DNA of 64,000 nucleotides from positions 1-64,000 of IMG/VR virus record IMGVR_UViG_3300028833_000068; one strand, given 5' to 3'. This document shows positions 1 to 64,000 of the stretch, piece after piece. Under the pieces are notes generated by a model. That model did no database searches. It saw only the letters and a program-made list of their open reading frames with translations, and was not told the DNA's origin. How positions within the stretch are numbered: the stretch's first letter is position 1; each line of letters starts with the position of its first letter. The stretch comes from a virus. Lineage: Duplodnaviria > Caudoviricetes. Both the position numbers and the translations under genes were made by a program.

Positions 1-201
1 TGGTCACTCCCCAGAGGAGTCCTTACACGCATCCATTTTTTTTATTTTGTTTAAACAGTACCTTACATTTAATTAAACTACCTTGACAGCAGTCATTGCA
101 AGTCCCATACCAAGGTAAAATACATTTTGTTCCTTTCCACCAAGTACAAATATTGCAAAGTTTTACGAGAAGTTGATTTATTTTTTTGTGGCTTTTTTGT
201 T

Positions 202-429
202 TCATAACTCTGTCTCCAATATATATTTTAATGGTTTTACGGCTTCGTTTGGGATTTGTTTGTTAAGATGTTTAATACGTTTGTCAATATATTTTCCATT
301 AGTAGAATCCTCTATAAATTGTTTCCCACCATTATACCATAATTTATAAATTTTATATTTCATTGTATTATTTATTCTAGTTTTATTAATCCCATTTCTA
401 ACATTTTGTGATGATTTGGGCATAACCAA
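202..429 (-). CDS. hypothetical protein (true start probably the internal Met near 363)
   Basis: ORF track; co-oriented with neighbours; overlaps the end of the HNH gene. Confidence 0.4.
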   Translation of the reverse strand: MVMPKSSQNVRNGINKTRINNTMKYKIYKLWYNGGKQFIEDSTNGKYIDKRIKHLNKQIPNEAVKPLKYILETEL

Positions 430-1106
430 ACTAAATTATTTTCATTATTTATCTCTCCAATTGTTGCATTACTATCGAACTCAAGAATACCTTTTAAATG
501 ATGTACTTCTAATATATCATCGAACTCATGATTATGGCAATATGCGCACACCCTTTCTCTTTTACTCTCTTCTATGGTTTTTCTAGCGTCTCTTCTTATG
601 TCACCACATTTGGTTGTAAGATATTTATGCCCATCAATATATGACCCAAGTGTTCTTTCTTTGATATTATTGCGTTTCTTTTTATCACTACATGTTTTAC
701 AGAGTTTAGAACCTTTGCGTTTTAACCCACCACATACAGGACATACCTCATAACCTTTTTTCTTTTTCTCTCCTAACCAAATGACATTACTAGCTTTACG
801 TTCTCTATGCCTATTATTATACTTCGCAGCACAAGAGTTATTGCAGAAGAAATGTTTGGTTTCACTTTTGTTATACTCACCCTTAAGTATTTTAAACTCT
901 TTACCGCATTCCTCACATTTAACAGTTATATATGAGTTTTCTTTATACCATTCTTTCTGACATTCTTGACAACAGAATTTAGGTAGTATATAACTATTTT
1001 TACTAAGTTCTCGCTTAGTCTTTGTGAACTTTTCCCCACAATGAGCACAGATAAATTCAAATTCATCTGTTGCTTTAGCTTTTTTAATTTCTTCGATATT
1101 ATACAT
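372..1106 (-). CDS. HNH homing endonuclease with N-terminal zinc-ribbon repeats
   Basis: Multiple CxxC pairs; C-terminal CAYC...LEVHHLK...NLVWLCPNHH HNH motif. Confidence 0.85.
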   Translation of the reverse strand: MYNIEEIKKAKATDEFEFICAHCGEKFTKTKRELSKNSYILPKFCCQECQKEWYKENSYITVKCEECGKEFKILKGEYNKSETKHFFCNNSCAAKYNNRHRERKASNVIWLGEKKKKGYEVCPVCGGLKRKGSKLCKTCSDKKKRNNIKERTLGSYIDGHKYLTTKCGDIRRDARKTIEESKRERVCAYCHNHEFDDILEVHHLKGILEFDSNATIGEINNENNLVWLCPNHHKMLEMGLIKLE

Positions 1107-1191
1107 AATTTATTATATTTACATATAAATATCTTCGAAAACCAAAAACTACGCTAAATTCATAGACTTTTTTCAAAAAACTTACATTTCG

Positions 1192-1268
1192 CAGCCCCTA
1201 TCGGATTCGAACCGACCTGTTTGAACACTGTGACAGAGTGACGGACACACCTAGCATCCCCAGAGGCT
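1192..1268 (-). tRNA. tRNA-Asp(GTC)
   Basis: Acceptor AGCCTCT/AGGGGCT, G73, loop CT-GTC-AC, T arm GTCGG TTCGAAT CCGAT. Confidence 0.85.
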
Positions 1269-1283
1269 ATTATTTTTTTTTTG

Positions 1284-1366
1284 AGACGAGGGTGAGATTT
1301 GAACTCACGTGCTTTTCAGCCAAAGGTTTTGCAGACCTAGGTAATTGACCACTCTACCACCTCGTC
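1284..1366 (-). tRNA. tRNA-Cys(GCA) with long variable arm
   Basis: GACGAGG/CCTCGTC, U73, loop CT-GCA-AA, variable hairpin GCT-GAAA-AGC. Confidence 0.9.
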
Positions 1367-1417
1367 ATCTCGTTATTAAAAAATCAAGAGTTGAACCAAC
1401 TTTTTTGAAATTTCAAG

Positions 1418-1490
1418 TGCGACAAGGCGACTCGAACGCTCCTCCTTCAGTTTTTCAGACTGACTTGCAGACCCCTTACACTATTGCCGC
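1418..1490 (-). tRNA. tRNA-Phe(GAA)
   Basis: GCGGCAA/TTGTCGC, TCAGT CT-GAA-AA ACTGA, TTCGAGT T loop. Confidence 0.85.
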
Positions 1491-1507
1491 ATTTTTATTC
1501 CCACATT

Positions 1508-1810
1508 TTATAACTTATCCAAATCATTAACAGTAGCTAACCATTCTTCATTTACATCATCCCAAAATTTACTTCCTTGCTTTGTTTTTCCCCAATTAAA
1601 TGCATGGACAATCCATTCTTTTGGTCTAAGCTCAGCTAACAAATATTTCAATGATAGTATTCCAAATTCCTCTTTAAATTGGTTATTTTTAGATTCTACA
1701 TTATCAATAAATGTTTTGTAAACTTTATATTCGATAAGAAATCTTTGAAAATGCCATTTATATCTTTTTATATCCATATACCATTTTATATTTTGTTGCA
1801 AATATACCAA
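1508..1810 (-). CDS. hypothetical protein
   Basis: ORF track; the annotated start overlaps a promoter motif, so the real start is probably the second Met. Confidence 0.65.
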   Translation of the reverse strand: MVYLQQNIKWYMDIKRYKWHFQRFLIEYKVYKTFIDNVESKNNQFKEEFGILSLKYLLAELRPKEWIVHAFNWGKTKQGSKFWDDVNEEWLATVNDLDKL

Positions 1811-1857
1811 ATTTATTTTAAATCTCCAAATTTATTTAGTTAATTAATCTTAAGCAC

Positions 1858-1902
1858 ATAAAAAAAGCTGCTAAAGACTTTTTTGGAGTTCTTCAACAGC
1901 TT
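1858..1902 (-). terminator. intrinsic terminator, part of a putative attenuator
   Basis: AAGCTGTTGAAGA...TCTTTAGCAGCTT hairpin followed by a U-run. Confidence 0.75.
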
Positions 1903-1950
1903 GGGAAATATATAGTGAAGTAAGTGCCTTCATTTTTTCACATTTTTATA

Positions 1951-2082
1951 CTACGTTTCTATATAGCCCTTAAGCTGCCCTCCAACTTTTGAGTTAGAAT
2001 TAAATACAACGGTATCACTCCATTTACAATCAGTAAATGAACTAGATGTTGTCTTGGCAATATTTTTAATCGTTGTATTCAT
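1951..2082 (-). CDS. putative 43-aa leader peptide (MNTTIKNIAKTTSSSFTDCKWSDTVVFNSNSKVGGQLKGYIET)
   Basis: Hand-translated ATG..TAG ORF whose 3' end is complementary to the downstream terminator's 5' strand. Confidence 0.6.
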   Translation of the reverse strand: MNTTIKNIAKTTSSSFTDCKWSDTVVFNSNSKVGGQLKGYIET

Positions 2083-2195
2083 AATTTAATAGTATTTAAA
2101 ATGTTTGTTTTTTACTTATAATTATATTACTAATCTCAAAAAGTTTTATTTTTTCGATATTTTTTTAAATTTTTTTTATTTTTTCTTGTTTACAA

Positions 2196-2229
2196 TGCAA
2201 AGATATATAAAATTTTCGAGAATTCCAAA
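2196..2229 (-). promoter_or_regulatory. Bacteroidota sigma-A type promoter (TTTG...TAnnTTTG)
   Basis: Minus strand TTTGGAA-N-TATATCTTTGCA; the same motif recurs near 1797, 3565, 7434, 11532, 15154, 15979, 20447, 22021, 23854, 29906, 33383, 36885 and on + near 40457-40490. Confidence 0.8.
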
Positions 2230-2250
2230 TTTTTAAGCAACTTTTTTTCA

Positions 2251-2607
2251 TTAAGCACTTAAAATTACTTCCCAGTCCTCATCAACTTCATTAACTTCTT
2301 CTACTTCCTCTTCGCAATCTGAATCGGTAATTGTTGCTAGATTATTGATAACCTTCTTTGTTCCAACCGCAACAGCATACAATCCACCAACTCCTCTTAA
2401 CTTAATTCGTCTATCACAAGTATATCCTTCAACAACTCCACTTGCCCAACACTTCTCACCAATTTGATTGAGATAACAAAAAGTAATGCCATCACCATCA
2501 ATTGCTTCATATTCCTTGGTTACAGTATTATATAATCTCTTATCCTTAATAACCAAACATCTCTCAACTATTTGGATTACCTTGGAGTTGTCAATTTCAA
2601 TAAACAT
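2251..2607 (-). CDS. hypothetical protein, acidic C-terminus
   Basis: ORF track. Confidence 0.7.
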   Translation of the reverse strand: MFIEIDNSKVIQIVERCLVIKDKRLYNTVTKEYEAIDGDGITFCYLNQIGEKCWASGVVEGYTCDRRIKLRGVGGLYAVAVGTKKVINNLATITDSDCEEEVEEVNEVDEDWEVILSA

Positions 2608-2631
2608 AACAATAATAGTTTTAAAAGTTTG

Positions 2632-2705
2632 TACACCCAGAGGGACTCAAACCCCCAATCTGATGGTTCGTGGCCACCTATTCTATTCAGTTGAACTATG
2701 GGTGC
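2632..2705 (-). tRNA. tRNA-Arg(ACG)
   Basis: GCACCCA/TGGGTGT, GGTGG CC-ACG-AA CCATC; C33; A19/U56. Confidence 0.9.
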
Positions 2706-2711
2706 AAGAAA

Positions 2712-2850
2712 GGAAGCGTAGGTTTATTATGACTATTTTCCTCTACATGGAGAACTGTTACTATTCTTCGCAGTAAAACGCATGTGGTACTTAGCCCTTT
2801 GCCTAGTTTCAGAGTAACATAAATTATTAATCCAACTGCTGTACGCTTCC
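2712..2850 (-). ncRNA. ACAGCA-stem element 1 (structured, non-tRNA cargo)
   Basis: GGAAGCGT-ACAGCAG...ACGCTTCC terminal stem. Confidence 0.7.
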
Positions 2851-2895
2851 GCTAAGAGTTCTATTTGAATTATGAAAAACACACTCAAATTAAAA

Positions 2896-3045
2896 AGGAA
2901 CGACCAATTTTATGTCTTGGCTCGACATTCGCTCCTAAGAGCATAAGCAAGTGCCTCGCAAATATGATTTAACGCTTCTCTTGCTTTCATTTACTGAATC
3001 TAATACAAATGTTTTAAAATAAAGTAAATGTTGCTGTACGTTCCT
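2896..3045 (-). ncRNA. ACAGCA-stem element 2
   Basis: AGGAACG-T-ACAGCAA...CGTTCCT terminal stem; internal CATTTACT/AGTAAATG stem. Confidence 0.7.
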
Positions 3046-3175
3046 ACTGATGCAGCTAGGCGCAACTGGGCTTCCTAGATACACCTTGTGATACCGCTTT
3101 AAACCTCGTGAGCCATTGTTAATGCGCACACGCTCGACTTCCACGAGTATTTACGTCTTTGGTTTATTGCGGTTG

Positions 3176-3249
3176 TGATGAGGGAGGGACTCGAACCCTC
3201 AACCTACAGCTTAGAAGGCTGTTGCTCTGTCCAATTGAGCTACCCCACC
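3176..3249 (-). tRNA. tRNA-Arg(TCT)
   Basis: Canonical cloverleaf, ACAGC CT-TCT-AA GCTGT. Confidence 0.95.
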
Positions 3250-3250
3250 A

Positions 3251-3406
3251 TTATTTCAACGTTTTATCTTTCTTCTCGTCATAGTCATCCCATAGGAATG
3301 GTTCTTTTTCATCAACAATTGGTGCGTGTTTGATTTCATATAGGAATATAGAAATTCCTAATCCCATCATAATGCCAAGTACAATTGCAATAATTTTAAG
3401 AATCAT
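3251..3406 (-). CDS. small single-pass membrane protein (51 aa)
   Basis: Hand-translated MILKIIAIVLGIMMGLGISIFLYEIKHAP...; below the ORF-track cutoff. Confidence 0.6.
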   Translation of the reverse strand: MILKIIAIVLGIMMGLGISIFLYEIKHAPIVDEKEPFLWDDYDEKKDKTLK

Positions 3407-3409
3407 AAC

Positions 3410-3562
3410 TTATTGTTTTTTAAATTCCTTTTCAATTTCTCCATCAAATACCTTTCTATTGTATTCATGAGACTTTTTTTCTTTGGAATTAATCTTACCA
3501 ATCAGTACAATAATGACACCTAGTAAGAAACATATTATCATAAACAATATTAACCTTCCCAT
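3410..3562 (-). CDS. small single-pass membrane protein (50 aa)
   Basis: Hand-translated MGRLILFMIICFLLGVIIVLIGKINSK...; directly downstream of a promoter motif. Confidence 0.55.
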   Translation of the reverse strand: MGRLILFMIICFLLGVIIVLIGKINSKEKKSHEYNRKVFDGEIEKEFKKQ

Positions 3563-3630
3563 AATGCAAATATACCAAAAAATTTTTTAATAACCAAATT
3601 TATTAAGACTTTTTAAGAAAATAATTTGTG

Positions 3631-3718
3631 TGCCCTAGGTAGGACTCAAACCTACACGCTACTATTATTTCGCACTAGATTCTAATTCTAGGATGTCTAT
3701 CAATTCCACCACTAGGGC
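3631..3718 (-). tRNA. tRNA-Leu(TAG)
   Basis: GCCCTAG/CTAGGGC, A73, CTAGA AT-TAG-AA TCTAG, long variable region. Confidence 0.9.
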
Positions 3719-3724
3719 ATTTTC

Positions 3725-3875
3725 GGAAACATTTAATATTCTAATTGCCGTGTTTAGCCACTCCACCACCACATGTTTAATGATTAAGTTGTCATGTGGG
3801 TAGGATTCGAACCTACGAAACCGTTACGGTTAGCAATTCCCTTTTGAACATTTTTATCAATTGCTGTACGTTTCC
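3725..3875 (-). ncRNA. ACAGCA-stem element 3: circularly permuted type-II tRNA-like (YrlA-like)
   Basis: GGAAACGT-ACAGCAA...ATGTTTCC; order is V arm, T arm (GTAGG TTCGAAT CCTAC), CCACATG-linker-CATGTGG, D arm. Confidence 0.85.
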
Positions 3876-3878
3876 TTA

Positions 3879-3960
3879 TGGTAGTGAAGGGGGGACTTGA
3901 ACCCCCATACACCAATTACGGCTTTAACGACTGTATATAAGACAGGACCGATACATCACT
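3879..3960 (-). tRNA. non-canonical tRNA-Ile(TAT)-like, D arm displaced, CCA encoded
   Basis: AGTGATG/CTTCACT-A-CCA, CTGT CT-TAT-AT ACAG, GGGGG TTCAAGT CCCCC; no normal D hairpin. Confidence 0.75.
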
Positions 3961-4168
3961 AGTTTAAAATATTGTTATTCCAATATGGATAATTCTTCTT
4001 TTCAGATTCTGGTGTATCAATAAGTTCATACCTTGCTCCGCAATAAGGACAATGTGCGTTTGTAACCATTGCATCATCGTCTTCTGAAAGTTCTTCCCCA
4101 TTAATTTCGCTTAACATGAAATTTGATTCAAGAATCAAATCATGTTTACATCGCATACATTTTTCCAT
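3959..4168 (-). CDS. small zinc-ribbon protein
   Basis: CxxC...CPYCG. Confidence 0.75.
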   Translation of the reverse strand: MEKCMRCKHDLILESNFMLSEINGEELSEDDDAMVTNAHCPYCGARYELIDTPESEKKNYPYWNNNILN

Positions 4169-4189
4169 ATTGTTAAGTTTTAATTTTAA

Positions 4190-4211
4190 GGGGAACTACG
4201 AAGAGTTCCCC
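4190..4211 (-). terminator. hairpin / putative terminator
   Basis: GGGGAACT-N6-AGTTCCCC after the membrane-protein gene. Confidence 0.55.
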
Positions 4212-4220
4212 ATTTTATTT

Positions 4221-4550
4221 TTATTCGGTTTTCTTTGGTAGGAATATTGGCAAGTTATCGATGAAATTCTTAATGAAAGGAATATCATAGATACCATTAC
4301 TTGCAAGTCCCACTACTGCACAAAGGCAAATCAATGCTAGCCATACTGGTTCTCCAATACATGTAATCAAGCCAAGGAAATAACCTCCTACGGTTAGTGC
4401 AGAACCTGTAATCCATGCGACAAGCTGTGGCCAAAATCCTTCTGTAATGTTAAATTTTCCGTTAATTGCTCCTGCAATCGTAACAGTCAATGAAGCAAGA
4501 ATTGGTGCAAAATACCAAAATGCCTCAGTAAATAATGCTGTTGTAATCAT
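4221..4550 (-). CDS. small multi-pass membrane protein, holin-like
   Basis: About 3 hydrophobic segments, GLASNGIYD motif, basic C-terminus. Confidence 0.6.
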   Translation of the reverse strand: MITTALFTEAFWYFAPILASLTVTIAGAINGKFNITEGFWPQLVAWITGSALTVGGYFLGLITCIGEPVWLALICLCAVVGLASNGIYDIPFIKNFIDNLPIFLPKKTE

Positions 4551-4591
4551 AAATTAGGTTTTTAGTTTTAGTTATTTTAAAAAGTATTTTG

Positions 4592-4663
4592 AGACGATGA
4601 CCAGAATCGAACTGGCGTCCTTTGCATGGCAAGCAAACGCACTAGCCACTGTGCTACACCGTC
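4592..4663 (-). tRNA. tRNA-Gly(GCC)
   Basis: GACGGTG/CATCGTC, U73, TTTGC TT-GCC-AT GCAAA. Confidence 0.9.
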
Positions 4664-4724
4664 AATTAATATCTCTTCCTATTATCCTTTAATGTGTGTC
4701 GAAACACTAATTATTTTCTAAAAG

Positions 4725-4797
4725 AGCGTCATAACAGATTCGAACTGTCTCCTAAACCTTGGAGGGGTCTCATGCTACCATTGAACACCAATGACGC
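4725..4797 (-). tRNA. tRNA-Gly(TCC)
   Basis: GCGTCAT/ATGACGC, U73, AGACC CC-TCC-AA GGTTT; C33. Confidence 0.9.
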
Positions 4798-5006
4798 AAG
4801 TAACTAACTTCGTGATAAATGCCTTAAATAGCGTTTATCTGGTTTGGTATTAGTCTTGAGCTGTTTACCTATTCGCAGCAACCGTTTGTCTAGTCATCTA
4901 GAAGACAAAGGAGAATGTAGACGATTTTGATGACTGACAAACTTGCGGTTTTTTCGCATTAACACCGCCAAAGCTTAAGTCTTATTCTCCTAAATGTTGT
5001 TAATGT

Positions 5007-6023
5007 TTACTGTGCCATTGTAACCTTTGCAGCACGACCTTGTACCTTGTCTACGCCCTTACCTACTGCACTAGCAACTCTAACACCACGATTAACGCTA
5101 AGATATTCAGCAACGGTCTTTGCACGGTCTTCAGAAAGCTTCTGATTAAACTCAGCAGTACCATCCTCAGATGCAGTACCTACAACATCAACGATTGCGT
5201 CATTACCAATGCTATTAAGAATAGTCTTTGCCTCATTACTGAGTTCTGAACTAGCGGTTGCAAATGTAACAATCCATTCTGTGTTATTTACGAATACAGT
5301 AGCGGTATTAGGCTGCGTAATGTGTCTCTCAACAATAACCTCAGTTGGCTTCTTTGCAAGTTCCTCATTCAAACGATTAATCTCGTTCATCATTGCACCA
5401 ACATCATAAGTCTTGAAATGACGTGTACCATTAGAGGTCTTGAAGTGATACTTATAAGTTACCATCAAGCTAAGATTTGCATTGTTGTGGTTAAACTGTA
5501 AGGCACTGCCGTTCTTAAGTCCCCAATAGATTGCTGGAGTCAATACAACTGAATGCTGCTTAGTCTTACCAAAATTAACTGCAAAATCGAAACCAGTCTT
5601 TGCAACAAGGTCATTTCCGCTATGGTCAAAACCATGACGTGCTCCAATACCTAGTACAGCAGATGTCTCAAATGCACGAGGTGTACCCTTATAGCCCAAG
5701 AAGATGTTAGGAAGGTTAAAAGCACCATTCAAGCCAAGACTAATAGACCTAAAGGCAGTCTTTACATCACCAAAATGGTTGTCACCAAGGCTTGTCAAAA
5801 CCTCAAGCTGTGCATCTAACCAAGGAGTGATACCCTTTGTACCAACAAGACCGAAAGTTGTGTTTACTGGGAACACGCTATTCATGTCAAGAGGTGAAGT
5901 TACACCTACGGTTGCTCCAAGGCTAATGTTGTCGAGAACCTTGCTGTTCTCAGTTGCAATCTGTGCATTCGCACCCATCACTACGGCACTAAACAGTGCC
6001 AACATTAAAATCAATTTCTTCAT
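5007..6023 (-). CDS. OmpA-family outer membrane protein
   Basis: Signal peptide, alternating beta-strand region, C-terminal OmpA-like motif GTASEDG...NQKLSEDRAKTVAEYL. Confidence 0.85.
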   Translation of the reverse strand: MKKLILMLALFSAVVMGANAQIATENSKVLDNISLGATVGVTSPLDMNSVFPVNTTFGLVGTKGITPWLDAQLEVLTSLGDNHFGDVKTAFRSISLGLNGAFNLPNIFLGYKGTPRAFETSAVLGIGARHGFDHSGNDLVAKTGFDFAVNFGKTKQHSVVLTPAIYWGLKNGSALQFNHNNANLSLMVTYKYHFKTSNGTRHFKTYDVGAMMNEINRLNEELAKKPTEVIVERHITQPNTATVFVNNTEWIVTFATASSELSNEAKTILNSIGNDAIVDVVGTASEDGTAEFNQKLSEDRAKTVAEYLSVNRGVRVASAVGKGVDKVQGRAAKVTMAQ

Positions 6024-6063
6024 AACAATTTTTTTTTAATTTAATTTTGTTTTTAATTTGTTA

Positions 6064-6372
6064 TTAGAAGGGGAGGTCATCAAGCTCCTTTGCTATTCTG
6101 AGTCTCCACCTATATGTATAATATTTTACGTTAAATTTATAACTAATCTTAAATGACGGTATGTTAACATTAATACCCTTACGTTCAAATGTCTTGACTA
6201 TTAAATCAAAAGCATCTGAACAGTATGGATATGTTGTTTCCACATTAAGCTCTAGTGGTTCTTCATCATCCATCACATTCTTGTTTATACAATCTTGAAT
6301 GTTCCTTATGAAAAATAAACAATACCTAGGAAAATCAATATCCTTTTTTGTTATTTTCTTATATTCAGCCAT
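6064..6372 (-). CDS. hypothetical protein
   Basis: ORF track; DDLPF C-terminus. Confidence 0.7.
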   Translation of the reverse strand: MAEYKKITKKDIDFPRYCLFFIRNIQDCINKNVMDDEEPLELNVETTYPYCSDAFDLIVKTFERKGINVNIPSFKISYKFNVKYYTYRWRLRIAKELDDLPF

Positions 6373-6388
6373 AAATTCTATAAAAAAC

Positions 6389-6491
6389 GGATGCTCTTTT
6401 TGTTTGCTAAACCACTAAGCGACTTTGCCAAACGGCAAGGGTTGGAATCGAACCAACGTAGAAACAGAAGTTTCCATTGCTGTAAGCATCC
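6389..6491 (-). ncRNA. ACAGCA-stem element 4: YrlA-like T-acceptor-D module
   Basis: GGATGCTT-ACAGCAA...GAGCATCC; GTTGG TTCGATT CCAAC, CCTTGCC-GTTT-GGCAAAG, GCTTAGTGGTTTAGC. Confidence 0.85.
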
Positions 6492-6496
6492 TTGTG

Positions 6497-6644
6497 TGGA
6501 CTGTATTGGATTCGAACCAATGTTGCCGATTAGCCGCTTCACATTACATATGAAACATCATTATGTTAATCACCATAATGTGCAAAGGGGTCTCTCCTTT
6601 GTTCCTCCAAGTGCTTCGCTGCATTCCAACTTACTGAACAGTCC
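6497..6644 (-). ncRNA. 148-nt tRNA-like RNA (acceptor and T arm, large internal insert)
   Basis: GGACTGT/ACAGTCC-A, ATTGG TTCGAAT CCAAT; no canonical anticodon arm. Confidence 0.7.
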
Positions 6645-6751
6645 ATTTAATTTATTTTATAAAGAGTTATAGAAACTTATAAAAGCATCTATTTTCTCTT
6701 TCATCATTTCCTTCCCTTTTTCATTGTTTATTTGATTCCATGATAAATTGT

Positions 6752-7123
6752 TTAATACTGTTGTTTGCTTGGAATAACACCCCTTACACCACCACGAGGA
6801 TTATCACAGTCTCCATCGTATCTTGGGATAATGTGGATATGACAGTGTTTAACTGTTTGCCCAGCACTATCCCCACAGTTAGTACCGATGTTATAACCAG
6901 TAGGATGAAACTTATCATCCAGTATCTTTTTCACATCATTCAGTCTAAAACTCAATGATTCCCTCAGCCTATCTGGTAGGTCAAAGAAGGTTTCGTGATG
7001 CTCCTTCGGAATGAGTAGCGTATGTCCAGGGGTTACAGGATAACCATCGTAAACGGCAACCCACTCTGTAGTCTCAAACAGAATTCTACTCTTATCAATA
7101 TTACAAAAAATACAATTATCCAT
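6752..7123 (-). CDS. HIT family nucleotide hydrolase
   Basis: CIFC N-terminus, PGHTLLIPK, GQTVKHCHIHIIPR histidine triad. Confidence 0.95.
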   Translation of the reverse strand: MDNCIFCNIDKSRILFETTEWVAVYDGYPVTPGHTLLIPKEHHETFFDLPDRLRESLSFRLNDVKKILDDKFHPTGYNIGTNCGDSAGQTVKHCHIHIIPRYDGDCDNPRGGVRGVIPSKQQY

Positions 7124-7221
7124 ACTCTAATTTACCGTTTGGGTATTTGTTGAAAAACTCTGTTATAATGTCTCTTATCTCGTCACACATACCTTCTCTT
7201 CCTTCGTATGTGATTTTCTTG

Positions 7222-7297
7222 TGGCACAGACCCGACTCGAACGGGCACAATCCACTTCCCAAAAGTGGGCGGGTACCAATTACCGTTATACTGCGCC
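7222..7297 (-). tRNA. tRNA-Pro(TGG)
   Basis: GGCGCAG/CTGTGCC, CCACT TT-TGG-GA AGTGG, GCCCG TTCGAGT CGGGT. Confidence 0.85.
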
Positions 7298-7305
7298 AAT
7301 TATTC

Positions 7306-7424
7306 GGAAACATCTATCCACTTAGCTATCACGCCAATCTTGGTAGCGTGAGTTGGACTTGAACCAACGACCTTAAAATCCCGAATTTTATACTATATCA
7401 TTTTTTAACTTGCTGTGTGTTTCC
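7306..7424 (-). ncRNA. ACAGCA-stem element 5: circularly permuted tRNA-Pro(CGG)-like
   Basis: GGAAACAC-ACAGCAA...ATGTTTCC; TAAAA TT-CGG-GA TTTTA, AGGTC, T arm, TCACGCT-A-CCA, linker, GGCGTGA, D arm. Confidence 0.85.
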
Positions 7425-7478
7425 TTGTACTTTTGCAAAGATATATAAAATATTTTAAATTTCCAAATTTTTGACGTT

Positions 7479-8423
7479 TTATTTTTCGTTTATGTCTATT
7501 TTTGCAATAAGTGGATAATGGTCTGATGATGTTATATTAGTATCAAAAGAACATTCTTTCAATGACAATTGATATTTTGACTTATCATTATTAACATAGA
7601 ACAACTTATCACAATCTGAATGATTTGTTGGGATTGCTTCTTGAATATTTAATCCATTTATATTATTAATGGCATTAATCAAATTATCTTGAATGTTTGT
7701 TTTATCCCATTCATACTTATCGTAAGTATTTGTGTCACCAAATATGATAATTGGGTTATATGATTTGGCTTTATCTATATATTCCACCAATTGTTTTAAC
7801 TGTGATTCTCTTGCTTCCAAATCTCCAGATATATTTGGACATTTTTCTGCATCATAAAAATCAGCATCCATGTGTAACATATACACATCCAATGGAATTT
7901 CGTTATCTATAACGGTAGTATAATATCTAAATCCTTTATGAGTTAATGCATCATTAGCATGCGTAAAGTACCCATAGCACTTTTTCCATCGTTTAATGTC
8001 TTCTGTTTTTTGAATGACATCAATTCTATTTTTCTTAGCAATGATATTAATACCATCACATTTAAATCTAGGCAATGGAAAATAAGTTAGCCATTCTGTA
8101 TTTGAAAATAACTTTGAAAGGTCAAATCCTCCTGTATATTTGCCACAAGAATAATTATCTTTCAATGATGACATTAATTCATCATGATAATTAAAGTCTT
8201 CTTGAACTCCTATAATATCTGCCTCAGAGGATGATAGATATTTGCTTATGTTTTCAATATCTTCTTTCTTATTTCCATTGTCATTAATTGAAATAATTGT
8301 TGTTCCTTTAAATAACTTATATATCCAAGCAATTGGTTTCAATATCCAAGGAAGGTCATTTAAATCCAATTCACTTGGCAAACCATCAATATTATAGGTT
8401 ATTAGCTTAATTGTTTTATCCAT
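7479..8423 (-). CDS. endonuclease/exonuclease/phosphatase (EEP) family protein
   Basis: ITYNIDG, DIIGVQED, GDTN, SDHYP motifs. Confidence 0.9.
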   Translation of the reverse strand: MDKTIKLITYNIDGLPSELDLNDLPWILKPIAWIYKLFKGTTIISINDNGNKKEDIENISKYLSSSEADIIGVQEDFNYHDELMSSLKDNYSCGKYTGGFDLSKLFSNTEWLTYFPLPRFKCDGINIIAKKNRIDVIQKTEDIKRWKKCYGYFTHANDALTHKGFRYYTTVIDNEIPLDVYMLHMDADFYDAEKCPNISGDLEARESQLKQLVEYIDKAKSYNPIIIFGDTNTYDKYEWDKTNIQDNLINAINNINGLNIQEAIPTNHSDCDKLFYVNNDKSKYQLSLKECSFDTNITSSDHYPLIAKIDINEK

Positions 8424-8463
8424 TTAATCTATTGTTCCTTCTTCTATTAGTTTTACCTTGTAT

Positions 8464-8501
8464 TTGACATACTCTCACGCCTAAAGGCATTGGGCTTTCT
8501 T
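8464..8501. mobile_element. possible orphan IS200/IS605-family end hairpin
   Basis: CTCTCACGCCTAAAGGCATTGGGCTTTCT resembles IS605/IS1341-type subterminal palindromes; no transposase nearby. Confidence 0.4.
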
Positions 8502-8551
8502 GGGAAATTTTTCGTAACTTTTTCATAACAAATTACAGTATTAATCATTTG

Positions 8552-8635
8552 GGTGATATGTTGGATTCGAACCAACGTGAGCTTTCGCTACCAGGACCAC
8601 AATCTGGCGTCATCGGCCTCTAGACGAATATCACC
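8552..8635 (-). tRNA. tRNA-His(GTG) with G-1 and long variable arm
   Basis: G-GTGATAT/ATATCAC-C73, CCAGA TT-GTG-GT CCTGG, AGC-GAAA-GCT variable hairpin. Confidence 0.9.
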
Positions 8636-8832
8636 ATATTAAAAACGAACAGTAGTATATGCCATTACGAGCAGATACCATTACTAGTTACTATCAATTG
8701 CCTCAGCATATCGTCATCATTTTTACAGTACTACTATTATATGACTATTGTTTGCCTACTTCCTATCAAGTCTGTTCTTCTGTGTAGACTTCCCTACATT
8801 GCACGAAGCGGTGACTACAATCCCCCAATGCG

Positions 8833-8917
8833 TGGACTGTATGGGACTCGAACCCATCGTTCTGTATGGTCTTCGTGCGCCTAACCGACCAGCGTTTCCC
8901 TACCACATTGACAGCCC
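8833..8917 (-). ncRNA. tRNA-like RNA with G3:U70 (Ala-type) acceptor, no canonical D or anticodon arm
   Basis: GGGCTGT/ACAGTCC-A, ATGGG TTCGAGT CCCAT, TGGTC/GACCA stem with a 15-nt loop. Confidence 0.7.
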
Positions 8918-8929
8918 ATGTTAAAAAAC

Positions 8930-9045
8930 GGAATCATTAAAACTAAGGTGGTGCAGGATTCGAACCTACGTTCTCTTGGTAAAATCCAAGGCTTTAGTCC
9001 ACTAAGCTAACCGTCTGAAGTTTATATCAATTGCTGTTAGATTCC
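8930..9045 (-). ncRNA. ACAGCA-stem element 6: whole tRNA body (UUU-like loop) inside the scaffold
   Basis: GGAATCTA-ACAGCAA...ATGATTCC; GCTT AGTGGACTA AAGC, CTTGG ATTTTA CCAAG, GTAGG TTCGAAT CCTGC. Confidence 0.8.
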
Positions 9046-9051
9046 TTTTTG

Positions 9052-9134
9052 TCAGGTGGGTAGGATTCAAACCTACGAACTTCTGCTATATCAACACGGC
9101 TATATTTGCAGAACAATGATGCCGTTTCCACCTG
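9052..9134 (-). ncRNA. non-canonical tRNA-like RNA
   Basis: CAGGTGG/CCACCTG-A, GTAGG TTTGAAT CCTAC; TTCTGC/GCAGAA stem; ACGGC/GCCGT possible pseudoknot. Confidence 0.7.
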
Positions 9135-9139
9135 TTTTG

Positions 9140-9212
9140 TCTAGATGAAAGGACTCGAACCTTCGACCACAGCATCCCAAATGCCGCATTCTACCTACTG
9201 AACTACACCTAG
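9140..9212 (-). tRNA. tRNA-Pro(TGG)
   Basis: CTAGGTG/CATCTAG, CGGCA TT-TGG-GA TGCTG. Confidence 0.92.
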
Positions 9213-9325
9213 ATTTGTGCCACCATAGATAATACTCTAGAATTCTTGCATTATATCCTCTATAGTCTTATGCTGCTCTTAGAGAGGTTGCCTAAAGACT
9301 CATATTACTATGAATGAGCACTTTG

Positions 9326-9419
9326 TGGGAAGGGAGGGATTCGAACCCCCCTACTGCGAGACCAATACGCCCATTTGTTAATGCAGGACTGATTTACAGT
9401 CAGTTGACGTTACCTTCCC
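9326..9419 (-). tRNA. non-canonical tRNA-Tyr(GTA), D arm displaced
   Basis: GGGAAGG/CCTTCCC-A, ACTGA CT-GTA-AA TCAGT, GGGGG TTCGAAT CCCTC; only 8 nt between acceptor and anticodon arm. Confidence 0.8.
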
Positions 9420-9421
9420 TT

Positions 9422-9485
9422 TAAGCATAGGTTTCCTAACCACAATCCTTTCGAATTGACCACAGTGATGAGCTGTGTATGCTTA
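9422..9485 (-). ncRNA. small RNA carrying a CAT anticodon arm
   Basis: TAAGCATA/TATGCTTA closing stem, CACAG CT-CAT-CA CTGTG, GAAA tetraloop hairpin. Confidence 0.55.
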
Positions 9486-9486
9486 T

Positions 9487-9681
9487 TTAATCAAATGCAA
9501 TATAATGAAAATACAATGCCATTTTTTTAATTAATATATCCTCATCTATATCTTCTTTCTGAGGATACTTTCCTAGATATTGTTTTACCACTCTTTCATT
9601 TGCTTGTATGGTTGAGAATCCGAATTTATTCTCTTCCACCATTTTATTATATTTTTCTGTTAATCCTTTTACGTTAATCAT
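9487..9681 (-). CDS. hypothetical protein
   Basis: ORF track. Confidence 0.6.
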   Translation of the reverse strand: MINVKGLTEKYNKMVEENKFGFSTIQANERVVKQYLGKYPQKEDIDEDILIKKMALYFHYIAFD

Positions 9682-9684
9682 TTC

Positions 9685-9727
9685 ACTTAAACTTCCCTAA
9701 TCTTATTCCCTCTACGAGGTAATCATA
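9685..9727. repeat. 43-bp direct repeat, copy 1 (copy 2 at 10107-10149)
   Basis: acttaaactt(c/t)cctaatcttattccctctacgaggtaatcata, one mismatch. Confidence 0.9.
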
Positions 9728-9731
9728 TACC

Positions 9732-10088
9732 TCACTTATATTTAAATTCAATTATAAACACATTTTTATCTCTTCTATCGAATCTTGTTATGTTAAGGTT
9801 CTCAATACGTCCTTTCTCTTCATCGAGTCTGAATCCATCCTCAAATGAGCGATACACTTCTAGCTCTTTTGGATTCTGCGTGACAATACAAATCACCTTT
9901 TGCAATGAGTTATCTTCCGTATGACAGAACATTGCCCTCATACCCCTAAAGTTATTGTTTATAGCAATACCTCCGCTTGTAACGAGTCCTAATGCAAACT
10001 CTTCCCAAATAGGAATATCACACTCTAAATAAATACCCATACCGCAAGGGTCTTTGGCATTCAGATGTTCTTTCGTAATTACTTCCAT
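9732..10088 (-). CDS. hypothetical protein flanked by direct repeats
   Basis: ORF track. Confidence 0.7.
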   Translation of the reverse strand: MEVITKEHLNAKDPCGMGIYLECDIPIWEEFALGLVTSGGIAINNNFRGMRAMFCHTEDNSLQKVICIVTQNPKELEVYRSFEDGFRLDEEKGRIENLNITRFDRRDKNVFIIEFKYK

Positions 10089-10104
10089 ATAGCTTTATTT
10101 TAAA

Positions 10105-10542
10105 TTACTTAAACTTTCCTAATCTTATTCCCTCTACGAGGTAATCATACGTTATTTTCCAATCTGTTTCAGCATCAAAGCCAAACTTATCATCTATTCC
10201 CACATTGAAATAAGTTTTTTCTGTAAAGTCTGAGAGGTCAGTATTTCCAGTTTCTGAATTGATATTGACCATATCAAACTTTATGCCATTATTCTTGAAA
10301 AACTCAAGATATTCCTTGATGGCATTCTTATGAGTTGATGACCACAATATGAGTGATATTTGTTGTGCGTGTGACATGATGTCAAGTGTTTCCTTGGCAT
10401 ATGGAAACCATTCATGAGTTTCCTCATTATGGTAGCATGCCTTAAGGATTGTATCGTGAATATCCACGAGCACATATATCTTTTCCCAATTGCGTTCTTT
10501 CATTCTTTTGAAAGCTGCATCAAAACTCTTTTCTATATTCAT
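10105..10542 (-). CDS. HAD-superfamily phosphatase-like protein
   Basis: VDIHDTI motif I, LILWSS, GIDDK. Confidence 0.75.
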   Translation of the reverse strand: MNIEKSFDAAFKRMKERNWEKIYVLVDIHDTILKACYHNEETHEWFPYAKETLDIMSHAQQISLILWSSTHKNAIKEYLEFFKNNGIKFDMVNINSETGNTDLSDFTEKTYFNVGIDDKFGFDAETDWKITYDYLVEGIRLGKFK

Positions 10543-10745
10543 AACTATAATTGTATGTTATTAAAATAAAGGAGAGTAGTATCTAATTAAGTAAATCTCT
10601 AGAGTCGTTAAAGACATAATACAATCTATCATTTACCTTCGACCAATCGGCATCAAGATATACATCTTAATAAGACTTGCTCTCCAACAAGGCTTACCTA
10701 GTTTGAGTGTTGCTTGGCAACTCTCAGGGACTAATAAGCTCCATG

Positions 10746-10817
10746 TTGAGGCTGAATGAATCGAACATTCATAATGAGGACCAGAATCTCATGTAATAAC
10801 CATTATACGAAGCCTCA
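10746..10817 (-). tRNA. tRNA-Gln(CTG)
   Basis: TGAGGCT/AGCCTCA, TGAGA TT-CTG-GT CCTCA. Confidence 0.9.
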
Positions 10818-10824
10818 AGTTTAA

Positions 10825-10886
10825 GGGAACATTTTTAACTTATCCAAATTTGCAGTTCGATGTTAAATACATTGCTGTATGTTCCC
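10825..10886 (-). ncRNA. ACAGCA-stem element 7: minimal scaffold presenting a Cys(GCA) anticodon arm
   Basis: GGGAACAT-ACAGCAA...ATGTTCCC; TTAAC/GTTAA; TCGAA CT-GCA-AA TTTGG. Confidence 0.8.
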
Positions 10887-10992
10887 ACTATTTGATAGCA
10901 GGGTTGCTAGATTTCACTCAAATGACTTTACACATTAAACGTATCTGCATGCACTGTCCGTTCTTGAGACTGTCCTAGTACTTTCTGCTTTG

Positions 10993-11083
10993 TATTGGGT
11001 AGGGGATTCGAACCCCTGAAGAGTCTCGTAAAACTCTTACAAGATTGAAAGTCTTGCTACTTAAACCACTCGTACAACCCAAC
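10993..11083 (-). tRNA. tRNA with Glu(TTC) anticodon on a type-II (long variable arm) body
   Basis: GTTGGGT/ACCCAAT-A, CAAGA CT-TTC-AA TCTTG, AAGAGTTT-TACG-AGACTCTT variable stem. Confidence 0.85.
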
Positions 11084-11236
11084 ATTTGTAAAAAGGTCAG
11101 AGCACCATAGATAGTCTCGTTATTACGATTCGGATTTACACTATCCTCTGATAGAGGCACTATTCGTTTCCAAGTGAGTCATGTTGTACACCATGCGTCT
11201 CGAAACCTAACTATCATCCTCGAATGATGACCTTTG

Positions 11237-11310
11237 TAGCGTTAGCGAGACTCAAACTCGCAATCTCCACCTTGAGGGGGTGGCGGCTTAATCAGTTCGC
11301 CTATAACGCC
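11237..11310 (-). tRNA. tRNA-Glu(CTC)
   Basis: GGCGTTA/TAACGCT, CCACC CC-CTC-AA GGTGG; C33; A19/U56. Confidence 0.9.
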
Positions 11311-11315
11311 ATATT

Positions 11316-11504
11316 TTATATTGCACTTGGCATTTTGCGAATATCCATCGCTTCTGCCTTTCTCATTTCTTTGCAATACTTCTCTATTTCTATTCCTTCA
11401 TCATACCCAAGTCTATATGCCTTAGATATTGCATCATGAACTTTCGAAAAGTTCTTCCATTTTTCAAGAAGTTCTTGGTACTCTTTATAATTCTTACTTT
11501 CCAT
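11316..11504 (-). CDS. hypothetical protein
   Basis: ORF track; directly downstream of a promoter motif. Confidence 0.65.
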   Translation of the reverse strand: MESKNYKEYQELLEKWKNFSKVHDAISKAYRLGYDEGIEIEKYCKEMRKAEAMDIRKMPSAI

Positions 11505-11856
11505 GTTTTATTGCATTTATATGTTTCACGATGCAAAGATATGAAAAATTTTTGAAATAACCAAATTTTTAGCCAACTTTTAACAAAATTAAACAGTTTA
11601 AGGGTGAACATTCTGTAGATTGTTCACCCAATACATTATATATAATACCATGAAAAAGTCTGATATACTATAATAATATGATGATGTAAATCTACACTTA
11701 ACCTATGTACATACCTCTATGGCTTGGATATTCATACCCAAGCTCACGTGGCTGTTCTATATGTAGGTTAAATGTAATCATAATATTATTAATGCTATTT
11801 TATTATAAATATAATGTATTATCAAAAAAAAATCAATAAAACGATGAAAAAAAGTT

Positions 11857-12306
11857 TTAACTTCTTGCAGCAGCTTCTTTTTCTTCTCTTTCTTTTTCAA
11901 GAATTTCTCTCCATTTATTGGTAAATTCTTGAAAGATGTCAGTACCCTTTGCGATACCATAAACCTCCTTTGTCCATCCAAAGATTGATGTTCCAGTACT
12001 ACCAATCTTAAACCAAAGTTCTCCAGTATGGCTTGCGTCTGAGATTTCCCACACTTGATGCACCATTGGCCAAGATTCTCCATTTTCGCCACGCAACACA
12101 CAGAAAACTGCATCACCGCGTTTAACATCAATTGGAACACAAGGTCGAACTAGACAATATTCACGATTGCGGATTAAAGGAGATAGACTATCCCCGAATT
12201 CCCAATGATAGAATGATTCACCGTTTTTTAAGGCTTGTTCCATTTCATATGGGTCTTGAATGACCCTCAGCCCATCAATTGTTTCAGGTTCGTTTACTAT
12301 TCTCAT
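11857..12306 (-). CDS. S24/S26 peptidase-like protein
   Basis: FGDSLSPLI...VKRGDAVF...MVHQV resembles the signal-peptidase/LexA-type fold. Confidence 0.6.
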   Translation of the reverse strand: MRIVNEPETIDGLRVIQDPYEMEQALKNGESFYHWEFGDSLSPLIRNREYCLVRPCVPIDVKRGDAVFCVLRGENGESWPMVHQVWEISDASHTGELWFKIGSTGTSIFGWTKEVYGIAKGTDIFQEFTNKWREILEKEREEKEAAARS

Positions 12307-12322
12307 AATTTATTTTAATTTT

Positions 12323-13819
12323 TTATAATTTAAACATATTAAACAACGTTGAATTACTTAAATTTTTAGATATTCTTTTATCAATATTTATTCCAATTTC
12401 TCTTGACATTTGTGATAGGTCTTTTGACAGTTTACTTAGAGAAGTATCTAGAGAATCGAAATAGATGTCTAGTCCATCCATATATAAGTTAAGTGAACTA
12501 AGTCCGTTTTCCATATTAAAGTTTGGAAATTTTGGGAACTGTGGAACATCAATGTGGTAGTTTTTCATTCTAGCCACAGCTTCCTCAGTTCTTCTTCTTT
12601 GTTCCCTAATGCGTTTTTCTTCCTCTGCAATACGCTTCTTAGTTTCAGCTTCTTCCCTAGCTATTCTTTCAAGTCTAGCTTGTTCTTTCTTAGCCTTTTC
12701 AAGTTCATATTCCTCTACGGTATATGTTCCCAATTCATCCCAAGAGATTGAGAAATGGTCATTTGGGTTAAATCCTTCTAGAAACATCTTTGGAACACCG
12801 CTATACCCATCAATAGAAGATTCAAGAGTTGTTCTCTCTGCTAACGTAATCAATACATATACAGTATCATCATTTGAAATGAAATTACCGTGATTATATT
12901 TTAGAGTCTTTGGATATACCAATTTAATGTTTAATGGTGTTCTTTCTGGCTTTGCAAACTGCTGTCCTCTTTCGTCTCTATAGTAGACGATTGGTTCATT
13001 ACTGATAATCCTTAATGTTTGTGCAAATCTATCTTCCTTAATAAGTCTGCCACTAGGAGTTACCACAAAACCATTTTCATAGTCCTTGAATCCATCAAGT
13101 CTCAATAGAATATATCTAATGGTATTATCAACATCACTTAATGGAGATGTACCTAAGTCAGCCTTATTGAATGGAACGATTTCCTTTACCCTTTTCCAAT
13201 TAAGGTGTTTTGGAAACAACTGTAGCCCCTTTTCATATTCGATGCCAATATGGTCACAATCGTTTTTGGACAAGGTAAATATCTTATCTTGGTCTCCACT
13301 AATTTGTTTGACAATCAATGAATTGAGAGCGATGCCATCAAATTCATCGTGTAATGCCACAAGTTTATACACCTTTTCTGGCATTTCAAACCCCTCACAA
13401 GATACTCCCCTTAGTGCATAATTTTCGCCAACAATGAAATTTGGCATTGAGTCCTTTGACTCTTCGATTACCCCCATATCACTAAAGTCAACCGCCTCAA
13501 ACATTTCCTTTGGAAGTGTGAAACGGTTCTCAACCTTTCTATTATCTGTTCGATATGTTGGATTATGTCTTGTCACTTTTGTTGCAGAGTTATAATCAGC
13601 ATTAACCATGTCTGCAATACTTTCGAATATTGCTTGTGCAACACTTGGTTTATTCCTCATAGGGGTGAAATCTAATTTAAAGTTAATATTATTTGCGTTA
13701 TCCTCTTTGATAATGATATTCCCTTCATTATCAGTAATAACATGTGAAAATTCCAAGTGAGGGACTTTCCTCACTTGGGACTTTGGTCTTGGAATATTAG
13801 GAGGTGTTACCTTTCCCAT
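12323..13819 (-). CDS. hypothetical protein with C-terminal coiled coil
   Basis: 498-aa ORF directly downstream of the TelA-like gene. Confidence 0.8.
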   Translation of the reverse strand: MGKVTPPNIPRPKSQVRKVPHLEFSHVITDNEGNIIIKEDNANNINFKLDFTPMRNKPSVAQAIFESIADMVNADYNSATKVTRHNPTYRTDNRKVENRFTLPKEMFEAVDFSDMGVIEESKDSMPNFIVGENYALRGVSCEGFEMPEKVYKLVALHDEFDGIALNSLIVKQISGDQDKIFTLSKNDCDHIGIEYEKGLQLFPKHLNWKRVKEIVPFNKADLGTSPLSDVDNTIRYILLRLDGFKDYENGFVVTPSGRLIKEDRFAQTLRIISNEPIVYYRDERGQQFAKPERTPLNIKLVYPKTLKYNHGNFISNDDTVYVLITLAERTTLESSIDGYSGVPKMFLEGFNPNDHFSISWDELGTYTVEEYELEKAKKEQARLERIAREEAETKKRIAEEEKRIREQRRRTEEAVARMKNYHIDVPQFPKFPNFNMENGLSSLNLYMDGLDIYFDSLDTSLSKLSKDLSQMSREIGINIDKRISKNLSNSTLFNMFKL

Positions 13820-13821
13820 TA

Positions 13822-15111
13822 TTACTCAATAAGCTTTTTGCCTTGAAGTTCACTAGCGATTACTCGCTGTGTTGATTCTGCAACACCAATAGCCTTCATA
13901 CGCATTTCCTTCTCAAGCTTTGCGATTTCAGCCTCGGCTGCACGTCTCTTCTCAGCGCCTTCCTTCTGTGCCTTCTGAACACCTTCTACGGTCTCTACAA
14001 GCTTCTGTGTAGATAGACGAAGGGTCTCAACATCAATCACCATGCGCTGACTCTGTTTTGCAACCTCAATGGCTTGAGTCTTCATCATTTCAGCATTCTT
14101 ACGCATCAACTCATTGGTTGTGTCAGTAACCTTAGTACCAACCTCGATGGCTTGCTTTTGGTCGAACAATGCAACAGCAAGTGAAAGCTGATTCTTCCAA
14201 AGAGGAATTGTCATAGCAATCTGAGACTCTGTGTTATTAGCATGCAAGATGTTCGTGCGCTGAATAATACGAATCTGAGTAAGTGACTGCTTAAATGCAT
14301 AACGAAGTGCAACAAGGTCACTCAAACGTTTATCAAGTGAATTCTTATATTCCTCAATGTCACTAATCTGATAATCCTCATATTCTCCAGCTCGAACTTT
14401 CATATCCTCAATGAGTTTCTCAAGTTCTTCTGACTTCATCTTACCAGCAACGATAAGGTCTTCAAGTTGGTCAACATAGTCGCAGTTGTTTTCAAACTGC
14501 TTTTGCAATAGGTTATTATCACGAATTGCAATCTGACGAGTTGCCTCAAGTTTCTTAACAATACCATCAATATTCTTCTCAATGGTATTATACTTTGCCT
14601 TAATCTGCTCAACAGAAACAACAAGTTTCTTAAGTCCAGGAATTCTCCTCAAGAACTTCTTGATTCCACTAGGTGCTTCAAGGTCATCAATATTAACCTC
14701 GTGCAACTCTCCCAATAGATTAGAAATGAGTTCTGCTGACTCAATACCAGCCTTAGAATCAAATGACTGCTTAAGGAAGTCACTTGAATAACTATCCATT
14801 GCTTTCTGAAGGTCAGAGCCATAACTTGAGATACTAGTTATGTCATTCTCATTTAAGACTGCTGCAATCTCCTTATAATAAGCCTTACGTGCTGGAGTGA
14901 GATTCGATGTATTAATCTCTCCAGTGTCCTCTACACGCTTCATTACAGCACCACTAGTGAGTTCAGCCTCTGCTTCGGCTGAAATCTCTTCTACAGCACG
15001 TCTTGTGCGAGTAGGTGACTTACGCTTTGTGGCGTTTGCAGCCCTCTTTCTAGGCTTCTTGACTTCCGTTACTTCAGCTTCTACAACTGTTGCTTTTGTT
15101 TTTTCTGCCAT
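13822..15111 (-). CDS. telA: toxic anion resistance protein (TelA/KlaA family)
   Basis: Coiled-coil protein with YGSDLQ, QIRIIQRTN, TIPLWKNQL, TTNELMRKNAEMMK signatures. Confidence 0.85.
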   Translation of the reverse strand: MAEKTKATVVEAEVTEVKKPRKRAANATKRKSPTRTRRAVEEISAEAEAELTSGAVMKRVEDTGEINTSNLTPARKAYYKEIAAVLNENDITSISSYGSDLQKAMDSYSSDFLKQSFDSKAGIESAELISNLLGELHEVNIDDLEAPSGIKKFLRRIPGLKKLVVSVEQIKAKYNTIEKNIDGIVKKLEATRQIAIRDNNLLQKQFENNCDYVDQLEDLIVAGKMKSEELEKLIEDMKVRAGEYEDYQISDIEEYKNSLDKRLSDLVALRYAFKQSLTQIRIIQRTNILHANNTESQIAMTIPLWKNQLSLAVALFDQKQAIEVGTKVTDTTNELMRKNAEMMKTQAIEVAKQSQRMVIDVETLRLSTQKLVETVEGVQKAQKEGAEKRRAAEAEIAKLEKEMRMKAIGVAESTQRVIASELQGKKLIE

Positions 15112-15245
15112 TTTTATTCTATTTTAAAGTTATTAAATATTTTCTCAACTTTATGCAAAGATATAAAAAAGTTTTTTAATTCCCAAATTTTCAATGTTAA
15201 TAAAATAAAAAAAATCACCAACCGATTAGATTGGCGATAATTTCT

Positions 15246-15677
15246 TTAGAATGGTAGGTCATCTGCATCATTAGTAGCAGTTGTTGCTGCTGCCATCTCA
15301 GCTTCATCTGTCTTAGGTTGGAACTTTCCTGTGTCTGTGGTTGCATCATTTGATGCAGTATCACCAGACTTTCCAAGATTTACAAATTCAATTCTGTCAG
15401 CGAGAATATCTCTTGAAACCATTGTTTCGCCATTCTTGCTCTGATAGGTACTAACAGTCTCTGAACCCATCACACTAACAGCACTACCCTTTTTCAAGTA
15501 CTCTTGCATCTTAATGCCTCTGTCGTTAACCCAAGTAACATTAAGCCATGCAGTGCTCTTCTCGCCATTCTTAAACTCGTCTGTGGCAACTCTCATTGAC
15601 ACAAACTGTTTTCCATTCTTACCAGTTTTCAATTCGGCATCTGCTCCTAATCTGCCGATAAAGTTCACATTTACCAT
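15246..15677 (-). CDS. ssb: single-stranded DNA-binding protein
   Basis: IGRLGADAE, YLKKGSAVSV, acidic DDLPF tail. Confidence 0.95.
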   Translation of the reverse strand: MVNVNFIGRLGADAELKTGKNGKQFVSMRVATDEFKNGEKSTAWLNVTWVNDRGIKMQEYLKKGSAVSVMGSETVSTYQSKNGETMVSRDILADRIEFVNLGKSGDTASNDATTDTGKFQPKTDEAEMAAATTATNDADDLPF

Positions 15678-15702
15678 GATTAATTAAGGTTTAGTTAAAA
15701 AA

Positions 15703-16011
15703 TTAGATTATATATAAAATTAGTTTTTCTCCTTTAACACTCCATCCTTGGTTTTTGATTACTTCATATTCCTCTTGTGGTAATTTTGAATTCACTAGAC
15801 TATCTATATCAATCTCATAATAATAGTCAAATGTCTTTTCATCCATTTTCAAGGCAACATCAGTAAACAACGCAATATTGATAAATGCCGATGCATTTAA
15901 CTTGTGTTTCTCCTCAGATGAATTGTCTTTTAAAAGAGTTTTTAAATCATTCTTTGTCATATCACTTATGTTTCGTGATGCAAAGATATGAAAAAAAAAG
16001 TTAAATTCCAA
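15703..16011 (-). CDS. hypothetical protein (likely start at MTKND)
   Basis: ORF track; annotated N-terminus overlaps a promoter. Confidence 0.6.
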   Translation of the reverse strand: MEFNFFFHIFASRNISDMTKNDLKTLLKDNSSEEKHKLNASAFINIALFTDVALKMDEKTFDYYYEIDIDSLVNSKLPQEEYEVIKNQGWSVKGEKLILYII

Positions 16012-16069
16012 ATATTTTAAGAAAAAAAATCTGAAACTATCAAATAATCTCAGATTTTTTAAACATATC

Positions 16070-16318
16070 TTAAAACTTGATTGTACTCACGTATCCATTA
16101 TTTTTGAACTTGTTATACACATCTTGAGTAAGGTCATGTGCCTCTTGCTTCATTTGACTTATTACATGGTGCAAGGCATTAATGCACTCATCAGTTTGGC
16201 GAATATTGGCAATGGCAAAGTCAAAACTACCATCAGTCTTCTTTACCTCATTCTTTGACATATCAATACGCATATTGAAATTGTCAATACAACTCTGAAC
16301 AAATTCATTATCTATCAT
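16070..16318 (-). CDS. hypothetical protein
   Basis: ORF track. Confidence 0.65.
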   Translation of the reverse strand: MIDNEFVQSCIDNFNMRIDMSKNEVKKTDGSFDFAIANIRQTDECINALHHVISQMKQEAHDLTQDVYNKFKNNGYVSTIKF

Positions 16319-16323
16319 ACCTC

Positions 16324-17241
16324 TTACCCAATTATATTTCCACTCTTATCACAAATTAATCCACGATGTATATCAATCACAATTGGACGATGCTTACGTT
16401 TAAACTCAGAACGTACAGAACGCATAATCACAGCTTCTACGGTTTCATAACCATGTTTTTCACATAGTGCCTTAAATACTCCATAATCAAAATAATTATG
16501 AAGCACATGCTCCTTAATTCTAGAATCAAGCCCAACCCAAGCTTGTAGGATTTCGTCAACGTCATCATAGGTCTTTCCAGGGGCTATCTGAGCCAAATCG
16601 CCTCCAGCCTTAACACCATTACCATCAGTTGGAATCAATGCAATAGACTGTTCAAGAGCCTTTGAATCCTTAAAATGATTTTCCTTTAGGTAACGAGCAA
16701 GGTCATAAACCTCATGCTTCCATAAACCGCCAATTGGATTTAATTCTCCTTCATCACCTCCAGCAATGGTCCAAAATCCCAAAAAGCATTCTGTCAAATT
16801 ATCGGTATCAATCACAATACCATTAGTGATACTAGCTAAATTGTGTAAGAAATTACCTCTTAGCCTAGCCTTAATATTACCTTGTGAAACATTGGTACTA
16901 ATTAAACCAAATGAATTAAAAACATTTTCTACATTAACAAATAACTCTTGTAGATTTATTTCTTTAAAATCATTACAAAACTCCATCCCAACAAGTTTGG
17001 CTGTTGATATTTCAACTTCCTCATTTGTTGAACAAGGAAGACTAGCACCAATTAGTGGAATACTCGTCTTATCATATACCATCTTACAAATAGCTGCGCA
17101 TAAAGTTGAATCAATTCCTCCTGAAATTCCAAGAACTTGTGTTTTAATGTGATTTTTAACCAAATATTCAGCAACGCCATTAACAATGTTATCAAGAACC
17201 TTCTTATAATCAAGAGGGCTTGTTCTATAAGTCTCAACCAT
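16324..17241 (-). CDS. nadE: NH3-dependent NAD+ synthetase
   Basis: LGISGGIDST, GNIKARLR, TDNLTE..GFWT..GD, PIGGLWKHEV, SEFKR. Confidence 0.93.
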   Translation of the reverse strand: MVETYRTSPLDYKKVLDNIVNGVAEYLVKNHIKTQVLGISGGIDSTLCAAICKMVYDKTSIPLIGASLPCSTNEEVEISTAKLVGMEFCNDFKEINLQELFVNVENVFNSFGLISTNVSQGNIKARLRGNFLHNLASITNGIVIDTDNLTECFLGFWTIAGGDEGELNPIGGLWKHEVYDLARYLKENHFKDSKALEQSIALIPTDGNGVKAGGDLAQIAPGKTYDDVDEILQAWVGLDSRIKEHVLHNYFDYGVFKALCEKHGYETVEAVIMRSVRSEFKRKHRPIVIDIHRGLICDKSGNIIG

Positions 17242-18373
17242 AACAATTTAAAATTTCGTTTAACATTTCTTTTTTATCTTCAAAAACAAAATATGGATAA
17301 TCTATACCCAAATCACTATAATATAACAATTTTATACCATTTTTTTTACATAATACATTCTTAATTTTATCATTTTTAATAACATATTTAAAGCCATATT
17401 TTCCCTTTTCAAAATGAGAAACTTTTTTAAAATGTTGTATTCCTTGACATTCAATTGCTACTTTATATTTTGGCAAATAAAAATCTAAACTAAATTTTCC
17501 TAACCATTCTAAATCTTTTTTAGACGCAACATGAATATACTCTATATTATTATCATCAAATAATTTTTTTATCGCTAATTCCAAATGAGACATTCTACAA
17601 TGAGGACACCCAGCGCCACACAAATGAGAATTCGCTGTTTGCTCAAAATCACCATGAATAGGACATGTTATTGTAATTAAATTAGCTTGTATTGTGTATT
17701 TTGATTTTGAATAATCATACTTATCACCATGTACTTCTTTAGCTTTTTCTATAAAATCTTTTGTACTTAATTTTCCAACATTTGCACAATATGCGCATTT
17801 TGCGCCATTTATGTGCCTTGATGGGTGTTGCCAGAATTCGCCATGCTTTGGGCAGATAATACAAACTCTTCCCTTTTCGTCACGATGTTCTAAATCAACT
17901 TTAGAATAATCATACTTATCACCATGCGTTTCTTTGGCTCTATTTAAAAATTCATGCATTGTTAATGGCACTCCTCCATTACATTTTGGACAACCCCTAT
18001 GATTGGTTTTATGAATATGATTGGCTGGTGTTTGCCAAAATTCGCCATGCGTAGGACAGATTATGCATACTTTAGTATTAGCATTCACATATTCTACCTT
18101 AGAATAGTCATATTTATCGCCATGTATTTCTTTAGCCTTACTTATAAATTCTTCGGAAGTCAATAGAACTCCTCCATTACATTTTGGACAACCCCTATGA
18201 TTGGTTTTATGAATATGATTGGCTGGTGTTTGCCAAAATTCGCCATGCGTAGGACAGATTATGCATACTTTAGTTCTGTTATTGGTGTATTCTACTTTTG
18301 AATAATCATACTTATCACCATGTACTTCTTTAGCTTTTTCTATAAAATCTTTTGTTGTTATTTTTTTAGGCAT
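17234..18373 (-). CDS. homing endonuclease: DUF723-like zinc repeats plus C-terminal PD-(D/E)XK/Vsr-like domain
   Basis: 4 x (HGDKYDYSK...ICPxHGxFxQ...H...C.xC) repeats; LDFYLPKYKVAIECQGIQH. Confidence 0.85.
   Translation of the reverse strand: MPKKITTKDFIEKAKEVHGDKYDYSKVEYTNNRTKVCIICPTHGEFWQTPANHIHKTNHRGCPKCNGGVLLTSEEFISKAKEIHGDKYDYSKVEYVNANTKVCIICPTHGEFWQTPANHIHKTNHRGCPKCNGGVPLTMHEFLNRAKETHGDKYDYSKVDLEHRDEKGRVCIICPKHGEFWQHPSRHINGAKCAYCANVGKLSTKDFIEKAKEVHGDKYDYSKSKYTIQANLITITCPIHGDFEQTANSHLCGAGCPHCRMSHLELAIKKLFDDNNIEYIHVASKKDLEWLGKFSLDFYLPKYKVAIECQGIQHFKKVSHFEKGKYGFKYVIKNDKIKNVLCKKNGIKLLYYSDLGIDYPYFVFEDKKEMLNEILNCYG
17973..18274. repeat. about 104-bp identical intragenic duplication, period 198 bp
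   Basis: 17973-18076 matches 18171-18274. Confidence 0.85.
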
Positions 18374-18449
18374 AATATTTACATTTTTATATAAATATCT
18401 CCTTAGTCACAAAAAAACATAAAAAAGAATTATTTTTGATTATATTTCT

Positions 18450-18884
18450 TTAAAAGTAAAATCTTAATTTTTTATTTTTTAATAGTCTAATTTCATCACT
18501 TGAGGACAGTTCCCCAGTTTCTAATACATCAAAAGCAGTGCATACTTGTATTTCACAGTCTTTTATGTCTTTCACAACACCTTCACCTCTATAGAAATCA
18601 CCATCAGCATATGCATGCCCATTAATTTCATTGATTTTTCTAAGTTTAAAAATGCATTTACCAAGCTTAGATGTACAAGTTATGTAATCACCAAGTTTAA
18701 ACTTTTTAAGAATCTTCTCTTTTACTGCTTCATAAAGTTCTCTTCTAGTTATACTTACTTCTTTTTGAAGCTTTCCTAATTCAGCATCCTTTTTTTTAAG
18801 CTTTGCTGTTAATTCTTCAATCTTATCCATTTTCGAATTCCTTATTAAAAATCCAATAAAAGTTCTTTTCCACCATTGTTTCAA
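18450..18884 (-). CDS. hypothetical protein (likely start at MDKIEE)
   Basis: ORF track. Confidence 0.65.
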   Translation of the reverse strand: MKQWWKRTFIGFLIRNSKMDKIEELTAKLKKKDAELGKLQKEVSITRRELYEAVKEKILKKFKLGDYITCTSKLGKCIFKLRKINEINGHAYADGDFYRGEGVVKDIKDCEIQVCTAFDVLETGELSSSDEIRLLKNKKLRFYF

Positions 18885-18893
18885 TCATAGTTT

Positions 18894-19916
18894 TTATTTT
18901 TTAATTACTAATACTTTATTTGTTCCTATGTTTTTTATTCCCCATTTACTTGTATCATATTCATAAGGTTTTTGACCCATTTTGATTCTTCTCTGATTAT
19001 ACTCATCTCTTTGTTGGATAAGAGCTTCTTTGCTTTCAGCATCAAATATAACAACCATTTTCTTTGTGTTATTGATGACCTTTGCAGTTGAAATCTTTAT
19101 GCTAAATCCACTACCATTAATGTATGCTACGGTATCACCAATATGGATTGGATTGCCCATGCTATCATTTAACTTGGTTTCAGTGCCTTTTTTTGGAAGG
19201 GTATTCTTCTTTTTATCCTTCTCAATGACTTCTTTCAAATAAGATTCAGCTTCTTCCTTTGTTACAAAGACAACGTAACCATACGCACTTACCCAATTTC
19301 CTTTTTTAAGGAATCTGAAATATTCATCATTATAAGCTGAGACCTTATATTCATAGTACGAGCGTTTCAACTCAATTCTAGTATCATCATCGCAACGGAA
19401 ATTATAAATTCCACTGTCTACATTGTATGAGATTCTTAATATCTTTAATGTGTCAAGTGCCATTTTATCTTTATTCACCACATATAGGCAATCACCGTCA
19501 TTCAATGCAGCAAAACACCCCTTTTTCTTGTAGACATCCAATATTTTAATCGCTCCACCAAGCGTTGTTGACACAAGACCTTGAGATGACTTATTACCTT
19601 TAACAGTAACAACTATAAAATCTTCAAATGGTTTGGTATAATTACCTACCTCAGCGCTTGTTGGAATATATTCTCTGTGTTGCCCCTTTTCGCAGCATTT
19701 AAGCGTAAGATAATCATCATAACTCCACTTAATAATTTTAACAAGATAAGTTTTAATTGTCTCATTTTCTATGTCAACAATGAATATTGGGTCTCCCAAA
19801 TGATTTATCTTGAAATCATTAACATTTGAATATCTATTAATGTAATTTGAAAGTGAAGTAGACCCTTTGGGAGAAACTATTACACCCTTTAAATCACCAA
19901 ATACTTTACTTGCCAT
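18894..19916 (-). CDS. hypothetical protein
   Basis: 340-aa ORF. Confidence 0.8.
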   Translation of the reverse strand: MASKVFGDLKGVIVSPKGSTSLSNYINRYSNVNDFKINHLGDPIFIVDIENETIKTYLVKIIKWSYDDYLTLKCCEKGQHREYIPTSAEVGNYTKPFEDFIVVTVKGNKSSQGLVSTTLGGAIKILDVYKKKGCFAALNDGDCLYVVNKDKMALDTLKILRISYNVDSGIYNFRCDDDTRIELKRSYYEYKVSAYNDEYFRFLKKGNWVSAYGYVVFVTKEEAESYLKEVIEKDKKKNTLPKKGTETKLNDSMGNPIHIGDTVAYINGSGFSIKISTAKVINNTKKMVVIFDAESKEALIQQRDEYNQRRIKMGQKPYEYDTSKWGIKNIGTNKVLVIKK

Positions 19917-20430
19917 TTATCAATTTTCTTACTTTTTCTTTTCTATATGCTTCAATATCTACACCTAACTTAATGTCTCTACATTTCCTCGCAAACTCTT
20001 CAACTTCAACCACATTCAATGCTGCACTTAATTCTATATCAGCTTGCTCTCTATCCAACGATGGAGCACTAGACATAAATCTAGGTGTTAAATCCTTGTC
20101 AATTACAATCCTTCCAAGATGCGGACTTCTTGGGTCATCATAAAGCAATTTAACATTATATATATCATATGCCTTTAAGTCTGTTTTAACAATCGAACTT
20201 GTTAGCTTGAGCATCTTCTTGACAAAATCATTTAAGGACACATAATATATGTCACCAAATCTCTTTGCATCTTCAAGAATGTCATCAAATGCTGAAGTAA
20301 CCATGTTCTTAATACCTTCAATGCGTCTTTTTTCAGTTTCCTTTTCCTCTTCTTTTTCTTGCATTTCTCCCAAAAGCATACCAGCAAGAATCATTAGAAC
20401 AAAACCACATAAAAATATAAATCCACCCAT
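19906..20430 (-). CDS. membrane-anchored hypothetical protein
   Basis: N-terminal hydrophobic helix. Confidence 0.75.
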   Translation of the reverse strand: MGGFIFLCGFVLMILAGMLLGEMQEKEEEKETEKRRIEGIKNMVTSAFDDILEDAKRFGDIYYVSLNDFVKKMLKLTSSIVKTDLKAYDIYNVKLLYDDPRSPHLGRIVIDKDLTPRFMSSAPSLDREQADIELSAALNVVEVEEFARKCRDIKLGVDIEAYRKEKVRKLINGK

Positions 20431-20508
20431 ATTCTATTTACTTTTTTGCAAATATACCAAAAAAAAGTGAGATAACCAAATTTATCCCACTTTTTTAATA
20501 TTAGTTAA

Positions 20509-21810
20509 CTATTTCGCAATTACTAGCGTATGGTCTTTCTTACCCTTGGTTAGCAACAGATACTTACCTTGAATCAGATAAGGTGTTGTAACAGTTTCCT
20601 TCTCACTTGTAGGCTTAATCTTATTGATGGAGAAACCATTGCTCTTAATCAACTTACGAGCCTCAGACTTTGAAGACACCTTATCGTGCATTGCAGCAAG
20701 GTCAACCACAGACACACCGCTAACAAAGGAATCCTTTGATACCTCAACCTTTGCAACACCATCCATAGCTGCAAGAAGAGCACTCTCATCGATTGTTGCC
20801 AACTGCTCGGTAGTTCCTTTACCAAAGAGAATTTCAGTAGCTTCAATTGCCTTGTTGTACTCTTCCTCAGAGTGTACAAGACAAGTCATATACTTTGCCA
20901 ACTCCTTCTGCAAATAACGTGCTGATGGGTTCTCACGATGCTTCTCAATCATTGCGTTAATCTCATCAAGTGGAATGAGAGTAAATTTCTTAATGAATGC
21001 CTCAGAATCTTCGTCAGATTGGTTCAACCAAAATTGGAAAAATTCATAAGGACTTGTTTTTTCAGCACTAAGCCAAATGTTTTTGCCATTTGAACTCTTA
21101 CCAAATTTAGTGCCATCTGCACGAGTAACCAATGGCCAAGTCAACGCACAAGCATCAGTCTTTCCAAGAGCTTTACGAATAAATTCCAAACCAATAGTAC
21201 AGTTACCATACTGATCTTGTCCGCCAATTTCACATCTGCACCCATATTCCTTATACAAATGCAAGAAATCATAACCTTGGGCTGTCATATAAAGGAATTC
21301 ACAAAGTGATATTCCTTCACCCTCACGATTAAGACGTTTCTTTACTGACTCCTTCGCCATCATATAATTGACAGTAGTAAGTTTAGCGACATCCTTCATG
21401 TAGTCAGAAAGATTCATCTTACCCATCCACTCATCATTATTCAACATAATGGCTTTATTCTCAGCATTGCTGTTGAAATCAATTAATTTGCTTACTTGTG
21501 CCTTAATACACTCTGAATTGTGAAGAACTTGTTCATCAGTAATCAATGGACGAGAAGTGTCACGGAATGACGGGTCACCAATTTTAGCAGTAAAACCGCC
21601 TACCAATACAATTGGACGATGACCGTATTTCTGCAATAACTTAGCAGTAGTAAACGCCAATAAGTGTCCAACATGAAGTGAATCTCCTGTAGGATCTGTA
21701 CCAACATAGAATGTAGTTGGCTTACTAAAAACCTCATACAAATCACCACTGACACTAGACATCAGTCCTCTTTCCTTTAGTTCTTCAATTAATTTCTTAG
21801 AATCAATCAT
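20509..21810 (-). CDS. tyrS: tyrosyl-tRNA synthetase
   Basis: YVGTDPTGDSLHVGH (HIGH), QGYDF, GGQDQYGN, KFGKS, C-terminal S4-like domain. Confidence 0.97.
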   Translation of the reverse strand: MIDSKKLIEELKERGLMSSVSGDLYEVFSKPTTFYVGTDPTGDSLHVGHLLAFTTAKLLQKYGHRPIVLVGGFTAKIGDPSFRDTSRPLITDEQVLHNSECIKAQVSKLIDFNSNAENKAIMLNNDEWMGKMNLSDYMKDVAKLTTVNYMMAKESVKKRLNREGEGISLCEFLYMTAQGYDFLHLYKEYGCRCEIGGQDQYGNCTIGLEFIRKALGKTDACALTWPLVTRADGTKFGKSSNGKNIWLSAEKTSPYEFFQFWLNQSDEDSEAFIKKFTLIPLDEINAMIEKHRENPSARYLQKELAKYMTCLVHSEEEYNKAIEATEILFGKGTTEQLATIDESALLAAMDGVAKVEVSKDSFVSGVSVVDLAAMHDKVSSKSEARKLIKSNGFSINKIKPTSEKETVTTPYLIQGKYLLLTKGKKDHTLVIAK

Positions 21811-22135
21811 TTTTTAGTTATATTTTTGTTTTACATACTTTCTGTAAATACGAATAGTCTTTTCTTGCTAATAACAGTATTAGCAATTGCTTCCATTTGT
21901 TTAACACCAATGGAACTTGTTTTATATGATGAAGAGGTAAACTTACATCTTTTCTTACTCTTATTTTTTTTCTTTTTGAAAAAGTTAAAAAACATATTAC
22001 TATTATTATATTTCTACTTTTGCAAATATATAAAAAATATTCAAAATAACAAAATTCTTTAACGATATTTAAGAAAAATGACCATCGACTTTCGTCAACG
22101 GTCATCAGTAAAAGTATGAAAAACTATCTATTCGC

Positions 22136-23815
22136 TTACAACTTAATGTAAGACAGAATTTCTTGGTTAAGTGCCTTGGCTACAAGTTCCTCTGCGGTAA
22201 GATTACGTACCTTTCCAGTTACCTCATCAATAACCTTCGACTCTTCTCCACATAGGGTTGTTATAATGCTTCCGTCAAATCCCGAAAGGAACGTACATCC
22301 ACTCTCGAAGGCAGTACCCTCAAAGTGGGTTACACCGTGTCTTGCAACACAATCCCACCAAATGAATTTCATATTGTCCACAAACTCACTTGGGAATACA
22401 GTCTTCAACGCCCTCTTTGAGTACTCGAAGTTTGTTTCAGTTTGGCGATAGTTGCCACCATACCAACTACGATTAGACGGGTTAAACTCCATATCGGATA
22501 CAACCAGTATGGTCTTTGGATACTGCTCCAATGGAATTTCTGGATGTGCCTTTCTAATCTTGATGATTTCATCAACTGCTGATTGGAAATTAGTTCCACC
22601 GCAGCCTACGCTAGGAAGGTTCATAATTCTATCACAGAATGACTCGCCAACCATATCGTGAGGTGTTGACACATTGTCGAACATAATAACCTTATTATGG
22701 AAAGGACCAGTATTAAGGTCAGCGAAGAACAATGCAAGCGATGATGCAATATCAGAACAATAGATGTCCTTCAATCCTCTAACAGCTTGGTTCATTGAAC
22801 CGCTAGTATCAAGACAGCACCATACATTCTCTGTAATCTTACCACCATCACGAGCCTTATCAACAAGACCCTTGAACTGTGCATCAAGAGTGTGCTTCAA
22901 CTCTATGGGAATATTTGCATTGCCACCACGATAGTAACCATACCTACTACCACGAGCCTCACGTAGGCGCTTTGCAAGTTCAAAGACATAGCCAGTGAAC
23001 TTAGCAACTGGCTGCTGCAATATCCACTCTGTATAGTTCTCTCTCAAATCGTGGTTTGAAAGGAACTTGCTTGACACAAGAAGGTTAAGAGCACGTCCTG
23101 GAATGTGATTCCAATTCAAGTCCTTATAGTTCCTTGAGCAGATAAGCTTCTGGAAATCGTGAGCCTTACCGCTAGCCTTCATCTTATTGTACTCCTTGTA
23201 GGAGATACCCATTTGACTAGCGAATGCCTTTGCGAGGTCATTGGTAATCTTTGTCCAATCAGTATTGCACTTGCTCTGAGACTTAATACGAGGCATGTAC
23301 TTCTTAATCAAGTCAACATGGGTGTCGCAAAGTAGACCTTGTGCGATTACCTCAAAGAGAGCCTTTTGGTTAATACAATTGGTATTCTCCTTGATATCGT
23401 AGAACATAATTGTCCACAAGTCCTTCCAAGAGCCAACAAGTGGCAATGCCCAAATGTTGTTATAGAACGCCTCTGGATGCTCCAATGCAACCCAAAGCAA
23501 TCTCTTGAATGACTCGTCACGAGCACCTTGTCCATTCTGAACCTTATCAGTCTCGTTGTCAGCATTCACCTTGACCTTACGAGTAACCATACGAAGGTAG
23601 AATGGGAAACGAAGAGCTGCCTCTGCATTCTCATTCCAAATATTTGCTTGTTCAGCAAACACCTCTCCAATGGCACGACCACGAAAGTTTCCAGCCTTAC
23701 CGAATTGGTCTACGATTGCAGACCCACTAGAAATTAGTGTTGTTGCCCCGTTTTCTGTCAGTGTTGTTGACTTAAAGTTTGCTGCGTTGATAAATGCGTT
23801 TGCCTTTGTGTTCAT
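22136..23815 (-). CDS. DUF2828-type (TROVE/Ro60-like) protein with C-terminal vWA domain
   Basis: TENGA N-terminal motif, GQGARD, GSWKDL, KYMPR, MIDAS DTSGSM, GGTNFQ, VVSDMEF. Confidence 0.8.
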   Translation of the reverse strand: MNTKANAFINAANFKSTTLTENGATTLISSGSAIVDQFGKAGNFRGRAIGEVFAEQANIWNENAEAALRFPFYLRMVTRKVKVNADNETDKVQNGQGARDESFKRLLWVALEHPEAFYNNIWALPLVGSWKDLWTIMFYDIKENTNCINQKALFEVIAQGLLCDTHVDLIKKYMPRIKSQSKCNTDWTKITNDLAKAFASQMGISYKEYNKMKASGKAHDFQKLICSRNYKDLNWNHIPGRALNLLVSSKFLSNHDLRENYTEWILQQPVAKFTGYVFELAKRLREARGSRYGYYRGGNANIPIELKHTLDAQFKGLVDKARDGGKITENVWCCLDTSGSMNQAVRGLKDIYCSDIASSLALFFADLNTGPFHNKVIMFDNVSTPHDMVGESFCDRIMNLPSVGCGGTNFQSAVDEIIKIRKAHPEIPLEQYPKTILVVSDMEFNPSNRSWYGGNYRQTETNFEYSKRALKTVFPSEFVDNMKFIWWDCVARHGVTHFEGTAFESGCTFLSGFDGSIITTLCGEESKVIDEVTGKVRNLTAEELVAKALNQEILSYIKL

Positions 23816-23945
23816 CTTCTCTTGTTTTTTTTGTATTAAACATTAATTATTTTTGCAAATATATAAAAAAAAATTGGAATAACCAAATTTATTAACACTT
23901 TTTTTCAATAAAAATGATATTTATAGTAGTAATTAACAAATTATT

Positions 23946-24383
23946 ATGAATAAGATTGATATTATTATTAGTGAAGAGATAAAAAGGGCGTTAAATGAGG
24001 ATTTCTTTGGAGAGAAGAAACATGATGATGGCGTTGGTGATTTAATCAAAAATTATCTTCATAGGCATAAGAAAAAGAAGAAGAAAGGTCCAACCATGAA
24101 ACTTCGTAAGAAGAAGGGTGGTGGTAAAGAATATTATGATTATGATGATTATCAGATAAAGAATAAGAAGATTTCCAAGGGTGATGCATCAACAATCAGT
24201 AGCAAGGTTGATATGGAGAAGACCAATATTGCAGCCATTGCTAGAGAGTTATTTCCAGACCATACGGAGGAAGGTGCTCAATCTCAGTTAAGAAAGATTT
24301 TGAATGGTGAAAGACCAATGTCGAAGAAGATTGCAGCAAAGATTGACAAGATGATTTCAGCTGGACAAATCGCTGTAGAATAG
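23946..24383 (+). CDS. hypothetical protein with possible C-terminal HTH
   Basis: AQSQLRKILNGERPMSKKIA resembles an XRE-type HTH; preceded by GATATTTATA. Confidence 0.65.
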   Translation: MNKIDIIISEEIKRALNEDFFGEKKHDDGVGDLIKNYLHRHKKKKKKGPTMKLRKKKGGGKEYYDYDDYQIKNKKISKGDASTISSKVDMEKTNIAAIARELFPDHTEEGAQSQLRKILNGERPMSKKIAAKIDKMISAGQIAVE

Positions 24384-24390
24384 AAAAAAC

Positions 24391-24418
24391 AAAAGAGGAG
24401 TTTTTAAGCTCCTCTTTT
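24391..24418. terminator. bidirectional terminator
   Basis: AAAAGAGGAG...CTCCTCTTTT between convergent genes. Confidence 0.75.
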
Positions 24419-24421
24419 TTG

Positions 24422-25324
24422 TCAAATTAGTTTACCAATTCTAGATATATATTCTTTTTTCATTTCGTCCAATGCTTCTCCCTCAAGTTGTCTAACTCTT
24501 TCTGCTGTTAGTCCAAGTTTTACCCCAATTTCCTCTCGTTCGTATTCTCTTTTGAGACCATTGTCATCATAGAGACCAAAACGCATCTTAATGATTTCTT
24601 TCTTCCTAGGTGAAAGTTTATACAATAATGAAGATACCAACTGCTTATTGAATTCATCGTTTTCCTTATTGATATATTCATTATGTGAAGCACTCACACG
24701 GTTATAATCAGCCATATCGCTTCCTTGATAATTTTCGTCATCATTTGCTTCGCCCAAGTCAATACTTGCATAATGAGTAGCAATCAAATCAGTTTTATCA
24801 TTGATGTCCTTCTTATACTTTGTGTTGACAATCTCAAGGAGTTCTTCTGGGGTTGGAGTTCTTTCAAACTCTTGCAAAAAGTCATTTGTTGCCTTTGAAA
24901 TAACATGGAATGTCTTTGAAAGGTTTGTCTTTCGTACCAATTGATTGTCTCCATTGTTATAGTTATTGATTGCACGTAAAATGTACCACATTGCATAACT
25001 AGCAAACTTAGTACCAACTGTTATGTCAAAACTATCAATTGCTTCATTTAAGCCAAAATTTGCCTCATTCACATAATCCATCAGTGTATCAGTTGTTGCC
25101 CATTTCTTGGCTGCTGCTACTACCATGCGCTGATTACATATCATGATATATTCCTTTGCAAATTCTCTCTCTTCCTTCGTTCCGTGATGAAGCTGATTGA
25201 ACCATGCGACTTCTTCTTCCCTTGTGAATGTAGGAAAATCCTTAATATCATTATAGAAACGAGTGGTGTTTTCTGAGCGGTCTACAAGACCAGTCTCTGC
25301 TTTAAGATTAATTACAAGTCCCAT
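24422..25324 (-). CDS. sigma-70 family RNA polymerase sigma factor
   Basis: NQRMVVAAAKK, GLNEAIDSFD..GTKFASYAMWYI, region 4 LGLTAERVRQLE. Confidence 0.93.
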   Translation of the reverse strand: MGLVINLKAETGLVDRSENTTRFYNDIKDFPTFTREEEVAWFNQLHHGTKEEREFAKEYIMICNQRMVVAAAKKWATTDTLMDYVNEANFGLNEAIDSFDITVGTKFASYAMWYILRAINNYNNGDNQLVRKTNLSKTFHVISKATNDFLQEFERTPTPEELLEIVNTKYKKDINDKTDLIATHYASIDLGEANDDENYQGSDMADYNRVSASHNEYINKENDEFNKQLVSSLLYKLSPRKKEIIKMRFGLYDDNGLKREYEREEIGVKLGLTAERVRQLEGEALDEMKKEYISRIGKLI

Positions 25325-25342
25325 TAAAAATTTTTATTGATT

Positions 25343-25882
25343 TTATTGTTTAACATTGTTTTTCTTTTTCAAAATAACGCTTGTCTTATTGCCATCATCC
25401 CTTGGCGCTGCTTCTGGAACAGCAACGTCTTCTAACAACACAATAAACTCAAGAATTGATTTCTTATTTTCCTCCCTTCTAGAGAGTTCTCTTCCTTTCA
25501 TGGAAAGAATGACTCTTACCTTACTTCCATCCTCAAGGAACTTTCTAGCACTATTTGCCTTTGTCTCCAAATCGTGTTTAGCAATATTCACACTAAGTTG
25601 GATTTCCTTTAATGGTTTGGCAACTTGCTTGTTTTTCTTTGCAGACTTCTTAAGTTCATAAATCATTTTTTCATAATTGCAGATACGGATGATAGGGGTA
25701 TCAAGTTTGCCTTGAATCTCCACCAAGTCTAAATCAATACTTTCAGCAATTTTTCTTGCCTCTGACATTGGTACAATCTTGCTTTCAATGTCATTACCAA
25801 CGATTCTAACATTTCCATTGAATCGAATTTCATCGTTCACTCTGAACTTTGAAGAGAAATCATCTTTCTTCTGTTTTGCCAT
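25343..25882 (-). CDS. infC: translation initiation factor IF-3
   Basis: RVNDEIR, LDLVEI, KEIQLSVNIAKHDLETK, KVRV...KGRE. Confidence 0.95.
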   Translation of the reverse strand: MAKQKKDDFSSKFRVNDEIRFNGNVRIVGNDIESKIVPMSEARKIAESIDLDLVEIQGKLDTPIIRICNYEKMIYELKKSAKKNKQVAKPLKEIQLSVNIAKHDLETKANSARKFLEDGSKVRVILSMKGRELSRREENKKSILEFIVLLEDVAVPEAAPRDDGNKTSVILKKKNNVKQ

Positions 25883-26240
25883 TCTTGCTTTCTAAATCTT
25901 TTATTTTCTTTTCTAACTTTTCAATTTGTTTTTCTCGCATAACAATGCTGTCCTTTTCCATACTAAGGACTAACTTCGCATAAGACAATTCCGTTTTTAA
26001 TTGTTCAAGAGGAGGCTCTTGATTCCTCATCTTTTCAGCCTCTTCTTCAGTCTTCATCGCATTTTCCAAGAATCTAATGGCAGACTTACCCTTTAATGTA
26101 GGAATAGGCTTGCCATTATCTATTGCTAATGCTGATGGTTCTTCATCATTATCAGTTGTAAATATACTGAAATCTTCTGATTCAGCCAAATTATTTTTCT
26201 TAAATTTCCTTAAACGTTTACTCATACCTCTTCTTCCCAA
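25860..26240 (-). CDS. hypothetical protein
   Basis: ORF track. Confidence 0.65.
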   Translation of the reverse strand: MGRRGMSKRLRKFKKNNLAESEDFSIFTTDNDEEPSALAIDNGKPIPTLKGKSAIRFLENAMKTEEEAEKMRNQEPPLEQLKTELSYAKLVLSMEKDSIVMREKQIEKLEKKIKDLESKNGKTEER

Positions 26241-26590
26241 ACCATATCGCTGTCCTTTGCCTTGTACTTTGTTGGCTTCACACCTTCAAACACCTTCTGA
26301 TGCAGCAAAGTTTCAATTAGATACATATTATCAGACACATAATGATAGGTGTCCAACATGTATTTTTCCACATCATCTGGATATGCTGCCCCATCTGCAT
26401 CTTCCTCAGTACCCTTAATTGCCTTGTCCTTTAATCCAAGAATCATTGCTACATCATCAAGAATATGCGTCTGCATTGTCAGCATTACATTCTTGTTAAT
26501 GGTGAGAACATCATCATCCTTGTCCTCAATGTTTAAAAATCTGACCAATTTCAAATGGTCTTCTGTTAGGTTTAAATGTAAAATTGCCAT
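26222..26590 (-). CDS. hypothetical protein
   Basis: ORF track. Confidence 0.75.
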   Translation of the reverse strand: MAILHLNLTEDHLKLVRFLNIEDKDDDVLTINKNVMLTMQTHILDDVAMILGLKDKAIKGTEEDADGAAYPDDVEKYMLDTYHYVSDNMYLIETLLHQKVFEGVKPTKYKAKDSDMVWEEEV

Positions 26591-26614
26591 AAATTATTTC
26601 TTTTTATTCTTATT

Positions 26615-27220
26615 TTAGTATCTTCTATGCCCATTCTTCTTAAATCTTTCTTCTGCTTCAGCACGTCTTTTCTTAACCATCTCACGATATGCCTCTCTAT
26701 CAACTTTCTTAACTTCTTGTTCCTTAATATATATTTCAATCAATTCTTCATCTCTAGATTTCTGAAAATAGTCATATATGGTTAAATCAAGGTCAGTTAT
26801 ACAATTGTTGAATATCTCTAGAATTTTATCCCTATCTCCATTACCGTCAAATCTACTTGCCCCTAGTAATGTACAAGCAACTCTCTTGCCTTTATATAAA
26901 ATATTAACAAGTTTCAAACATTTTTCAAGAGATTCATATGAAAGATAGTCTTTTTGTAAATCTGGTCTAAAATTACCCTTCACTATGAAGCACAAGCAGA
27001 ATGTTGGTTCATTATCTGAAGTACATTCCAACACAGTCCCCAATTTGTTGGAATCTCCATATTTAGTTTCAAGATTTTTATTATAAACATACGGATAATT
27101 AAGCATTACTTTCAGTTGAATACCTTGCCCCATACTATGGTACAAATTAGTACCAACTAATGTGACATCATATTCACTAAAATGGTCATATAAATCTACA
27201 TCTTTTATTACATTAATCAT
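26615..27220 (-). CDS. macro-domain (ADP-ribose) protein
   Basis: DL..., GTN...MGQGI, YESLEKCL, LGASRFDGNGD resemble Poa1p-like macrodomains. Confidence 0.65.
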   Translation of the reverse strand: MINVIKDVDLYDHFSEYDVTLVGTNLYHSMGQGIQLKVMLNYPYVYNKNLETKYGDSNKLGTVLECTSDNEPTFCLCFIVKGNFRPDLQKDYLSYESLEKCLKLVNILYKGKRVACTLLGASRFDGNGDRDKILEIFNNCITDLDLTIYDYFQKSRDEELIEIYIKEQEVKKVDREAYREMVKKRRAEAEERFKKNGHRRY

Positions 27221-28299
27221 TATTTGAAATGTTCTTGCTGCTTAAGCTGCTTCAACAACTCTCGCTCAGTGTCATTAAGATTCTTTGGTGTAATGATATT
27301 TACAATACCAATCATATTTCCAGCATTACCAATGCTTGTACCATATCTTGGTAAACCATAACCCTTGAATCTAAATATCTGCCCACTATTAGTTCCTTGA
27401 GGAATCTTGGTCTTGATGGTCTTACCACTTAAAGTGCCAACCTCAACCTCACAACCCAATATTGCATCTATCGCTGAAACCTCTAAGTTACATACCAAAT
27501 CTCTACCTTGAACCTCAAATATTGGGTGTTCCTTAAATTCAATAACAACAATTAAACTGCCATTCTGTCCTTTTCCATGAGGAGCTGCATTACCAAGTCC
27601 ACTATATTCTATCTGCATACCATTTTCAACACCCCTAGGTATCGTAAACTGGACCTCAGAATTTGAATTTTGAACAACACCATAACCATTGCAATGAGGA
27701 CAAGGATTCTCAATTACATAACCCTTACCACCACAAGTTGGGCAAGTTTGCTGCATGGACATAAAACCATGCTGAGAAAATGCCATTCCAGTACCGCCAC
27801 AAGTCTTACAAGTCTTCTTACGACTGTTGGTGGTCATACCACTTCCATTACAATGCTTACAAGGCTCATTCCTCTTTATCTTAATCTTCTTGGTGCAACC
27901 ATTTAATACCTCCTCAAGAGTCAATTCCACCTTAATTCTAATGCTGCTCCCCCTCTGAGGCTGCTGTGGCTGAGAATTGAAACCAAAACCACCCATGCCA
28001 AAATGACGCAATATGTCATCCATATTCATCCCGCCAAAATTAGGTCCTGAAGAATGGAACTCAAACGTGGACTTTGGATTGTCATATTCCTTACGCTTAT
28101 CAGGGTCTTTTAACGTCTCATATGCTTCTGAAGCTTCTTTGAACCTTTCCTCTGCCTTCTTCTTTTCAGCTTCGGACTTTCCTTGCTGTTTATCTGGATG
28201 TGCATCCAATGCAATCTTTCGATACGCCTTCTTAATCTCTTCGTCACTAGCATCCTTCTTGACACCAAGAATCTTGTAATAATCTTTCCTTTCAGCCAT
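27220..28299 (-). CDS. dnaJ: DnaJ chaperone
   Basis: J domain with HPD, G/F region, 4 x CxxCxGxG. Confidence 0.97.
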   Translation of the reverse strand: MAERKDYYKILGVKKDASDEEIKKAYRKIALDAHPDKQQGKSEAEKKKAEERFKEASEAYETLKDPDKRKEYDNPKSTFEFHSSGPNFGGMNMDDILRHFGMGGFGFNSQPQQPQRGSSIRIKVELTLEEVLNGCTKKIKIKRNEPCKHCNGSGMTTNSRKKTCKTCGGTGMAFSQHGFMSMQQTCPTCGGKGYVIENPCPHCNGYGVVQNSNSEVQFTIPRGVENGMQIEYSGLGNAAPHGKGQNGSLIVVIEFKEHPIFEVQGRDLVCNLEVSAIDAILGCEVEVGTLSGKTIKTKIPQGTNSGQIFRFKGYGLPRYGTSIGNAGNMIGIVNIITPKNLNDTERELLKQLKQQEHFK

Positions 28300-28300
28300 A

Positions 28301-28512
28301 TTATTTTCCCTTTATTCTTATATATTCTAATAAGTCATTAATATCTGTAAATACCTTACCTAAATAAGGCTCTTCAACCTTCTCATGAGTGAAATATATT
28401 ACCTCAATACCATGCTCCTCGCATAACTGCTTCTTGAGTTTGTCACGAAAAATTATCTCATCATGTACTTTTTTTAAACGTTCTATTACTATATCATTTG
28501 TTAACTACCCAT
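28301..28512 (-). pseudogene. internally deleted homing endonuclease remnant
   Basis: LTNDIVIERLKKVH fused to RDKLKKQLCEEHGIEVIYF..., matching the N- and C-termini of the DUF723-type HEGs in this window; start codon out of frame. Confidence 0.65.
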
Positions 28513-28518
28513 TACAAA

Positions 28519-29601
28519 CTAAATATGCATATCTCCCACACTTGCTGTGCCCTTTGCTAACCCCTCAACAAACTCCTTGCGAGACATTTCAAAGACAATG
28601 GTTCCTGCATTAGCTATGGAAATTATTTTCTTATCACCAATGGCTTTCATAATCTGCTTATGATACATTGGTCTACGCATGAACACCTCATTCTTTTTTC
28701 CTTTAAGACCTTGACCATCATCGAAGTCTTCTGTGAACATATTAACAAAGCCACATCCGTCCCAGCTAACAAATTTAAATGAACTGTTTGAGTTGGTCAT
28801 TCCTCTCGAATCATTATGGCTAGCGTCCACATAGAACACTATGTGGTCAACATTAACTTCTCTACCACCAACTATTAATGTTGGATTGTTCTCACAGAAA
28901 TGCTTGATACATTTGCTTATACCACCGATGACTTGGCATTCAATCTTTGTGCTTGCACGAATAACCTCAACTTTTGGGTCTTCTTGATGCTTCTTGTTAC
29001 CGTAGAAATTCATTCCGAAACTGTACAAAAACAAGAGAGTACCCTTTTTAAGACCATTCTTATCTTTCTTCAAGAATAAACCAAGTGTCTTTGTTGCAGA
29101 ACGGTAGCCATAAAAGCAATTGTGTTGCAAGAATGGTCTTGCTTCACTATTGCTTATTTCCCTTACTTCACAATCTCTTGCATAGAATCTATAATGAATT
29201 CTACCACAAGCTGTTCTAATGGTATTCTTAATGACTTCCCATTGTCTACGGTAGTTCTTTTTAAGTTCGCCCTCGTATGTAAACTCTGGAACTTCCATAG
29301 TCATCTCAAAGTCGAAGATCCAAATGGTTCTAACACCATTATCATAGTTCTCATGTGAAATATCTATGAAATAGTTATGTGGTATTCCCTTATGTGTTTC
29401 TCCAAATCGTTTGGTATTATCCATTTGATGGAAGAAGGAATCCACATAGCGCAATTGGGTTGTTCTATTATTGACATAGAACAGCCCAAAAACGTCTTTA
29501 TCTTCCTCAAAGGGGATATCCTCTGAGTTTAGAAAATCTCTAATTTCGCCAACATGAATCCAATCTTGTTCAGTTGGCTCGTACTTAATAGGTTCAATCA
29601 T
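28519..29601 (-). CDS. hypothetical protein with Hef-like homing-endonuclease-related domain
   Basis: RFYARDCEVREI...FLQHNCFYGY, EVIRAST...VIGGISK. Confidence 0.55.
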   Translation of the reverse strand: MIEPIKYEPTEQDWIHVGEIRDFLNSEDIPFEEDKDVFGLFYVNNRTTQLRYVDSFFHQMDNTKRFGETHKGIPHNYFIDISHENYDNGVRTIWIFDFEMTMEVPEFTYEGELKKNYRRQWEVIKNTIRTACGRIHYRFYARDCEVREISNSEARPFLQHNCFYGYRSATKTLGLFLKKDKNGLKKGTLLFLYSFGMNFYGNKKHQEDPKVEVIRASTKIECQVIGGISKCIKHFCENNPTLIVGGREVNVDHIVFYVDASHNDSRGMTNSNSSFKFVSWDGCGFVNMFTEDFDDGQGLKGKKNEVFMRRPMYHKQIMKAIGDKKIISIANAGTIVFEMSRKEFVEGLAKGTASVGDMHI

Positions 29602-29606
29602 CTAAA

Positions 29607-29867
29607 TTAAGCTTCTTTCCAAATAAGTTTGAGTCCGTCTGCATTGAATGACTTCTTGAATACATCTGTAACATTCTCAACTGTTGAACCATCATATACT
29701 TCAACGATGTCATAGTTGTTGTTTTTTGCTTTCAAGTTCTCGTCATATCTCCTCAATGGAGAAGTAAACGCTGTAAAGATAATTTGAAACGCCTTATCAT
29801 TAAATGCTGCTACTGCACCAAAATTACCATTACGCAACTTTACAATTTGATTTTTTTGTAATTCCAT
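29607..29867 (-). CDS. hypothetical protein
   Basis: ORF track. Confidence 0.75.
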   Translation of the reverse strand: MELQKNQIVKLRNGNFGAVAAFNDKAFQIIFTAFTSPLRRYDENLKAKNNNYDIVEVYDGSTVENVTDVFKKSFNADGLKLIWKEA

Positions 29868-30067
29868 AAAATTTTGTTAATTTAAAAACGTTATTTTATA
29901 CTTTTCGCAAAGATATGAAAAAAAATTGAAATATCCAAATTTTTTAAGATAAATTTTCCAAAAATCTGAGAGACTTATTAAAAGCCCCTCAGATTTGCGT
30001 TATTCAACCTTGTCAAGTCAATCTTTAACAAGCTTATCTTCACCGCTTAACGTAAAAAATCATAATT

Positions 30068-30997
30068 TTAATTTTGTTTTATTTCTTTCAATAATTTGTT
30101 TAAGCTATGATATACTTTTTTACCAAGATAATTATCATATTTTTCATTGGAATAATATAACAACTTCACATTATTATCTGAACACAAACTAGCTTTCTTT
30201 ATATCTTTTGCTGTGTTATATTTCAAACCATCATCACCACCGAAATGTTTAAATGACTCAAAGTGTTGTATACCTTGACATTCTATAGCAACATTATATT
30301 CTGGTAAGTAAAAATCAAGCTTCATAGGATTTTTGTATCTGAGCCAATCAAATCCTTTCTGTTCAACAAACTTTACACCATTTTCAACAAGAAAGTCCCT
30401 AGTGCTAGATTCTAGTTTACTCTGAGCACAATGTGGACACCCTTTTCCTTTCATATGGTTATCTGGCGTTTGCCAAAATTCACCGTGCTCTGGACAAATT
30501 ATACACACTTTAGTTTTGTTGTTTTTATACGCCACTTTTGAGTAATCATACTTGTCACCGTGAATTAGCTTGAAGCCATCAATCACATCATTTAAATTCT
30601 TTCTTATGGCTGACGATGATTTTATATATCTACATTTTGGACACCCTTGACCAATAAAATGATTGTCTGGACTAATCCAAAACTCACCATGTTCTAGGCA
30701 TACAATACAAACTTTAGTCTTACTATTGATATAATTTACTTTTGAATAGTCGTACTTGTCACCGTGTATCAGCTTTGCTTTATTTATCCATTCTTCAGTA
30801 GTATATCTATTTCTATATTTAGTACACTTAGGACAACCACTTCCATTCAAATGGTTATTAGGGGTTTGCCAAAATTCGCCATGTTTAAGACAAACTATGC
30901 ACACTTTAATTTGACACCCTTTATAATCTACTTTAGAATAGTCATACTTGTCACCGTGTATTTTTTTCGCTTTATCAATAAATTGTTCTCTGTTCAT
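30068..30997 (-). CDS. homing endonuclease: DUF723-like repeats plus PD-(D/E)XK/Vsr-like domain
   Basis: 3 x HGDKYDYSK repeats; LDFYLPEYNVAIECQGIQH. Confidence 0.85.
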   Translation of the reverse strand: MNREQFIDKAKKIHGDKYDYSKVDYKGCQIKVCIVCLKHGEFWQTPNNHLNGSGCPKCTKYRNRYTTEEWINKAKLIHGDKYDYSKVNYINSKTKVCIVCLEHGEFWISPDNHFIGQGCPKCRYIKSSSAIRKNLNDVIDGFKLIHGDKYDYSKVAYKNNKTKVCIICPEHGEFWQTPDNHMKGKGCPHCAQSKLESSTRDFLVENGVKFVEQKGFDWLRYKNPMKLDFYLPEYNVAIECQGIQHFESFKHFGGDDGLKYNTAKDIKKASLCSDNNVKLLYYSNEKYDNYLGKKVYHSLNKLLKEIKQN

Positions 30998-31077
30998 ATT
31001 AGTTATATTTACTATACATTATTCATATATAATAAATATAACCATATGAAACTTTTTTTAAAGAACTTTAATAAAAA

Positions 31078-32991
31078 TTAATCTTTTATTTCAGTGAATT
31101 CAGCATCTTGAACGTTTTCAGTGCTTGCAGTTGCAGCATCGAAGTCTGACTGCTCAGTTGTCTGCTGTTGCTGCTCTGCACCACCTTGAGCTTGCTGCTG
31201 TCCATACACTCTCTGAGATACTGTTTGCCAAGTCTCATTGATAGTTGCCTCAAGCGAGTTAATCTTGTCAACGTTCTTATCCTTAACAGCCTCTTTAAGG
31301 TCATTTACAAGCCCCTCAAGCTTCGATTTCTCGTCAGACGTAAGATTACTCTCTTGGTCTTTAATAAGCTTCTCTTGGGCAATTACAAGGGCATCACCCT
31401 TGTTGATTGCGTCAGCAGTCTCCTTAGCCTTCTTGTCAGCCTCAGCATACTTCTCTGCCTCAGCCTTAATACGGTTAATCTCATCATCAGAAAGTTTACC
31501 ACTTCCCTCAATACGAATTGACTGCTCCTTACCAGTTGCCTTATCCTTGGCAGAAACCTTCAGAATACCATTAACGTCTAGGTCAAACGATACATCTACT
31601 TGTGGTACGCCTCTTGGGGCTGGAAGTATTCCCTCTAGGTTAAACTGTCCAAGCGACTTGTTACCACTTGCCATTGGGCGTTCCCCTTGGAGTACGTGTA
31701 TCGTAACCACCGTTTGATTATCGCTTGCCGTACTAAACGTTTGTGTTTTTGTACAAGGGATTGTTGTGTTAGCTTCAATGAGCTTTGTGAAAACGCCACC
31801 CATCGTTTCTATACCTAATGCAATTGGATTCACATCCACTAGCAATATATCAGTTGAGCCTTCTCCACCAACGATGTTATTTGCTTGGATAGCTGCACCT
31901 TCTGCAACAGCCAAGTCCATATTAGAACTCTTAAGCAATGTTACGCCAAACTCGTTTGTAAGAGCCTCTTGTACCTTTGGTATACGGCAAGAACCACCAA
32001 TCAAGAGAATGCCATCAAGCTCTTTTGCTTCAATCTTAGCAAGCTCTACAGCCTTCTTAGCACAATTGATAAGCTTGTTAACAATAGGTTCAATTAGCTG
32101 CTCAAACTTAGCCTTTGAAAGTGTCATCTGCAAGTGCTGTGGCACATTATCAGCAATCGTGATATAAGGAATGTTGATGTCAGTAGAAGGAGAGTTAGAC
32201 AACTCAATCTTTGCCTTTTCAACGGCCTCAAGCACACGTGTCATGGCTTGTGAATCCTTTGTGATATCAACTGAACATGTCTTCTTAAACTCAGACACAA
32301 CATAGTCAGCTACTAGCTTATCGATATCACTACCACCAAGGTAAACATCACCATTGGTAGAAAGAATCTCTACCACACCATCAGAAATGTCTGCGACAGA
32401 GTTATCAAGGGTAGAACCACCAAAGTCTACCACCATATACTTACCGCCCTTCTGCATGTCGATGTTAGAAGAAAGAATAGCTGCGGTAGGTTCTGCGATT
32501 ACACGAAGAACATTAAGGCCAGCTAGTTCACCAGCTTGTTTTGTTGCTTGTCTAGCACTGTCGTTGAAGAATGCAGGCACTGTAATCACAGCATCCTTTA
32601 CCTCTTGTCCAAGGTAATCTTCTGCGATTTTCTTCATCTTACCAACGATGTAAGAAGAAATCTCTTCTGGAGAGAATGTCTTATCATCAATTTTCACACG
32701 AGGTTTACCACCTTCGTTAACGATATCGTATTGAACATGCTTAATTGCCTCAGCGCTTTCTTCGTATGTGCTACCCATAAATCTCTTAATGAGGTAAACA
32801 GTTTTCTTTGGGTTAACCATTTGCTGTCGTTTAGCGGCAGTACCCACCTTACGTTCACCTTCATTAATTGAAACTACTGACGGAGTTGTATAACTTCCAT
32901 CTTCATTTGCAACTACAGTGGCTTTACCACCTTCAATTACTGCGACCTCTGACAATGTACTGCCTAGGTCAATTCCAATAACTTTTCCCAT
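31078..32991 (-). CDS. dnaK: Hsp70 chaperone DnaK
   Basis: [41 protein letters not shown]. Confidence 0.98.
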
Positions 32992-33009
32992 TTTACTTAT
33001 TATATTTAA

Positions 33010-33294
33010 TTACATTATTTTTTCCCACATACTATCCAAATTTCCTTGTTCATCTTGGAAAGGTTTTCTTTCTCTAAGATTAAAGAGATTTGGTTCTCCG
33101 AATTCCAATATCATACGTCTTCCAAGTTTTGTTAAAACTGGATTCACTTGAATCTCAATAAGGTCTTCATAACACCATTCAAGCTTAATAGACCCATCTT
33201 CAAATACAAGAAGAATATACTTGGAATCTTTTATTTCCGCATCAGCGAGATATATTTCCTTCGCTCTGCCTTTACTCTGCAATATGTGTGCCAA
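33010..33294 (-). CDS. hypothetical protein
   Basis: ORF track, TTG start, upstream of dnaK. Confidence 0.55.
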   Translation of the reverse strand: MAHILQSKGRAKEIYLADAEIKDSKYILLVFEDGSIKLEWCYEDLIEIQVNPVLTKLGRRMILEFGEPNLFNLRERKPFQDEQGNLDSMWEKIM

Positions 33295-33315
33295 AACTCA
33301 ATTTTTTTATAATAC

Positions 33316-33364
33316 TGACAATTTGTCATATGCCACATGTCATGGCGTTACTGACAAAATGGCA
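33316..33364. promoter_or_regulatory. three TG(A/C)CA-N2-3-TG(T/G)CA inverted-repeat boxes upstream of dnaK
   Basis: TGACAattTGTCA, TGCCAcaTGTCA, TGACAaaaTGGCA just downstream of a promoter. Confidence 0.65.
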
Positions 33365-33462
33365 TAACCTTTCTATCTTTTTTGCAAATATACATAAAAA
33401 AATTGAGACTACCAAATAATAGTCCCAACTTTTAATAATCTTTAACAAAAACATTCAAGTAT

Positions 33463-33879
33463 TTAATCATCCTCTGATGGCAGATAGTCATCGATATTTC
33501 CTACGATATGATTCAACTTAACAAGTAGTTCTGCCATAATTGCATCCTCTGTGAGCATTGTAACGTTATTGGTTTCAAGCTTTCCAAGATTAAATCCTTC
33601 CTTGATTCTTTTCTTTGCCACTTCAACTCCAACTTCCTCATCGAATTCATCTGATGGGTGACAAATTGCCATACCTAGTGTTAATGTTCTCTTAAGTAGC
33701 TTAACATCATATGTCAGCTTACCCTTTACGAAAGAACCATTCATAGCTTCTACATCTACTTCTTCGTTAACCTCTGTTTTCTTCCGTGTCTGCTTAAACT
33801 CACCAACGATGGTGACATAATGTTCTTCTCCATTTGCGTCTACAGCCTTGCCATAAACATGAAAGTACTTTGTTCTCAT
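33463..33879 (-). CDS. hypothetical phage protein
   Basis: ORF track; ICHPSDEFDEEVG motif. Confidence 0.8.
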   Translation of the reverse strand: MRTKYFHVYGKAVDANGEEHYVTIVGEFKQTRKKTEVNEEVDVEAMNGSFVKGKLTYDVKLLKRTLTLGMAICHPSDEFDEEVGVEVAKKRIKEGFNLGKLETNNVTMLTEDAIMAELLVKLNHIVGNIDDYLPSEDD

Positions 33880-33902
33880 AACTATATAGTTTTTAATTTA
33901 AA

Positions 33903-34151
33903 TTATTTTTCATAAAAGAATTCAAAACAAGAAATATCTTCACCACTAACTTCATCTTCAAAATACATTCTCAGTGTATATTCTGATATATCATCAATTT
34001 TACTACCATCTTCGAATTTATATAAGACAGCATAATCCTCATCTGCCTTAATAAGATATGTGCGATGGTCTATACCAAGATACTTATTATAAAAATCAAT
34101 TAATTGCTGAAATGTAAATTTCTTATAATTAGGCTTTATTGTTAGTTTCAT
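33903..34151 (-). CDS. hypothetical protein
   Basis: ORF track. Confidence 0.65.
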   Translation of the reverse strand: MKLTIKPNYKKFTFQQLIDFYNKYLGIDHRTYLIKADEDYAVLYKFEDGSKIDDISEYTLRMYFEDEVSGEDISCFEFFYEK

Positions 34152-34155
34152 AATT

Positions 34156-34356
34156 TTAAAACATATTTTTTGGAATCTTCACCTTTCTAACATATTCATC
34201 ATTTCCAATTAGGTCAAGAAATAACTTATTATAAGAAGGAGGAATAGGACCTCCATTAACCCATACTTGCCCTCTAAAACAGATTATTTCACTTCCACTT
34301 GGAATTGTACCATATTGGCATTCAAAAGGTTTAATTAAAACATACTTTTCATTCAT
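34156..34356 (-). CDS. hypothetical protein
   Basis: ORF track. Confidence 0.65.
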   Translation of the reverse strand: MNEKYVLIKPFECQYGTIPSGSEIICFRGQVWVNGGPIPPSYNKLFLDLIGNDEYVRKVKIPKNMF

Positions 34357-34847
34357 AGTTTAACTTTGTTAAGCTTTTCACACATCTCCTCTAAGATGGG
34401 TGACATTATTTTATCCACTTCCTCCCAATCAACGTGTGGCCTATTACAACCATCTAACCATTGATGAGGGCAACCGATATTACGGTCATCAACCGACATT
34501 ACAGCAAAACTCTTGGTCACTTCATTGTAATTTCCCTCATTCTCTTGCATTGGGTTCTTTCTTATACCATATATCTTAACTCCTTTTTCCTCAAGGATTT
34601 TCAATGGTTCTTTTAAGATTTCATCGTGTCTCATTGAATTAAGAATCCAACCAACATTGTATTCTTTAGTCCAACGTTTCATCACTTCAAATGCAAGTTC
34701 ATTAAGGTGCATTTCTCCAGTTTCCCAAGAGGAACACTTTGTTAATGTATAATCCCAATCTACCTCAATTGGAATAATCCATCTACCATCTTCACTCCTT
34801 TCACTGTAATATAATACTTCGTCTATTATTCCATCAAATTTTCCCAT
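34353..34847 (-). CDS. HAD-superfamily phosphatase-like protein
   Basis: VDWDYTL, ILNSMR, VDDRNIGCP. Confidence 0.75.
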   Translation of the reverse strand: MGKFDGIIDEVLYYSERSEDGRWIIPIEVDWDYTLTKCSSWETGEMHLNELAFEVMKRWTKEYNVGWILNSMRHDEILKEPLKILEEKGVKIYGIRKNPMQENEGNYNEVTKSFAVMSVDDRNIGCPHQWLDGCNRPHVDWEEVDKIMSPILEEMCEKLNKVKL

Positions 34848-35025
34848 AATTTTATTTAAATGTTAATTACAATATCTCTTGCTGATAACCAAGCATTTGC
34901 TTCATTCAACCTAGATTGTCGAACTGATTCTTCCATATATGCTTGAAAATCCCTTAAGAATTCTTCACTTGGACTCCAAGGCTCTATATGTTCAGCAATA
35001 TCTTCAAATCCTAACGTTTCTTCCA

Positions 35026-35612
35026 TTAATACTCATCTCTATTTATTTCTCTTATTTGAATATTCACGAGGTCGTCTGGATATTCCTTCCCTTCCTCAGA
35101 ATATTCCTCTAACTTATGTTTCTTCCAATAGGCATGACTTAATCTTCTTAACACCCCTTGATTCACAAATGTTGTAAATTCATTTCTATCAGCGTATTCC
35201 ACCTCTATATCATGTTCTAACAGTAACGGTATATAAACTCTCCTACGGCACGAGAACGACTATATCCAGCCCTGCAGTGTATTTCAAATGTATCTATCCC
35301 TTTCTCAATCATATCTTCAATGAAATCAACAGTCTTTTCAGCTTGTTCCATTCGCATTGTCTTGAAGTGATGTCCATTATACATAACATCTTCTCCAATA
35401 TCATCGAAATCAAGATTCAATACGTTAGGATGGCCTTTGAAATAATGTTTTGTATTACCTTCGTCAAGATAATATTTTAAACACTCTTGAGTGCCAATAA
35501 TGGATATAAATGCCATATTGGCGTTCTCAACATTTTCATCATTCAAACCCATCTCTTCCATTTTCTCATCAAAGAGAAACTGAGATAATACTTCTATTTT
35601 AACTTCAGCCAT
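35026..35612 (-). CDS. tyrosine/dual-specificity phosphatase-like protein, frameshifted near 35219
   Basis: HCRAGYSRS P-loop; the alternative frame continues LEHDIEVEY...VNQGVLRRL... to TAA at 35026. Confidence 0.75.
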
Positions 35613-35893
35613 TTCTTTAATCTTGTTTTATACTCCCACTTTAATGAAGGGATTAAATGCGTAAATGCTTTTTTACAAGCTTCATTTAAATCCTCATCAT
35701 ATTTCCAAAATCCAAACGAACAAGGTGAATCTTTTTTCCAACTTGTTGTGTACACTTGATACACAGTATTACCATTTGGATTCAATGCCCAATACTCTGC
35801 ATTCTTTGGTCTTTCAAGCAAAGTTATTTCAACCTTGTACTTAAACACATTACTAAACGTTGTGAGTAATTTTTCATAATTAATAACCTTCAT
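35594..35893 (-). CDS. hypothetical protein
   Basis: ORF track. Confidence 0.65.
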   Translation of the reverse strand: MKVINYEKLLTTFSNVFKYKVEITLLERPKNAEYWALNPNGNTVYQVYTTSWKKDSPCSFGFWKYDEDLNEACKKAFTHLIPSLKWEYKTRLKKWLKLK

Positions 35894-36022
35894 CGTTCCA
35901 ACAATTATTATCTTTAATTCTGTTTATCATTCTATTGCTATATGTATACAAGTGTAATGATGCCAATAAAGACAATGTCAAACCACTTATAAATCCTCCC
36001 AATATATATTTATTTCTCTTTT

Positions 36023-36871
36023 TCATAACACATCTCTTAATCTATCTGTAACATCATTTAATGGTATTAACTCATATGTTCCATCGTCCTTAAGCCATAT
36101 TATTCTCCTTGCTATCACCTTTAACCCAATATCTTCCAATGGAAGCTGATAGCAACTTAACTGGGCTGTATAATATGAAAGCGGCTCTTCATAATAGTCC
36201 CCAAACGGAGGTAATAAAAACTTACCCATTTCACGACTAAAATCCTTTGTTAATTCACGATTCGTCTTGTAGTCCATAATTACCAAGCCACTTTTCGAAT
36301 CGTCATTTGGGTCTTTATAATAGAATAATATATCAAAAGTTCCGCAATAATCTTGTTTAAGGTTAGTTAGTTCCTTATTTTTTCCAGTATATACCTTAGT
36401 TTCAGCCAATACAAAGTGAAGGTTTGGATGTAATTCATCGTAGAACTTCAATATTGCCTCTTCCTTTGGTCTTGTTGGTATCAACCAATTCTTATCCTTA
36501 ATATACTTGCATTTATTCTCTTCCGTAATCAACTCTGGATGCCCATTTCTTAACCAACCTAGGGACTCTCCATATGAATGCACTAATGTGCCTTGAGTCG
36601 TTGCTTTAAGATTGGTAAACTTCCACTTATCCATCCAATACTCTGCTGTTTCACCATGTGTTTCAGCATATCTTTCAGCTTGCGTCTCAGAATCAAATGG
36701 ATATGCACAGAACTTGTGCGTTACTTCTGACACTGATGGTAATTGTTGCCCATTAAGGAAATATTTGTGACCATCTTCAATAAATGTTAAATCCTTAAAC
36801 TCGTTTAATATCTTATTCCTTATTTCAGTTACTTCTTTTGGTTCTCCTTTTACTATTAGTTTTTTAGCCAT
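36023..36871 (-). CDS. PD-(D/E)XK nuclease (Cas4-like/exonuclease)
   Basis: PSVS, GTLVH, GTFD, DYKT, QLSCY motifs. Confidence 0.85.
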   Translation of the reverse strand: MAKKLIVKGEPKEVTEIRNKILNEFKDLTFIEDGHKYFLNGQQLPSVSEVTHKFCAYPFDSETQAERYAETHGETAEYWMDKWKFTNLKATTQGTLVHSYGESLGWLRNGHPELITEENKCKYIKDKNWLIPTRPKEEAILKFYDELHPNLHFVLAETKVYTGKNKELTNLKQDYCGTFDILFYYKDPNDDSKSGLVIMDYKTNRELTKDFSREMGKFLLPPFGDYYEEPLSYYTAQLSCYQLPLEDIGLKVIARRIIWLKDDGTYELIPLNDVTDRLRDVL

Positions 36872-36970
36872 TTTCTACACTTTTTGCAAAGATATATAAA
36901 AAAAAATAAAAAAACAAATAAATCAATAAAAAAATGCAGCCATTGCTGACTGCATTCTTTATTTAGAATT

Positions 36971-39900
36971 TTAACTTGTCTTAGTTATGGTAATGTCATC
37001 ACAATCGCAAGGTGGTATATCCTTACCATTTTGTTTCAACTCTATTGGTTTTGTACAAGATGTGCCACTTGCTTTATAACTGATAGTTGTAGATTCAGTA
37101 ATCGCACTAGTTCCAGTATTTTCAGCTATTGGCCATACTTGAATCTTATTTCCACTAGGAGTAGATGCTGAGAACTTAGAACCACTACCTCCAACATTTA
37201 CTACAATATCACTAATACATACGCCACTTCCAGAAATAGTAATTTCTTGTGCGCCACTAGTAGTTTGTGCTGAACTTGCAAACGTTAATGCTGTTGGAGT
37301 AAATGAAACATCTTCACACTTGCATACTACCTTTTCTTGTGTTAACTTAATTGATATTGGCGTGCAAGCTGTTGATGAATTCTTATAATTAACATTTACA
37401 GTTTCAACAATATCAGTTGTGGCTGTTGTATTAGCACTCTTTGGACAAATTTTAATTGTATTTCCAATAACACTTCCAGAGAACTTAGAATCTGATGGAA
37501 GGTCTAACGTTACACTGTTTATACAAGTTCCACTATTATTTATCGTAATTGAACTTACTACTGAACTTGTTGCTGAACTTGCAAACGTTAATGCTGTTGG
37601 AGTTATTCCAAAGTTACTACATTCACATCCAGTACCATTTTGTGTAAGTGATATTGTTTTACTAGCACAACCACTACCATTAGCGCTATATGATACGGTT
37701 GCTGTTGCAGTTATTGCACTAGTCCCTTCATTTTTACTAACTGGATATATTGTAATAGCACTATTTGCAATTGAAGCTGTAAATGCAGTTGAACTTACTG
37801 AAACTTGAACATTACTTATACAAGCACCACTTGTGGTAATTGTTGATGAACTTGCAGCACTACTGCCACTAGCATCTGATGCAAATACCATTGAAGTTGT
37901 ACTAATTGCGAAGTTGGTACAATCACAAGCTGTTCCATTCTGTGTGATTGCTATGGTCTTAGCGGTACAACCACTTGTTCCAGCTTTATAGCTCACTGTT
38001 ACTGTGGCAGTTATTGCACTAGTTCCAGTGTTAGCACTATTTGGATAGACCTCAACATTGCTACCATTTAATATTGCTGTAAATGCAGTTGAACTTGCTG
38101 AAACAAAAATTCCACTTATACAAACACCACTTCTTATTGCTGCTGTTTGTTTCTTAGTTGACCCACTATCAGTATTAGCAAACGTCATTGAGGTTGTACT
38201 TAAACTAAAGTCTCCACAACCGCATCCTACTGGCTCTTGTGTTAAACTAATATCTACTTTAGTACAAGCACTTCCATCTGCCTTATATGTTATTGAAGCA
38301 GTACCAGTCACAGCAGACGCTCCAGTATTAGTTGTCTTAGGGAAGATTGAAACTATATTTCCAGTTACGGTAGCACTAAATGCCGTTGTAGTGGTTGCTG
38401 AAATATCACTTATACAACTTGCAGTAGATACTATTACATTTTGTGCTCTAGTACTTCCGCTATCGCTTGATGCAAAAGTTAAAGGTGTTTGTGGTACACT
38501 AGCTGAATTACAATCACAAGTTACTATTTTTTTTTTATGAGTCACATCAATGAATTGATTACAATCCTTTTCACGACTCTTATAGTTAACTTTAACTCGT
38601 CCAATAATATCATCTGATGTTGTATTTGCTGAAACTGGGTTGACACTTATAAGTTTAGTTCCAGTGTTTACACTTGCTACAAAATGTGAATTGTTACTAG
38701 ATACAGTAATTCCAGAAATACAATCATCTATTGTATAACCTACAGTTTGTACACTAGTTCCACTAGTATCCCAAGTCAATTGGTCATTATCTAACGCCAT
38801 TGAAGTACAATCACAATCCTTTCCTTCATGTTTAACAGTAAATGTCTTTGTACAACTTGTAGTACTAGTTTCATAGGAAACTGTGACCGTTGCAGTTATT
38901 TCTGTTAATGCGGTATTTGAACTCGTTGGTTGTACATAAATCATCTTATTGTCTTGATTGACAATAGTCATAAAATGAGTATTTGGGTTAACGCTTGAAT
39001 GCACATTCTTGATACAAGATTCAGCACTGTATCTCATATATTTCTCTTCTGTGCTAGCACCAGCCCAACTTATAGAGCTACCTTCTAAGAATAATGAATC
39101 ACAAGTACAAACCTTGGCTAACTGAACAACTGCAAATGTTGACATACAAGATGTTGAGTCTGCCATATAAGATACTGTAATTGTGCCTGTTTGGTTTGTA
39201 GTTCCAGTATTTTCACCGTTTGGGGTTACTGTCACTCTATTATTGCTTGCGTCTAACACTACTAAGAAGTGTGTGTTGTTGACAGAAACACTTATATTAC
39301 TTATACAAGTATTTGCAGTATATGTAACACTTTTAGCAGTTATCTCGTTACTATTGAAAGAAAGTTGGCTAGCACCTAAAGTAAATAGGGAACAAGTACA
39401 AGAACTACAAGTACACGTCTGGTCTATTTCCTTATTAGCTGTAACACCACTAGCTTGAGGAAACCAATGTCTATGGTATTGTCCCCCACTCACATATGTT
39501 GCATCAGTACAATCTGCTTTTGCAACAGCCTCACTCCAAGGAGTACTTGCAGTTTCAGTTCTATTGAAAACGGTTCTAGTAGTTCCACTAACATCTCCAC
39601 AAGTATCTCTAAACTGTTGGATGTCATAAATATTGATACTTTGTTTTAGAGTACCAACTGCTGTTCCACCATCGCACCCAAATTCATACACTGTTAATGT
39701 AAAGTCACTATATGTTGGAGTTTGCGAACTTGTACCAATGTTTTCCCAAGCGCCTCCAAGACTATTTTGTGTTAACGTTATTGTGTTACTAGAATTAGTT
39801 GTTCCTCTAAAAGTGTTGGTTGCAACAACATTAGTGCTTCTGTTGGAAGTAGTGTTGTTCTTATTAATAGTAAATGTTGGATAAGCTATTGTACCTATTG

Positions 39901-40371
39901 ATGGGTTTTGACTCCATGCAACGGAAGAAATTGCATCTGTGGCAGCAGTGTTTGTTGTTGTACTACTTTCACAATTACTACCAGTTAGTTTTTTCTCATA
40001 TCTTGTATATGTCAATGTATAGTTTAGAGTAACAGCAGTTTCACATGCAGATATATTAGTAGTTTGGTTTGCTCCAATTGTTAAACTACTATATCTTGTA
40101 TATCTTCATATAAGTCTTGTTGCCTTACATTCTGATTATTAGTATACGTACCATTAACAAAGATGCCATCAGTATCCAAGTTTGGGGACGTATTCTGAGA
40201 AGAAACTTGAATATAAGTTCCTCCAGTCAATTCAGAATAAGTTGGACAATAAGTTGCTGATTTACCACCGTAATTGACAGAAAGAATAGTTCCATTAGCA
40301 CTAGATTGAATCAATCCGTTAATGAAACTATCAAGATAACCAAGAGTTATTATTCTCTGACATTCAGTCAT
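36971..40371 (-). CDS. large Ig/BACON-like repeat virion protein, split by a frameshift near 40105
   Basis: About 8 repeats of roughly 98 aa (CxC...LTF.S...C...VYP..N......TVSY...C); 40081-40371 joins 36971-40015 if one base is added. Confidence 0.75.
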
Positions 40372-40504
40372 AATTACTATTATTTTATAATATATATTAT
40401 TTAATATTTTTAATTATATATAAATATTTAATTTATTAATATTATTTTATAATATATTTGTTTTTTAATATTTTTTTATATATCTTTGCAAAAAATAATA
40501 AATT

Positions 40505-41332
40505 ATGGTAAAATTAATTATACAATGTGCTGACATCCACATACGTCAATTTCAACGCCTAGAGGAATATGGTGAAATTTTAGAGAACTTTATTGAAAAA
40601 TGTAAAAAAACTGTAGAAGGCTACAAAAAAGAAGAAGTTCGTATTGTAATTTGCGGAGATTTATTTAATAACAAGAACAACATTTCAAATGAGTTAATTG
40701 TATTTGCTAGTTTTTTCTTAAGACAACTTGAAGAGATTGCAAAGGTTATCGTAATAGCTGGTAATCACGACCTAATTGTTGAAAATCAAACACGTACAGA
40801 CACTCTAACCGCATTATTTGATACAGCCAACTTTAGTAATTGCATATTCCTAGATTCGGAACTTGATTATAAGAGTGGTTGTGCCATAGACAATAACGTG
40901 GTATGGTGTTTATATTCAATATATGAGGAATTCTTACGTCCAACTACTATTGAAGAAATAAAGGAATCTCATCCAAATTCAAGGTTTATTGGTTTATTTC
41001 ATGGTCAAGTAATTGGTTCTACATTGAACAATGGTTATGTGTCAGATAGTGGTTTAGATGGTGATGCCTTTGAGGGATGTGATTGTGTGATGGCTGGACA
41101 TCTTCATAAACGTCAAGTGTTGAAGAGGGGAGATGCTGAAATTGTATATCCAGGTTCTTTAATTCAACAAACGTATGGAGAGACAGTATCTCAACACGGT
41201 TTTGCCGTATGGGATGTTGAAACAATGAAATATGAATTTATAGATATTGATAGTGATTATGGGTTATATGATATTGAGATAGATAATATCAATGATATTG
41301 AGGAAGATAAAGAAAAGCTGATTAATTTCTAA
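40505..41332 (+). CDS. metallophosphoesterase, SbcD/Mre11/T4 gp47-like nuclease
   Basis: ADIH, GDLF, GNHD, FHG, GHLH, YPGSL motifs. Confidence 0.9.
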   Translation: MVKLIIQCADIHIRQFQRLEEYGEILENFIEKCKKTVEGYKKEEVRIVICGDLFNNKNNISNELIVFASFFLRQLEEIAKVIVIAGNHDLIVENQTRTDTLTALFDTANFSNCIFLDSELDYKSGCAIDNNVVWCLYSIYEEFLRPTTIEEIKESHPNSRFIGLFHGQVIGSTLNNGYVSDSGLDGDAFEGCDCVMAGHLHKRQVLKRGDAEIVYPGSLIQQTYGETVSQHGFAVWDVETMKYEFIDIDSDYGLYDIEIDNINDIEEDKEKLINF

Positions 41333-41345
41333 TCAGCTTTTTCTT

Positions 41346-44300
41346 TTATTTTGACGTATATTGAATCTGTAAAATTGTTGACGATGGAATCATTTGGGTT
41401 AAATAATTCATAACGATGTCATCAATATATTTTATTTCCTCTAAACCTTCTCTAGTATACCATTTATTATGCAATTTGAAATCTATTAAGAATCTCTTGT
41501 TATTAAGAATTTGATTGGTGACTTCATCTACAGTTCCACTAAGAGTTTGACCACTATATGGATTGTATGATTCTAACCACCCAGTAGAATCAGAAAGAAT
41601 ATAATTATTGATATTTGATGTTTCTCCGCTATAGATATAGTTAAAGCCAGAAGTTATACGTTCTGAATCTTCTCCATATATCCATATTTTATCTATAGTT
41701 GTAGCTGAATCACCATTCTTTTTGGCTTTATAGTTTCCAAAGAAATGGATTTTAGAATCTTCATTTAAGAACTTATCATATTGAACAATTGTTTCGCTTG
41801 ATTCAATTAATCCACTGAAACCATATAGATTAATTTCCTCGTCCAAATATGTATAGAAATCCTTATCATAACATCTAGTGTCAAATAGTTCATTATCAGC
41901 AGCATACTTGAAGATTCTATTGAAATATGTGAAGTATTCATGACCATTATCATATACCATATTTCCGTTATGAGGATTATTACCTTCATAATAGTTAATA
42001 ATGGTATTTATCTTTATGTATTCTTCATCATCCTCTGTTAATCTTCTCCAACCACTAGTATAGCCACTAATTTCGCTACTATATACCGATATTTCACTTG
42101 CATAGTTAATATCATCTAATACAAAATAGTTGGTATATGGTTTATCTTCTCTATCCCAATCTTTAAACAAGAAGAAACTAGATATTGAATAGTTGCCATC
42201 TTCATCTTGCTGACAAATAAATTTTTTATCAGCATCCCAGCCATCCCAATCATTTATATATGCCTTTAATTCATAACCATCAGATTTCTCTTCAATATCA
42301 TACATTGTTGGGTTTCCATCCTTATCATATACGATTATATCAGTATCAAAGAAATTATTATCACCTACTCTTATGAACCCATCACTTTTAATTAAGGACA
42401 CATATTTGTTTTCTCCACTACCATTCCATTCCTTCTTGACTGGATATACTACACCTCCAATCATAGCAGCATCTTTATCAATTCTTGTTACATAGCATAT
42501 AACACCGTTATGTAGATTTGATGTAGGAATTGATAATAAACCATTAATATCATCAACTCTTCTTATATTTCTGACACTTTCCTTATATAATGTTTCACCA
42601 CTAGGATAAACTGAATAAACTATATTATCATCAACATCAAATTGGAAGTTATATTTATTAACATCAGAAGATATTATCTTTGATAACCACCCACCATCCA
42701 TTTGATAATATGGATTACCATCCAATTGTTCATTAGAGTTGAAACTAGGATATAAATACCTCTTTAAAATTTTAGAACCATCCCTTCTAGTATATCCACT
42801 TAAATAAGCATCATTTCCTTTGCTTAAATATTCATCTCTATATGCTACAGGAATTCCTTGATACTGTATTCTTCCATTATCAAGTCCATACCTATTATAG
42901 TTAGATATAAATCTATTGTCATATGAAGTAGTCTTTGTTGAGTTAATCCAATTAATTCTATAGTCTTGATGAACAGCATCCCAAGTCTCCTCTATTCTAT
43001 GAGTAAATGAAGTATATTCTGTAACACTAAAGTCTGGTTCATAAGTGGCTTCACAAGAATGTTTTTTAACCTCATTAGTCCACCTTTCACTCTTAAGACC
43101 AAACATTCCAAGAATCATCTCTATTCCATCGATAGTTCCCTTTGTTCTCCAAATATAAGGAGAATTGATTTTAAGCCTTCTCAAAAATTCATTATTTGAC
43201 CTTTGGAAAGTCCAATTACTCTCATCTGTATATGATTTAATCCTATTTGTTCCCGATAAAATGACTTCATCTTCTTTGGCAACTCGATACACAAATTTTC
43301 CTGCGTCTACACCACATGGCTGCACATATGTTGCGCCACTTCCCATTTGTTCTCCATCAATATACAAATATTCACAAGTACCACCACTACAGTATCTTGA
43401 ATCATAACACATAATGAAATATCCATTCTTCAAATCACCCAATGATTCCTTAGTGTATGGATTTAATGTGGTTTTGGCATTTTGTGAAAACTTTCTTACT
43501 ATCTTATTACCTTCAAAATAGTTTATTAACTGACTTTCTTCACTATAATCACTTACCATCCCAGATATTGTTTCCTCAGTAAGGGAATAAGGATAAATAA
43601 GTTTAACATCCCACCCACTATCTCTAACAGCGTCTGTTAGGAAATAATCTGGCAAGTTACTTCTCTCATCATATGTTACTCTATTGATGTATCTGATATT
43701 GTTAATATATGATAAGGCTTCATCAAATTCCCTACCAAATATCCTTAATGCCTTTTGGATTCTTTGACCACCGAATACATATTCCTCTTCATCACCTTCA
43801 TTATATTCACGAGTATATGTCCAATCAAAGTTCTTGATTGCTTCATGTGTCATTGAACGCCATAAGTTATCAGTGAATCGTTCATCATAGAACTCACCAA
43901 TTTCAACCATCTTCTGCGTATAATCATTGAAACCATAATCTGATGCATCAATGTTATACCCACCTTCTCCAATTGGGAATTGGAATGGAACTAACTCTCT
44001 ATAATAACCATAGTCATTCTCACGTATAACAGAAAAAACTGCCTTATAATGAGTGTCCTCATTCATTAAGAGCTTTTGGAAATTATCACACTCATTATAG
44101 AACTTATCCAAGAATTGCAATTCCCTCTTTGGACGAATATGATACCCAGATTTATTTGACAAATAGATAATTTCGTTATTATCTCCAACCCAAACATCTA
44201 TTGTTATAATTTCATCATTTAACTTTACCCTTGCTATTCTTTTCCCTGGACATATTTTTGAACTGAGTGGTGTTACAACCCAAGAACTTATACCACTAGA

Positions 44301-44936
44301 TTGTTCACTATTACTAATTTCATAGTTTTTATACCCTTCATTTGCAAAATACTTCAGTGGGTCAACATCGTTAGGTAATACTTTACTATATATGTTTATA
44401 CCAAATGGGTTATGAACATAATTAGTAACATTAGCTTCACCTAATTGTTTTCTCTCTTCAATTCTTTCAAAATCAACAGTTATTGCTGAAGTATAATAAG
44501 CATTGGTTTGAGAAGAAGAAATATATAATTCTCCTGGAAAACGCTTCAATATATCAGTTACAGAAGCCCTAAACAACTCAGTCAAAGAACCATAATAAGC
44601 AAAGTCATTAAGGTCATAATAGTCTTGCTTTAAAACAATCTTGGTGTCATTTTCATCATCATTAGATGCTGACATTCCACTAATCGTTTCTAGTGTCCAT
44701 ATAGTTCCACTCTCATTCTCTTGCCACTTTTCACTATTGTGCTGATTAGATGGCTTACCATCATTCCTTACTGTTATAATGAAATTATTGGAACGATAAG
44801 TTGGAGTATGCCCAGGAGCAAACTGGTCAACACCACCAATCGTTGTGATGTCTCTCTCAAATATCGTTCCATCTTTAATGTCTTGATGCTTCTGTTGCAA
44901 GACATAATTGCTATGTGACTTAATATAATTCGCCAT
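41346..44936 (-). CDS. putative virion (tail/baseplate) protein
   Basis: 1196 aa; IWRTKGTIDGIEMIL motif and IPSSTIL C-terminus; structural module context. Confidence 0.6.
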   Translation of the reverse strand: MANYIKSHSNYVLQQKHQDIKDGTIFERDITTIGGVDQFAPGHTPTYRSNNFIITVRNDGKPSNQHNSEKWQENESGTIWTLETISGMSASNDDENDTKIVLKQDYYDLNDFAYYGSLTELFRASVTDILKRFPGELYISSSQTNAYYTSAITVDFERIEERKQLGEANVTNYVHNPFGINIYSKVLPNDVDPLKYFANEGYKNYEISNSEQSSGISSWVVTPLSSKICPGKRIARVKLNDEIITIDVWVGDNNEIIYLSNKSGYHIRPKRELQFLDKFYNECDNFQKLLMNEDTHYKAVFSVIRENDYGYYRELVPFQFPIGEGGYNIDASDYGFNDYTQKMVEIGEFYDERFTDNLWRSMTHEAIKNFDWTYTREYNEGDEEEYVFGGQRIQKALRIFGREFDEALSYINNIRYINRVTYDERSNLPDYFLTDAVRDSGWDVKLIYPYSLTEETISGMVSDYSEESQLINYFEGNKIVRKFSQNAKTTLNPYTKESLGDLKNGYFIMCYDSRYCSGGTCEYLYIDGEQMGSGATYVQPCGVDAGKFVYRVAKEDEVILSGTNRIKSYTDESNWTFQRSNNEFLRRLKINSPYIWRTKGTIDGIEMILGMFGLKSERWTNEVKKHSCEATYEPDFSVTEYTSFTHRIEETWDAVHQDYRINWINSTKTTSYDNRFISNYNRYGLDNGRIQYQGIPVAYRDEYLSKGNDAYLSGYTRRDGSKILKRYLYPSFNSNEQLDGNPYYQMDGGWLSKIISSDVNKYNFQFDVDDNIVYSVYPSGETLYKESVRNIRRVDDINGLLSIPTSNLHNGVICYVTRIDKDAAMIGGVVYPVKKEWNGSGENKYVSLIKSDGFIRVGDNNFFDTDIIVYDKDGNPTMYDIEEKSDGYELKAYINDWDGWDADKKFICQQDEDGNYSISSFFLFKDWDREDKPYTNYFVLDDINYASEISVYSSEISGYTSGWRRLTEDDEEYIKINTIINYYEGNNPHNGNMVYDNGHEYFTYFNRIFKYAADNELFDTRCYDKDFYTYLDEEINLYGFSGLIESSETIVQYDKFLNEDSKIHFFGNYKAKKNGDSATTIDKIWIYGEDSERITSGFNYIYSGETSNINNYILSDSTGWLESYNPYSGQTLSGTVDEVTNQILNNKRFLIDFKLHNKWYTREGLEEIKYIDDIVMNYLTQMIPSSTILQIQYTSK

Positions 44937-45853
44937 TATTTATTGTCAATTGTTTGTGAGAAATCTATGTTATTACCCTTGTTACGCTTAACCTCAAAGA
45001 CAGGCTTTCCCGTATACTGGTCTTTCAGAGTGTAATGTTCACTTTGACTATATATCTCATCGTTTTCATTATACGTTGTAACCAAGCCATTATCAAGGTC
45101 TCTAAGCTGGCTGTTTTCTAACATATAACTGATTGTGTCAGCATCATGAGTGGTTAATTCTATATCGAGTTGAATCGGTTCGAATAGTGTATTTACAAGC
45201 AATATACGTTGTGTTGGTTTTCCAATATACGGCAGCGAATTACTCTTAAATGTTGGAGCTGATGAAGGTGAAACAGTTATAAATGTCAAGCTAGAGCTAT
45301 CCTCATAGCGATATGTATATGATTTATCACTAGAAGATGATGGTGAACTAATTACGGGTTCGCACTTATTCGATGAGGTTATTATTCTATAATAGTCTTG
45401 TCTATTACCGCTTTCATCGAGATAAATGATTCTATAGCCTACTAGTTCATTATTTTTTCTTGCTTTTGTTCGTGTATAGGCGTTATCTATTTGTTCTGTA
45501 TCTATCACTAGTCCTTTCACTTCTGGGAATGCTGTTAGATTACCAACATCGGTGATTACTGCTTTTATTTCTCTAGGTTTTATAAAAACGGTATAGAATC
45601 CTTTTTTATTGAATTCACTAAGTGGCAGTTGAAGGTTATACATACCCTCAACGTAATTATCTACGTAATCTTCATTACTATCTCTTTTTGCTACGGTTAG
45701 TATTGAACTATCCAATTTTTTAAAAGAGGTTCTATTTAATGAATCAAAGCTTCTATTTTCGTGATAGCAGAAAGATATATCGACCAAATCTGCAATATCT
45801 CCATCCTTAATATATACTGGGATATTTAACCCATAAGACCCAATACTTCCCAT
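44936..45853 (-). CDS. putative virion structural protein
   Basis: Context; 305-aa ORF. Confidence 0.6.
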   Translation of the reverse strand: MGSIGSYGLNIPVYIKDGDIADLVDISFCYHENRSFDSLNRTSFKKLDSSILTVAKRDSNEDYVDNYVEGMYNLQLPLSEFNKKGFYTVFIKPREIKAVITDVGNLTAFPEVKGLVIDTEQIDNAYTRTKARKNNELVGYRIIYLDESGNRQDYYRIITSSNKCEPVISSPSSSSDKSYTYRYEDSSSLTFITVSPSSAPTFKSNSLPYIGKPTQRILLVNTLFEPIQLDIELTTHDADTISYMLENSQLRDLDNGLVTTYNENDEIYSQSEHYTLKDQYTGKPVFEVKRNKGNNIDFSQTIDNK

Positions 45854-45864
45854 ATTGTTGTTTT

Positions 45865-48537
45865 TTAATTATTCATTATATTGAAAAAATTATTCCCAAA
45901 GTTTTCTAGTGCTTCTAAGCTAGTTACCTCACCAAGCTTTAAATGTTTCTCAAATGCTGCATTTATGCCTCTGTCTATATAAATATCACCTTCTACTTTT
46001 TCCATAGAAGAAATACCTAATTTATATTCTTCTTTAAATATTGGTGAAACATTTATTCCATTATATTCATTCATATCAGAATATTTGCTAAAATTAGAAG
46101 TTAAATCTTCATTTATAAGGTTTATTTCTGTTTTAAAAATAGCCATTGGTTCTTTAGTTATTGTACCATATGCATCATGTACTATATCTTCGGTTATTTG
46201 TTCAAGTTCATATGTATAGACGATATAACTAATTGAATGATTTAATGGATTATTTTCTTCACTTGGTATAATTAATCCATTTGTTTTTGTTCTTAATTGA
46301 TATTGAACTGGAGTTTTAACGAATTTAACCGTTTCATTATATTCTACTCCATAGTTCATATTTTCAGCTAATCTATAGACTGATTCGCCTTTATTTCTAC
46401 TTAATGTTGCTCCAATATAATACTTCATATCGCAATATAAAGAGTCATCAAACATTAGAGTATTAGCTGATGCTTTCATTTTAGATGTTGCTTGTGTAAT
46501 TGCTGATAAAGATGATATTTCGCTAGTACATTCAGCAGATGCATTAGTTTTATTACCTTCTATGTCTTTATAGTAGAATTCCATGTTGGTAATAATATTG
46601 CCTATAAAATAGTTTACAGCGCTATCTCCAATTTCAGTTATGCCAGATGTAAGTTTGAATTTTCCTATTAATGAAACGTTCCCAACTTGATATATTGGTT
46701 CTAGTTCTGTTTCTGCCAATGGTTGATGGTTGTACTTATTATTGTTAGTGATTTTATAAATGCCATTTATCTTATTTCCAACGTCATCAACTAATGTATT
46801 GGTGGCTGCTAAAGAAGCGAGTTTTGATGATGTGCGTCCAGTTAATTCTGCTGCATTATAAATTATAACATTTTCATTATATGCATCAAACAATACTTTA
46901 TCATCACTTTCATTTATGGTTGCTTTTTCTGTTTCATTTAGGCTTTCGTCTAATATTGATGTACCTGAGACATAATATATATGTCCATCATTATCATAGC
47001 AATAGCCATCAATTCTTATATAGTCAACACCATTGATAGTTACTCCACTGTCTTCTACTATTAAAGCATTTCCATCATATGTAATAAAACTCAATTCATT
47101 ATCGTTTGGTTTTCTTCCATATTTCGTGTCAAAGAATGGAAAATGATAGGAATTGTCTTCTATAGACCATTCACCATATGTTTTTTTACCATTAATTAGG
47201 GTATATGGTGTATTCGTTTCTTTTTCCCTATAAACAAAGTATGTCCTTCCACTTAAGTAGTCATTAGGTACACTATATGTTCCATATTCAGTCTTCTCAA
47301 CTTGAATTATAGTGTTGCCTAACAATATGGCATCTGTTTCAATTATAGAATAAGATTCGCCACTTGACATTGCAGAAATCACATCACCGCTAGTGCTTGC
47401 ACTATAAAATCTATCATCATTATCAAAAGCATAGTATGTGTATGCGCTAGAAACAAATTCTTGTGGATTAGCGTTAATATATAGTTTGGTGTAATCTTCC
47501 CATTCAAAACTGTTATAGAATTTATCCATATAGTATTGTGAGAAACAAAATCCCATACCTCCCTCATTTTTAAGAATCATAGTTTTCCCATCTACGATTA
47601 CGGTAGTGCCGCCTTTTGTGTTCCCACTCGCATTATAGTCAATCGCCCCACGATAATCTATTCCTAATTCATATTCTGGTGACAGTATTGAATATTCTCC
47701 AATATTTTCTAAAGAATTTTCTAATTCGATTTGGTCTATTAAACTTGGAATTAGACATTTCCTAAGTGTTTCATCATTTTTGACTTTAGAGTTGTTTATT
47801 GCAATATTGTCTTGAACAGCATTATACCATTCAAGCATTGAATCTAATGTTCTCTTGCCTCCACGATTAAAATACTCCTCGCAATCACAGCAATCTGTTA
47901 TACCACTGTTTTTACAATTCCAATGCTCAGTGTCACCACTTGTAAAGTTTGCTTCAGTTTCATAATATTCTCTTTGTTTAAGCCAGCCAATCCATTTAAT
48001 TACATCTGGATAAAACAACGTTTCTGTTTTCCAATATTCTGTGTACCCACTTAATATTATATATGTTGGTATCACGTTTTTACACAACCATTCATAGAAA
48101 CTATTCCCACCAATTTCATCAAATTTTGCATCTAATTCTTCATATGTTTCTATTTCATTTCCATATATCAATTCGTCAGAATATCTTGTTTTGATTTCAT
48201 AATCATAATATTCAGTTGCAGAAGAATAAATTTTACCACAATGCCCAGCATCATTAAGCAAATGATAATACTTTCTAAAGAAAGCATACCATTCACTTAT
48301 TCTTTCGAATGATATAGTATCTGCACTATTACATTCAAGATTATAATTCTTAGATTTGAAATTGCTAAATGAGAAAGATAATGGTATCATACCATAGTTA
48401 CTAGGGTATTCATATTGTCTTTCTTTGATAGAATTGTCATCGAAGAAATATAATTTGTTATCTTTATATGCTGGCCATACACTAGGTAATCTGCTAGTCA
48501 TTGGCTCTAATGAAATTGTTTTTTGTATTTTTTTCAT
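45865..48537 (-). CDS. putative virion structural protein
   Basis: Context; 890-aa ORF. Confidence 0.6.
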   Translation of the reverse strand: MKKIQKTISLEPMTSRLPSVWPAYKDNKLYFFDDNSIKERQYEYPSNYGMIPLSFSFSNFKSKNYNLECNSADTISFERISEWYAFFRKYYHLLNDAGHCGKIYSSATEYYDYEIKTRYSDELIYGNEIETYEELDAKFDEIGGNSFYEWLCKNVIPTYIILSGYTEYWKTETLFYPDVIKWIGWLKQREYYETEANFTSGDTEHWNCKNSGITDCCDCEEYFNRGGKRTLDSMLEWYNAVQDNIAINNSKVKNDETLRKCLIPSLIDQIELENSLENIGEYSILSPEYELGIDYRGAIDYNASGNTKGGTTVIVDGKTMILKNEGGMGFCFSQYYMDKFYNSFEWEDYTKLYINANPQEFVSSAYTYYAFDNDDRFYSASTSGDVISAMSSGESYSIIETDAILLGNTIIQVEKTEYGTYSVPNDYLSGRTYFVYREKETNTPYTLINGKKTYGEWSIEDNSYHFPFFDTKYGRKPNDNELSFITYDGNALIVEDSGVTINGVDYIRIDGYCYDNDGHIYYVSGTSILDESLNETEKATINESDDKVLFDAYNENVIIYNAAELTGRTSSKLASLAATNTLVDDVGNKINGIYKITNNNKYNHQPLAETELEPIYQVGNVSLIGKFKLTSGITEIGDSAVNYFIGNIITNMEFYYKDIEGNKTNASAECTSEISSLSAITQATSKMKASANTLMFDDSLYCDMKYYIGATLSRNKGESVYRLAENMNYGVEYNETVKFVKTPVQYQLRTKTNGLIIPSEENNPLNHSISYIVYTYELEQITEDIVHDAYGTITKEPMAIFKTEINLINEDLTSNFSKYSDMNEYNGINVSPIFKEEYKLGISSMEKVEGDIYIDRGINAAFEKHLKLGEVTSLEALENFGNNFFNIMNN

Positions 48538-48542
48538 GTCTT

Positions 48543-51530
48543 TTATTCACCACATTTTTTATCGTGAGATGGGAACTGACTTGTATTAACATTTATTTTC
48601 GCTGTAGGTTGTGTTCCATATGTCACGCCTTTAAGAATATTAGTTCTTGTACTCAAATCAATATCAGCTGGTATTTTACCTTCATTGAATTTCATTTCAA
48701 ACAAGTTCATGGTTATATTTCCATCTTCTACTGTTACATACCTACTATCAAATACATATCCATATTCTTTATGTTTAAAATCATATACGGCATATAATGG
48801 AATATACATTTGTTCATTCGCATCTTCTAGATTAGTTCCGTTTTTAAGAACATCTAAATCTGCTGGCGTTAATGCTGATTCTGGATAAATATAGCCATTA
48901 GAATCTGCGTTTTCGCTCCATAGCATTGGTATTGTAAATGGAATTATGTGTCCTATTCCAGCATGGTTAAATTCAACTTTCATATAAATAGGTTTTGGTG
49001 ACAAATTTTCTGAATATTCTCTAAAGATATACAAATAATATCCCTCTGATGAAGTATCAGTTTCGTATTTATTCTTAATGATAAACTCAGAACCTATTCT
49101 ATGGTCATCATCAATTACTAAATCTTCATAATTATATTCTGTTTCATCATCAATTTCTCCGTTGTAAAGCTCACTATTTACTGAAATTTTGTTTCTGAAT
49201 TTTACTTCATCATTTGAATTAACTGCTATAAAGTTATTTTCATTTTTTCTAGAATTATCTACATATCTTTTAAACATTCTATGTTCATCCATAAACACAG
49301 TAGATGTTGCCAATAACGTTTGATTTTGTTTATCAGTACTATCATAGAAACTTAATCTTAGAAAAGATTTAGCAATTTTTGATTTCTGATAATATACGTC
49401 ATTGTTTGTAAAATTCAAAAGACCAACCAAGTCAGAATGATTCCAAACTTTATTTAAAATAGACTTACTTATATCTGAATGGTTCTCAAATTCATAAGGG
49501 AAATAATCTGTAATGAACCAGTTCCCATCTTCAATAATTTTCCAATTCTCAAGATTTCTAGTTCTGAAATGAAGATTTATTCTTATTTCCTCTATTTCTT
49601 TAAAATCTGTACTAGAACCATTATAGCCCCCTTCAAATGATTTTGGTATATAAACATCCTTTTCCATGTCGATTATTGGGTTTATCGCCTCTTTCTTTTT
49701 TGCTTCAAAGAAATCTCTTTGTACGGTATCATCCAATAAAGGATTACCGCCTTGTGGCGCATTTAAAGATAAAGGAATATGTATATAACCATTATTTGTA
49801 TAAATGGTAAAATTATCAAATAAATTGAAATAGTCATCACTAGATATTGGAGTATTAGTAACATTAAATGCTAGTTCTTTGGTTATTTCCCTATTTCCAA
49901 AAACATTATTTTTACCATAAACAGAAAAATGAACTTGATTAGTTACCACATCATCACACATATATCTTGACATTTCATCTATAAATTCTTCATTATAGTC
50001 AAATAAAGATAAATATGGACTACAAATCAACATAGAACTTCCAATAATATTTGATACGACAAAAGTATATTCTTTTGGTAAATCCATCATAATATATTTT
50101 GTCTCACCACTTTCATTTTCTATTCTATATTTATTTCCATTTATTGTAACTCCGCTATATTGTAAAATATCATATCTAGCATCTCTAGCCACATAAGGGT
50201 TTGTAGTTGGACTTAATCCAATAGATTCTTCAATAGGTGTCATAACTTTGCCATAACGTTTTAATTTAAAGTTTTCTTCCTCTTTAATGATTTCCATTGG
50301 AACAGCTTCACCATCAATCATTACAAGACAATCTGCGCTTTCAGTCTTTCCATTAATATAGTCTATATCAAATTCACTTCCATTTATTATTGCTCTATCA
50401 CAAATATTAGGCTCGACTTTGTATTTTGTTTCCCCATAGATGACAAATTCTTCGTTAATGGTATGCATTTCCTCTGGATACCTCTCCTCAAAAGTTCTCA
50501 CCAAACACAATCTATCACCAATATTAATTGTATTCTCTCCATCTTCCAAATATATTGCAATTTCTTTACCCTCGTTTGCATTTAACACTTCATTCTCGAC
50601 AAAAAATGTAGTACCTTCTATTCTTACATAACACGTGTTTTCTCTTAATGCATCAAATGTTCTGCCACTAATCTCAATATCCTCAGTTAAAGCATCAACA
50701 TTTGTGTCGTTTGCATAGAATACTCTACCACTAATTGGAGATAAATCTTCAGACCCATCCATAAGATATTTTGGAATATCATAGTAAAAATAATCACCCA
50801 CCTTATAGATGTTTAAATATTCATCTTTATATTTTATAAAATAATAATACTTTACAAATGATATTGCTTCAAATGGTTCTTCTATGTCTTCTCCTTTTAA
50901 TAGTTTAAACTTAGTTACATAATCAACATATGGCTTAAATTCAATGTCCTCGCAAGCAGTTATTTCTGATGGAAAAAGAATTCTACCATCATCGAAGTAT
51001 TTTAGCCCTTCTCTTTCAAAATCATAAATATATTCATTACCATCAATAACAACTTTTCCATCTTCTATCCAAGCAATTGTGTCTATTGTAACTGCACTTG
51101 TACCACTAACAGATATTGATGTCTCAACAACGATATTCCCAGACTCAACAAGCCAATTATCAATTTGGAATGTATCAGCACTGTCAGAATAGTAATATTT
51201 ACCATTTAGAAAAATATATTTGTACTCAATTGTTGTTCCACTATCTTCGGTTGAATAATCAATTACAGTGCCACTATTTACTGCATATTCCTTATCAATT
51301 ATTACTGCATAGCCTTGGCGCTTAACATTCTTGCTTTCCAATTGAAGAATATTGTTTGGTGTAGATAGACTAGTGTTTGAGACAGCTAGTTTATTAAATT
51401 TCTCCAAGTGATAATCTTGAGAGGTAACTCCAGTAATAAAAGAAAGGTCTGAAGAAAGATATTTCTCCCTCCAAACCAACTCTTCAGCCTTTATATCTCC
51501 ATCTGTAAGTTTTATTCTGTAGTTTAACAT
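48543..51530 (-). CDS. putative virion structural protein
   Basis: Context; 995-aa ORF. Confidence 0.6.
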   Translation of the reverse strand: MLNYRIKLTDGDIKAEELVWREKYLSSDLSFITGVTSQDYHLEKFNKLAVSNTSLSTPNNILQLESKNVKRQGYAVIIDKEYAVNSGTVIDYSTEDSGTTIEYKYIFLNGKYYYSDSADTFQIDNWLVESGNIVVETSISVSGTSAVTIDTIAWIEDGKVVIDGNEYIYDFEREGLKYFDDGRILFPSEITACEDIEFKPYVDYVTKFKLLKGEDIEEPFEAISFVKYYYFIKYKDEYLNIYKVGDYFYYDIPKYLMDGSEDLSPISGRVFYANDTNVDALTEDIEISGRTFDALRENTCYVRIEGTTFFVENEVLNANEGKEIAIYLEDGENTINIGDRLCLVRTFEERYPEEMHTINEEFVIYGETKYKVEPNICDRAIINGSEFDIDYINGKTESADCLVMIDGEAVPMEIIKEEENFKLKRYGKVMTPIEESIGLSPTTNPYVARDARYDILQYSGVTINGNKYRIENESGETKYIMMDLPKEYTFVVSNIIGSSMLICSPYLSLFDYNEEFIDEMSRYMCDDVVTNQVHFSVYGKNNVFGNREITKELAFNVTNTPISSDDYFNLFDNFTIYTNNGYIHIPLSLNAPQGGNPLLDDTVQRDFFEAKKKEAINPIIDMEKDVYIPKSFEGGYNGSSTDFKEIEEIRINLHFRTRNLENWKIIEDGNWFITDYFPYEFENHSDISKSILNKVWNHSDLVGLLNFTNNDVYYQKSKIAKSFLRLSFYDSTDKQNQTLLATSTVFMDEHRMFKRYVDNSRKNENNFIAVNSNDEVKFRNKISVNSELYNGEIDDETEYNYEDLVIDDDHRIGSEFIIKNKYETDTSSEGYYLYIFREYSENLSPKPIYMKVEFNHAGIGHIIPFTIPMLWSENADSNGYIYPESALTPADLDVLKNGTNLEDANEQMYIPLYAVYDFKHKEYGYVFDSRYVTVEDGNITMNLFEMKFNEGKIPADIDLSTRTNILKGVTYGTQPTAKINVNTSQFPSHDKKCGE

Positions 51531-54355
51531 TCTATTTCTTTGTCTTTTACATAATTATCTTCATTTCCAACATATAGTTCAGCACCTCTTATATCGCCAT
51601 ATGAATATAATCCCCACACCTCATATGGGTCTTGTCTCTTAACATAAATATCAACCCTTTTATTAATATAGAATGCGCCATTTGTGAATGGATATTCTTC
51701 AATAGTATCATCATTCATGTTTAGCCCATTATTGACAATGTTACGCCATATTAACCTACAAGTTCCATCCTTAAGTATTTGCGCATAACTAGGAATATTT
51801 AAATTATCCATCTTGAAAACCTTAAATTCTCTTAATGGTCTCATTCCTCCTTCATCGTTTTTGAAAACTTCATTTGGAGTTATGAATTTTCCGTTTTCAT
51901 CATATGCTTTAAACGTATATGTATGATAATCGTCATCCTTACCCTTAACAGTTATACAATGATAATATTTCTTTTTGGTTTTGTCATATATCACAGTCTT
52001 ATCACCAATTGAAAGATAATGATATTGGAGTGTTGTAAATTTAGTGGTTTCACCTCTGATAACTAAACTAACAACACTTAAGAAATCTGGCATAGCTGTT
52101 TGCAGTTTATCAAACGATTTAATTTTTATCTCATAATGTGGATTATAATAATAACCCTCATGTTTCTCATTACAAAGTTCATCATATTTTTGTGTTGCTA
52201 CCCTAAATTTACTTGCAGTGTCGTAATCATCAGACCTAATTTCATCGTGATAGAATTTTTCGAAGTACATTGCATCCTTGCCTTTATAAATTTTATTACA
52301 TGCTGCATCCTTTGATTCCCTTTGTGCTGTATTGAATCTATGCAGTATTGGCTGTATAACCCTTTCAATTGCGTGATATCCATCATAATAACATAAGTCT
52401 CCATAGAAGTGTTTATTAGCGCCAAAATCTATTTCAGTATCATCACTATCGAATACCTTATATCCTCTTGGTGTTGTTTTATCATATGTGTTATTATTAA
52501 TTCGATTAATTGAGTTAATATCATTATTGAATCTAGTTTCTTCACTAGTTTCTATACCACAAGTAATCTTACCAAAACAATGAGAAAATTCAACATTTTC
52601 ACTAGTTATCATTGTTTCACTCCAAGGATTTTCTGTATTATAGCCGAATCCATACCACTCTTTATATCCCTTGTTATTCTTAACAAATGTGAGATATATA
52701 GATGATAATGGTCTACCTAAATTATCCTTTAAATTAGATATATCTATATCATCAGTAAAGACAATCTCGCCAATATCATCAGAATATATATTCTTAGCAA
52801 ATGCAAGCCTTGAAGGATGGCTTTCAAAATCATATTTGCTATCTTGATATTCATCTATTACTTTACCATTATCTTTATATAATGCGTATTCACTTGAAGT
52901 ATCGGCACTTGCAAACTTGAAATTTGGTATCTTTGAAAATATCCTTACATAATACTCACATTCTATTCCACTAACAACTTTCTTATATGACAATTCTTGG
53001 GCATCATCATCTAAGTTAACGTATTTATCTTCTATCACATAATACTTATATCCATCCTCTTCACCATTCTTGATATAATATAAGCCATTGAGGACATATG
53101 TATCATCATTAATGTTAATTGTGGAATCTTCACTAGACACTTCCATCCAATTCTTGCTTATTTGAACATCTGAAAATACGATGAATATATAATCATTTAC
53201 AATGGTTGTAACCTCCGCATTCTGCAAGATTAACGAGGTTTCTCCACTTATAGTATTATATATATTGACATAATCACCTTTGGATAAACCATGTTTTGCA
53301 ATGCTATATATTACCAATTGTTTTACACCGCCATCTGACACTGTATTCTCATTGAAATATAATACCTTTAATGAGTTATTATTGGGTTGTATAATATCAG
53401 TAAATGGTTCAGTAATTGATGAACTAGGATAAGTTAGACAGTAATTCCAATTCTTCTCTATTCTATTTCTATAAGGATTGTATTTAGGAACGAATGAATA
53501 TAAACTTCTATCTGGATACATATCAACAAAATCACCACCGTTCATATACATTATAGGTTTGTTGATTTGCATTGGGAAATCATCATTCCAAAAATCTTTA
53601 TAAGTTGATATTTTGGCTTTATTTTTAAAACCAACCCAACCAGTAAAATTATTTATTAGCCTATTTTCAACACAATCTTCAAATGAATATATATCATCAG
53701 ATTTATAGACATGCAATTTGGTTGGAGTTCTACCTTTATTAACAAAACCACTATCAACTGGATAATATATCCTTTCCTTTACTCTTCCACCCTCAGCATT
53801 ACGCATATCATCCCTTATGGTATTAAAATTAGCAATATCAGTTGTATCTGAGCCTTTACTGCAAATAGCCTTAAATGTATTACTTCTAATTAAATGATTG
53901 TTAAAAATGTCTTTTCCACAATGATAAACATATTCATCATTAGTAATTTGAGTGTCTCTAATAAGTTCAAGAGTTCCAAAATTATTATTTACCCAACCAC
54001 TAATAGTATTATTTTTGTAATATATCTTATCACTAATGACATCTTCATCATTTGCAATCTTTCCACTAAGAACCTTGTAATTCAGAAAAGACACCTCGCT
54101 ACTGCCCTCATCCTTAACAATCTCAGTAATAGAGTTAAAAAGAACATTTGTACAAACTGGATTAACTTGACAAGTTAGACGTATTTTGTTGCAATTTTTA
54201 CGTTCTTCATTGTAGACATCGCTCTGACTAATAGTTTCAGACATGTCAGTTGTGGGTAAAAGTCTCCTTTTACCCACAAGTCTGACGTTTAGTCCCTCAC
54301 TAGTGTTTACAGACTTCTTACTATTAAACCCTTGTAAAAATATTTTATTATCCAT
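51524..54355 (-). CDS. putative virion structural protein
   Basis: Context; 943-aa ORF. Confidence 0.6.
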   Translation of the reverse strand: MDNKIFLQGFNSKKSVNTSEGLNVRLVGKRRLLPTTDMSETISQSDVYNEERKNCNKIRLTCQVNPVCTNVLFNSITEIVKDEGSSEVSFLNYKVLSGKIANDEDVISDKIYYKNNTISGWVNNNFGTLELIRDTQITNDEYVYHCGKDIFNNHLIRSNTFKAICSKGSDTTDIANFNTIRDDMRNAEGGRVKERIYYPVDSGFVNKGRTPTKLHVYKSDDIYSFEDCVENRLINNFTGWVGFKNKAKISTYKDFWNDDFPMQINKPIMYMNGGDFVDMYPDRSLYSFVPKYNPYRNRIEKNWNYCLTYPSSSITEPFTDIIQPNNNSLKVLYFNENTVSDGGVKQLVIYSIAKHGLSKGDYVNIYNTISGETSLILQNAEVTTIVNDYIFIVFSDVQISKNWMEVSSEDSTININDDTYVLNGLYYIKNGEEDGYKYYVIEDKYVNLDDDAQELSYKKVVSGIECEYYVRIFSKIPNFKFASADTSSEYALYKDNGKVIDEYQDSKYDFESHPSRLAFAKNIYSDDIGEIVFTDDIDISNLKDNLGRPLSSIYLTFVKNNKGYKEWYGFGYNTENPWSETMITSENVEFSHCFGKITCGIETSEETRFNNDINSINRINNNTYDKTTPRGYKVFDSDDTEIDFGANKHFYGDLCYYDGYHAIERVIQPILHRFNTAQRESKDAACNKIYKGKDAMYFEKFYHDEIRSDDYDTASKFRVATQKYDELCNEKHEGYYYNPHYEIKIKSFDKLQTAMPDFLSVVSLVIRGETTKFTTLQYHYLSIGDKTVIYDKTKKKYYHCITVKGKDDDYHTYTFKAYDENGKFITPNEVFKNDEGGMRPLREFKVFKMDNLNIPSYAQILKDGTCRLIWRNIVNNGLNMNDDTIEEYPFTNGAFYINKRVDIYVKRQDPYEVWGLYSYGDIRGAELYVGNEDNYVKDKEIEC

Positions 54356-54368
54356 TATTTACTGATTT

Positions 54369-57300
54369 TTAAATGTTAGATTCTCCAAATGCAAACCTAT
54401 ATCTAATATTATCGTCTGTTGTTAAATAAACAAAAAGTTCAGTCAATCTTATGTCATCTATATTTATAACCCACTTATGACCAACAACAATTATTGGGAT
54501 TGATACACCGTCATACGTAATTGTACTAGCTTCCCCAATAGACAATGTTTGAGTAAAGTAATATCTTTGACTTATATGCATATAGTTAACATTTACTTCA
54601 AATACGATATTGGCACTTATTGTACCTTCTATTTTTCTACCTCTATCAAAAACATCTCCATATTGTGTGTGTCTTTTTTTGGTCTCATAAACATCAAATT
54701 GTTTAATTGTTATATTTCCTCCTTCATTTACAATGTTATACTCAACTTCTAAAGGTCCACAATAATAGAATTTGGTAAATTCATATGACACGATACTATT
54801 TTTTAACTTAGTTTCTCCCTTTGCAACATATTTTTTCTTATAACACATTCCAAGATAGTTTTCACCAGTCATATAATAGCTAATGTCTTTATTATACACA
54901 ATTAAACTACTATCAGTTAAACTGCCAACATCATATTGATAGACTAAGCCACCACATTGAGAATAATAGGAATCTATTAAAGCTTTATATGTATAACTTA
55001 TAGCACTAACTTCTTTATCACCTTGGCTGTTCTCATACATTTGCTGTACTGTTAAACCCTTACCTTTATCATTGTCATGCCAAGTCCTATTACTAAAACC
55101 ACGATTGCTTATGTGTATATTTCTAAACGCTCCATCAGAAATGCTAATCTCATGACCATTCATTGTTATGTACCCATCAGAGTTTTCGCCATAAGTGCCA
55201 TATTCCTCACCTTCATCTTTTTTTAAGAAGGATGGCTGTATAATAGCCGCTTTCCTTAATTTTTTCCACCATTCTTCTATCATAGATGGGTCATATGATT
55301 GTGTTTTTTTCATAAAGGTTAAATCTCCAATTGACACATATCTTGGTACAGACACATAAACATCATACTTACCATTGGTGTCTCTTTGATATTCAAACAA
55401 AGTTCCAATTTTTTCTATATAAACATATTCGGTTCCAGATGCACTAGAATTAGATTTAACATCATATCCATTAATATGATAGTTAAAGTGTCCATAATCA
55501 AGTTCTGCAATATTCTTTTTAATATTATAGTTAGGATTTGGCATAGTTGTTGACCACAATGGTGGTGGAACTAATGTTTGATTAAACTTAAGTTTCACAT
55601 CTAGAGTTTCTCCTCTTGATACAATTCCAGTAAATTCATTTGCTTCAAAATTTGGTTTTAAATTGATATTAAAACTACAAGATGAAACCTTTAATCGTAA
55701 TTCATTGTTTGCATCAATTTCACGGAAGTTGATATACCTCTTTGCTGGATAGTTTTCCCCACTAAACCAACCATTAACTGGACCACTAGTAGTATACACT
55801 AGTGCAAATTTTTCATCATCTTGAATAGTTCTATTTCCAAACTTATCGATATAGAACTGGTTACCTAAATAATTTTCACTAGATACAAAATAATTTACAA
55901 TATTTGCTGTACCAAGTTTAGCCTCATAATATCTCTTAATGGTAGTAAGATTAGAGCTAGGTGTCAAGATAGCATCTGCCTTATCTTCAGTAAGAACATA
56001 GTCATATTCATAATTATAATGTATCTCTTCATTAGTGTTTTCATCTATCTCAGTCCTAGATATAACATTATAAGTTTCATCCTCATATGACATTTCAATG
56101 CCATTATAGAAATACCCAAACAAAGCAACATTTTGAACCTTTTTATCACTTACTTCTTTTGCTGTTTTCAAATCTGCTGAGTCTACTGTTGGGTCTTCTG
56201 TAACATCAATTACTATTGGAGTATCATTTCCTCCACCATTTGGTCTTGGATTACCAAGTTCAATATCAACCCTCTCATTTGAAGTGTCTGATGAAAGTGC
56301 CTCAACTAGCTTTAACGGCCATCTATCAGGTCCAAAAGGTCCTAGAGCAACAAGGTCATAATCAAGTCTTCTGTCAACAAACATTGCCCTAAAATATGGG
56401 TTTGTATAGTGTTTGCAAATATCAGTGCCACTTTGATATGCTAGTGCTGGTACAGTTGTTAGTTCTTCATCGTCACCAAGTTCTTTCCATCTATTTGTTA
56501 AGTTTGGTGTTGCATTCGTTGGTATTGCTTCACAGAATATGTTACAATCTCCCTCATCGTTTCCATTGTACATGCCATTGCTTGAGAATGCCCCAAAGTA
56601 ATTACCAATATAATTTCTAATCTTTCTAATGTAATTATTATTTATTCTGATTGTATCCTTATATTGTTCTTTTGTTTCGTCATTATAGTTATACCCCACA
56701 ATATTTGGATATATGGCGTTAACTGTTGTTGAATTATTATCAGAATATATTACATTAGTTGAAATTAAATCAGTATCATCATAACAAGGTGTTAATGACC
56801 TATACAATGTAGGCTGTATACCACCAGTGGCAGTATATTGGAAGGTGTTTTCACCACCTCGTCCAACTACATATGTTGCTTTACATAAGTTGAACAACTT
56901 CTCAAACTTATAAAGAAGAATATTCTGTCTATTAGTCCAAAGTGTTTCTATTCTATCTTCCTCATCAGTTAATTGGGTTTCATCTACGAAACCGCCTATG
57001 AAATCTTGCCAAACTTTTGTTTCTCCAACATTTGGGAACACATAAGATGCTGGGTCTTGTACATCTATCCAATGTTTTAATTGCGGCATATAATTAGTAG
57101 AATCATAATTCGTAACTGGTGGATAGAAATATTCATTACCCTTATCTATCATAAATTTAACTGGCATTGTATTCAGATAAGCATAGAAGTTTTCGCCATT
57201 ATCAACAGTAACAGCTTGTGTTGTGATGTTTGCTGAATATGATTCTTCATCACCTTCCATTTCTTTACCATCACAAATCTGTGCAATCTTAATATCAAAC

Positions 57301-60300
57301 GTAGCTGGCGTGTGAACTCTTAAACCAAAATCTGTAACATAAAGTCCATCTCGATGCATATAGAATGCATCACTGCACAGATACTCATTTATATTGAGTT
57401 CAACAGTATTTGTGCTTTCTTCATTATCGTCTTTAGACACTGATACATAGATATTGGCAATGTGTTTGTATTCTGTTTTAAATAATTCATTACTTCCATA
57501 TACATAGAATTTACCAATACCGTATCCTAGTTCTTCACTAGTTGTCACATATTCTACATTTGTAATGTCAAATCTATAATTGTCAATAAATAAGTCACTG
57601 AATTCTATAGTGCCATTATAATGTTCGCAGATTCTTTCAATCTGAGCTTGTTTTGAGACAGCATCTTTTGCCAAATCTTCATAATATTTAGTACCTAATG
57701 GAGTGCCTATTGCACTAATTGTTATTTTTGGCATTTCCAATCTGACTCTTTCTATCAATGACCTTCCATTATAATCAACAACACGTAAGTTATATGTTCC
57801 ATTTTCTAGAAGTTCACCATTCGTATATGCTGATATTGTATATTCATTGGTCTCATAATCATCTCCAAAATTAACCAATTTGCCAAGAGAAGTATATAGA
57901 CGATATGAATATGGGATTTCAATATCATCTGAAGTAAATTTTATATATCCTATTGCATCATCTTCCTTCTTGTATTCTACTGGACAATATGATGCACCTC
58001 TTTTCTCTATTTCTAATGTAAATGGGTATTTAGTATTTTTGAAACATCTAGCTGAGAACATCTTATTAAACTTCTCAATTGCAGTATTACCTTTTTTAAC
58101 ACCAAAATAGAAATAGAATGAGTTGTTATATAATGGCATAGAATTATCATCTATATAGAACTGTCCTTCACCATTAAAATTTGATTTACCTTGAACGTCA
58201 CCCAATCTAAAGTTAATATATGCTTCATCAGCATCATCACTCATTACTTGTTTAAAATTACCATACTTATAACGTTCAGTAAGTACCTTCATTCTTCCAT
58301 CTAAGTCAGTTGGATACAAATACTTAAACTTTGGTATATAGTAATTGGTATTTTCGTCTAATACTTGTGTTGTATAGAAACTATCATTTCCATAATTCTT
58401 TCTGAGTTTGTTTTGATAAGTTTGTGGAATAAAACCTAGATGGTTCATTGTTGCAAACATTGCACGATTTTCCGTATCATCAAGTTCATACTTGGTGATA
58501 AGCCCATCAGTTTCAAATGTTCCTTCCTTAAAACCAGATGATGTGGGATATTGTACACTATATGACATATCTAAATTCATTCCAAGCTCACTCAATCGTT
58601 CAACATTTATGCAAGACTTCGCCTTGGTATCAGCATATGTACATTCAAGATTCATGAATAGACCATTCTTATAACTAGGAGGTCCACCTTCATCCCAATC
58701 AACCCAATCCATGCCAGTTGTCATAGAAGGACCACTTGTGTCGCCAGAGTCAGACAATGTATTTTTAGAATTTTTTTCTTCTTCAGTATCATCTACTGCA
58801 TCATGTATTGTTGCAATTGGAGGTATATTAGCAGTTGTAGATGGCAATGCATTAAAGAATTGAGGTAATCCATATAAGTTATCCTCATTTAAATTACCTA
58901 ATAATATTATATCTGTTGCAAATAATCTAATTGCTTCAAACCCTTCATTCTCATTAACTCCTTTTCCTATTGCCTCATTGGTAGGATTTAATGCCGTATA
59001 GTAATATGCAGTCAAGCCATCCTTATTTGTCACACCTTTAATAAGACCATTTGAAAACCCCACCATAGTAGCATGAGACTTTCCACGATGCCATTCATCA
59101 TCACTTTCTGGGATGTTTCCACTACTTAATTTAAGTTTCTTGTTGTTATAAATGAAACTACAAGTAAGATATGACTTCATTCTAGAATAACTTCTATTAC
59201 AATCACAGAATTCATTACTAGCGGGAGTAGAGAACAGTCCAAACAAGAAGCTCTTCTTTCTTCTCTTTCTCCAATACCACAATGGCATATAAAGAGACCC
59301 ATTAATCCAATCTTGGAAGAAATCTAACTTAACAATCTTATAATCTTGTGCCAATTTTTGCTGCACTAAGTCCATAAGAACAGACACACTTGCTCTTTTA
59401 TTGCAGTTTTCCATTCCTTCTGGACAATCAGATGCGTCTAGACTATCATCACCACATCCTGGATAGAATGCAGTGTTATCATCACTAAGTCCAGCGCCTA
59501 ATGATATGCACCCAATTAATCCTATATGCGCCCAATTAAACACACACCCAAGGAAAGGTATGCAAATGTTAAGTATCGAATTTAAAATGTCAATAATAGT
59601 ATTGATTACACCAATGATAAATTTGTTAATGAACCATACAATAAGTGCAATTAAATTAAATATAATACACACAACAGCATACATAAATGGTATGTCAATT
59701 CTTAACTTATTAAATGGTACGGGATTTTGGTCATCTACCAAGTTACTACCTTTCAGACCAGTATAGTTAGGCGAATGGGGCCTATGTGCAACTTGGGTCT
59801 TAGGAATATAGTTCTTTACACTATATACATTATTCCAATAAAGGTCACGGAAACAATCCTCTGGTGTTGAAGAACCAAAGGTATACATTTTTTCAATATA
59901 TTCACTATTTTCCACTGTTGTTGGTTTATCCCCAATCAACGTAGGATTCATTGGAACTAGATACTTTGCAGTATGGCGTGAATGCCCCTCGTCTCCAGTT
60001 TCTAGTTTACTAAATCTGAACCTTACTTGCGTTCTAGTTGGAATACCCTTATTTGGATTATCTGTTGGTACAATATTACCATATTCATCAGTGCCTATAA
60101 AGTCTAAGTTCATTGGAATTTGATAACACCATACTCCATTTGTATCAATTAACTGATTTCCTTGGATAGAATATTCTTCAACCAATCCATCTTGTGTCTT
60201 GCGAATCATCTCAATTGTACCTTCACCAGCAATAAGTTGGCTATTCATTCCATTATCTTCACTTGGTGAACATCTATGACCAATTGAATTACCCTCATTG

Positions 60301-61076
60301 TCTGATATAATTGAACCCATAAACACGCAAGTAGGCTCAAACTTATATTGAATCTGAACATCACAGCGTGTAATAGCCGCAATACCATTATCTAGGTTCA
60401 TATCACCCCAAAATGGATAGACAAACACACTTTTGTTTTGTGAGAACAATTGTGCCAAACCATCTAAATTAGTACTTTCCTTAAATTGTCTAGGACTATC
60501 GAACATTGTCATACTATAACCCTTATATTCAAAATCAGTAGGGGTTTGGGAAAGAATGCCTATATCAGATAAATCCATGTCAACGTGTAACTGCTGATTT
60601 CCACTAGGAACACCAAAAAGCATATAGTCACCAGCGTTATTTGTAACGGTGGTGAACTTATAATATTTGTCAAATATTTCTAATTGAACATTATCATCTA
60701 GTATTAACCTTTTATTTGGAAACGTACCAACAATTCTGTAACAATCATCGTCACTGTCACTTGGAAGAAGGTTGTATCTTCTTCCATCTTTGTCTTTATC
60801 CATCACTTCTTGATATGGATAAAGCGATTCCATATATGTTGGGTCATTCTTATCTCTTTCAATGAATATAGAAACCCTTGCATTTGGAATACCAAATGCA
60901 TCATTTGCAAGAACTCTTCCAACTATAACACCATAATTGGAAGAGTGTAATCTGTAAGCATCTACTTGAGATAAACTCATGGTTAATACGTTAAGAAACT
61001 CATAGTCTTGTGACATATTAACATTCAAAACAGTATCGCTTACAATATTTGTGTGTATTCTATAATTTTTTTCCAT
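54369..61076 (-). CDS. very large putative tail/baseplate protein with an internal hydrophobic segment
   Basis: 2235 aa; N-terminal carboxypeptidase-regulatory-like (GRV...GIPNARVSIF...TTVTNNAGDY) domain; TM-like stretch near aa 460-520. Confidence 0.65.
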   Translation of the reverse strand: MEKNYRIHTNIVSDTVLNVNMSQDYEFLNVLTMSLSQVDAYRLHSSNYGVIVGRVLANDAFGIPNARVSIFIERDKNDPTYMESLYPYQEVMDKDKDGRRYNLLPSDSDDDCYRIVGTFPNKRLILDDNVQLEIFDKYYKFTTVTNNAGDYMLFGVPSGNQQLHVDMDLSDIGILSQTPTDFEYKGYSMTMFDSPRQFKESTNLDGLAQLFSQNKSVFVYPFWGDMNLDNGIAAITRCDVQIQYKFEPTCVFMGSIISDNEGNSIGHRCSPSEDNGMNSQLIAGEGTIEMIRKTQDGLVEEYSIQGNQLIDTNGVWCYQIPMNLDFIGTDEYGNIVPTDNPNKGIPTRTQVRFRFSKLETGDEGHSRHTAKYLVPMNPTLIGDKPTTVENSEYIEKMYTFGSSTPEDCFRDLYWNNVYSVKNYIPKTQVAHRPHSPNYTGLKGSNLVDDQNPVPFNKLRIDIPFMYAVVCIIFNLIALIVWFINKFIIGVINTIIDILNSILNICIPFLGCVFNWAHIGLIGCISLGAGLSDDNTAFYPGCGDDSLDASDCPEGMENCNKRASVSVLMDLVQQKLAQDYKIVKLDFFQDWINGSLYMPLWYWRKRRKKSFLFGLFSTPASNEFCDCNRSYSRMKSYLTCSFIYNNKKLKLSSGNIPESDDEWHRGKSHATMVGFSNGLIKGVTNKDGLTAYYYTALNPTNEAIGKGVNENEGFEAIRLFATDIILLGNLNEDNLYGLPQFFNALPSTTANIPPIATIHDAVDDTEEEKNSKNTLSDSGDTSGPSMTTGMDWVDWDEGGPPSYKNGLFMNLECTYADTKAKSCINVERLSELGMNLDMSYSVQYPTSSGFKEGTFETDGLITKYELDDTENRAMFATMNHLGFIPQTYQNKLRKNYGNDSFYTTQVLDENTNYYIPKFKYLYPTDLDGRMKVLTERYKYGNFKQVMSDDADEAYINFRLGDVQGKSNFNGEGQFYIDDNSMPLYNNSFYFYFGVKKGNTAIEKFNKMFSARCFKNTKYPFTLEIEKRGASYCPVEYKKEDDAIGYIKFTSDDIEIPYSYRLYTSLGKLVNFGDDYETNEYTISAYTNGELLENGTYNLRVVDYNGRSLIERVRLEMPKITISAIGTPLGTKYYEDLAKDAVSKQAQIERICEHYNGTIEFSDLFIDNYRFDITNVEYVTTSEELGYGIGKFYVYGSNELFKTEYKHIANIYVSVSKDDNEESTNTVELNINEYLCSDAFYMHRDGLYVTDFGLRVHTPATFDIKIAQICDGKEMEGDEESYSANITTQAVTVDNGENFYAYLNTMPVKFMIDKGNEYFYPPVTNYDSTNYMPQLKHWIDVQDPASYVFPNVGETKVWQDFIGGFVDETQLTDEEDRIETLWTNRQNILLYKFEKLFNLCKATYVVGRGGENTFQYTATGGIQPTLYRSLTPCYDDTDLISTNVIYSDNNSTTVNAIYPNIVGYNYNDETKEQYKDTIRINNNYIRKIRNYIGNYFGAFSSNGMYNGNDEGDCNIFCEAIPTNATPNLTNRWKELGDDEELTTVPALAYQSGTDICKHYTNPYFRAMFVDRRLDYDLVALGPFGPDRWPLKLVEALSSDTSNERVDIELGNPRPNGGGNDTPIVIDVTEDPTVDSADLKTAKEVSDKKVQNVALFGYFYNGIEMSYEDETYNVISRTEIDENTNEEIHYNYEYDYVLTEDKADAILTPSSNLTTIKRYYEAKLGTANIVNYFVSSENYLGNQFYIDKFGNRTIQDDEKFALVYTTSGPVNGWFSGENYPAKRYINFREIDANNELRLKVSSCSFNINLKPNFEANEFTGIVSRGETLDVKLKFNQTLVPPPLWSTTMPNPNYNIKKNIAELDYGHFNYHINGYDVKSNSSASGTEYVYIEKIGTLFEYQRDTNGKYDVYVSVPRYVSIGDLTFMKKTQSYDPSMIEEWWKKLRKAAIIQPSFLKKDEGEEYGTYGENSDGYITMNGHEISISDGAFRNIHISNRGFSNRTWHDNDKGKGLTVQQMYENSQGDKEVSAISYTYKALIDSYYSQCGGLVYQYDVGSLTDSSLIVYNKDISYYMTGENYLGMCYKKKYVAKGETKLKNSIVSYEFTKFYYCGPLEVEYNIVNEGGNITIKQFDVYETKKRHTQYGDVFDRGRKIEGTISANIVFEVNVNYMHISQRYYFTQTLSIGEASTITYDGVSIPIIVVGHKWVINIDDIRLTELFVYLTTDDNIRYRFAFGESNI

Positions 61077-61314
61077 TTTCTAAATACTTTCCCAAAAACT
61101 TAGGTAACACTATTCTATGATTCCCAAAAAATATTGCATAAACTGCCCATAACATTATGATTGGCGTGAGCACTATAGCAAATCCAACTGCAATTACGAA
61201 AAATAACACCTTATAAGAATATCTCGTAACTTTCCTCATAACACTCTCTTCTTGAGGAACACCATATTTTTCCTCAAAATTTCTAGCCTTCTTACAATTA
61301 CAAGCCATAACCAT
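61060..61314 (-). CDS. small membrane protein
   Basis: Hydrophobic stretch VLFFVIAVGFAIVLTPIIMLWAVYAIFF. Confidence 0.7.
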   Translation of the reverse strand: MVMACNCKKARNFEEKYGVPQEESVMRKVTRYSYKVLFFVIAVGFAIVLTPIIMLWAVYAIFFGNHRIVLPKFLGKYLENGKKL

Positions 61315-61445
61315 TTATTAATTTTTCACCGATTTGTTTAAAAACATCTTTATCATAATCAATATAAATCATTTTTATTCCATGCTTTTCACATAATTCC
61401 TTTTTCAATTTATCTCTAAAAAAAGCACACAAAAACTGAAATAGA

Positions 61446-63449
61446 CTAACGAGTTTTTACACGACAAGATATATCAATACTAGGTTGCTTAATTTCAAAG
61501 AGTGAGTTGTAGTCAGAATATAGAACTCTATCAATTGCATCGAGGTCTATTTCCTCGCTATTCGCTGTTGGGTCTTTTGGTATAAATCCACTATCAGTAA
61601 CCACATCACAAGCTCCTCCTTGTACCTTTGTTGGTAATGGACATTTATCTGGTGAATAACCGCCATTCCAAACCTTATAAGCTCTTAATGATATAAGACT
61701 TATAACACCATCTTGCAAGGTAATCTCCTTTTCTAAATCACCAATAAAAATGTCTTCTCCCATATCATGCTTATTAACATCAAAATAACTACGGATGCTT
61801 TCAATTACATTTGAAGTAACATTTGCCACATTATAGTTCTTATCTATGAATAAATCAACTAAAAAGGCTATATTGTATATTCTACCACTCTTAATTTCAA
61901 TATAATCGTTTATTTGTTTATAATGAGACATGTATTCGATTATATTTTCTACTAGAGTTTGTGGCAAAGCAGAATCTAATTTACCTTCATTATTAAGACC
62001 TAATAAATCCATCTCAATCTTATTGTTTGTTTCAACCACACAACTTCTGAATGGAGCACCATATTTAGGGGGCATCTGTGCCAATTTTACCTTATAATCT
62101 TTGACAGTAACAGCACGATTCTGAGATGAGGTATTATATTTCATTAATGCCTTTATCTCTTCCGTAGAAGGTGCATCCTTACCAGCCAACGCTGGAGACA
62201 GATTTGTTACCTTAAGAGAATTGATTACTTCTCCTCTTCTAGTCCCATCAGTTTCTACCACATTACCACCCCAATCAATATTTGCAATAGTAATTTTATT
62301 AATTGAATCTGGTCCTAAATTGGTAGAAACACCCCCTCCAATACGATATAAAACAAACATTGTCCATCCTTCTTTTGGTAATATGCCAAGCATGTTATTA
62401 TTCACTTGTCTTGACATAATATATTCACCATATGTGCTTATACCCTCTGGCAGTGGCTCATAACCATTTCCAGCACCAAATATAATCTTCAAATATCCAT
62501 TATCAGTGAATTCTGTAATGAACTTTTGGGTTAATGGCTTCCACTTTCCAACATAATATCTAGTTGTTCTAGTAGATGCACTATTACTTCCTTCAGTGTA
62601 ATCCTCATATTTGTCTGGATTTAATGTATCGATTATGCCATCTGTTAAATTAGATTCAGTACCAAACCTCCATTGGTCTGCTAGTGAATCACATTCAAAG
62701 AAACGATATGTTTTAACTGCATTTGATGATATTCTATATTCCTCTGCGTCAATAAAATATTCATAAATACTAGGACTAGAAGTATAATCTGAAGTCTCTT
62801 TAAATATAATGGATTCAATTTCCATTACATTCTCTTCTGGTAATACAATTTCCATAAATGGTTTTAAATCAGTAGAACTAATAACTCTACGATATACTCT
62901 AGAATTACCATTAACTACAATAGTAGACTTGGAAACAGTATATCCAGTAATATTTCCATTTCCATCTCTACTTGGGACAATTTTTCTATTTGAAAAACCA
63001 TTCTTATTGAATTGTTCAGAAAAATCAACATCTTCAGTTAATTGGAAATTATAGTTTCCAGCAGAAACAATACTAGTTTGCTGAACAATGGGAGCATAAT
63101 TCCAATCTGGACGAGATATACTATCACCAGTACTAGGAGGTAAAACACAACTAAGTTCTATCTCACAAAGTGATGCCTTCTGTCCAGGTATCTTTAAACC
63201 ATTGGTTCTAGCCATATTTAACACAGTGCTTTCAAGATTTGCACTATCAATATTGGTTTCTTGATACATTCTATCAATATGATAGTTCAAATCATCACCA
63301 ACTGCTGACACAAGGTCAATAAACCATGCACCAACACTTGAATCATTGAAATCATCTGCAAGTTCTGGATAATACTTGTTGCTAAACTTTAGCAACTCAC
63401 CCTTAATATCTTCAAATGACCTACTCAAATAATTTATACCTTTTTCCAT
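61446..63449 (-). CDS. baseplate wedge protein (T4 gp6 / baseplate-J-like)
   Basis: YLSRSFEDIK, IIFGAG, YRIGGG, GKDAPSTEEIK, QNRAVTVKDY. Confidence 0.85.
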   Translation of the reverse strand: MEKGINYLSRSFEDIKGELLKFSNKYYPELADDFNDSSVGAWFIDLVSAVGDDLNYHIDRMYQETNIDSANLESTVLNMARTNGLKIPGQKASLCEIELSCVLPPSTGDSISRPDWNYAPIVQQTSIVSAGNYNFQLTEDVDFSEQFNKNGFSNRKIVPSRDGNGNITGYTVSKSTIVVNGNSRVYRRVISSTDLKPFMEIVLPEENVMEIESIIFKETSDYTSSPSIYEYFIDAEEYRISSNAVKTYRFFECDSLADQWRFGTESNLTDGIIDTLNPDKYEDYTEGSNSASTRTTRYYVGKWKPLTQKFITEFTDNGYLKIIFGAGNGYEPLPEGISTYGEYIMSRQVNNNMLGILPKEGWTMFVLYRIGGGVSTNLGPDSINKITIANIDWGGNVVETDGTRRGEVINSLKVTNLSPALAGKDAPSTEEIKALMKYNTSSQNRAVTVKDYKVKLAQMPPKYGAPFRSCVVETNNKIEMDLLGLNNEGKLDSALPQTLVENIIEYMSHYKQINDYIEIKSGRIYNIAFLVDLFIDKNYNVANVTSNVIESIRSYFDVNKHDMGEDIFIGDLEKEITLQDGVISLISLRAYKVWNGGYSPDKCPLPTKVQGGACDVVTDSGFIPKDPTANSEEIDLDAIDRVLYSDYNSLFEIKQPSIDISCRVKTR

Positions 63450-63451
63450 TT

Positions 63452-63841
63452 TTATATCTGTACTACTACACTGTCATTAGTTACCTTATTTCCTTCTGTT
63501 ACGCTATAATCTATTCTAACGTAAATTTCTGCCTCATCTTCCTCATTCTTAACAACTTGCAAGTTATTAAGCGTGATATTCGTTGCCCATCTACTCACAG
63601 AGTCTCTAACCTCATTCTTAACTGCTTCCCAAGTCACATTCTCGTTTGGGTCAAATATGTATTTGATTAAATCTGTTCCAAATTCTGGCATTCTGCATCT
63701 TTGGCCTTTAGGAGTGAAGACAATATGCATTAATTGACTCCTAACTTTTTCATTTAAATTGTTATTAACATCAACATAAAAATGTTGGAAGTCATCTCTT
63801 AAGAATGGGTATTTTATACCAAAGTACTGACGTTTAGCCAT
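63452..63841 (-). CDS. gp25-like baseplate wedge / sheath initiator
   Basis: GIKYPF...FTPKGQR..MPEFGTDL..YIFDP. Confidence 0.9.
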   Translation of the reverse strand: MAKRQYFGIKYPFLRDDFQHFYVDVNNNLNEKVRSQLMHIVFTPKGQRCRMPEFGTDLIKYIFDPNENVTWEAVKNEVRDSVSRWATNITLNNLQVVKNEEDEAEIYVRIDYSVTEGNKVTNDSVVVQI

Positions 63842-63934
63842 CGTTTTTTATGTGTTTTATTAAATTATTAACATCTAAATTATTTCTAATAATTATTTAA
63901 AAAATAACTTTTTATTCCAAATTTTAAATAAAAA

Positions 63935-63958
63935 AAGCGAGATGTTGCCTCTCGCTTT
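63935..63958 (-). terminator. intrinsic terminator
   Basis: AAAGCGAGA...TCTCGCTTT inverted repeat with an adjacent A/T run. Confidence 0.7.
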
Positions 63959-64000
63959 TAATCTATAAATTCTCTATATGATAGTTTTCTTGCCTCATTA

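Follow-up and report, generated by a model that had tools for sequence, protein, structure and literature searches.

Between the two halves of a phage tRNA island lies a short stretch of minus-strand DNA in which a promoter, a small ORF, an intrinsic terminator and a second promoter follow one another. What does such a unit do in front of tRNA genes? Our best reading is a ribosome-mediated leader-peptide attenuator that reports the supply of the tRNAs encoded downstream. We give this reading a probability of about 0.6; no experimental data support it. The window analyzed here comprises positions 1 to 64,000 of an IMG/VR record of 171 kb, whose completeness is ~53% (CheckV). The DnaK of the record has ~50% identity to the DnaK of Lak Prevotella megaphages, and two IMG/VR contigs encode a DnaK that is 80-83% identical to that of the record.

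Elements of the unit and their conservation

The minus strand carries the genes and tRNAs of this region, and ARAGORN called 14 tRNA genes within 1191-11310. A promoter, a 43-aa ORF, a terminator and a second promoter had been claimed here in the first-pass annotation, and all four held at their minus-strand coordinates. Promoter P1 (2198-2229, minus strand) is of the Bacteroidetes type, with TTTG at -33 (2229-2226) and a -7 box TATCTTTG (2205-2198). The transcription start was inferred near 2190, a few nucleotides downstream of P1. It is followed by an A-rich 5' UTR of ~105 nt (2083-2190, minus strand) that is conserved among relatives in an alignment of upstream regions; possibly it serves ribosome loading, which is an inference. 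A conserved block, TATATAATTATAG, is also seen in the 5' UTR (2097-2183, minus strand, and relatives), ~30 nt before the ATG.

The leader ORF (1951-2082, minus strand) has 43 codons and ends with the stop TAG at 1953-1951. We divide it into a sensor part, codons 2-31, and a part that forms the antiterminator strand, codons 32-43. Downstream of it lies an invariant 31-nt motif, AGGCACTTACTTCACTATATATTTCCCAAGC (1899-1929, minus strand), which runs into the intrinsic terminator (1860-1902, minus strand). The terminator consists of a 5' arm (1902-1890), a loop (1889-1878), a 3' arm (1877-1865) and a T-run to 1860. Its stem has 13-15 bp with seven T's and a folding energy of -16.2 kcal/mol. A simple terminator scan missed it because the loop rule of that scan was 3-8 nt. 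Promoter P2 (1799-1830, minus strand) is of the same type as P1, with TTTG at 1830-1827 and TATATTTG at 1806-1799. Both promoters fit the Bacteroidetes-type consensus (AAAAATTTGGAA..TATATCTTTGCA), and the same 45-nt promoter consensus is present at at least 8 other sites of the 171-kb record.

Relatives of the module were recovered from IMG/VR contigs and rumen-type metagenomes with a conserved 14-mer and then with longer patterns. The module was found in 60 loci with 47 distinct cores. The sources are Lak-like megaphages of ~300-410 kb and rumen metagenomes; four of the IMG/VR contigs are complete genomes of 295-413 kb, and each complete genome has one copy of the module. GenBank phages showed no similarity to window positions 1500-2650 at the DNA level. 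All 46 distinct relatives whose upstream sequence is long enough retain the ORF, which ends 4-35 nt before the motif; among them are six lineages whose peptides are barely alignable. A terminator of -15 to -19 kcal/mol with a T-run is present in all relatives. Two features expected of an attenuator, a short selected ORF upstream of a terminator and an intrinsic terminator between leader and regulated genes, are therefore met.

The element always splits the tRNA island at the same point. tRNA-Arg(TCT) and Arg(ACG) stand before it; P2 follows, then tRNA-Phe, either directly or behind an optional ORF, and then Asp. In the complete genomes, Glu, Gln, Tyr, Pro, His, Gly, (Met), Leu and Arg tRNAs are upstream of the element, and Phe, (Cys), Asp, (Thr), Val, Asn, Ala, Ser, Lys and Thr tRNAs come after P2, with no further promoter for 5-6 kb past it. 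The downstream unit of the complete relatives comprises 14-16 tRNAs; Ile and Trp tRNA genes lie farther downstream. The window contains only the first tRNA genes of this array (1191-1491, minus strand), which is cut off by the contig end. As had been claimed, these are tRNA-Phe(GAA) at 1491-1417, tRNA-Cys(GCA) at 1366-1283 and tRNA-Asp(GTC) at 1268-1191. The optional ORF of the window has 91 aa (1508-1783, minus strand), lies between P2 and tRNA-Phe and is of unknown function; many relatives have tRNA-Phe straight after P2, and no relatives were recovered with this ORF as query. Pfam and PHROGs searches with the leader, the 91-aa ORF and a 118-aa ORF gave nothing useful. An HNH endonuclease gene (PHROG 1271; 372-1106, minus strand) lies just past tRNA-Asp, at the array edge.

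The first-pass annotation had raised the second promoter as a caveat, since it lies downstream of the terminator. The caveat held. Nearly all relatives have P2 at a fixed spacing, 60-70 nt past the terminator; its -7 box ends 125-140 nt downstream of the first base of the search pattern, which lies 3 nt inside the 31-nt motif. Because P2 is conserved at this place, the array does not depend on read-through, and the switch would add to basal transcription. It is conceivable that read-through even interferes with P2. A main route by read-through into the regulated genes is typical, though not strictly defining, for the attenuator family; it is not met here, as P2 intervenes. The exceptions are L152 and L176, in which a tRNA-Ser gene starts 17 nt past the terminator and precedes the next promoter. 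At the other end of the unit, a dedicated P1 is present in about half of the relatives. In the other half an upstream ORF ends at the place of P1 and has its promoter at about -660 to -720; there the leader is the last cistron of the upstream operon.

Compensatory pairing of the ORF end with the terminator

The first-pass annotation had proposed that the ORF pairs alternatively, through its 3' end, with the terminator region, and this pairing held in every segment. The antiterminator 5' strand lies inside the ORF (1959-1985, minus strand). From it, TTGGAG (1985-1980) pairs with CTCCAA (1888-1883), GGCAGCTT (1979-1972) with AAGCTGTT (1902-1895), GGG (1969-1967) with CCC (1905-1903) and TATATAG (1965-1959) with CTATATA (1915-1909). 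The 3' half of the 31-nt motif makes up the upper 3' strand of the antiterminator and the start of the terminator arm. When the window sequence was folded with 75 nt of upstream context, the antiterminator fold was the MFE structure at -38.2 kcal/mol; with less upstream context, the terminator fold won at -35.9 kcal/mol. Since the preferred fold flips with context length, this RNA is close to bistable. Shuffled versions of the 341-nt transcript fold less well than the real one (z = -4.2). Between the ORF end and the terminator arm plus loop, the duplex has -17.3 kcal/mol versus -10.9 kcal/mol for codon shuffles (p = 0.02).

Comparison of the relatives shows that both structures are maintained by compensatory changes. 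The RNAalifold consensus structure is the terminator. One of its pairs in the main family is A-U in 19 sequences and U-A in 15, and in the diverged lineages GCTG/CAGC is replaced by GCCG/CGGC or GTCG/CGAC, which are compensatory. When the 3' arm was blocked, the 5' arm paired with the ORF 3' end in every lineage examined. The 7-bp core RRCAGCT/AGCTGTT is paired in 35/35 main-family sequences, and its changes in this family are purine-to-purine only and keep A-U or G-U. Over all 18 proposed pairs, 82.5% of cells pair, compared with 28-46% in slid registers. The codon before Gln specifies G, E, Q, R or K, yet it is always xRR, and the sole Gln-to-Arg variant (CGG) retains its pair as G-U. The purine-only changes, the xRR pattern and the kept G-U pairs argue for an RNA rather than a protein constraint. 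Since all main-family sequences share an invariant 3' side, this family shows no double changes in the antiterminator.

Covariation in relatives was checked in the diverged lineages, as the first-pass annotation had suggested, and it held: the ORF end tracks the changes in the terminator 5' arm. AACGGT, TCAATGGCTT, TCAACAGTTTG or ACGGCT stands in these lineages opposite their own arm variants. When compared with real windows from the same loci, the match of strand and arm had an empirical p of 0.006-0.12 per lineage, and a Fisher combination over six lineages (our own arithmetic) gave about 2e-5. Flanks extend the helix in a lineage-specific way (TTGGAG/CTCCAA, GGTTC/GAACT, GGGGT/ACTCC). A mutually exclusive antiterminator and terminator with covariation, a third feature expected of an attenuator, is thus met. 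The further claim, that these exclusive structures belong with a translated leader, is supported by the comparative data, in the absence of expression data.

The antiterminator strand lies 0-47 nt upstream of the stop codon, or over it. In main-family leaders, 17-18 nt separate the end of the core 5' strand from the stop, which places this end at the trailing edge of a ribosome in termination. While it sits at the stop, such a ribosome would mask mainly the upper stem, and no obvious region-1 partner (anti-antiterminator) was found to hold the strand once the ribosome is released. In most relatives the terminator is the more stable structure at equilibrium, by 3-15 kcal/mol; the attenuator model therefore needs kinetic control.

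The attenuator reading leaves the 5' half of the 31-nt motif (GGCACTTACTTCA) unaccounted for. Three other roles were considered for the motif and rejected. A repeated promoter or site was excluded, as the motif occurs in a single copy per genome. A second small ORF over the motif was excluded by the alignment, since its ATG is not shared by the relatives and an in-frame stop interrupts it in many of them. In a T-box-like pairing of the motif with tRNA-Phe or another tRNA, no tRNA stood out.

The codon alphabet of the leader

The string F-T-D-C in the leader had been put forward as the signal that ties the leader to the next tRNAs. This part failed: the string is not conserved, and most relatives have FADS or FTSS instead. 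The link between leader codons and downstream tRNAs held, but it runs through the whole N-terminal alphabet. Residues 2-31 of the window leader belong to the downstream tRNA set in 29/30 cases, and none of the 30 is E, G, H, L, P, Q, R or Y. When 45,970 windows of 30 aa from the proteins of the phage itself were inspected, not one lacked these amino acids.

The same restriction was found across the relatives. In the N-part of 34 unique ORFs there are 56 variant amino-acid states, and none of these falls in the upstream-tRNA set, versus 21.3 expected from single-nucleotide neighbours (P = 1.7e-12). In the C-part, which forms the antiterminator strand, 20/43 states fall in that set. Single columns of the N-part hold residues of widely different chemistry (F/S/A/N/T/I), and the conservative exchanges D to E, K to R and I to L are absent. 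Base composition is not the explanation, because the AT-rich codons TTA, TAT and GAA are also excluded. Every one of the 30 N-part codons of the complete genome G004 can be read by a downstream tRNA, and for 27 codons this tRNA belongs to the unit directly after P2. The N-terminal two thirds of the peptide precede the antiterminator strand. That the alphabet of the leader N-part is confined to the amino acids of the downstream tRNAs is shown by these data and is new, and it meets a fourth expectation for an attenuator, a match between the codons of the leader and what is regulated. The alphabet hypothesis was sharpened once the data had been seen. Against a classical attenuator stands the lack of tandem runs of one regulatory codon in all leaders except that of G001.

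The Cys codon follows gene order. A Cys codon in the N-part co-occurs with a downstream tRNA-Cys gene with 0 discordant among 34 rows. Codon and tRNA gene each changed 3 times on the tree, and Cys occupies different positions. Sister lineages have Ser at the equivalent codon, and their tRNA-Cys is missing downstream or, in L062, lies upstream. A sign test of the Cys association was set aside as underpowered, because only 2-3 independent pairs are available. G001 has a homologous 3' region and 5' UTR with a different small ORF. This leader, which directly precedes tRNA-Cys and tRNA-Phe, carries four Cys in five codons and also three Phe; four Cys among 30 residues would arise by chance with a probability of ~1.3e-3.

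His behaves in a similar way. It occurs in no main-family leader, where tRNA-His is upstream. The leaders of L152, L176 and L164 contain His three times each, and those of L167 and L175 once each. tRNA-His was found downstream in L152 and L164; none was detected in the 3.3 kb available for L176, and too little sequence is present at the L167 and L175 loci to decide. The match of leader residues and tRNA genes is imperfect at the level of lineages, as some relatives keep Phe/Val/Ala residues without those tRNAs in the unit.

The main-family peptide has 41-44 aa, with N8, I9, K21, W22, V27, Q38 and L39 invariant. Third codon positions are only ~1.5x as variable as first and second positions, which leaves room for some peptide function. 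A search for leader protein homologues found only 11 close peptides, and no protein family matched the leader (Pfam, PHROGs, homologue search). An overlapping ORF in an alternative frame (2060-1959) was rejected, as only some relatives keep the frame.

The leader stop was also considered. Recoding of TAG in the record gave no clear sign; the gain in open frames was smaller than in the TGA control. The complete relatives G003 (L185) and G004 (L186/L187) encode a tRNA with a CUA anticodon at ~+15.6 to +16.2 kb from the element. ARAGORN labels it 'Pyl', and we take it to be an amber suppressor. If the leader TAG were read through, the next in-frame stop would be TGA at 1932-1930, just before the motif.

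A 62-aa Glu/Lys-rich ORF (11316-11504, minus strand) fills the gap that runs from a consensus promoter (-7 box at 11541) to tRNA-Glu(CTC), and stops 6 nt short of that tRNA. It was considered as a counterpart of the leader that would serve the upstream half of the island, and rejected, as its mixed alphabet does not match the tRNA set and no terminator follows.

Proposed mechanism, rival explanations and wider setting

In the mechanism we propose, the attenuator would head the second half of the phage tRNA island. Transcripts would originate from P1, or from the promoter of the upstream ORF in many relatives, and would carry a well-translatable 43-codon leader whose first ~30 codons call only for amino acids of the downstream tRNAs. 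The last ~12 codons would form the 5' strand of a long hairpin that sequesters the terminator 5' arm and loop. With fast decoding, the ribosome would cover the antiterminator strand while RNA polymerase makes the terminator; the terminator would form and the transcript would end at 1860. When the sensor codons are decoded slowly, with their tRNAs scarce, uncharged or damaged, the antiterminator would form first, and it would likewise do so under a general translation block. Polymerase would then read through P2 into the tRNA array and top up basal P2 transcription. Since the sensed quantity would be the supply of the tRNAs encoded downstream, the loop is predicted to be a negative feedback. 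Coupling of transcription and translation, the direction and the size of the response and the effect of leader translation on read-through are all inferred.

A bolder reading is that megaphages autoregulate a tRNA array of 14-16 genes through a 'codon-sampler' leader, a homeostatic sensor of tRNA supply. We consider this version slightly more likely than not. The 31-nt motif may possibly add a second, trans-acting function.

Three rival explanations were weighed. The strongest of them, which we still consider unlikely, is that the terminated leader transcript is itself the product, a small dual-function RNA of the attenuator-derived or 3'-UTR type. The single-stranded CU-rich motif (GGCACTTACTTCA...TTTCCC) would be a seed or a protein-binding site beside the terminator hairpin, and the peptide may also act in trans; such a role is compatible with attenuation. 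In its favour, the motif is identical where the ORFs and terminator loops have diverged, which exceeds what attenuator pairing needs. The unit also has its own promoter and terminator, and there is a precedent in rnTrpL/peTrpL of Sinorhizobium (PMC6614838, PMC7298713). However, the conservation of the motif is partly ascertainment, because the motif served as search pattern. Its complement found no good target in the 171-kb record (best 12/15 matches), no phage tRNA was matched specifically, and the codon alphabet and the Cys/His covariation are left unexplained.

Slightly less likely still is that a normal gene for a small phage protein ends in a normal terminator, and that the next unit then begins with its own promoter. 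Complementarity and composition would in that case be by-products of a polar S/T/N/K-rich peptide and of drift. The invariant residues N8, I9, K21, W22 and V27 and the more variable third positions speak for it; terminator-promoter junctions are common in phage genomes, and P2 makes regulation of read-through dispensable. Against it, the N-part changes radically and yet never to E, L, G, R, Q, P, Y or H, the pairing of the arm is kept by compensatory changes across unrelated peptide sequences, and the protein matches no family. We find it just as unlikely that the switch merely insulates the array, with termination shielding P2 from occlusion by upstream transcription. Regulated read-through would then lower P2 output, or would only set the 3' end of the upstream operon. 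The fixed spacing of terminator and P2 in nearly all relatives and the position of the leader as last cistron in about half of them fit this idea. It leaves unexplained why the leader alphabet mirrors the downstream tRNAs, and it does not account for the tRNA gene that separates the terminator from the next promoter in L152 and L176.

The attenuator reading can be compared with known systems. Classical leader-peptide attenuators (trpL, hisL, pheL, leuL, thrL) control amino-acid operons. The phage element shares with them a short translated ORF, an intrinsic terminator, an exclusive antiterminator with its 5' strand at the ORF end and codons tied to the regulated function. Unlike them, it would regulate tRNA genes rather than biosynthetic enzymes, has no run of a single codon (one relative excepted) and no clear region-1, is followed by a second promoter and shows no sequence or Rfam similarity to them. 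With permissive filters, cmscan of 1858-2229 gave no Rfam match, including the Trp, His, Leu and Thr leaders and Bacteroid-trp. Multivalent attenuators are known from the ilvGMEDA leader (Ile/Leu/Val) and the thr leader (Thr/Ile), where, as proposed here, one leader reports several amino acids or tRNAs; among attenuators of the trpL type, the multivalent ones come closest to the proposed working of the phage element. In contrast to these, the phage leader samples ~10 amino acids, each at least 2 times, and excludes a defined 8. The bacterial pheST attenuator with its pheM leader controls a synthetase through a Phe-only leader. It resembles the phage element as leader-peptide control of a component of the translation apparatus that responds to the level of charged tRNA, whereas the phage element would govern tRNA genes.

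T-box riboswitches are functionally analogous in that a terminator/antiterminator decision reports tRNA status, but they work without an ORF, by direct binding of uncharged tRNA. Window positions 1-12000 gave no T-box match at E up to 1, and no specific duplex of motif and tRNA was found. In rnTrpL/peTrpL, the terminated RNA of an attenuator and its peptide act in trans (PMC6614838, PMC7298713). This is a possible model for the 31-nt motif; unlike there, no target is known for the phage motif, and the trans idea remains hypothetical. The Bacteroid-trp motif RF01692 is listed as cis-regulatory in Bacteroidetes (PMC2864571). It is a leader with Trp codons, and would show leader-type attenuation in the host phylum, though it has no similarity to the phage element and different regulated genes.

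Phage tRNA genes are usually discussed as codon compensation or as escape from host anticodon nucleases (PMC10264068). The control of their expression has been little studied, and our literature search found no publication describing such control of tRNA genes. If the attenuator reading is true, a virus has a direct, testable feedback sensor of tRNA supply, and leader-peptide attenuation extends to tRNA genes, to phages and to Bacteroidetes hosts. Such a sensor would be useful when host tRNAs are depleted or are cleaved by defence nucleases. The family supplies natural mutants: leaders with and without Cys, His moved across the element, P1 present or absent and a tRNA gene before the next promoter.

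Several other features were observed in the window. A phage-encoded tyrosyl-tRNA synthetase lies at 20509-21810 (minus strand; PHROG 9270, E = 1e-120), and a 429-aa protein of the PHROG 5890 'tellurite resistance' family at 13822-15111 (minus strand; E = 2e-58). Two Rfam tRNA-like matches (34.4 and 29.5 bits), which ARAGORN did not call, and a weak tmRNA-clan match were found at 9326-9419, 7344-7414 and 3879-3960 (minus strand); these look like atypical tRNA-like genes of the island. A weak Rfam match to YrlA (Y RNA-like) at 6381-6480 (minus strand) scored 31.7 bits with E = 0.0012, which is under the gathering score. The same island encodes a 559-aa protein (22136-23815, minus strand) that matches PHROG 850 'RNA-binding protein', and the two are possibly a phage Ro/Y-RNA-like pair.

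What the first reader, a model, noticed from the sequence alone, without database searches (positions are those of the whole stretch)
2712..10886. Family of 7 scaffold RNAs (covarying stem plus ACAGCA[A/G]) carrying tRNA-mimic cargo: candidate new Y-RNA-like system
Seen on the minus strand, 5' end...3' end: GGAAGCGT-ACAGCAG...ACGCTTCC (2712-2850); AGGAACGT-ACAGCAA...CGTTCCT (2896-3045); GGAAACGT-ACAGCAA...ATGTTTCC (3725-3875); GGATGCTT-ACAGCAA...GAGCATCC (6389-6491); GGAAACAC-ACAGCAA...ATGTTTCC (7306-7424); GGAATCTA-ACAGCAA...ATGATTCC (8930-9045); GGGAACAT-ACAGCAA...ATGTTCCC (10825-10886). Stem sequences differ but pairing is kept, while ACAGCA is invariant and unpaired, as expected for a protein-binding handle. 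The enclosed cargo varies: permuted tRNAs, a whole tRNA body, a lone anticodon arm, other folds. Established: bacterial Y RNAs such as YrlA have a 5'/3' stem bound by Ro60 plus a tRNA-like module in T-acceptor-D order. Inference: this is an analogous modular RNA family with a different handle, possibly acting as decoys or tethers against tRNA-targeting defence nucleases.
Basis: partly seen in the sequence, partly recalled or inferred. Interest (0 to 1): 0.95.

Follow-up and report, generated by a model that had tools for sequence, protein, structure and literature searches.

The report
Phage Y-like RNAs for Ro-like protein
Seven small RNAs in a giant phage's tRNA gene cluster share a closing stem plus an ACAGCAA box and carry tRNA look-alike parts; the same stem-and-box RNAs lie next to genes for a Ro60-shaped protein (DUF2828) in many other phages and bacteria, which points to a second, largely undescribed Ro/Y-RNA-type particle.

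Summary
All seven elements are real. Each has a 6-8 bp covarying end-to-end stem followed by an unpaired ACAGCA[A/G]. About 45 further copies occur in five complete related 295-413 kb phages. Cargo is lone anticodon arms, YrlA-like T-acceptor-D modules, permuted whole tRNAs or other conserved folds.

The new result is the likely partner. ORF 22136-23815 (DUF2828 + DUF7788/vWA) folds as a full-length Ro60 ring (Z 20.6). None of these phages has a canonical TROVE gene.

The same stem-plus-box RNAs sit beside DUF2828 genes in Felix O1, a mycobacteriophage, a cyanophage, Enterococcus and Bacillus phages and 22 of 37 bacterial loci (43 of 44 model hits on the gene's strand). In blind controls, only the one phage of five that has the protein has the RNA. 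In 81 Saprospiraceae genomes, all three hits lie directly after the gene.

The handle matches the core motif of Dictyostelium Class I RNAs (Rfam RF01414), which were reported as unique to dictyostelids.

Binding and function are inferred. A preprint shows that the Felix-type homologue gp130 counters the Ppl defence, but gp130 does so without these RNAs.

The parts
2712..2850 (-). Element 1: handle GGAAGCGU / ACGCUUCC with the ACAGCAG box variant; 139 nt; cargo is not tRNA-like
   Evidence: Sequence; fold closes with the terminal stem. A 78%-identical orthologue lies at L016 3546-3687 and a partial one in L021.
2896..3045 (-). Element 2: handle AGGAACG / CGUUCCU + ACAGCAA; 150 nt; cargo of three conserved hairpins
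   Evidence: Fold z-score is -3.89. Orthologues occur in all five complete relatives at 74-85% identity. The consensus fold keeps the handle, and 5 cargo pairs show compensatory changes.
3725..3875 (-). Element 3: handle + T arm, long variable arm, closed acceptor hairpin, D arm and an anticodon-stem-like helix that leads into the handle (YrlA-like order)
   Evidence: Sequence reading and fold. Orthologue at L016 5520-5668.
6389..6491 (-). Element 4: handle + T-acceptor-D module; the only window element with a weak Rfam YrlA match
   Evidence: RF02553 scores 31.7 bits (gathering score 69) over the whole model. My handle model R1 scores 25 bits over the full length 6385-6494.
7306..7424 (-). 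Element 5: handle inserted in the D loop of a circularly permuted complete tRNA body with an internal CCA
   Evidence: After cutting in the acceptor loop and rejoining, ARAGORN calls tRNA-Pro(CGG). Syntenic orthologues give Ile(GAU), Met(CAU) and Ile(AAU). A Bacteroidota-type TAnnTTTG box lies just upstream (read by eye).
8930..9045 (-). Element 6: handle (6 bp here) around a tRNA-like body in normal order with a 6-nt AUUUUA 'anticodon' loop
   Evidence: ARAGORN calls 'tRNA-???' at 8945-9016; Rfam tRNA scores 37.7 bits. Orthologues at L016 10589-10706 and L020 15341-15454 have 8-bp stems.
10825..10886 (-). Element 7: minimal 62-nt form; handle + lone anticodon-arm mimic (loop CUGCAAA, Cys GCA-like)
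   Evidence: R1 scores 38.8 bits, though this element is in the training set. An anticodon-arm-like hairpin is present. Fold z-score is -2.47.
22136..23815 (-). Candidate protein partner: 559-aa DUF2828 + DUF7788/vWA protein with the Ro60 ring fold and a MIDAS DxSxS motif
   Evidence: Pfam: PF11443 33.5 bits and PF25043 54.9 bits. AF2 model: pLDDT 92.2, pTM 0.91. The top 12 Foldseek hits are all Ro60/TROVE (1yvr, E 8e-9). VIA Z is 20.6 with 432 residues aligned to Xenopus Ro60; the best vWA-only hit reaches Z 11.3. D336, S338 and S340 are invariant in 92 homologues.
1191..11310 (-). tRNA array in which the seven elements are interspersed (14 ARAGORN tRNAs, same strand)

Best explanation
The seven elements are small non-coding RNAs of one family. 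The family is defined by a 6-8 bp helix that joins the 5' and 3' ends, followed directly by a single-stranded (U/A)CAGCAA box.

I propose that this handle is the binding site for the phage's Ro60-fold protein (DUF2828/DUF7788, 22136-23815). The RNAs would then be the Y-RNA counterparts of a second, paralogous Ro-type ribonucleoprotein. The variable middle part would be the effector module.

In this megaphage clade the family has expanded to 7-12 copies. The modules are tRNA parts: lone anticodon arms, T-acceptor-D bodies, permuted whole tRNAs. They could present tRNA look-alikes to tRNA-directed enzymes, either as decoys or tethers for host anticodon nucleases or to recruit repair and decay enzymes. 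That would protect translation during infection.

Shown here: the RNA family, its covariation, the Ro60 fold of the protein, and the genomic linkage of RNA and protein across phages and bacteria.

Inferred: physical binding (about 0.7), a role in counter-defence or tRNA quality control (about 0.5), and decoy action in particular (about 0.3).
For: The family is real.

The protein has the full Ro60 architecture. There is no TROVE gene in this record or in five complete relatives.

Linkage in phages:
- Felix O1 has 4 elements in the tRNA array directly after its DUF2828-type 'RNA-binding protein' gene.
- Mycobacteriophage Silverleaf has 1 element right after the YrlA-like RNA that follows its Ro-like gene.
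- Cyanophage Lbo-JY46 has 5 tandem elements and an IMG/VR contig has 6 tandem elements right after the gene.
- Enterococcus iF6 has 3, Bacillus Chewbecca 3 and Cronobacter S13 at least 1.
- XaC1, D479 and S13 have further hits elsewhere in the genome.

Linkage in bacteria:
- In 37 bacterial DUF2828 loci, the strict rule finds 28 same-strand and 2 opposite-strand elements.
- Model R1 gives 44 hits there, 43 on the gene's strand, in 22 loci. Most lie 10-600 nt after the stop codon and come as 2-5 tandem copies.

Controls:
- Of five phages chosen without knowing their DUF2828 status, T4, T5, SPO1 and K have neither the RNA nor the protein. KVP40 has both.
- In 81 Saprospiraceae genomes, 5 have the protein. 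The only 3 R1 hits fall in 2 of those 5, directly downstream of the gene.

RNA-repair context: a WYL-RtcB-DUF2828-RNA arrangement in a Saprospiraceae genome, and a DUF2828 + 2H-phosphoesterase fusion.

tRNA-mimic cargo: 13 of 18 distinct small cargos hold a 5-bp hairpin with a Y-U-NNN-R-N loop, against 0.8 expected. Two of the 13 are T loops. Orthologous elements carry different anticodons.

Function lead: Bas63 gp130 is Ro60-like, lies directly upstream of the tRNA genes in a Felixounavirus, and counters the Ppl defence (PMC11482910).
Against: - In this megaphage the protein gene is 11-19 kb from the RNAs, not adjacent to them.
- gp130 alone, expressed from a plasmid or from T7 (which has no such RNAs), suffices to counter Ppl. 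The RNAs are therefore not needed for that activity.
- 15 of 37 bacterial loci and Aeromonas phage phiAS5 gave no R1 hit.
- In Dictyostelium the only proven direct binder of a Class I RNA is an RRM protein, Rnp1A, not a Ro-like protein.
- No tool here can test RNA-protein binding.
Confidence: 0.7

Rival explanations
1. The elements are real but unusual tRNA genes, permuted or split. The stem plus box would be a processing or ligation guide that brings the halves together, as the leader-trailer helix does in algal permuted tRNAs. The products would be decoding tRNAs.
For: Element 5 and its orthologues contain every tRNA part, including an internal CCA, and are called as tRNAs once un-permuted. 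Element 6 is a near-complete tRNA body. M. smegmatis YrlA is cut by RNase P and receives CCA (PMC4201824).
Against: The same handle encloses lone anticodon arms, T arms alone and non-tRNA folds. In bacteria it encloses 20-50 nt of unrelated sequence next to DUF2828 genes. Elements 3 and 4 have no anticodon loop at all. Element 6 has a 6-nt loop. The terminal structure is a 7-bp helix with a one-sided 7-nt box, not a bulge-helix-bulge.
Confidence: 0.1
2. The stem plus box is only punctuation of the long tRNA-array transcript. It would be a recognition site for a host or phage RNase or a termination signal (stem followed by a U run), with no dedicated protein partner.
For: The elements sit between tRNAs. 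The 3' strand is usually followed by a T run: T in 25-32 of 43 elements at downstream positions 2-7. Flanking bases are conserved in two classes, A...G and U...U.
Against: tRNA arrays of T4, T5, SPO1 and K lack the elements. In bacteria the elements occur without tRNAs but always beside DUF2828 genes and on their strand. An invariant 7-nt single-stranded box with freely covarying stems is typical of a protein-binding handle.
Confidence: 0.1
3. The elements are DNA-level mobile elements (miniature inverted-repeat elements) that carry tRNA fragments.
For: They have terminal inverted repeats, many copies and variable inserts.
Against: The repeat arms differ between copies yet stay complementary. 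All copies lie on one strand. The box is on one arm only. Orthologous copies are syntenic across genomes.
Confidence: 0.02

Closest known systems
Bacterial and phage Y RNAs of the YrlA type with Ro60/Rsr (Rfam RF02553; Chen et al. 2014, PMC4201824; Thermus phage phiLo Ro60-Yrl, PMC12135203)
   Same: Two-module design: a stem formed by the 5' and 3' ends with an adjacent conserved motif, plus a tRNA-like T-acceptor-D module. Genetic linkage to a ring-shaped Ro60-fold protein with a vWA domain. Occurrence in phages. An RtcB neighbourhood in some bacteria.
   Different: The protein is DUF2828/DUF7788, not Pfam TROVE (about 13% identity to Ro60). The handle motif is ACAGCAA, not GNCGAAN0-1G or CGAA. 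Rfam YrlA scores are 22-41 bits against a threshold of 69. Cargo is far more varied, and many copies per genome are scattered through a tRNA array.
Dictyostelium Class I RNAs (Rfam RF01414; Kjellin et al. 2021, PMC7919456)
   Same: A short covarying stem joining the ends. A conserved unpaired box directly 3' of the 5' strand, whose core is the same ACAGCAA. A variable remainder and many paralogous copies. The bacterial relatives also share the AAG start, the CUGU end and the 45-80 nt size. The Rfam model scores 39.3 bits (threshold 41.5) on the cyanophage members.
   Different: Class I RNAs were reported as unique to dictyostelids, with the DUSE promoter and an RRM protein (Rnp1A) as the proven binder. 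The window's elements are mostly 100-150 nt, carry tRNA-like cargo and get no RF01414 hit at E <= 10. Common descent is plausible but not shown.
Bas63 gp130, a Ro60-like anti-Ppl factor of a Felixounavirus (PhageMaP preprint, PMC11482910)
   Same: A Ro60-like protein encoded directly upstream of a phage tRNA array. That it belongs to the same DUF2828-type family is inferred from the Felix O1 homologue. The authors guessed that some 'tRNAs' might be Y RNAs.
   Different: No RNA partner was identified in that work. The anti-Ppl effect needed only the protein.
Circularly permuted tRNA genes (Cyanidioschyzon merolae type)
   Same: In element 5 and its orthologues the 3' half precedes the 5' half, and all tRNA parts are present.
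   Different: There is no bulge-helix-bulge junction. The break lies in the D loop and is occupied by the handle. The same handle occurs on non-tRNA cargo.

Membership tests
YrlA / bacterial Y RNA (RF02553) | Reaches the Rfam gathering score (69 bits) | tested here: not met
   Element 4 scores 31.7 bits. The best score in relatives is 41.4 bits. The other window elements get no hit.
YrlA / bacterial Y RNA (RF02553) | GNCGAAN0-1G motif near the 5' end (presumed Ro60 contact) | tested here: not met
   The conserved box is ACAGCA[A/G]. The stem bases before it covary freely.
YrlA / bacterial Y RNA (RF02553) | tRNA-like domain in T-acceptor-D order | tested here: met
   Met for elements 3 and 4, and in permuted form for element 5. 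Not met for elements 1, 2 and 7.
YrlA / bacterial Y RNA (RF02553) | Encoded within about 4 kb of a Ro60 (TROVE) gene on the same strand | tested here: not met
   No PF05731 match in this record or in five complete relatives. The Ro60-fold DUF2828 gene is on the same strand but 11-19 kb away.
Dictyostelid Class I RNA (RF01414) | Short stem joining the 5' and 3' ends, conserved in structure but not in sequence | tested here: met
Dictyostelid Class I RNA (RF01414) | Conserved 11-nt motif next to the 5' strand (consensus CCUUACAGCAA; U3, C6, C9, A10, A11 nearly invariant) | tested here: met
   The 7-nt core ACAGCAA is identical, which covers C6, C9, A10 and A11. The first four positions are part of the covarying stem here.
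Dictyostelid Class I RNA (RF01414) | Reaches the Rfam gathering score (41.5 bits) | tested here: not met
   No hit at E <= 10 in the window, the megaphage relatives or the bacterial loci. Cyanophage Lbo-JY46 members score 39.3, 30.7 and 26.2 bits.
Dictyostelid Class I RNA (RF01414) | Length 42-65 nt; AAG start and CUGU end | tested here: inconclusive
   Only element 7 (62 nt) fits the size range. The window's ends read AAGG...CCGU or AGUGGG...CCCUU. Bacterial relatives read GAAAG...CUGUG.
Ro60 / TROVE protein family (for the candidate partner) | Pfam TROVE domain match | tested here: not met
   The profile search against PDB sequences gives Ro60 at only E 2e-4, over the vWA part.
Ro60 / TROVE protein family (for the candidate partner) | HEAT-repeat ring closed by a vWA domain with a MIDAS motif | tested here: met
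   Z is 20.6 with rmsd 3.9 A over 432 residues against 1yvr. All top 10 hits are Ro60/TROVE. DxSxS is invariant.
Ro60 / TROVE protein family (for the candidate partner) | Binds its small RNA through the terminal stem | not testable with these tools
   No RNA-protein docking or experiment is available here.
Circularly permuted tRNA genes | Bulge-helix-bulge junction for the splicing endonuclease | tested here: not met
   The junction is a 7-8 bp helix with a one-sided 7-nt box.

The most novel reading that the evidence does not exclude
The stem + ACAGCAA RNAs and DUF2828 proteins form an ancient second Ro/Y-type ribonucleoprotein shared by phages, bacteria and eukaryotes. On this reading the 'dictyostelid-specific' Class I RNAs are its eukaryotic members. 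Their missing partner, perhaps the uncharacterised pull-down protein DDB_G0281243, would be a DUF2828 Ro60 paralogue. In phages the system would have been turned into a programmable display of tRNA parts for counter-defence.
Probability: 0.4. Interest if true: 0.95.

Novelty: new variant of a known kind. Interest (0 to 1): 0.88.

Why it matters
DUF2828 is a large uncharacterised family: about 2,400 cluster representatives in the 1.8-billion-protein library and 453 GenBank phages. It includes Felix O1-type phages of laboratory E. coli and Salmonella. This work gives it a testable RNA partner and places it beside Ro60/Y RNA.

It supplies the RNA candidates that the authors of the gp130/Ppl study only guessed at.

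It offers the first lead in about 20 years to the biochemical context of Dictyostelium Class I RNAs, and it questions their reported restriction to dictyostelids.

It also shows phages building a modular library of tRNA-part mimics on one handle. That is directly relevant to the arms race around tRNA-cleaving defence systems. Every step can be tested in Felix O1 or Bas63.

Tried and rejected
- Megablast of the 8.7-kb region against GenBank phages found no match.
- Rfam at gathering thresholds found only tRNAs in the window. No self-cleaving ribozyme or other family reached even E <= 10.
- RF01414 did not detect the window's elements, the megaphage relatives' elements or the bacterial elements.
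- The search for related loci with the broad alignment A1 failed because it had no conserved stretch. Single distant proteins gave 0 and 1 locus.
- I tried to learn whether dictyostelids encode DUF2828 and whether DDB_G0281243 is such a protein. The literature search found only the Kjellin preprint. The Avesson 2011 paper is not held. The homologue lists showed amoebozoan transcriptome entries (Rhizamoeba, Stereomyxa) but no Dictyostelium names. The atlas search was uninformative.
- I tested whether the stem extends into the A-rich upstream and U-rich downstream flanks. Only the first flanking position is correlated (A with G, or U with U), so it is not a helix extension.
- R1 hits at window 30177-30225, 26164-26212, 27193-27254 and 55867-55921, and at G000 92987-93038, score 13-21 bits and look like background.
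- Whole-genome R1 searches score only 63-150 candidates per genome, so absences there are weak evidence.

Full report
**Setting.** The window is the first 64 kb of a 171-kb IMG/VR virus record estimated to be 53% complete. Its close relatives are complete phages of 295-413 kb. Positions 1191-11310 of the minus strand form a tRNA array with 14 ARAGORN tRNAs. A few small ORFs are interspersed: a HIT protein, an EEP-family nuclease/phosphatase and an OmpA-like protein.

All seven elements have the stated ends and fold with the terminal stem closed.
- A fixed search rule finds six of them in 8.2 kb of one strand. It finds 2.2 hits per 343 kb in shuffled genomes.
- Five complete relatives each carry 10-17 matches to GGNNNNNNACAGCAR on one strand, against 0-1 for the reversed control pattern.
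- I extracted 43 curated elements from the window and these genomes.
- The helix is effectively 7 bp. G1, G2 and C6 are fixed. Positions 3, 4, 5 and 7 change on both strands. Position 8 is free.
- On average 6.97 of 7 positions pair, against 5.75 when partner strands are swapped (0 of 5000 swaps reach the observed value).
- ACAGCAA is present in 41 of the 43 elements and ACAGCAG in the other two.
- The 3' strand is preceded by A-rich sequence and followed by G or U and then a U run.

**Cargo.** Small elements (53-88 nt) mostly hold a 5-bp hairpin with a 7-nt loop of anticodon-loop form (Y-U-NNN-R-N). This is true of 13 of 18 distinct cargos, against 0.8 expected. Two of the 13 are T loops.
- The mimicked anticodons include Lys UUU, Pro UGG, Cys GCA, Tyr GUA, Ser GCU, His GUG and Asp GUC.
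- Elements at the same syntenic position in different phages carry different anticodons.
- Elements 3 and 4 carry a T arm, a closed acceptor hairpin and a D arm, which is the order seen in YrlA. Element 4 gets a weak YrlA hit of 31.7 bits against a threshold of 69. Relatives reach 41.4 bits.
- Element 5 is a complete tRNA body permuted around an internal CCA, with the handle placed in the D loop. Un-permuting it gives tRNA-Pro(CGG). Its orthologues give Ile(GAU), Met(CAU) and Ile(AAU).
- Element 6 is a tRNA-like body with a 6-nt AUUUUA loop.
- Elements 1 and 2 carry non-tRNA folds. Element 2 is conserved in all five relatives and has compensatory changes in its hairpins.

**The candidate partner.**
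- It matches DUF2828 and DUF7788/vWA.
- Neither this record nor five complete relatives has a Pfam TROVE gene.
- With a 92-sequence alignment, AlphaFold gives a confident model: pLDDT 92.2 and pTM 0.91.
- Its 12 best Foldseek matches are all Ro60/TROVE structures aligned over the full length (1yvr, E 8e-9). After them come vWA-only hits at E > 3e-3.
- VIA-align gives Z 20.6 with rmsd 3.9 A over 432 residues. All top ten hits are Ro60/TROVE, and the best vWA-only hit has Z 11.3.
- The profile's best sequence hits in the PDB are also Ro60, at E 2e-4.
- The MIDAS residues D336, S338 and S340 are invariant.
- By tblastn the protein matches 453 GenBank phages. These include mycobacteriophage 'Ro-like RNA binding protein' genes and the Felix O1 'RNA-binding protein'.

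**Linkage of RNA and protein outside this clade.** Scanning DUF2828 loci with the stem + ACAGCAA rule gave the following.

| Genome | Elements found | Position relative to the DUF2828-type gene |
|---|---|---|
| Felix O1 | 4 (one with a T-acceptor-D cargo) | Between the tRNAs just downstream of the gene |
| Mycobacteriophage Silverleaf | 1 | Right after a YrlA-like RNA (39.8 bits) that follows the Ro-like gene |
| Cyanophage Lbo-JY46 | 5 tandem | Directly after the gene |
| IMG/VR contig L024 | 6 tandem | About 900 nt after the gene |
| Enterococcus iF6 | 3 | Just upstream of the gene |
| Bacillus Chewbecca | 3 | In the tRNA array and gap upstream of the gene |
| Cronobacter S13 | at least 1 | Downstream of the gene |

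- Two bacterial chromosomes (a Chitinophagales and a Saprospiraceae genome) have two elements each, right after the gene. In the Saprospiraceae genome a WYL regulator and RtcB lie upstream.
- A scan of species-representative genomes returned 37 bacterial loci. The strict rule found 28 same-strand and 2 opposite-strand elements there.
- I aligned 25 small elements from about 20 lineages. All seven stem pairs covary, with a score of 0.678 against 0.26 in shuffles (0 of 500 reach it), and slid controls are lower.
- The covariance model R1 built from that alignment gave 44 hits at E <= 1 in the 37 loci. Of these, 43 are on the gene's strand, in 22 loci. They usually lie 10-600 nt after the stop codon and come as 2-5 tandem copies.
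- Box variants such as UCAGCAA and ACAGCAC occur.
- Whole-genome R1 searches found further copies in XaC1, D479, S13 and Felix O1, and none in phiAS5.

**Controls.**
- I picked five phages without knowing their DUF2828 status. T4, T5, SPO1 and K have neither an R1 hit nor DUF7788. KVP40 has both, on the same strand and 8 kb apart.
- In 81 Saprospiraceae genomes, 5 have DUF7788. The only three R1 hits at E <= 0.05 lie in two of those five, directly downstream of the gene on its strand. My own calculation gives a Fisher exact p of 0.003, before counting the positional coincidence.
- The sensitivity of that whole-genome search is low, so the misses mean little.

**Relation to known families.** The elements are not YrlA members. 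The score is below threshold, the GNCGAAN0-1G motif is absent, and there is no TROVE neighbour. They do work on the same plan as YrlA.

Unexpectedly, Rfam's Dictyostelium Class I RNA model (RF01414) hits the cyanophage members at 39.3, 30.7 and 26.2 bits against a threshold of 41.5. Its consensus is a stem followed by CUUACAGCAA. Kjellin et al. describe Class I RNAs as follows:
- 42-65 nt long, with a 6-bp covarying terminal stem;
- an 11-nt unpaired motif next to the 5' strand;
- an AAG start and a CUGU end;
- found only in dictyostelids.

The bacterial members read GAAAG-stem-N-ACAGCAA...stem-CUGUG. The window's own elements do not reach RF01414 at E <= 10. Membership by score therefore fails, and homology remains an inference.

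The DdR-21 pull-down proteins were GuaB, NdkC, Rnp1A and the uncharacterised DDB_G0281243. I could not find out what DDB_G0281243 is.

In the library searched, no paper links DUF2828, Ro60 and Class I RNAs or the ACAGCAA motif.

**Function.** The PhageMaP preprint reports that Bas63 gp130 is Ro60-like by structure and lies directly upstream of the tRNA genes of a Felixounavirus. It counters the Ppl defence system, and it also does so when moved alone into T7. This supports a counter-defence role for the protein family. It also shows that this particular activity does not need the phage RNAs.

Several observations point to tRNA-centred RNA repair or conflict:
- the RtcB neighbourhood;
- the 2H-phosphoesterase fusion;
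- the RNA ligase and CCA-adding enzyme genes near the homologues in XaC1 and S13;
- the tRNA-part cargo with fast-changing anticodons.

**Verdict.** The structured RNA family is certain. The genomic linkage to a Ro60-fold DUF2828 protein is strongly supported. Binding is likely but untested. The decoy or tether mechanism is a reasonable hypothesis. I class the finding as a new variant of the Ro/Y-RNA kind, with high interest.

Noticed in passing
window 6497-6640, 8835-8920, 9326-9419, 3882-3960 (minus strand): Further odd tRNA-like genes that ARAGORN does not call. They have acceptor and T arms with long internal insertions, or weak Rfam tRNA scores of 29-34 bits.
   Followed up: no
L017 692-1113 and L013 5993-6426; L017 3189-3516 and L013 4249-4606: The relatives' tRNA arrays hold sub-threshold GOLLD RNA matches (85.7 and 73.6 bits; threshold 150) and phage-encoded tmRNAs (78.8 and 64.3 bits). 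Neither reached Rfam's gathering score anywhere in the window.
   Followed up: no
L036 / L040 (Saprospiraceae, 8-Mb chromosome): Gene order is WYL regulator, RtcB, a 1.4-kb non-coding gap, the DUF2828 gene, then 2-3 handle RNAs. This echoes the Salmonella rsr-yrlBA-rtcBA RNA-repair operon.
   Followed up: partly
protein P0148 (EukProt, Rhizamoeba saxonica transcriptome): An 843-aa DUF2828 + DUF7788 protein fused to a 2H phosphoesterase / 2'-5' RNA ligase domain (PF13563). It is 42% identical to the window protein. Related entries come from Stereomyxa and other amoebozoan transcriptomes. Contamination is not excluded.
   Followed up: partly
L033 9866-10108 (Cronobacter phage S13): Two over-long annotated 'tRNAs' (tRNA-Ser of 121 nt and tRNA-OTHER of 113 nt) lie directly before handle element 10124-10258. 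They may be mis-annotated members of the same RNA family.
   Followed up: no
L046 276-751 and L051 3095-3574 (Saprospiraceae): A run of 5-6 tRNA genes lies immediately upstream of the bacterial DUF2828 gene. The tRNA context is therefore not limited to phages.
   Followed up: no
window 13822-29601: The phage encodes TelA, NAD synthase, a DUF723/treble-clef protein, TyrRS (next to the DUF2828 gene), a sigma-70 family factor and a full DnaJ.
   Followed up: no
L013 3089-3240 and orthologues (GGAAACAG handle): A further element class is absent from the window. It has a 6-bp stem (partner ACGUUUCC) around a T-acceptor-D module, with a YrlA hit of 31.9 bits.
   Followed up: partly

What the first reader, a model, noticed from the sequence alone, without database searches (positions are those of the whole stretch)
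3725..3875. Permuted type-II tRNA whose anticodon loop is replaced by the scaffold stem
The 3' half (ATTGC, V arm AACCG-TAA-CGGTT, T arm, CCACATG-A) precedes the 5' half (CATGTGG, TG, GTG GAGTGGCTAAA CAC, G, GCAAT). The acceptor is closed by a 17-nt linker and the anticodon stem GCAATT/AATTGC runs into the handle. This is YrlA topology but with a Ser/Leu/Tyr-like long variable arm, i.e. an elbow and V-arm mimic with no anticodon to cleave.
Basis: partly seen in the sequence, partly recalled or inferred. Interest (0 to 1): 0.78.

Follow-up and report, generated by a model that had tools for sequence, protein, structure and literature searches.

The report
Inside-out tRNA mimic on Y-RNA-like handle
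A giant rumen phage carries, among its tRNA genes, a conserved small RNA gene shaped like a long-armed tRNA written back to front, with its amino-acid end sealed and its anticodon loop replaced by a short "handle"; it is most likely a partner RNA of the phage's Ro60-shaped protein, from a class of tRNA-mimicking Y-like RNAs that I could not find catalogued.

Summary
On the minus strand, 3875 to 3725 reads: 8-bp terminal stem, unpaired ACAGCAA, spacer, then the 3' half of a type-II tRNA (anticodon-stem strand, variable arm, T arm, acceptor strand), a 17-nt linker, and the 5' half (acceptor strand, D arm, anticodon-stem strand).

Seven related jumbo-phage records hold orthologues at 69-75% identity or less. 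All helices are kept with compensatory changes: the acceptor is 100% paired with 5 of 7 pairs covarying, and the tertiary 15-48 pair switches G-C to A-U. The closing loop shrinks to 3-5 nt in some relatives, so the acceptor is sealed. There is no anticodon loop, so it is not a decoding tRNA.

The handle recurs seven times in this tRNA array with other cargo. It also lies just downstream of DUF2828 genes in three distant contigs. The phage's own DUF2828 protein folds like Ro60.

Best reading: a Y-RNA-like tRNA mimic that works like YrlA. It fails the YrlA membership tests (14 bits against a cut-off of 69, no GNCGAA motif, no TROVE gene). The handle equals the Dictyostelium Class I RNA motif.

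Earlier runs of this scan noted the same handle family on other DNA. Expression, protein binding and function remain untested.

The parts
3868..3875 (-). Terminal stem P1, 5' strand (GGAAACGT)
   Evidence: Pairs with 3725-3732. 97% of cells paired in 8 orthologues, one covarying pair. Across the 7 handle copies in the window the stem sequence changes but pairing is kept.
3861..3867 (-). Unpaired handle motif ACAGCAA (asymmetric bulge on the 5' strand)
   Evidence: CAGCAA is invariant in 8 orthologues. The motif is present in all 7 handle elements of the array and in handles beside distant DUF2828 genes. It is the same as the end of the Dictyostelium Class I motif.
3855..3860 (-). Short helix P2, 5' strand, pairing with 3733-3738
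   Evidence: Six pairs including one G-U, read directly in the window. Orthologues have a short helix at this place but in different registers, so the MAFFT columns give only 58% paired. Tentative.
3839..3854 (-). A-rich internal loop / spacer
   Evidence: Variable in length and sequence among orthologues.
3833..3838 (-). Anticodon-stem-like helix, 3'-half strand (AATTGC)
   Evidence: Pairs with 3743-3748. 75% of cells paired, one covarying pair, central mismatch in 6 of 8.
3819..3831 (-). Long variable arm (5-bp stem, 3-nt loop)
   Evidence: 97% paired, 2 covarying pairs. Recovered by RNAalifold.
3800..3816 (-). T arm with canonical loop TTCGAAT
   Evidence: 100% paired, one covarying pair. 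G53-C61 and T54/T55/C56/A58 are kept.
3793..3799 (-). Acceptor stem, 3' strand (CCACATG)
   Evidence: Pairs with 3769-3775. 100% paired, 5 of 7 pairs with double changes.
3776..3792 (-). Discriminator-like A plus 16-nt linker that closes the acceptor
   Evidence: Not conserved. It runs from about 20 nt down to 3-5 nt in orthologues, so the acceptor end is sealed rather than opened.
3769..3775 (-). Acceptor stem, 5' strand (CATGTGG)
   Evidence: See the 3' strand.
3750..3766 (-). D arm (3-bp stem, 11-nt loop with A14, G18 G19, A21)
   Evidence: 100% paired, 2 covarying pairs. A14 and G19 are invariant. Position 15 covaries with position 48 at window 3817.
3743..3748 (-). Anticodon-stem-like helix, 5'-half strand (GCAATT)
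   Evidence: See 3833-3838.
3725..3732 (-). Terminal stem P1, 3' strand (ATGTTTCC)
   Evidence: See 3868-3875.
3630..3718 (-). tRNA-Leu(TAG), a type-II tRNA, starting 6 nt after the element
   Evidence: ARAGORN and Rfam. A tRNA gene follows within 6-13 nt in 6 of 8 orthologous loci, so RNase P cutting of that tRNA would trim the element's 3' side (inference).
3879..3960 (-). Upstream tRNA-like gene lacking a D arm, ending in an encoded CCA 3 nt before the element
   Evidence: Rfam tRNA 29.4 bits, at threshold. Not called by ARAGORN. The same neighbour is present in one relative, L143.
22136..23815 (-). 559-aa DUF2828/DUF7788 protein with a Ro60-like fold, the proposed protein partner
   Evidence: Pfam. 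AlphaFold2 mean pLDDT 92.5. The top 12 PDB matches are all full-length Ro60/Rsr/phage Ro60, E 7e-8 to 5e-6. The family profile hits Ro60 at E 2e-4.

Best explanation
The element is a gene for a stable small non-coding RNA of about 150 nt, transcribed with the minus-strand tRNA array. It has two modules.

(1) A handle: an 8-bp helix joining the 5' and 3' ends, with unpaired ACAGCAA next to its 5' strand. The phage uses the same handle on six other RNAs in this array.

(2) A cargo: a circularly permuted type-II tRNA body that folds into the tRNA L-shape. Its acceptor end is sealed by a loop and its anticodon loop is replaced by the connection to the handle, so it can neither be charged nor decode.

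By analogy with YrlA and Ro60 (Rsr), the handle is proposed to dock on the phage's Ro60-shaped DUF2828 ring protein. The tRNA-shaped module would then present a tRNA elbow and variable arm to tRNA-binding enzymes or tRNA-directed nucleases, tying the ring protein to tRNA surveillance, repair or protection during infection.

Shown here: the sequence anatomy; conservation and covariation of every helix and of one tertiary pair; recurrence of the handle; a Ro60-like predicted fold for the DUF2828 protein; and handles beside DUF2828 genes in distant contigs. Inferred: transcription and end processing by the tRNA machinery, binding to the DUF2828 protein, and whatever the tRNA module recruits.

The confidence of 0.6 is for the whole statement. 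Taken separately: a conserved structured RNA with a sealed, permuted tRNA fold, about 0.9; partner of the DUF2828 protein, about 0.65; action through recruiting a tRNA-binding factor, about 0.4.
For: - Anatomy read directly.
- Eight orthologues from related 295-413 kb phage records.
- Structure counts: 91.7% paired against 82.7% shuffled (0 of 500) and 36-45% slid. The acceptor, T and D helices are 100% paired, with 5, 1 and 2 covarying pairs. The V arm is 97% paired with 2 covarying pairs.
- RNAalifold finds the same helices unaided.
- G-U pairs in the acceptor of three orthologues are only valid on this strand, which points to RNA rather than a DNA feature.
- Tertiary signature: U8, A14, G19-C56 and G26 are invariant, and the Levitt pair 15-48 is G-C in 5 and A-U in 3.
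- The re-joined halves are called a tRNA in 8 of 8.
- Handle family: 7 copies, all in the tRNA array on the minus strand and none on the plus strand, with covarying stems and a constant motif. A loose descriptor finds 13 on the minus strand against a mean of 2.3 in simulated sequence.
- Partner: Ro60-like fold of the DUF2828 protein.
- DUF2828 is present in 3 of 5 unrelated, incomplete handle-bearing contigs and in 0 of 14 control genomes.
- In 3 of 3 distant DUF2828 contigs (27-32% identity), 2-4 handles lie on the same strand downstream of the gene, directly after it in two and about 3 kb away in the third.
- Precedent: YrlA RNAs have T, closed acceptor, D and often V stem-loops, with Levitt-pair covariation (PMC4201824). 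A phage Ro60 binds phage Y-like RNAs built as a 5'-3' stem plus a bulge motif (PMC12135203).
Against: - No expression data for this element.
- In this phage the DUF2828 gene is 18 kb away, with no handle beside it. The link therefore rests on co-occurrence elsewhere.
- No binding has been shown for any handle or any DUF2828 protein.
- The anticodon-like stem is imperfect in most orthologues.
- The three A-U Levitt pairs come from closely related sequences, so they represent one evolutionary event.
- What the tRNA module binds is unknown.
Confidence: 0.6

Rival explanations
1. Stand-alone decoy. The sealed, anticodon-less tRNA body soaks up a host tRNA-directed factor (an anticodon nuclease or other tRNA-cleaving defence toxin, a modification enzyme, or LeuRS) on its own. 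The handle serves only as a stabilising clamp or processing signal, without a Ro60-like partner.
For: The tRNA body is under strong structural selection. It sits in a phage tRNA array, a setting usually read as compensation for host tRNA attack (my own knowledge). P1 is often followed by a T-run, like a terminator or protective end. The DUF2828 gene is not adjacent here.
Against: The same handle carries non-tRNA cargo or none at all: a 62-nt copy at 10825-10886, and 55-65-nt copies beside DUF2828 genes. The invariant unpaired ACAGCAA across distant lineages, and its adjacency to DUF2828 genes, are not explained by a mere clamp.
Confidence: 0.17
2. True permuted tRNA gene. As in the red alga Cyanidioschyzon merolae, the transcript is circularised through its paired ends and re-opened at the acceptor by RNase P and 3' processing, yielding a working tRNA (for example tRNA-Leu).
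For: The gene order is 3' half, linker, 5' half, with paired termini. An A follows the acceptor in the window copy. M. smegmatis YrlA can be cut by RNase P and receive CCA (PMC4201824). A sister element at 7306-7424 has an internal CCA and an anticodon arm.
Against: There is no 7-nt anticodon loop: joining the ends would leave more than 60 nt of handle and spacers (P1, ACAGCAA, P2 and the internal loop) in its place. The linker shrinks to 3-5 nt in three orthologues and the nucleotide after the acceptor is not conserved (A or T), so opening the acceptor is not selected. I saw no bulge-helix-bulge motif by eye. Pfam gave only a below-cut-off match (23.7 vs 24 bits) to a tRNA-splicing endonuclease Sen54 N-terminal domain, on the ORF at 17234-18373. 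No CCA is encoded.
Confidence: 0.03
3. Processing or termination spacer. The element is a structured spacer that directs cleavage or termination within the tRNA operon, and its tRNA-like look is a leftover of a duplicated tRNA.
For: It abuts tRNA genes on both sides within 3-13 nt in most orthologous loci. T-runs follow P1 in four relatives.
Against: A leftover would not keep all four tRNA helices through compensatory changes, or the Levitt pair. The handle also occurs away from tRNA arrays, beside DUF2828 genes.
Confidence: 0.08

Closest known systems
YrlA-type bacterial and phage Y RNAs with Ro60/Rsr (Rfam RF02553; Chen et al. 2014, PMC4201824)
   Same: The 5' and 3' ends pair in a protein-binding stem with a conserved unpaired motif on the 5' strand. 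The body is a tRNA mimic in the same permuted order (V, T arm, loop-closed acceptor, D arm) with tRNA tertiary nucleotides and Levitt-pair covariation. A ring protein of Ro60 fold is encoded in the same genome.
   Different: Scores 14 bits against the YrlA model (cut-off 69). The motif is ACAGCAA, not GNCGAA. The protein is DUF2828/DUF7788, not Pfam TROVE. The gene lies 18 kb from the protein gene, inside a tRNA array. The same handle is reused on cargo that is not tRNA-like.
Thermus phage phiLo Yrl1/Yrl2 with phage Ro60 (PMC12135203; PDB 9KOP, 9L5Y)
   Same: Phage-encoded stem-bulge-stem RNAs that bind a phage Ro60-type ring. That structure is among the top fold matches of this phage's DUF2828 model.
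   Different: The phiLo RNAs carry the CGAA motif and lie directly upstream of a canonical TROVE gene. No tRNA-like module is described in the text I searched.
Dictyostelium Class I RNAs (Kjellin et al. 2021, PMC7919456)
   Same: A short terminal stem starting with G, directly followed by a conserved motif ending in ACAGCAA (CCTTACAGCAA), then a variable interior. This is the same handle design as here.
   Different: They are eukaryotic, 42-65 nt, with no tRNA-like cargo. The only reported binding protein is an RRM protein (Rnp1A). A link to DUF2828 proteins is not reported and was not tested here.
Circularly permuted tRNA genes of Cyanidioschyzon merolae
   Same: The 3' half of the tRNA is encoded upstream of the 5' half, the acceptor strands are joined by a linker, and the termini are paired.
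   Different: Those genes keep a complete anticodon loop and mature through a circular intermediate into working tRNAs (my own knowledge). Here the anticodon loop is absent and the acceptor is sealed.

Membership tests
YrlA (Rfam RF02553) | Covariance-model score at or above the gathering cut-off (69 bits) | tested here: not met
   14.0 bits, E 0.5. Not listed even at E<=10 in a 281-nt search. A sister element at 6381-6480 reaches 31.7 bits.
YrlA (Rfam RF02553) | GNCGAAN0-1G motif near the 5' end (proposed Rsr contact) | tested here: not met
   A regex finds none in any of the 8 orthologues. ACAGCAA stands at that place instead.
YrlA (Rfam RF02553) | Encoded within about 4 kb of, and on the same strand as, a Ro60/TROVE gene | tested here: not met
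   No Pfam TROVE match in the 171-kb record. The Ro60-like DUF2828 gene is on the same strand but 18 kb away.
YrlA (Rfam RF02553) | tRNA-like domain: T arm, loop-closed acceptor-like stem and D arm, with tRNA tertiary nucleotides | tested here: met
ACAGCAA-handle RNAs (uncatalogued; this scan) | Covarying 6-8 bp stem joining the two ends, immediately followed on the 5' strand by unpaired ACAGCA(A/G) | tested here: met
ACAGCAA-handle RNAs (uncatalogued; this scan) | Co-occurrence with a DUF2828 (Ro60-fold) gene | tested here: met
   The gene is in the same window. Handles lie downstream of DUF2828 genes in 3 of 3 distant contigs. DUF2828 is present in 3 of 5 unrelated handle-bearing fragments.
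Functional (decoding) tRNA | 7-nt anticodon loop and free, chargeable acceptor ends | tested here: not met
   No anticodon loop. The acceptor is closed by a 3-20 nt loop. Not called by ARAGORN or the Rfam tRNA model.
Permuted tRNA gene (C. merolae type) | Complete tRNA sequence including the anticodon loop, with termini forming a bulge-helix-bulge site for splicing endonuclease | tested here: not met
   The anticodon loop is absent, and by eye the termini form a plain 8-bp helix with a 7-nt bulge. Pfam found no match above its cut-off to a tRNA-splicing endonuclease among the ORFs scanned; one ORF (17234-18373) scored 23.7 against 24 bits on a Sen54 N-terminal domain.
Ro60/TROVE protein (for the proposed partner) | HEAT-repeat ring closed by a vWA domain with a MIDAS motif | tested here: met
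   At fold level, full-length matches to Ro60 structures with TM about 0.5 and E down to 7e-8. D336, S338 and S340 are invariant in 97 homologues. The Pfam TROVE sequence model itself is not matched.

The most novel reading that the evidence does not exclude
The stem-plus-ACAGCAA handle is the docking site of an ancient, undescribed Ro60-like (DUF2828) ribonucleoprotein shared by jumbo phages, giant viruses and cellular organisms, and the long-unexplained Dictyostelium Class I RNAs would be its eukaryotic members. In phages the particle displays interchangeable tRNA bodies. This one would be a sealed leucine-type body that serves as bait for tRNA-directed host defences or as an adaptor for tRNA repair and quality control.
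Probability: 0.2. Interest if true: 0.88.

Novelty: new variant of a known kind. Interest (0 to 1): 0.7.

Why it matters
tRNA-mimicking Y RNAs are so far known only as YrlA with canonical Ro60. This element shows the same design built on a different handle and, apparently, a different Ro60-shaped protein family that has no assigned function (DUF2828).

It sits inside a phage tRNA array, where such genes are invisible to tRNA finders and to Rfam. It gives a well-covarying, testable example: one RNA, one protein, one motif. That example can be used to assign a function to DUF2828, and to ask what a sealed tRNA body does during infection.

Because the handle matches the Dictyostelium Class I motif, it also offers a concrete hypothesis for a class of eukaryotic RNAs whose mechanism has stayed open since 2004.

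Tried and rejected
- Expression: three sheep-rumen RNA-library runs and one DNA run were laid on 2600-4700 as contigs. One 320-nt contig of an RNA library joins 3876-3934 to a relative's version of the handle, but DNA carry-over cannot be excluded.
- The neighbouring 338-aa OmpA-like ORF found no related viral loci.
- The 14-base handle pattern scan returned mostly chance matches, from which real handle arrays had to be picked out.
- Descent of the cargo from the adjacent tRNA-Leu: similarity is confined to the D and T arms and is no better than to several other tRNAs. Origin left open.
- Alternative pairing of the handle's AGCAA with the TTGCT before the V arm (the single-sequence MFE): not conserved in orthologues, rejected.
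- No handle lies upstream of this phage's DUF2828 gene.
- Single-sequence search of the DUF2828 protein against PDB sequences found nothing. Only the family profile and the fold search did.
- Rfam holds no family matching a bare handle.
- Literature searches for DUF2828, for permuted tRNA in phages and for the motif string found no description of this RNA class.

Full report
**Setting.** The window is the first 64 kb of a 171-kb IMG/VR virus record that CheckV rates about 53% complete. Its relatives are complete 295-413 kb jumbo phages. The DNA is found in sheep, goat and cattle gut or rumen runs. The minus strand of 1.1-11.3 kb is a tRNA array: 14 ARAGORN calls plus several odd tRNA-like genes. 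The window also encodes TyrRS, IF3, a sigma factor and DnaJ.

**Observation.** Read on the minus strand, 3875->3725 contains the following, in order:
- an 8-bp-capable 5' strand (GGAAACGT);
- unpaired ACAGCAA;
- a spacer;
- the strand AATTGC;
- a 5-bp variable arm with a 3-nt loop;
- a T arm with the canonical loop TTCGAAT;
- CCACATG, then A;
- a 16-nt AU-rich linker;
- CATGTGG;
- TG, then a 3-bp D stem with an 11-nt loop carrying A14, G18 G19 and A21;
- G, then GCAATT;
- a spacer;
- ATGTTTCC, which pairs with the first eight bases.

tRNA finders do not call it. If the two halves are re-joined around a placeholder loop, ARAGORN calls a tRNA in all eight orthologues.

**Conservation.** I used the DUF2828 protein to find related phage records and then searched those records with the element. 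This gave seven orthologues: four at 69-75% identity by BLAST, the other three more distant and recovered as partial BLAST or nhmmer matches.

Shuffled partners give 82.7% (0 of 500 reach the observed value), and partners slid by 1-3 columns give 36-45%.

| Helix | Cells paired | Pairs with double changes |
|---|---|---|
| Acceptor | 100% | 5 of 7 |
| T stem | 100% | 1 |
| D stem | 100% | 2 |
| V arm | 97% | 2 |
| Terminal stem P1 | 97% | 1 |
| Anticodon-like stem | 75% | 1 (central mismatch in 6 of 8) |

RNAalifold, with no structure supplied, returns P1 and the V, T, acceptor and D helices. G-U pairs in the acceptor of three orthologues would be C-A on the other strand, so the selected molecule is the minus-strand RNA.

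The tertiary signature of a real L-shape is present. U8, A14, G19-C56 and G26 are invariant. The Levitt pair 15-48 is G-C in five sequences and A-U in three, though those three are close relatives and count as one event.

**Not a working tRNA.** There is no anticodon loop. The loop closing the acceptor varies from about 20 nt to 3-5 nt, and the base after the acceptor strand is A or T. There is thus no selection for an openable, chargeable end. The element is a sealed tRNA body.

**Handle family.** The same ends recur seven times on the minus strand of this array: a stem whose sequence differs but whose pairing is kept, followed by ACAGCA(A/G). The copies lie at 2712-2850, 2896-3045, 3725-3875, 6389-6491, 7306-7424, 8930-9045 and 10825-10886.

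Their cargo ranges from none (62 nt) through non-tRNA sequence to other tRNA-like bodies. The copy at 6381-6480 is the only one that approaches the Rfam YrlA model (31.7 bits, E 5e-5, cut-off 69). Ours scores 14 bits.

Handle arrays, and further permuted tRNA bodies in handles, occur in unrelated viral contigs.

**Proposed partner.** The record has no Pfam TROVE gene. The 559-aa ORF at 22136-23815 (minus) matches DUF2828 and DUF7788. An AlphaFold2 model built on 97 diverse homologues has mean pLDDT 92.5. Its twelve best PDB matches are all full-length Ro60 proteins: Xenopus, human, Deinococcus Rsr and Thermus phage phiLo, with E 7e-8 to 5e-6 and TM about 0.5. After these come only isolated vWA domains at E above 1e-2. 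The family profile also hits Ro60 sequences (E 2e-4).

Co-occurrence was tested two ways.
- DUF2828 is present in 3 of 5 unrelated, incomplete handle-bearing contigs and in 0 of 14 control genomes.
- In all three contigs fetched for distant DUF2828 homologues (27-32% identity), handles lie on the same strand downstream of the gene. One contig has four in tandem directly after the gene, one has two directly after it, and one has two within 3.7 kb.

This mirrors the rule by which YrlA genes were first found next to rsr (PMC4201824). In this phage, however, the gene is 18 kb from the element and has no handle beside it.

**Comparison with the known.** YrlA RNAs have the same permuted tRNA-like order, often with a V stem-loop, and show Levitt-pair covariation. 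The V arm is therefore not a departure from YrlA. The defining YrlA features are not met: model score, the GNCGAA motif (absent) and adjacency to a TROVE gene.

Phage phiLo's Ro60 binds Y-like RNAs built as a 5'-3' stem plus a bulge with a CGAA motif (PMC12135203). That is the same architecture with a different motif.

The handle is identical in design to Dictyostelium Class I RNAs. Those have a 6-bp terminal stem starting with G, followed by CCTTACAGCAA and a variable interior (supplementary sequences of PMC7919456).

Rfam has no model for the bare handle. My literature searches found no description of this class.

**Mechanism.**
- Shown: a conserved, strand-specific, L-shape-compatible RNA fold with a reused handle, and a Ro60-fold protein family whose genes attract that handle.
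- Inferred from layout: the RNA is released from the tRNA operon transcript by the tRNA end-processing enzymes. A tRNA-like gene ends 3 nt upstream, and a tRNA gene starts 6-13 nt downstream in six of eight loci.
- Inferred by analogy: the handle docks on the DUF2828 ring, and the sealed tRNA body recruits or distracts a tRNA-binding factor.

Rivals are a protein-independent decoy, a true permuted tRNA gene, and a processing spacer. Each is weighed in its own section.

**Expression.** This could not be established. RNA-library contigs do not cover the element, which allows no conclusion.

**Verdict.** The element works like YrlA but is not a YrlA member. It belongs to an uncatalogued ACAGCAA-handle class that earlier runs of this scan also noted on other phage and giant-virus DNA. 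I rate it a new variant of a known kind.

Noticed in passing
window 7306-7424 (minus): A sister handle element whose cargo is a complete permuted tRNA: an anticodon arm, T arm, acceptor strand followed by A-CCA, a 5-nt linker, then the 5' acceptor strand and D arm. Near-identical copies occur in relatives (L017, L019). Unlike the element studied, it could in principle be opened into a tRNA.
   Followed up: partly
window 8930-9045 (minus): A handle element whose cargo is a tRNA-like body in normal, unpermuted order. ARAGORN calls it tRNA-??? with a 2-nt anticodon at 8945-9016.
   Followed up: no
window 6381-6491 (minus): A handle element with T arm, hairpin-closed acceptor and D arm but no V arm. 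It is the only copy with a weak Rfam YrlA match (31.7 bits, E 5e-5).
   Followed up: partly
window 3879-3960 (minus): A tRNA-like gene with no recognisable D arm, a UAU-type anticodon loop, a long variable region and an encoded CCA, ending 3 nt before the element. Rfam tRNA scores 29.4 bits, just at threshold, and ARAGORN does not call it.
   Followed up: no
window 1283-1366, 8551-8634, 9326-9419, 10992-11083 (minus): Several tRNA calls are 83-94 nt long for amino acids that normally have short variable loops (Cys, His, Glu), plus one Rfam-only call at 9326-9419. They may carry extra arms or inserts.
   Followed up: no
window 7479-8423 (minus): A 314-aa endonuclease/exonuclease/phosphatase-family ORF sits inside the tRNA/handle array. 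Its Pfam matches are weak and just below the cut-offs.
   Followed up: no
L150:1934-2253 (+); L151:7823-7953 (+): Tandem arrays of short (55-90 nt) handle RNAs lie directly downstream of distant DUF2828 genes. In L151 the motif variant is AUCAGCAA, and a MYG1-family exonuclease gene lies 2.5 kb upstream.
   Followed up: partly
window 20509-21810, 24422-25324, 25343-25882, 27220-28299 (minus): The DUF2828 gene is flanked by phage-encoded TyrRS, a sigma-70-type factor, IF3 and DnaJ. This is a translation and proteostasis neighbourhood rather than an RNA-repair one.
   Followed up: no

What the first reader, a model, noticed from the sequence alone, without database searches (positions are those of the whole stretch)
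3879..3960. Second D-arm-displaced tRNA, with the rare UAU (Ile) anticodon and encoded CCA
Same architecture as the Tyr gene: CGGT before the anticodon arm pairs with GCCG after it, followed by TAATTGGT. Bacteria normally read AUA with lysidine-modified CAU, so a UAU tRNA would bypass TilS. It is the only free-standing tRNA here with a templated CCA. Two independent examples argue for a real structural class rather than decay.
Basis: partly seen in the sequence, partly recalled or inferred. Interest (0 to 1): 0.7.

Follow-up and report, generated by a model that had tools for sequence, protein, structure and literature searches.

The report
Rewired phage isoleucine tRNA (UAU)
This 82-base phage gene is a conserved transfer RNA, most likely for the isoleucine codon AUA, in which one D-stem strand and the D-loop lie after the anticodon arm instead of before it; many phages share this non-cloverleaf wiring, gene finders miss it, and I found no paper describing it.

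Summary
On the minus strand, 3879-3960 holds a 7-bp acceptor stem, a UAU anticodon arm, a T arm, A73 and a templated CCA. There is no D hairpin. CGG(T) before the anticodon arm pairs with (G)CCG after it, followed by TAATTGG.

It is not decay. A covariance model built without this sequence scores it at 57.9 bits (E 2.6e-13). The helix spanning the anticodon arm is 96-100% paired with compensatory changes across 45 distinct relatives. Syntenic relatives keep the gene at 97% identity while the flanks are 66-75% identical.

The design recurs with Ile and Arg anticodons in IMG/VR contigs. The Arg form is in 251 GenBank phage records, including Felix O1-like and rV5-like phages, almost always unannotated. 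A Tyr version, also in this window, is equally conserved.

Three features suggest a chargeable tRNA. Position 20 is A in Arg members and U in Ile members. A73 is present in all Ile members. C74 is conserved in 64 of 67 members.

The phage uses AUA for 34% of Ile codons and has no other tRNA-Ile in the 171 kb held.

Charging and decoding are inferred, not shown. This scan has already reported the same class on other DNA (about 211 notes, 184 genomes).

The parts
3879..3960 (-). Whole gene: rewired tRNA-Ile(UAU), 79 nt plus templated CCA
   Evidence: Sequence. R1 scores it at 57.9 bits, E 2.6e-13. Syntenic orthologs are in L105 and L107.
3954..3960 (-). Acceptor stem, 5' strand (AGTGATG)
   Evidence: Pairs with 3883-3889, 6 of 7 pairs with U6.U67. 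The acceptor helix is 96% paired with covariation in the class.
3951..3953 (-). U8, A9 and a U that faces U13 (equivalent of position 22)
   Evidence: T8 and A9 are invariant in 40 aligned members. Column 10 against column 40 is U.U in 60 of the 71 sequences tallied (three of them ordinary tRNAs that slipped in) and A-U in 5.
3947..3950 (-). CGG(U): strand equivalent to the 3' strand of the D stem (23-25, then 26), running straight into the anticodon stem
   Evidence: Pairs with 3919-3922. These 3 pairs are 100% paired in A2 and 96% in A3, all with changes on both sides.
3930..3946 (-). Anticodon arm; 7-nt loop CUUAUAU, anticodon UAU at 3937-3939
   Evidence: U33 and A37 are invariant and C32 nearly so in the class. 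The stem covaries.
3923..3929 (-). CGUUAAA linker or bulge between the anticodon stem and the returning D-stem strand
   Evidence: Subclass-specific: CGTTAAA or CATTAAC here, AGAAA in the main subclass.
3919..3922 (-). (G)CCG: strand equivalent to the 5' strand of the D stem (10-12)
   Evidence: Partner of 3947-3950. The orthologs have CAG/CTG, CGC/GCG and CGT/ACG instead.
3911..3918 (-). UAAUUGGU: U13, A14, A15, U, U, G18, G19, U20 (D-loop motif)
   Evidence: TAA, TT and GG are invariant in 40 members. Position 20 follows the amino-acid class.
3907..3910 (-). GUAU joining the D loop to the T stem; the last U is taken as U48
   Evidence: A-U before the T stem is nearly invariant. The pairing 15/48 is A/U in 68 sequences, G/C in 1 and A/C in 2, of 71 tallied, three of which are ordinary tRNAs.
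3890..3906 (-). T arm GGGGG / UUCAAGU / CCCCC
   Evidence: Canonical T loop; the helix is 98% paired in the class.
3883..3889 (-). Acceptor stem, 3' strand (CUUCACU)
   Evidence: See the 5' strand.
3879..3882 (-). Discriminator A73 and templated CCA
   Evidence: A73 is present in all 37 Ile members that have a letter there. CCA is templated in 28 of 67 members and C74 is present in 64 of 67. It is the only such end in this array.
9326..9419 (-). Sister design in the same array: rewired tRNA-Tyr(GUA), with the D-strand and D-loop inside the long variable arm (pseudoknot)

Best explanation
The gene encodes a working elongator tRNA-Ile with anticodon UAU whose core is wired in a different order from the cloverleaf.

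The block made of the 5' D-stem strand plus the D loop (standard positions 10-21) lies after the anticodon arm, inside what would be the variable loop. Only the 3' D-stem strand stays in front of the anticodon arm. The chain order is therefore: 1-7, U8, A9, [22-25], 26, anticodon arm, linker, [10-13], D loop 14-21, 2-3 nt, U48, T arm, 66-73, CCA.

SHOWN
- The anatomy.
- The conservation.
- The covarying long-range D-type helix.
- Class-wide retention of U8, A14, A15/U48, G18G19, U33 and A37.
- Position 20 and N73 following the anticodon's amino acid.
- A selected C74-N-A76 3' end.

INFERRED
- The long-range helix stacks on the anticodon stem like a normal D stem.
- U8-A14, A15-U48 and G18G19/T-loop contacts rebuild the usual L shape. 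The three new chain junctions (9 to 22, 45 to 10, 21 to 46-48) join residues that are neighbours in ordinary tRNA through the 9-12-23, 45-10-25 and 46-13-22 triples.
- The RNA is cut out of the minus-strand array transcript by RNase P and 3' nucleases.
- It is charged by the host IleRS.
- It reads AUA, a codon the phage uses heavily and for which it carries no other tRNA, without needing lysidine (TilS).
For: 1. The gene is not chance. R1, built without it, gives 57.9 bits, E 2.6e-13.
2. The helix spanning the anticodon arm is supported.
- In a plain MAFFT alignment of 17 sequences, 3 of 3 pairs are 100% paired, all with double changes. The whole-structure covariation score is 0.846, against 0.203 shuffled and at most 0.145 when slid.
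- In 45 distinct sequences it is 96% paired, for example pair 12/86 with CG 16, GC 15, UA 8, AU 4.
3. Orthologs at the same position support selection. L105 is 96.6% identical in the gene against 66-75% in the flanks. L107 has CGT/ACG in place of CGG/CCG and a wholly different but paired acceptor stem.
4. The spread is wide. There were more than 119 IMG/VR loci for one narrow motif, about half of them this design, with anticodons UAU, GAU, CAU, UCU, UCG, ACG, CCU and GCG only. The Arg form is in 251 GenBank phage records.
5. Identity-type signals are present.
- N20 is A in 27 of 28 Arg members and U in 38 of 40 Ile/Met members (Fisher 2.6e-17, not corrected for phylogeny). A20 is the main ArgRS determinant in E. 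coli (established knowledge).
- N73 is A in all 37 Ile members that have a letter there.
6. The 3' end is tRNA-like. CCA is templated in 28 of 67 members, C74 is present in 64 of 67 and A76 in 54 of 67.
7. There is a need for it. AUA is 26 per 1000 codons and 34% of Ile codons. There is no other credible tRNA-Ile: ARAGORN's default run over the whole record lists none, and only a relaxed run with introns allowed gave two weak Ile calls, which I judged spurious. No IleRS or TilS is found in the 171 kb.
8. For the Arg members, loci with a rewired UCU gene never also hold an ordinary UCU tRNA: 0 of 10 against 35 of 71, p 0.004. Felix O1-like phage Alf5 has 19 annotated tRNAs and none for Arg.
Against: - No expression, charging or decoding data exist for this gene or, as far as I could find, for any member.
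- The acceptor stem has a U6.U67 mismatch and the anticodon stem a C27.U43 mismatch.
- The single-sequence fold is not better than shuffles (z -0.49) and misfolds the acceptor.
- For UAU members the complementarity test has no power (1 of 14 against 9 of 67). Rewired GAU genes often sit beside ordinary GAU genes, 6 of 12.
- Anticodon type does not follow locus GC in the expected way.
- The position 20/73 correlations could partly reflect two clades rather than selection.
- An unmodified U34 would also read AUG.
- The record is only about 53% complete, so another tRNA-Ile may exist.
- The gene sits beside YrlA-like tRNA mimics, so a non-translational role is conceivable.
Confidence: 0.6

Rival explanations
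1. A conserved tRNA mimic that is processed, and perhaps even charged, but not used by the ribosome. It could be a decoy or competitor for host tRNA-targeting nucleases or tRNA-binding factors, or a ligand of the phage's Ro60-like/YrlA system.
For: - The non-cloverleaf core has no proven precedent on bacterial ribosomes (PMC11551756).
- The gene lies 4 nt upstream of a YrlA-type permuted tRNA-like RNA at 3725-3875.
- The window encodes a DUF2828/DUF7788 protein.
- Rewired GAU genes often coexist with ordinary GAU genes.
Against: - Unlike YrlA, the acceptor end is open, with A73 and CCA.
- The anticodon loop keeps U33 and A37 while the anticodon itself diversifies over eight Ile/Arg/Met-type triplets, with matching N20 and N73. 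A decoy for one enzyme would not need that.
- C74-N-A76 is selected.
- UCU members replace rather than accompany ordinary UCU tRNAs.
Confidence: 0.22
2. A working tRNA, but folded like mitochondrial D-armless tRNAs. In this reading the helix around the anticodon arm is only an extension of the anticodon stem, and UAAUUGG is a long variable loop with no D-loop role.
For: On paper the secondary structure is a three-way junction. The 5-8 nt bulge after the anticodon stem is longer than the proposed geometry needs.
Against: - Mitochondrial D-armless tRNAs lack G18G19. Here A14, A15, G18 and G19 are invariant in 40 aligned members and the base taken as U48 nearly so.
- The one member with G15 has C48 (L026).
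- Position 20 behaves like the ArgRS determinant A20.
Confidence: 0.08
3. A decayed or rearranged tRNA pseudogene without function.
For: Gene finders reject it. There are two stem mismatches and no fold-energy signal.
Against: It is conserved at 97% in a relative whose flanks are 66-75% identical. There are compensatory changes in every helix over 45 distinct sequences. The same design occurs in unrelated phage families.
Confidence: 0.02

Closest known systems
Canonical bacterial and phage elongator tRNA-Ile reading AUA (tRNA-Ile2 with lysidine-CAU; tRNA-Ile(UAU) as in Mycoplasma mobile and in many phages), Rfam RF00005
   Same: 7-bp acceptor stem, T arm, 7-nt anticodon loop with U33 and A37, A73, CCA end, D-loop motif with A14, A15 and G18G19, length of about 77-79 nt, and a place in a phage tRNA array.
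   Different: There is no D hairpin between position 9 and the anticodon arm. The 5' D-stem strand and D loop come after the anticodon arm. It gets no RF00005 hit at E<=10 and is missed by ARAGORN (1 of 73 class members called).
Rewired (D-strand-transposed) phage tRNA-Arg and tRNA-Ile genes, known so far only from this scan's own notes
   Same: Same motif order, TA(T) / X / anticodon arm / linker / X' / TAATTGG / ..AT / T arm. R1 score of 57.9 bits.
   Different: This copy belongs to the subclass with a 7-nt CGTTAAA-type linker and a 5-nt GG-to-T-stem spacer. It has no homing endonuclease next to it, unlike the Arg copies in SSBI34 and Alf5.
Mitochondrial D-armless tRNAs (for example metazoan mt-tRNA-Ser(AGY))
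   Same: No D hairpin, and a three-way junction on paper.
   Different: Those lack the D-loop G18G19 and the elbow contacts, and they work with adapted mitochondrial factors. Here every D-arm part is kept, only re-ordered, and the setting is bacterial.
YrlA / bacterial Y RNA tRNA-like domain (RF02553) and circularly permuted tRNA genes of Cyanidioschyzon
   Same: tRNA parts in a non-standard order along the gene. A YrlA-type RNA lies next door at 3725-3875.
   Different: - In YrlA the acceptor is closed by a loop and the anticodon stem is opened into the Ro-binding stem.
- In the alga the permutation is undone by processing.
- Here the termini are the normal acceptor ends, and the permutation is internal and would persist in the mature RNA.
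allo-tRNAs (8/4 and 9/3 acceptor/T branches; PMC5389517)
   Same: Natural bacterial or phage tRNAs departing from the standard cloverleaf.
   Different: allo-tRNAs keep the arm order and change the stem lengths. Here the stem lengths are standard and the chain order is changed.

Membership tests
Canonical tRNA (Rfam RF00005 cloverleaf) | Score at or above the family's gathering threshold (29 bits) | tested here: not met
   No RF00005 match at E<=10 over 3879-3960; only tmRNA at 15.2 bits. The array's ordinary tRNAs score 38-72 bits.
Canonical tRNA (Rfam RF00005 cloverleaf) | D hairpin (10-13 paired with 22-25 around the D loop) between position 9 and the anticodon arm | tested here: not met
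   Only 7 nt (UAUCGGU) separate the acceptor stem from the anticodon stem.
Canonical tRNA (Rfam RF00005 cloverleaf) | 7-bp acceptor stem, 5-bp T stem with a UUCRANY loop, 7-nt anticodon loop with U33 and R37, single discriminator plus CCA | tested here: met
   There is one mismatch in the acceptor stem and one in the anticodon stem.
Canonical tRNA (function) | Aminoacylation and codon reading on the ribosome | not testable with these tools
   Only indirect signals are available: N20 and N73 by class, C74/A76 selection and AUA usage.
Rewired phage tRNA class (Ile/Arg type) | Long-range 3-4 bp helix enclosing the anticodon arm, with covariation | tested here: met
   CGG/CCG here. The class is 96-100% paired with double changes at all 3 pairs.
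Rewired phage tRNA class (Ile/Arg type) | UA after the acceptor stem; U-AAUUGG D-loop motif directly after the returning strand; A-U before the T stem | tested here: met
   These columns are invariant in 40 members, including this gene.
Rewired phage tRNA class (Ile/Arg type) | Significant score on a class model not trained on the sequence | tested here: met
   57.9 bits, E 2.6e-13. Ordinary tRNAs of the window score 21 bits or less.
YrlA / Y RNA-like (RF02553) | 5' and 3' ends form the Ro-binding stem; acceptor closed by a loop; no anticodon loop | tested here: not met
   The ends form the acceptor stem with free ACCA, and an anticodon loop is present. There is no RF02553 match here.
tmRNA (RF00023) | Gathering score of 47 bits and a tag reading frame | tested here: not met
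   15.2 bits, matching only the acceptor and T arm. ARAGORN finds no tmRNA.
Mitochondrial-type D-armless tRNA | D arm replaced by a short loop without G18G19 | tested here: not met
   An AAUUGG motif with invariant GG is retained downstream.

The most novel reading that the evidence does not exclude
A natural tRNA that is not a cloverleaf works on bacterial ribosomes, and the rewiring is adaptive. By moving the D-strand and D-loop block, the phage would keep the L shape that synthetases, EF-Tu and the ribosome need. At the same time it would change the gene sequence and RNA backbone path that agents aimed at ordinary tRNAs or tRNA genes recognise, such as homing endonucleases that cut tRNA genes or host tRNA-cleaving defence nucleases.
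Probability: 0.2. Interest if true: 0.92.

Novelty: new variant of a known kind. Interest (0 to 1): 0.8.

Why it matters
Textbooks and recent papers state that all tRNAs used in bacteria are cloverleaves (PMC11551756). If these genes work, several things follow.

- The L-shaped fold can be reached by a different chain topology in nature.
- Phage tRNA repertoires, including those of Felix O1-like and rV5-like model phages, are under-counted by standard finders.
- Codon-supply analyses of phages need revision.
- The design offers a ready-made scaffold for orthogonal tRNAs.

For this phage, the gene would be its only supply of an AUA decoder, for a codon that makes up a third of its isoleucine codons.

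Tried and rejected
1. Single-sequence folding gave MFE -18.2 kcal/mol and z -0.49, so no signal, and the acceptor was misfolded.
2. An Rfam scan of 1-14000 found no family for this gene.
3. The Tyr gene scores only 23.2 bits on the Ile/Arg model, barely above ordinary tRNAs. I therefore tested the Tyr type on its own relatives instead.
4. The complementarity test for UAU members had no power, 1 of 14 against 9 of 67. GAU members often coexist with ordinary GAU tRNAs.
5. Anticodon type against locus GC showed no supportive trend. UCU against CGN readers gave p 0.9, and UAU loci are GC-richer than GAU loci.
6. The Levitt-pair 15-48 covariation has too little variation to count: 68 A/U, 1 G/C, 2 A/C.
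7. A prokaryote-genome pattern scan returned mostly chance hits in coding DNA.
- About 13 of 120 were true members, in MAG or draft contigs with phage-like tRNA arrays.
- One locus that I checked has transglycosylase/endolysin-like and NUDIX hits but no hallmark gene.
- I therefore do not claim the class is phage-only.
8. Seven literature searches found no description. The library lacks most subscription journals, so absence is not proven.
9. A canonical cloverleaf reading was rejected. No segment after TAATTGG can pair back to form a local D hairpin in this gene or its relatives.

Full report
**What is there**

The window is the first 64 kb of a 171,411-bp IMG/VR virus record with 34% G+C. 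CheckV estimates it at about 53% complete. Positions 1-11400 carry a minus-strand array of tRNA and tRNA-like genes.

On the minus strand, 3960-3879 reads as follows:
- acceptor AGTGATG
- UAU
- CGGU
- anticodon arm CCUGU-CUUAUAU-ACAGU
- CGUUAAA
- GCCG
- UAAUUGGU
- GUAU
- T arm GGGGG-UUCAAGU-CCCCC
- CUUCACU
- A73 and CCA

ARAGORN does not call it. Rfam gives no tRNA match at E<=10. A single-sequence fold is not better than shuffles.

**How relatives were found**

A blastn of the element against GenBank phages hit unannotated DNA in Salmonella phage SSBI34 (Vequintavirinae) and in crAss-like phage cr130_1.

Both hits have the same order of parts but different stems:
- SSBI34 has anticodon UCU and CTC/GAG around the anticodon arm.
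- cr130_1 has anticodon UAU and CCC/GGG.

About half are this design.

**Test of the structure**

In a plain MAFFT alignment of 17 sequences of the 'AGAAA' subclass, which excludes this gene and its near relatives, all four helices hold.
- The 3-bp helix spanning the anticodon arm is 100% paired, with changes on both sides at every pair (CG 10, AU 4, GC 2, UA 1, and so on).
- The whole-structure covariation score is 0.846, against 0.203 for shuffles and at most 0.145 for slid partners.

The covariance model R1 built from that alignment scores the window's gene at 57.9 bits, E 2.6e-13. The window's ordinary tRNAs reach at most 21 bits.

Over 45 distinct sequences aligned to the model, the spanning helix is 96% paired. 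That alignment is fitted to the model, so the independent MAFFT result is the stronger one.

**Orthologs**

Contigs L105 and L107 are syntenic with the window.
- In L105 the gene is 96.6% identical while neighbouring DNA is 66-75% identical.
- L107 has CGT/ACG in place of CGG/CCG and a different but fully paired acceptor stem.
- L052 has CAG/CTG and L004 has CGC/GCG.

This excludes decay.

**The class**

The only anticodons seen are UAU, GAU, CAU, UCU, UCG, ACG, CCU and GCG.

Invariant or nearly invariant features are U8, A9, C32, U33, A37, U-A-A-U-U-G-G after the returning strand, A-U before the T stem, and the T loop.

Read with standard numbering, the chain order is: 8, 9, [22-25], 26, anticodon arm, linker, [10-13], 14-21, 2-3 nt, 48, 49... 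In other words, the block 10-21 has moved from before the anticodon arm to after it.

The three new junctions (9 to 22, 45 to 10, 21 to 46-48) join residues that are neighbours in ordinary tRNA. This follows from the established 9-12-23, 45-10-25 and 46-13-22 triples and the 8-14-21 and 15-48 layers. That the usual L shape is kept is my inference from this; nothing here shows it.

**Signals of tRNA function at class level**

- Position 20, the base after GG, is A in 27 of 28 Arg members and U in 38 of 40 Ile/Met members. Fisher gives 2.6e-17, not corrected for shared ancestry. A20 is the major ArgRS determinant in E. coli (established knowledge).
- All 37 Ile members with a letter at position 73 have A there.
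- After the discriminator, CCA is templated in 28 of 67 distinct members, C74 is present in 64 of 67 and A76 in 54 of 67.
- ARAGORN of 73 members.
- Loci with a rewired UCU gene never also carry an ordinary UCU tRNA: 0 of 10 against 35 of 71, p 0.004. For UAU the test has no power, and GAU members often coexist with ordinary ones.

**Occurrence in cultured phages**

The SSBI34 Arg-type element matches 251 GenBank phage records, and in 88 of them the match covers at least 80% of the 98-base query. They include Felix O1-like, rV5-like, phi92-like, Klebsiella and Rak2-like phages.
- Of the 40 records listed, 29 have nothing annotated under the match, seven have no annotation at all, three have only a coding or 'unknown function' feature there, and one is labelled 'tRNA-OTHER'.
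- In Felix O1-like phage Alf5 the element lies inside the tRNA array, just before an HNH endonuclease gene. The record annotates 19 tRNAs, none of them for Arg.

**This phage**

- AUA is 26 per 1000 codons and 34% of Ile codons in 110 long ORFs.
- ARAGORN's default run over the whole 171 kb lists no tRNA-Ile. Only a relaxed run with introns allowed gave two weak Ile calls (AAU, and GAU with a 53-nt intron), which I judged spurious.
- R1 finds no second strong member.
- No IleRS-type or TilS-type gene is present, so the host IleRS would have to charge it.
- It is the only free-standing tRNA of the array with a templated CCA. Most of the others have C-A-A after N73.

**The Tyr gene**

The element at 9326-9419 follows the same principle. 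ACGUC before the anticodon arm pairs with GGCGU, which is followed by AUUGG. Here that block lies inside a long variable arm (CUGC/GCAG), which makes a pseudoknot.

A motif scan found ten IMG/VR loci, all of this design. In nine distinct sequences all five helices are 98-100% paired, with double changes in both the long-range helix and the variable-arm stem.

One of these contigs, the 344,746-bp record of L004 and L254, also holds a rewired Ile(UAU) gene, as this window does.

**Prior knowledge**

Seven full-text searches found no description of this wiring. [quoted passage not shown] A 2020 review of non-canonical tRNAs (PMC7609411) turned up in two of the searches; I did not read it, and the search counted no occurrence of the word 'phage' in it.

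This scan's own notebook already holds about 211 notes on the class from about 184 genomes. I consulted these only after reaching the reading above. A later check recorded there priced the 'working tRNA' claim for the Tyr type at about one in three, which I take as a caution.

**Verdict**

- That this is a real, conserved gene of the rewired class: about 0.95.
- That it is charged with isoleucine and reads AUA on the ribosome: about 0.6.
- The main rival is a processed tRNA mimic not used in translation, about 0.2.

Noticed in passing
window 3725-3875 (-): Four bases downstream of the gene lies a permuted tRNA-like RNA. Its order is anticodon-type stem GCAATT, long variable arm, T arm, 3' acceptor CCACATG-A, 16-nt linker, 5' acceptor CATGTGG, D arm, GCAATT. 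This is YrlA-type topology; Rfam gives only a weak YrlA hit elsewhere in the array (6381-6480, 31.7 bits against 69).
   Followed up: partly
L012 about 4945-5040 (+); also L013, L015, L025, L027, L048-L050 and about 20 more IMG/VR loci: A 90-92-nt tRNA-Ile(UAU) family that has both a normal D arm (GTTT-AATGGTA-AAAC) and the invariant string GCAACAGATAATTGG in a 22-nt variable region, with ACCA templated. ARAGORN calls it tRNA-Ile(TAT). It could be a duplication intermediate towards the rewired design, or something else.
   Followed up: partly
window 1191-11310 (-), 3' ends of the tRNA genes: Most ordinary tRNAs of the array have C-A-A, not CCA, after the discriminator (Arg, Gly, Pro, His, Tyr and others). 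This is the same C74-N-A76 pattern seen in the rewired class.
   Followed up: partly
window 10992-11083, 8551-8634, 1283-1366 (-): tRNA-Glu(UUC) of 92 nt, tRNA-His of 84 nt and tRNA-Cys of 84 nt carry long extra arms that these amino-acid families do not normally have.
   Followed up: no
window 8830-8917, 7219-7297 and 8945-9016 (-): Two further elements have perfect 7-bp acceptor stems and T arms that ARAGORN does not call. One of them, 7219-7297, has a UGG-type loop. There is also an ARAGORN 'tRNA-???' with a two-base anticodon.
   Followed up: no
L001 3086-3445; L247 5944-6291: In Salmonella phage SSBI34 and Escherichia phage Alf5 an HNH endonuclease gene starts within about 25 nt downstream of the rewired tRNA-Arg gene. 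No endonuclease flanks the Ile gene in this window (the nearest HNH gene is at 372-1106).
   Followed up: partly
L001 2978-3068: In SSBI34 the acceptor pairing extends to 13 bp (TTTAGCGCGGGTG with CACCCGCGCTAAA), so leader and trailer pair beyond the mature ends.
   Followed up: no
window 3959-4168 (-): The stop codon of a 69-aa ORF with two CxxC pairs (zinc-ribbon-like, no Pfam hit) overlaps the first two bases of the tRNA gene.
   Followed up: no
window 20509-21810, 22136-23815, 27220-28299, 31078-32991 (-): The phage encodes a full TyrRS, a DUF2828/DUF7788 protein, DnaJ and an Hsp70/DnaK. The TyrRS sits in the same genome as the rewired tRNA-Tyr.
   Followed up: partly
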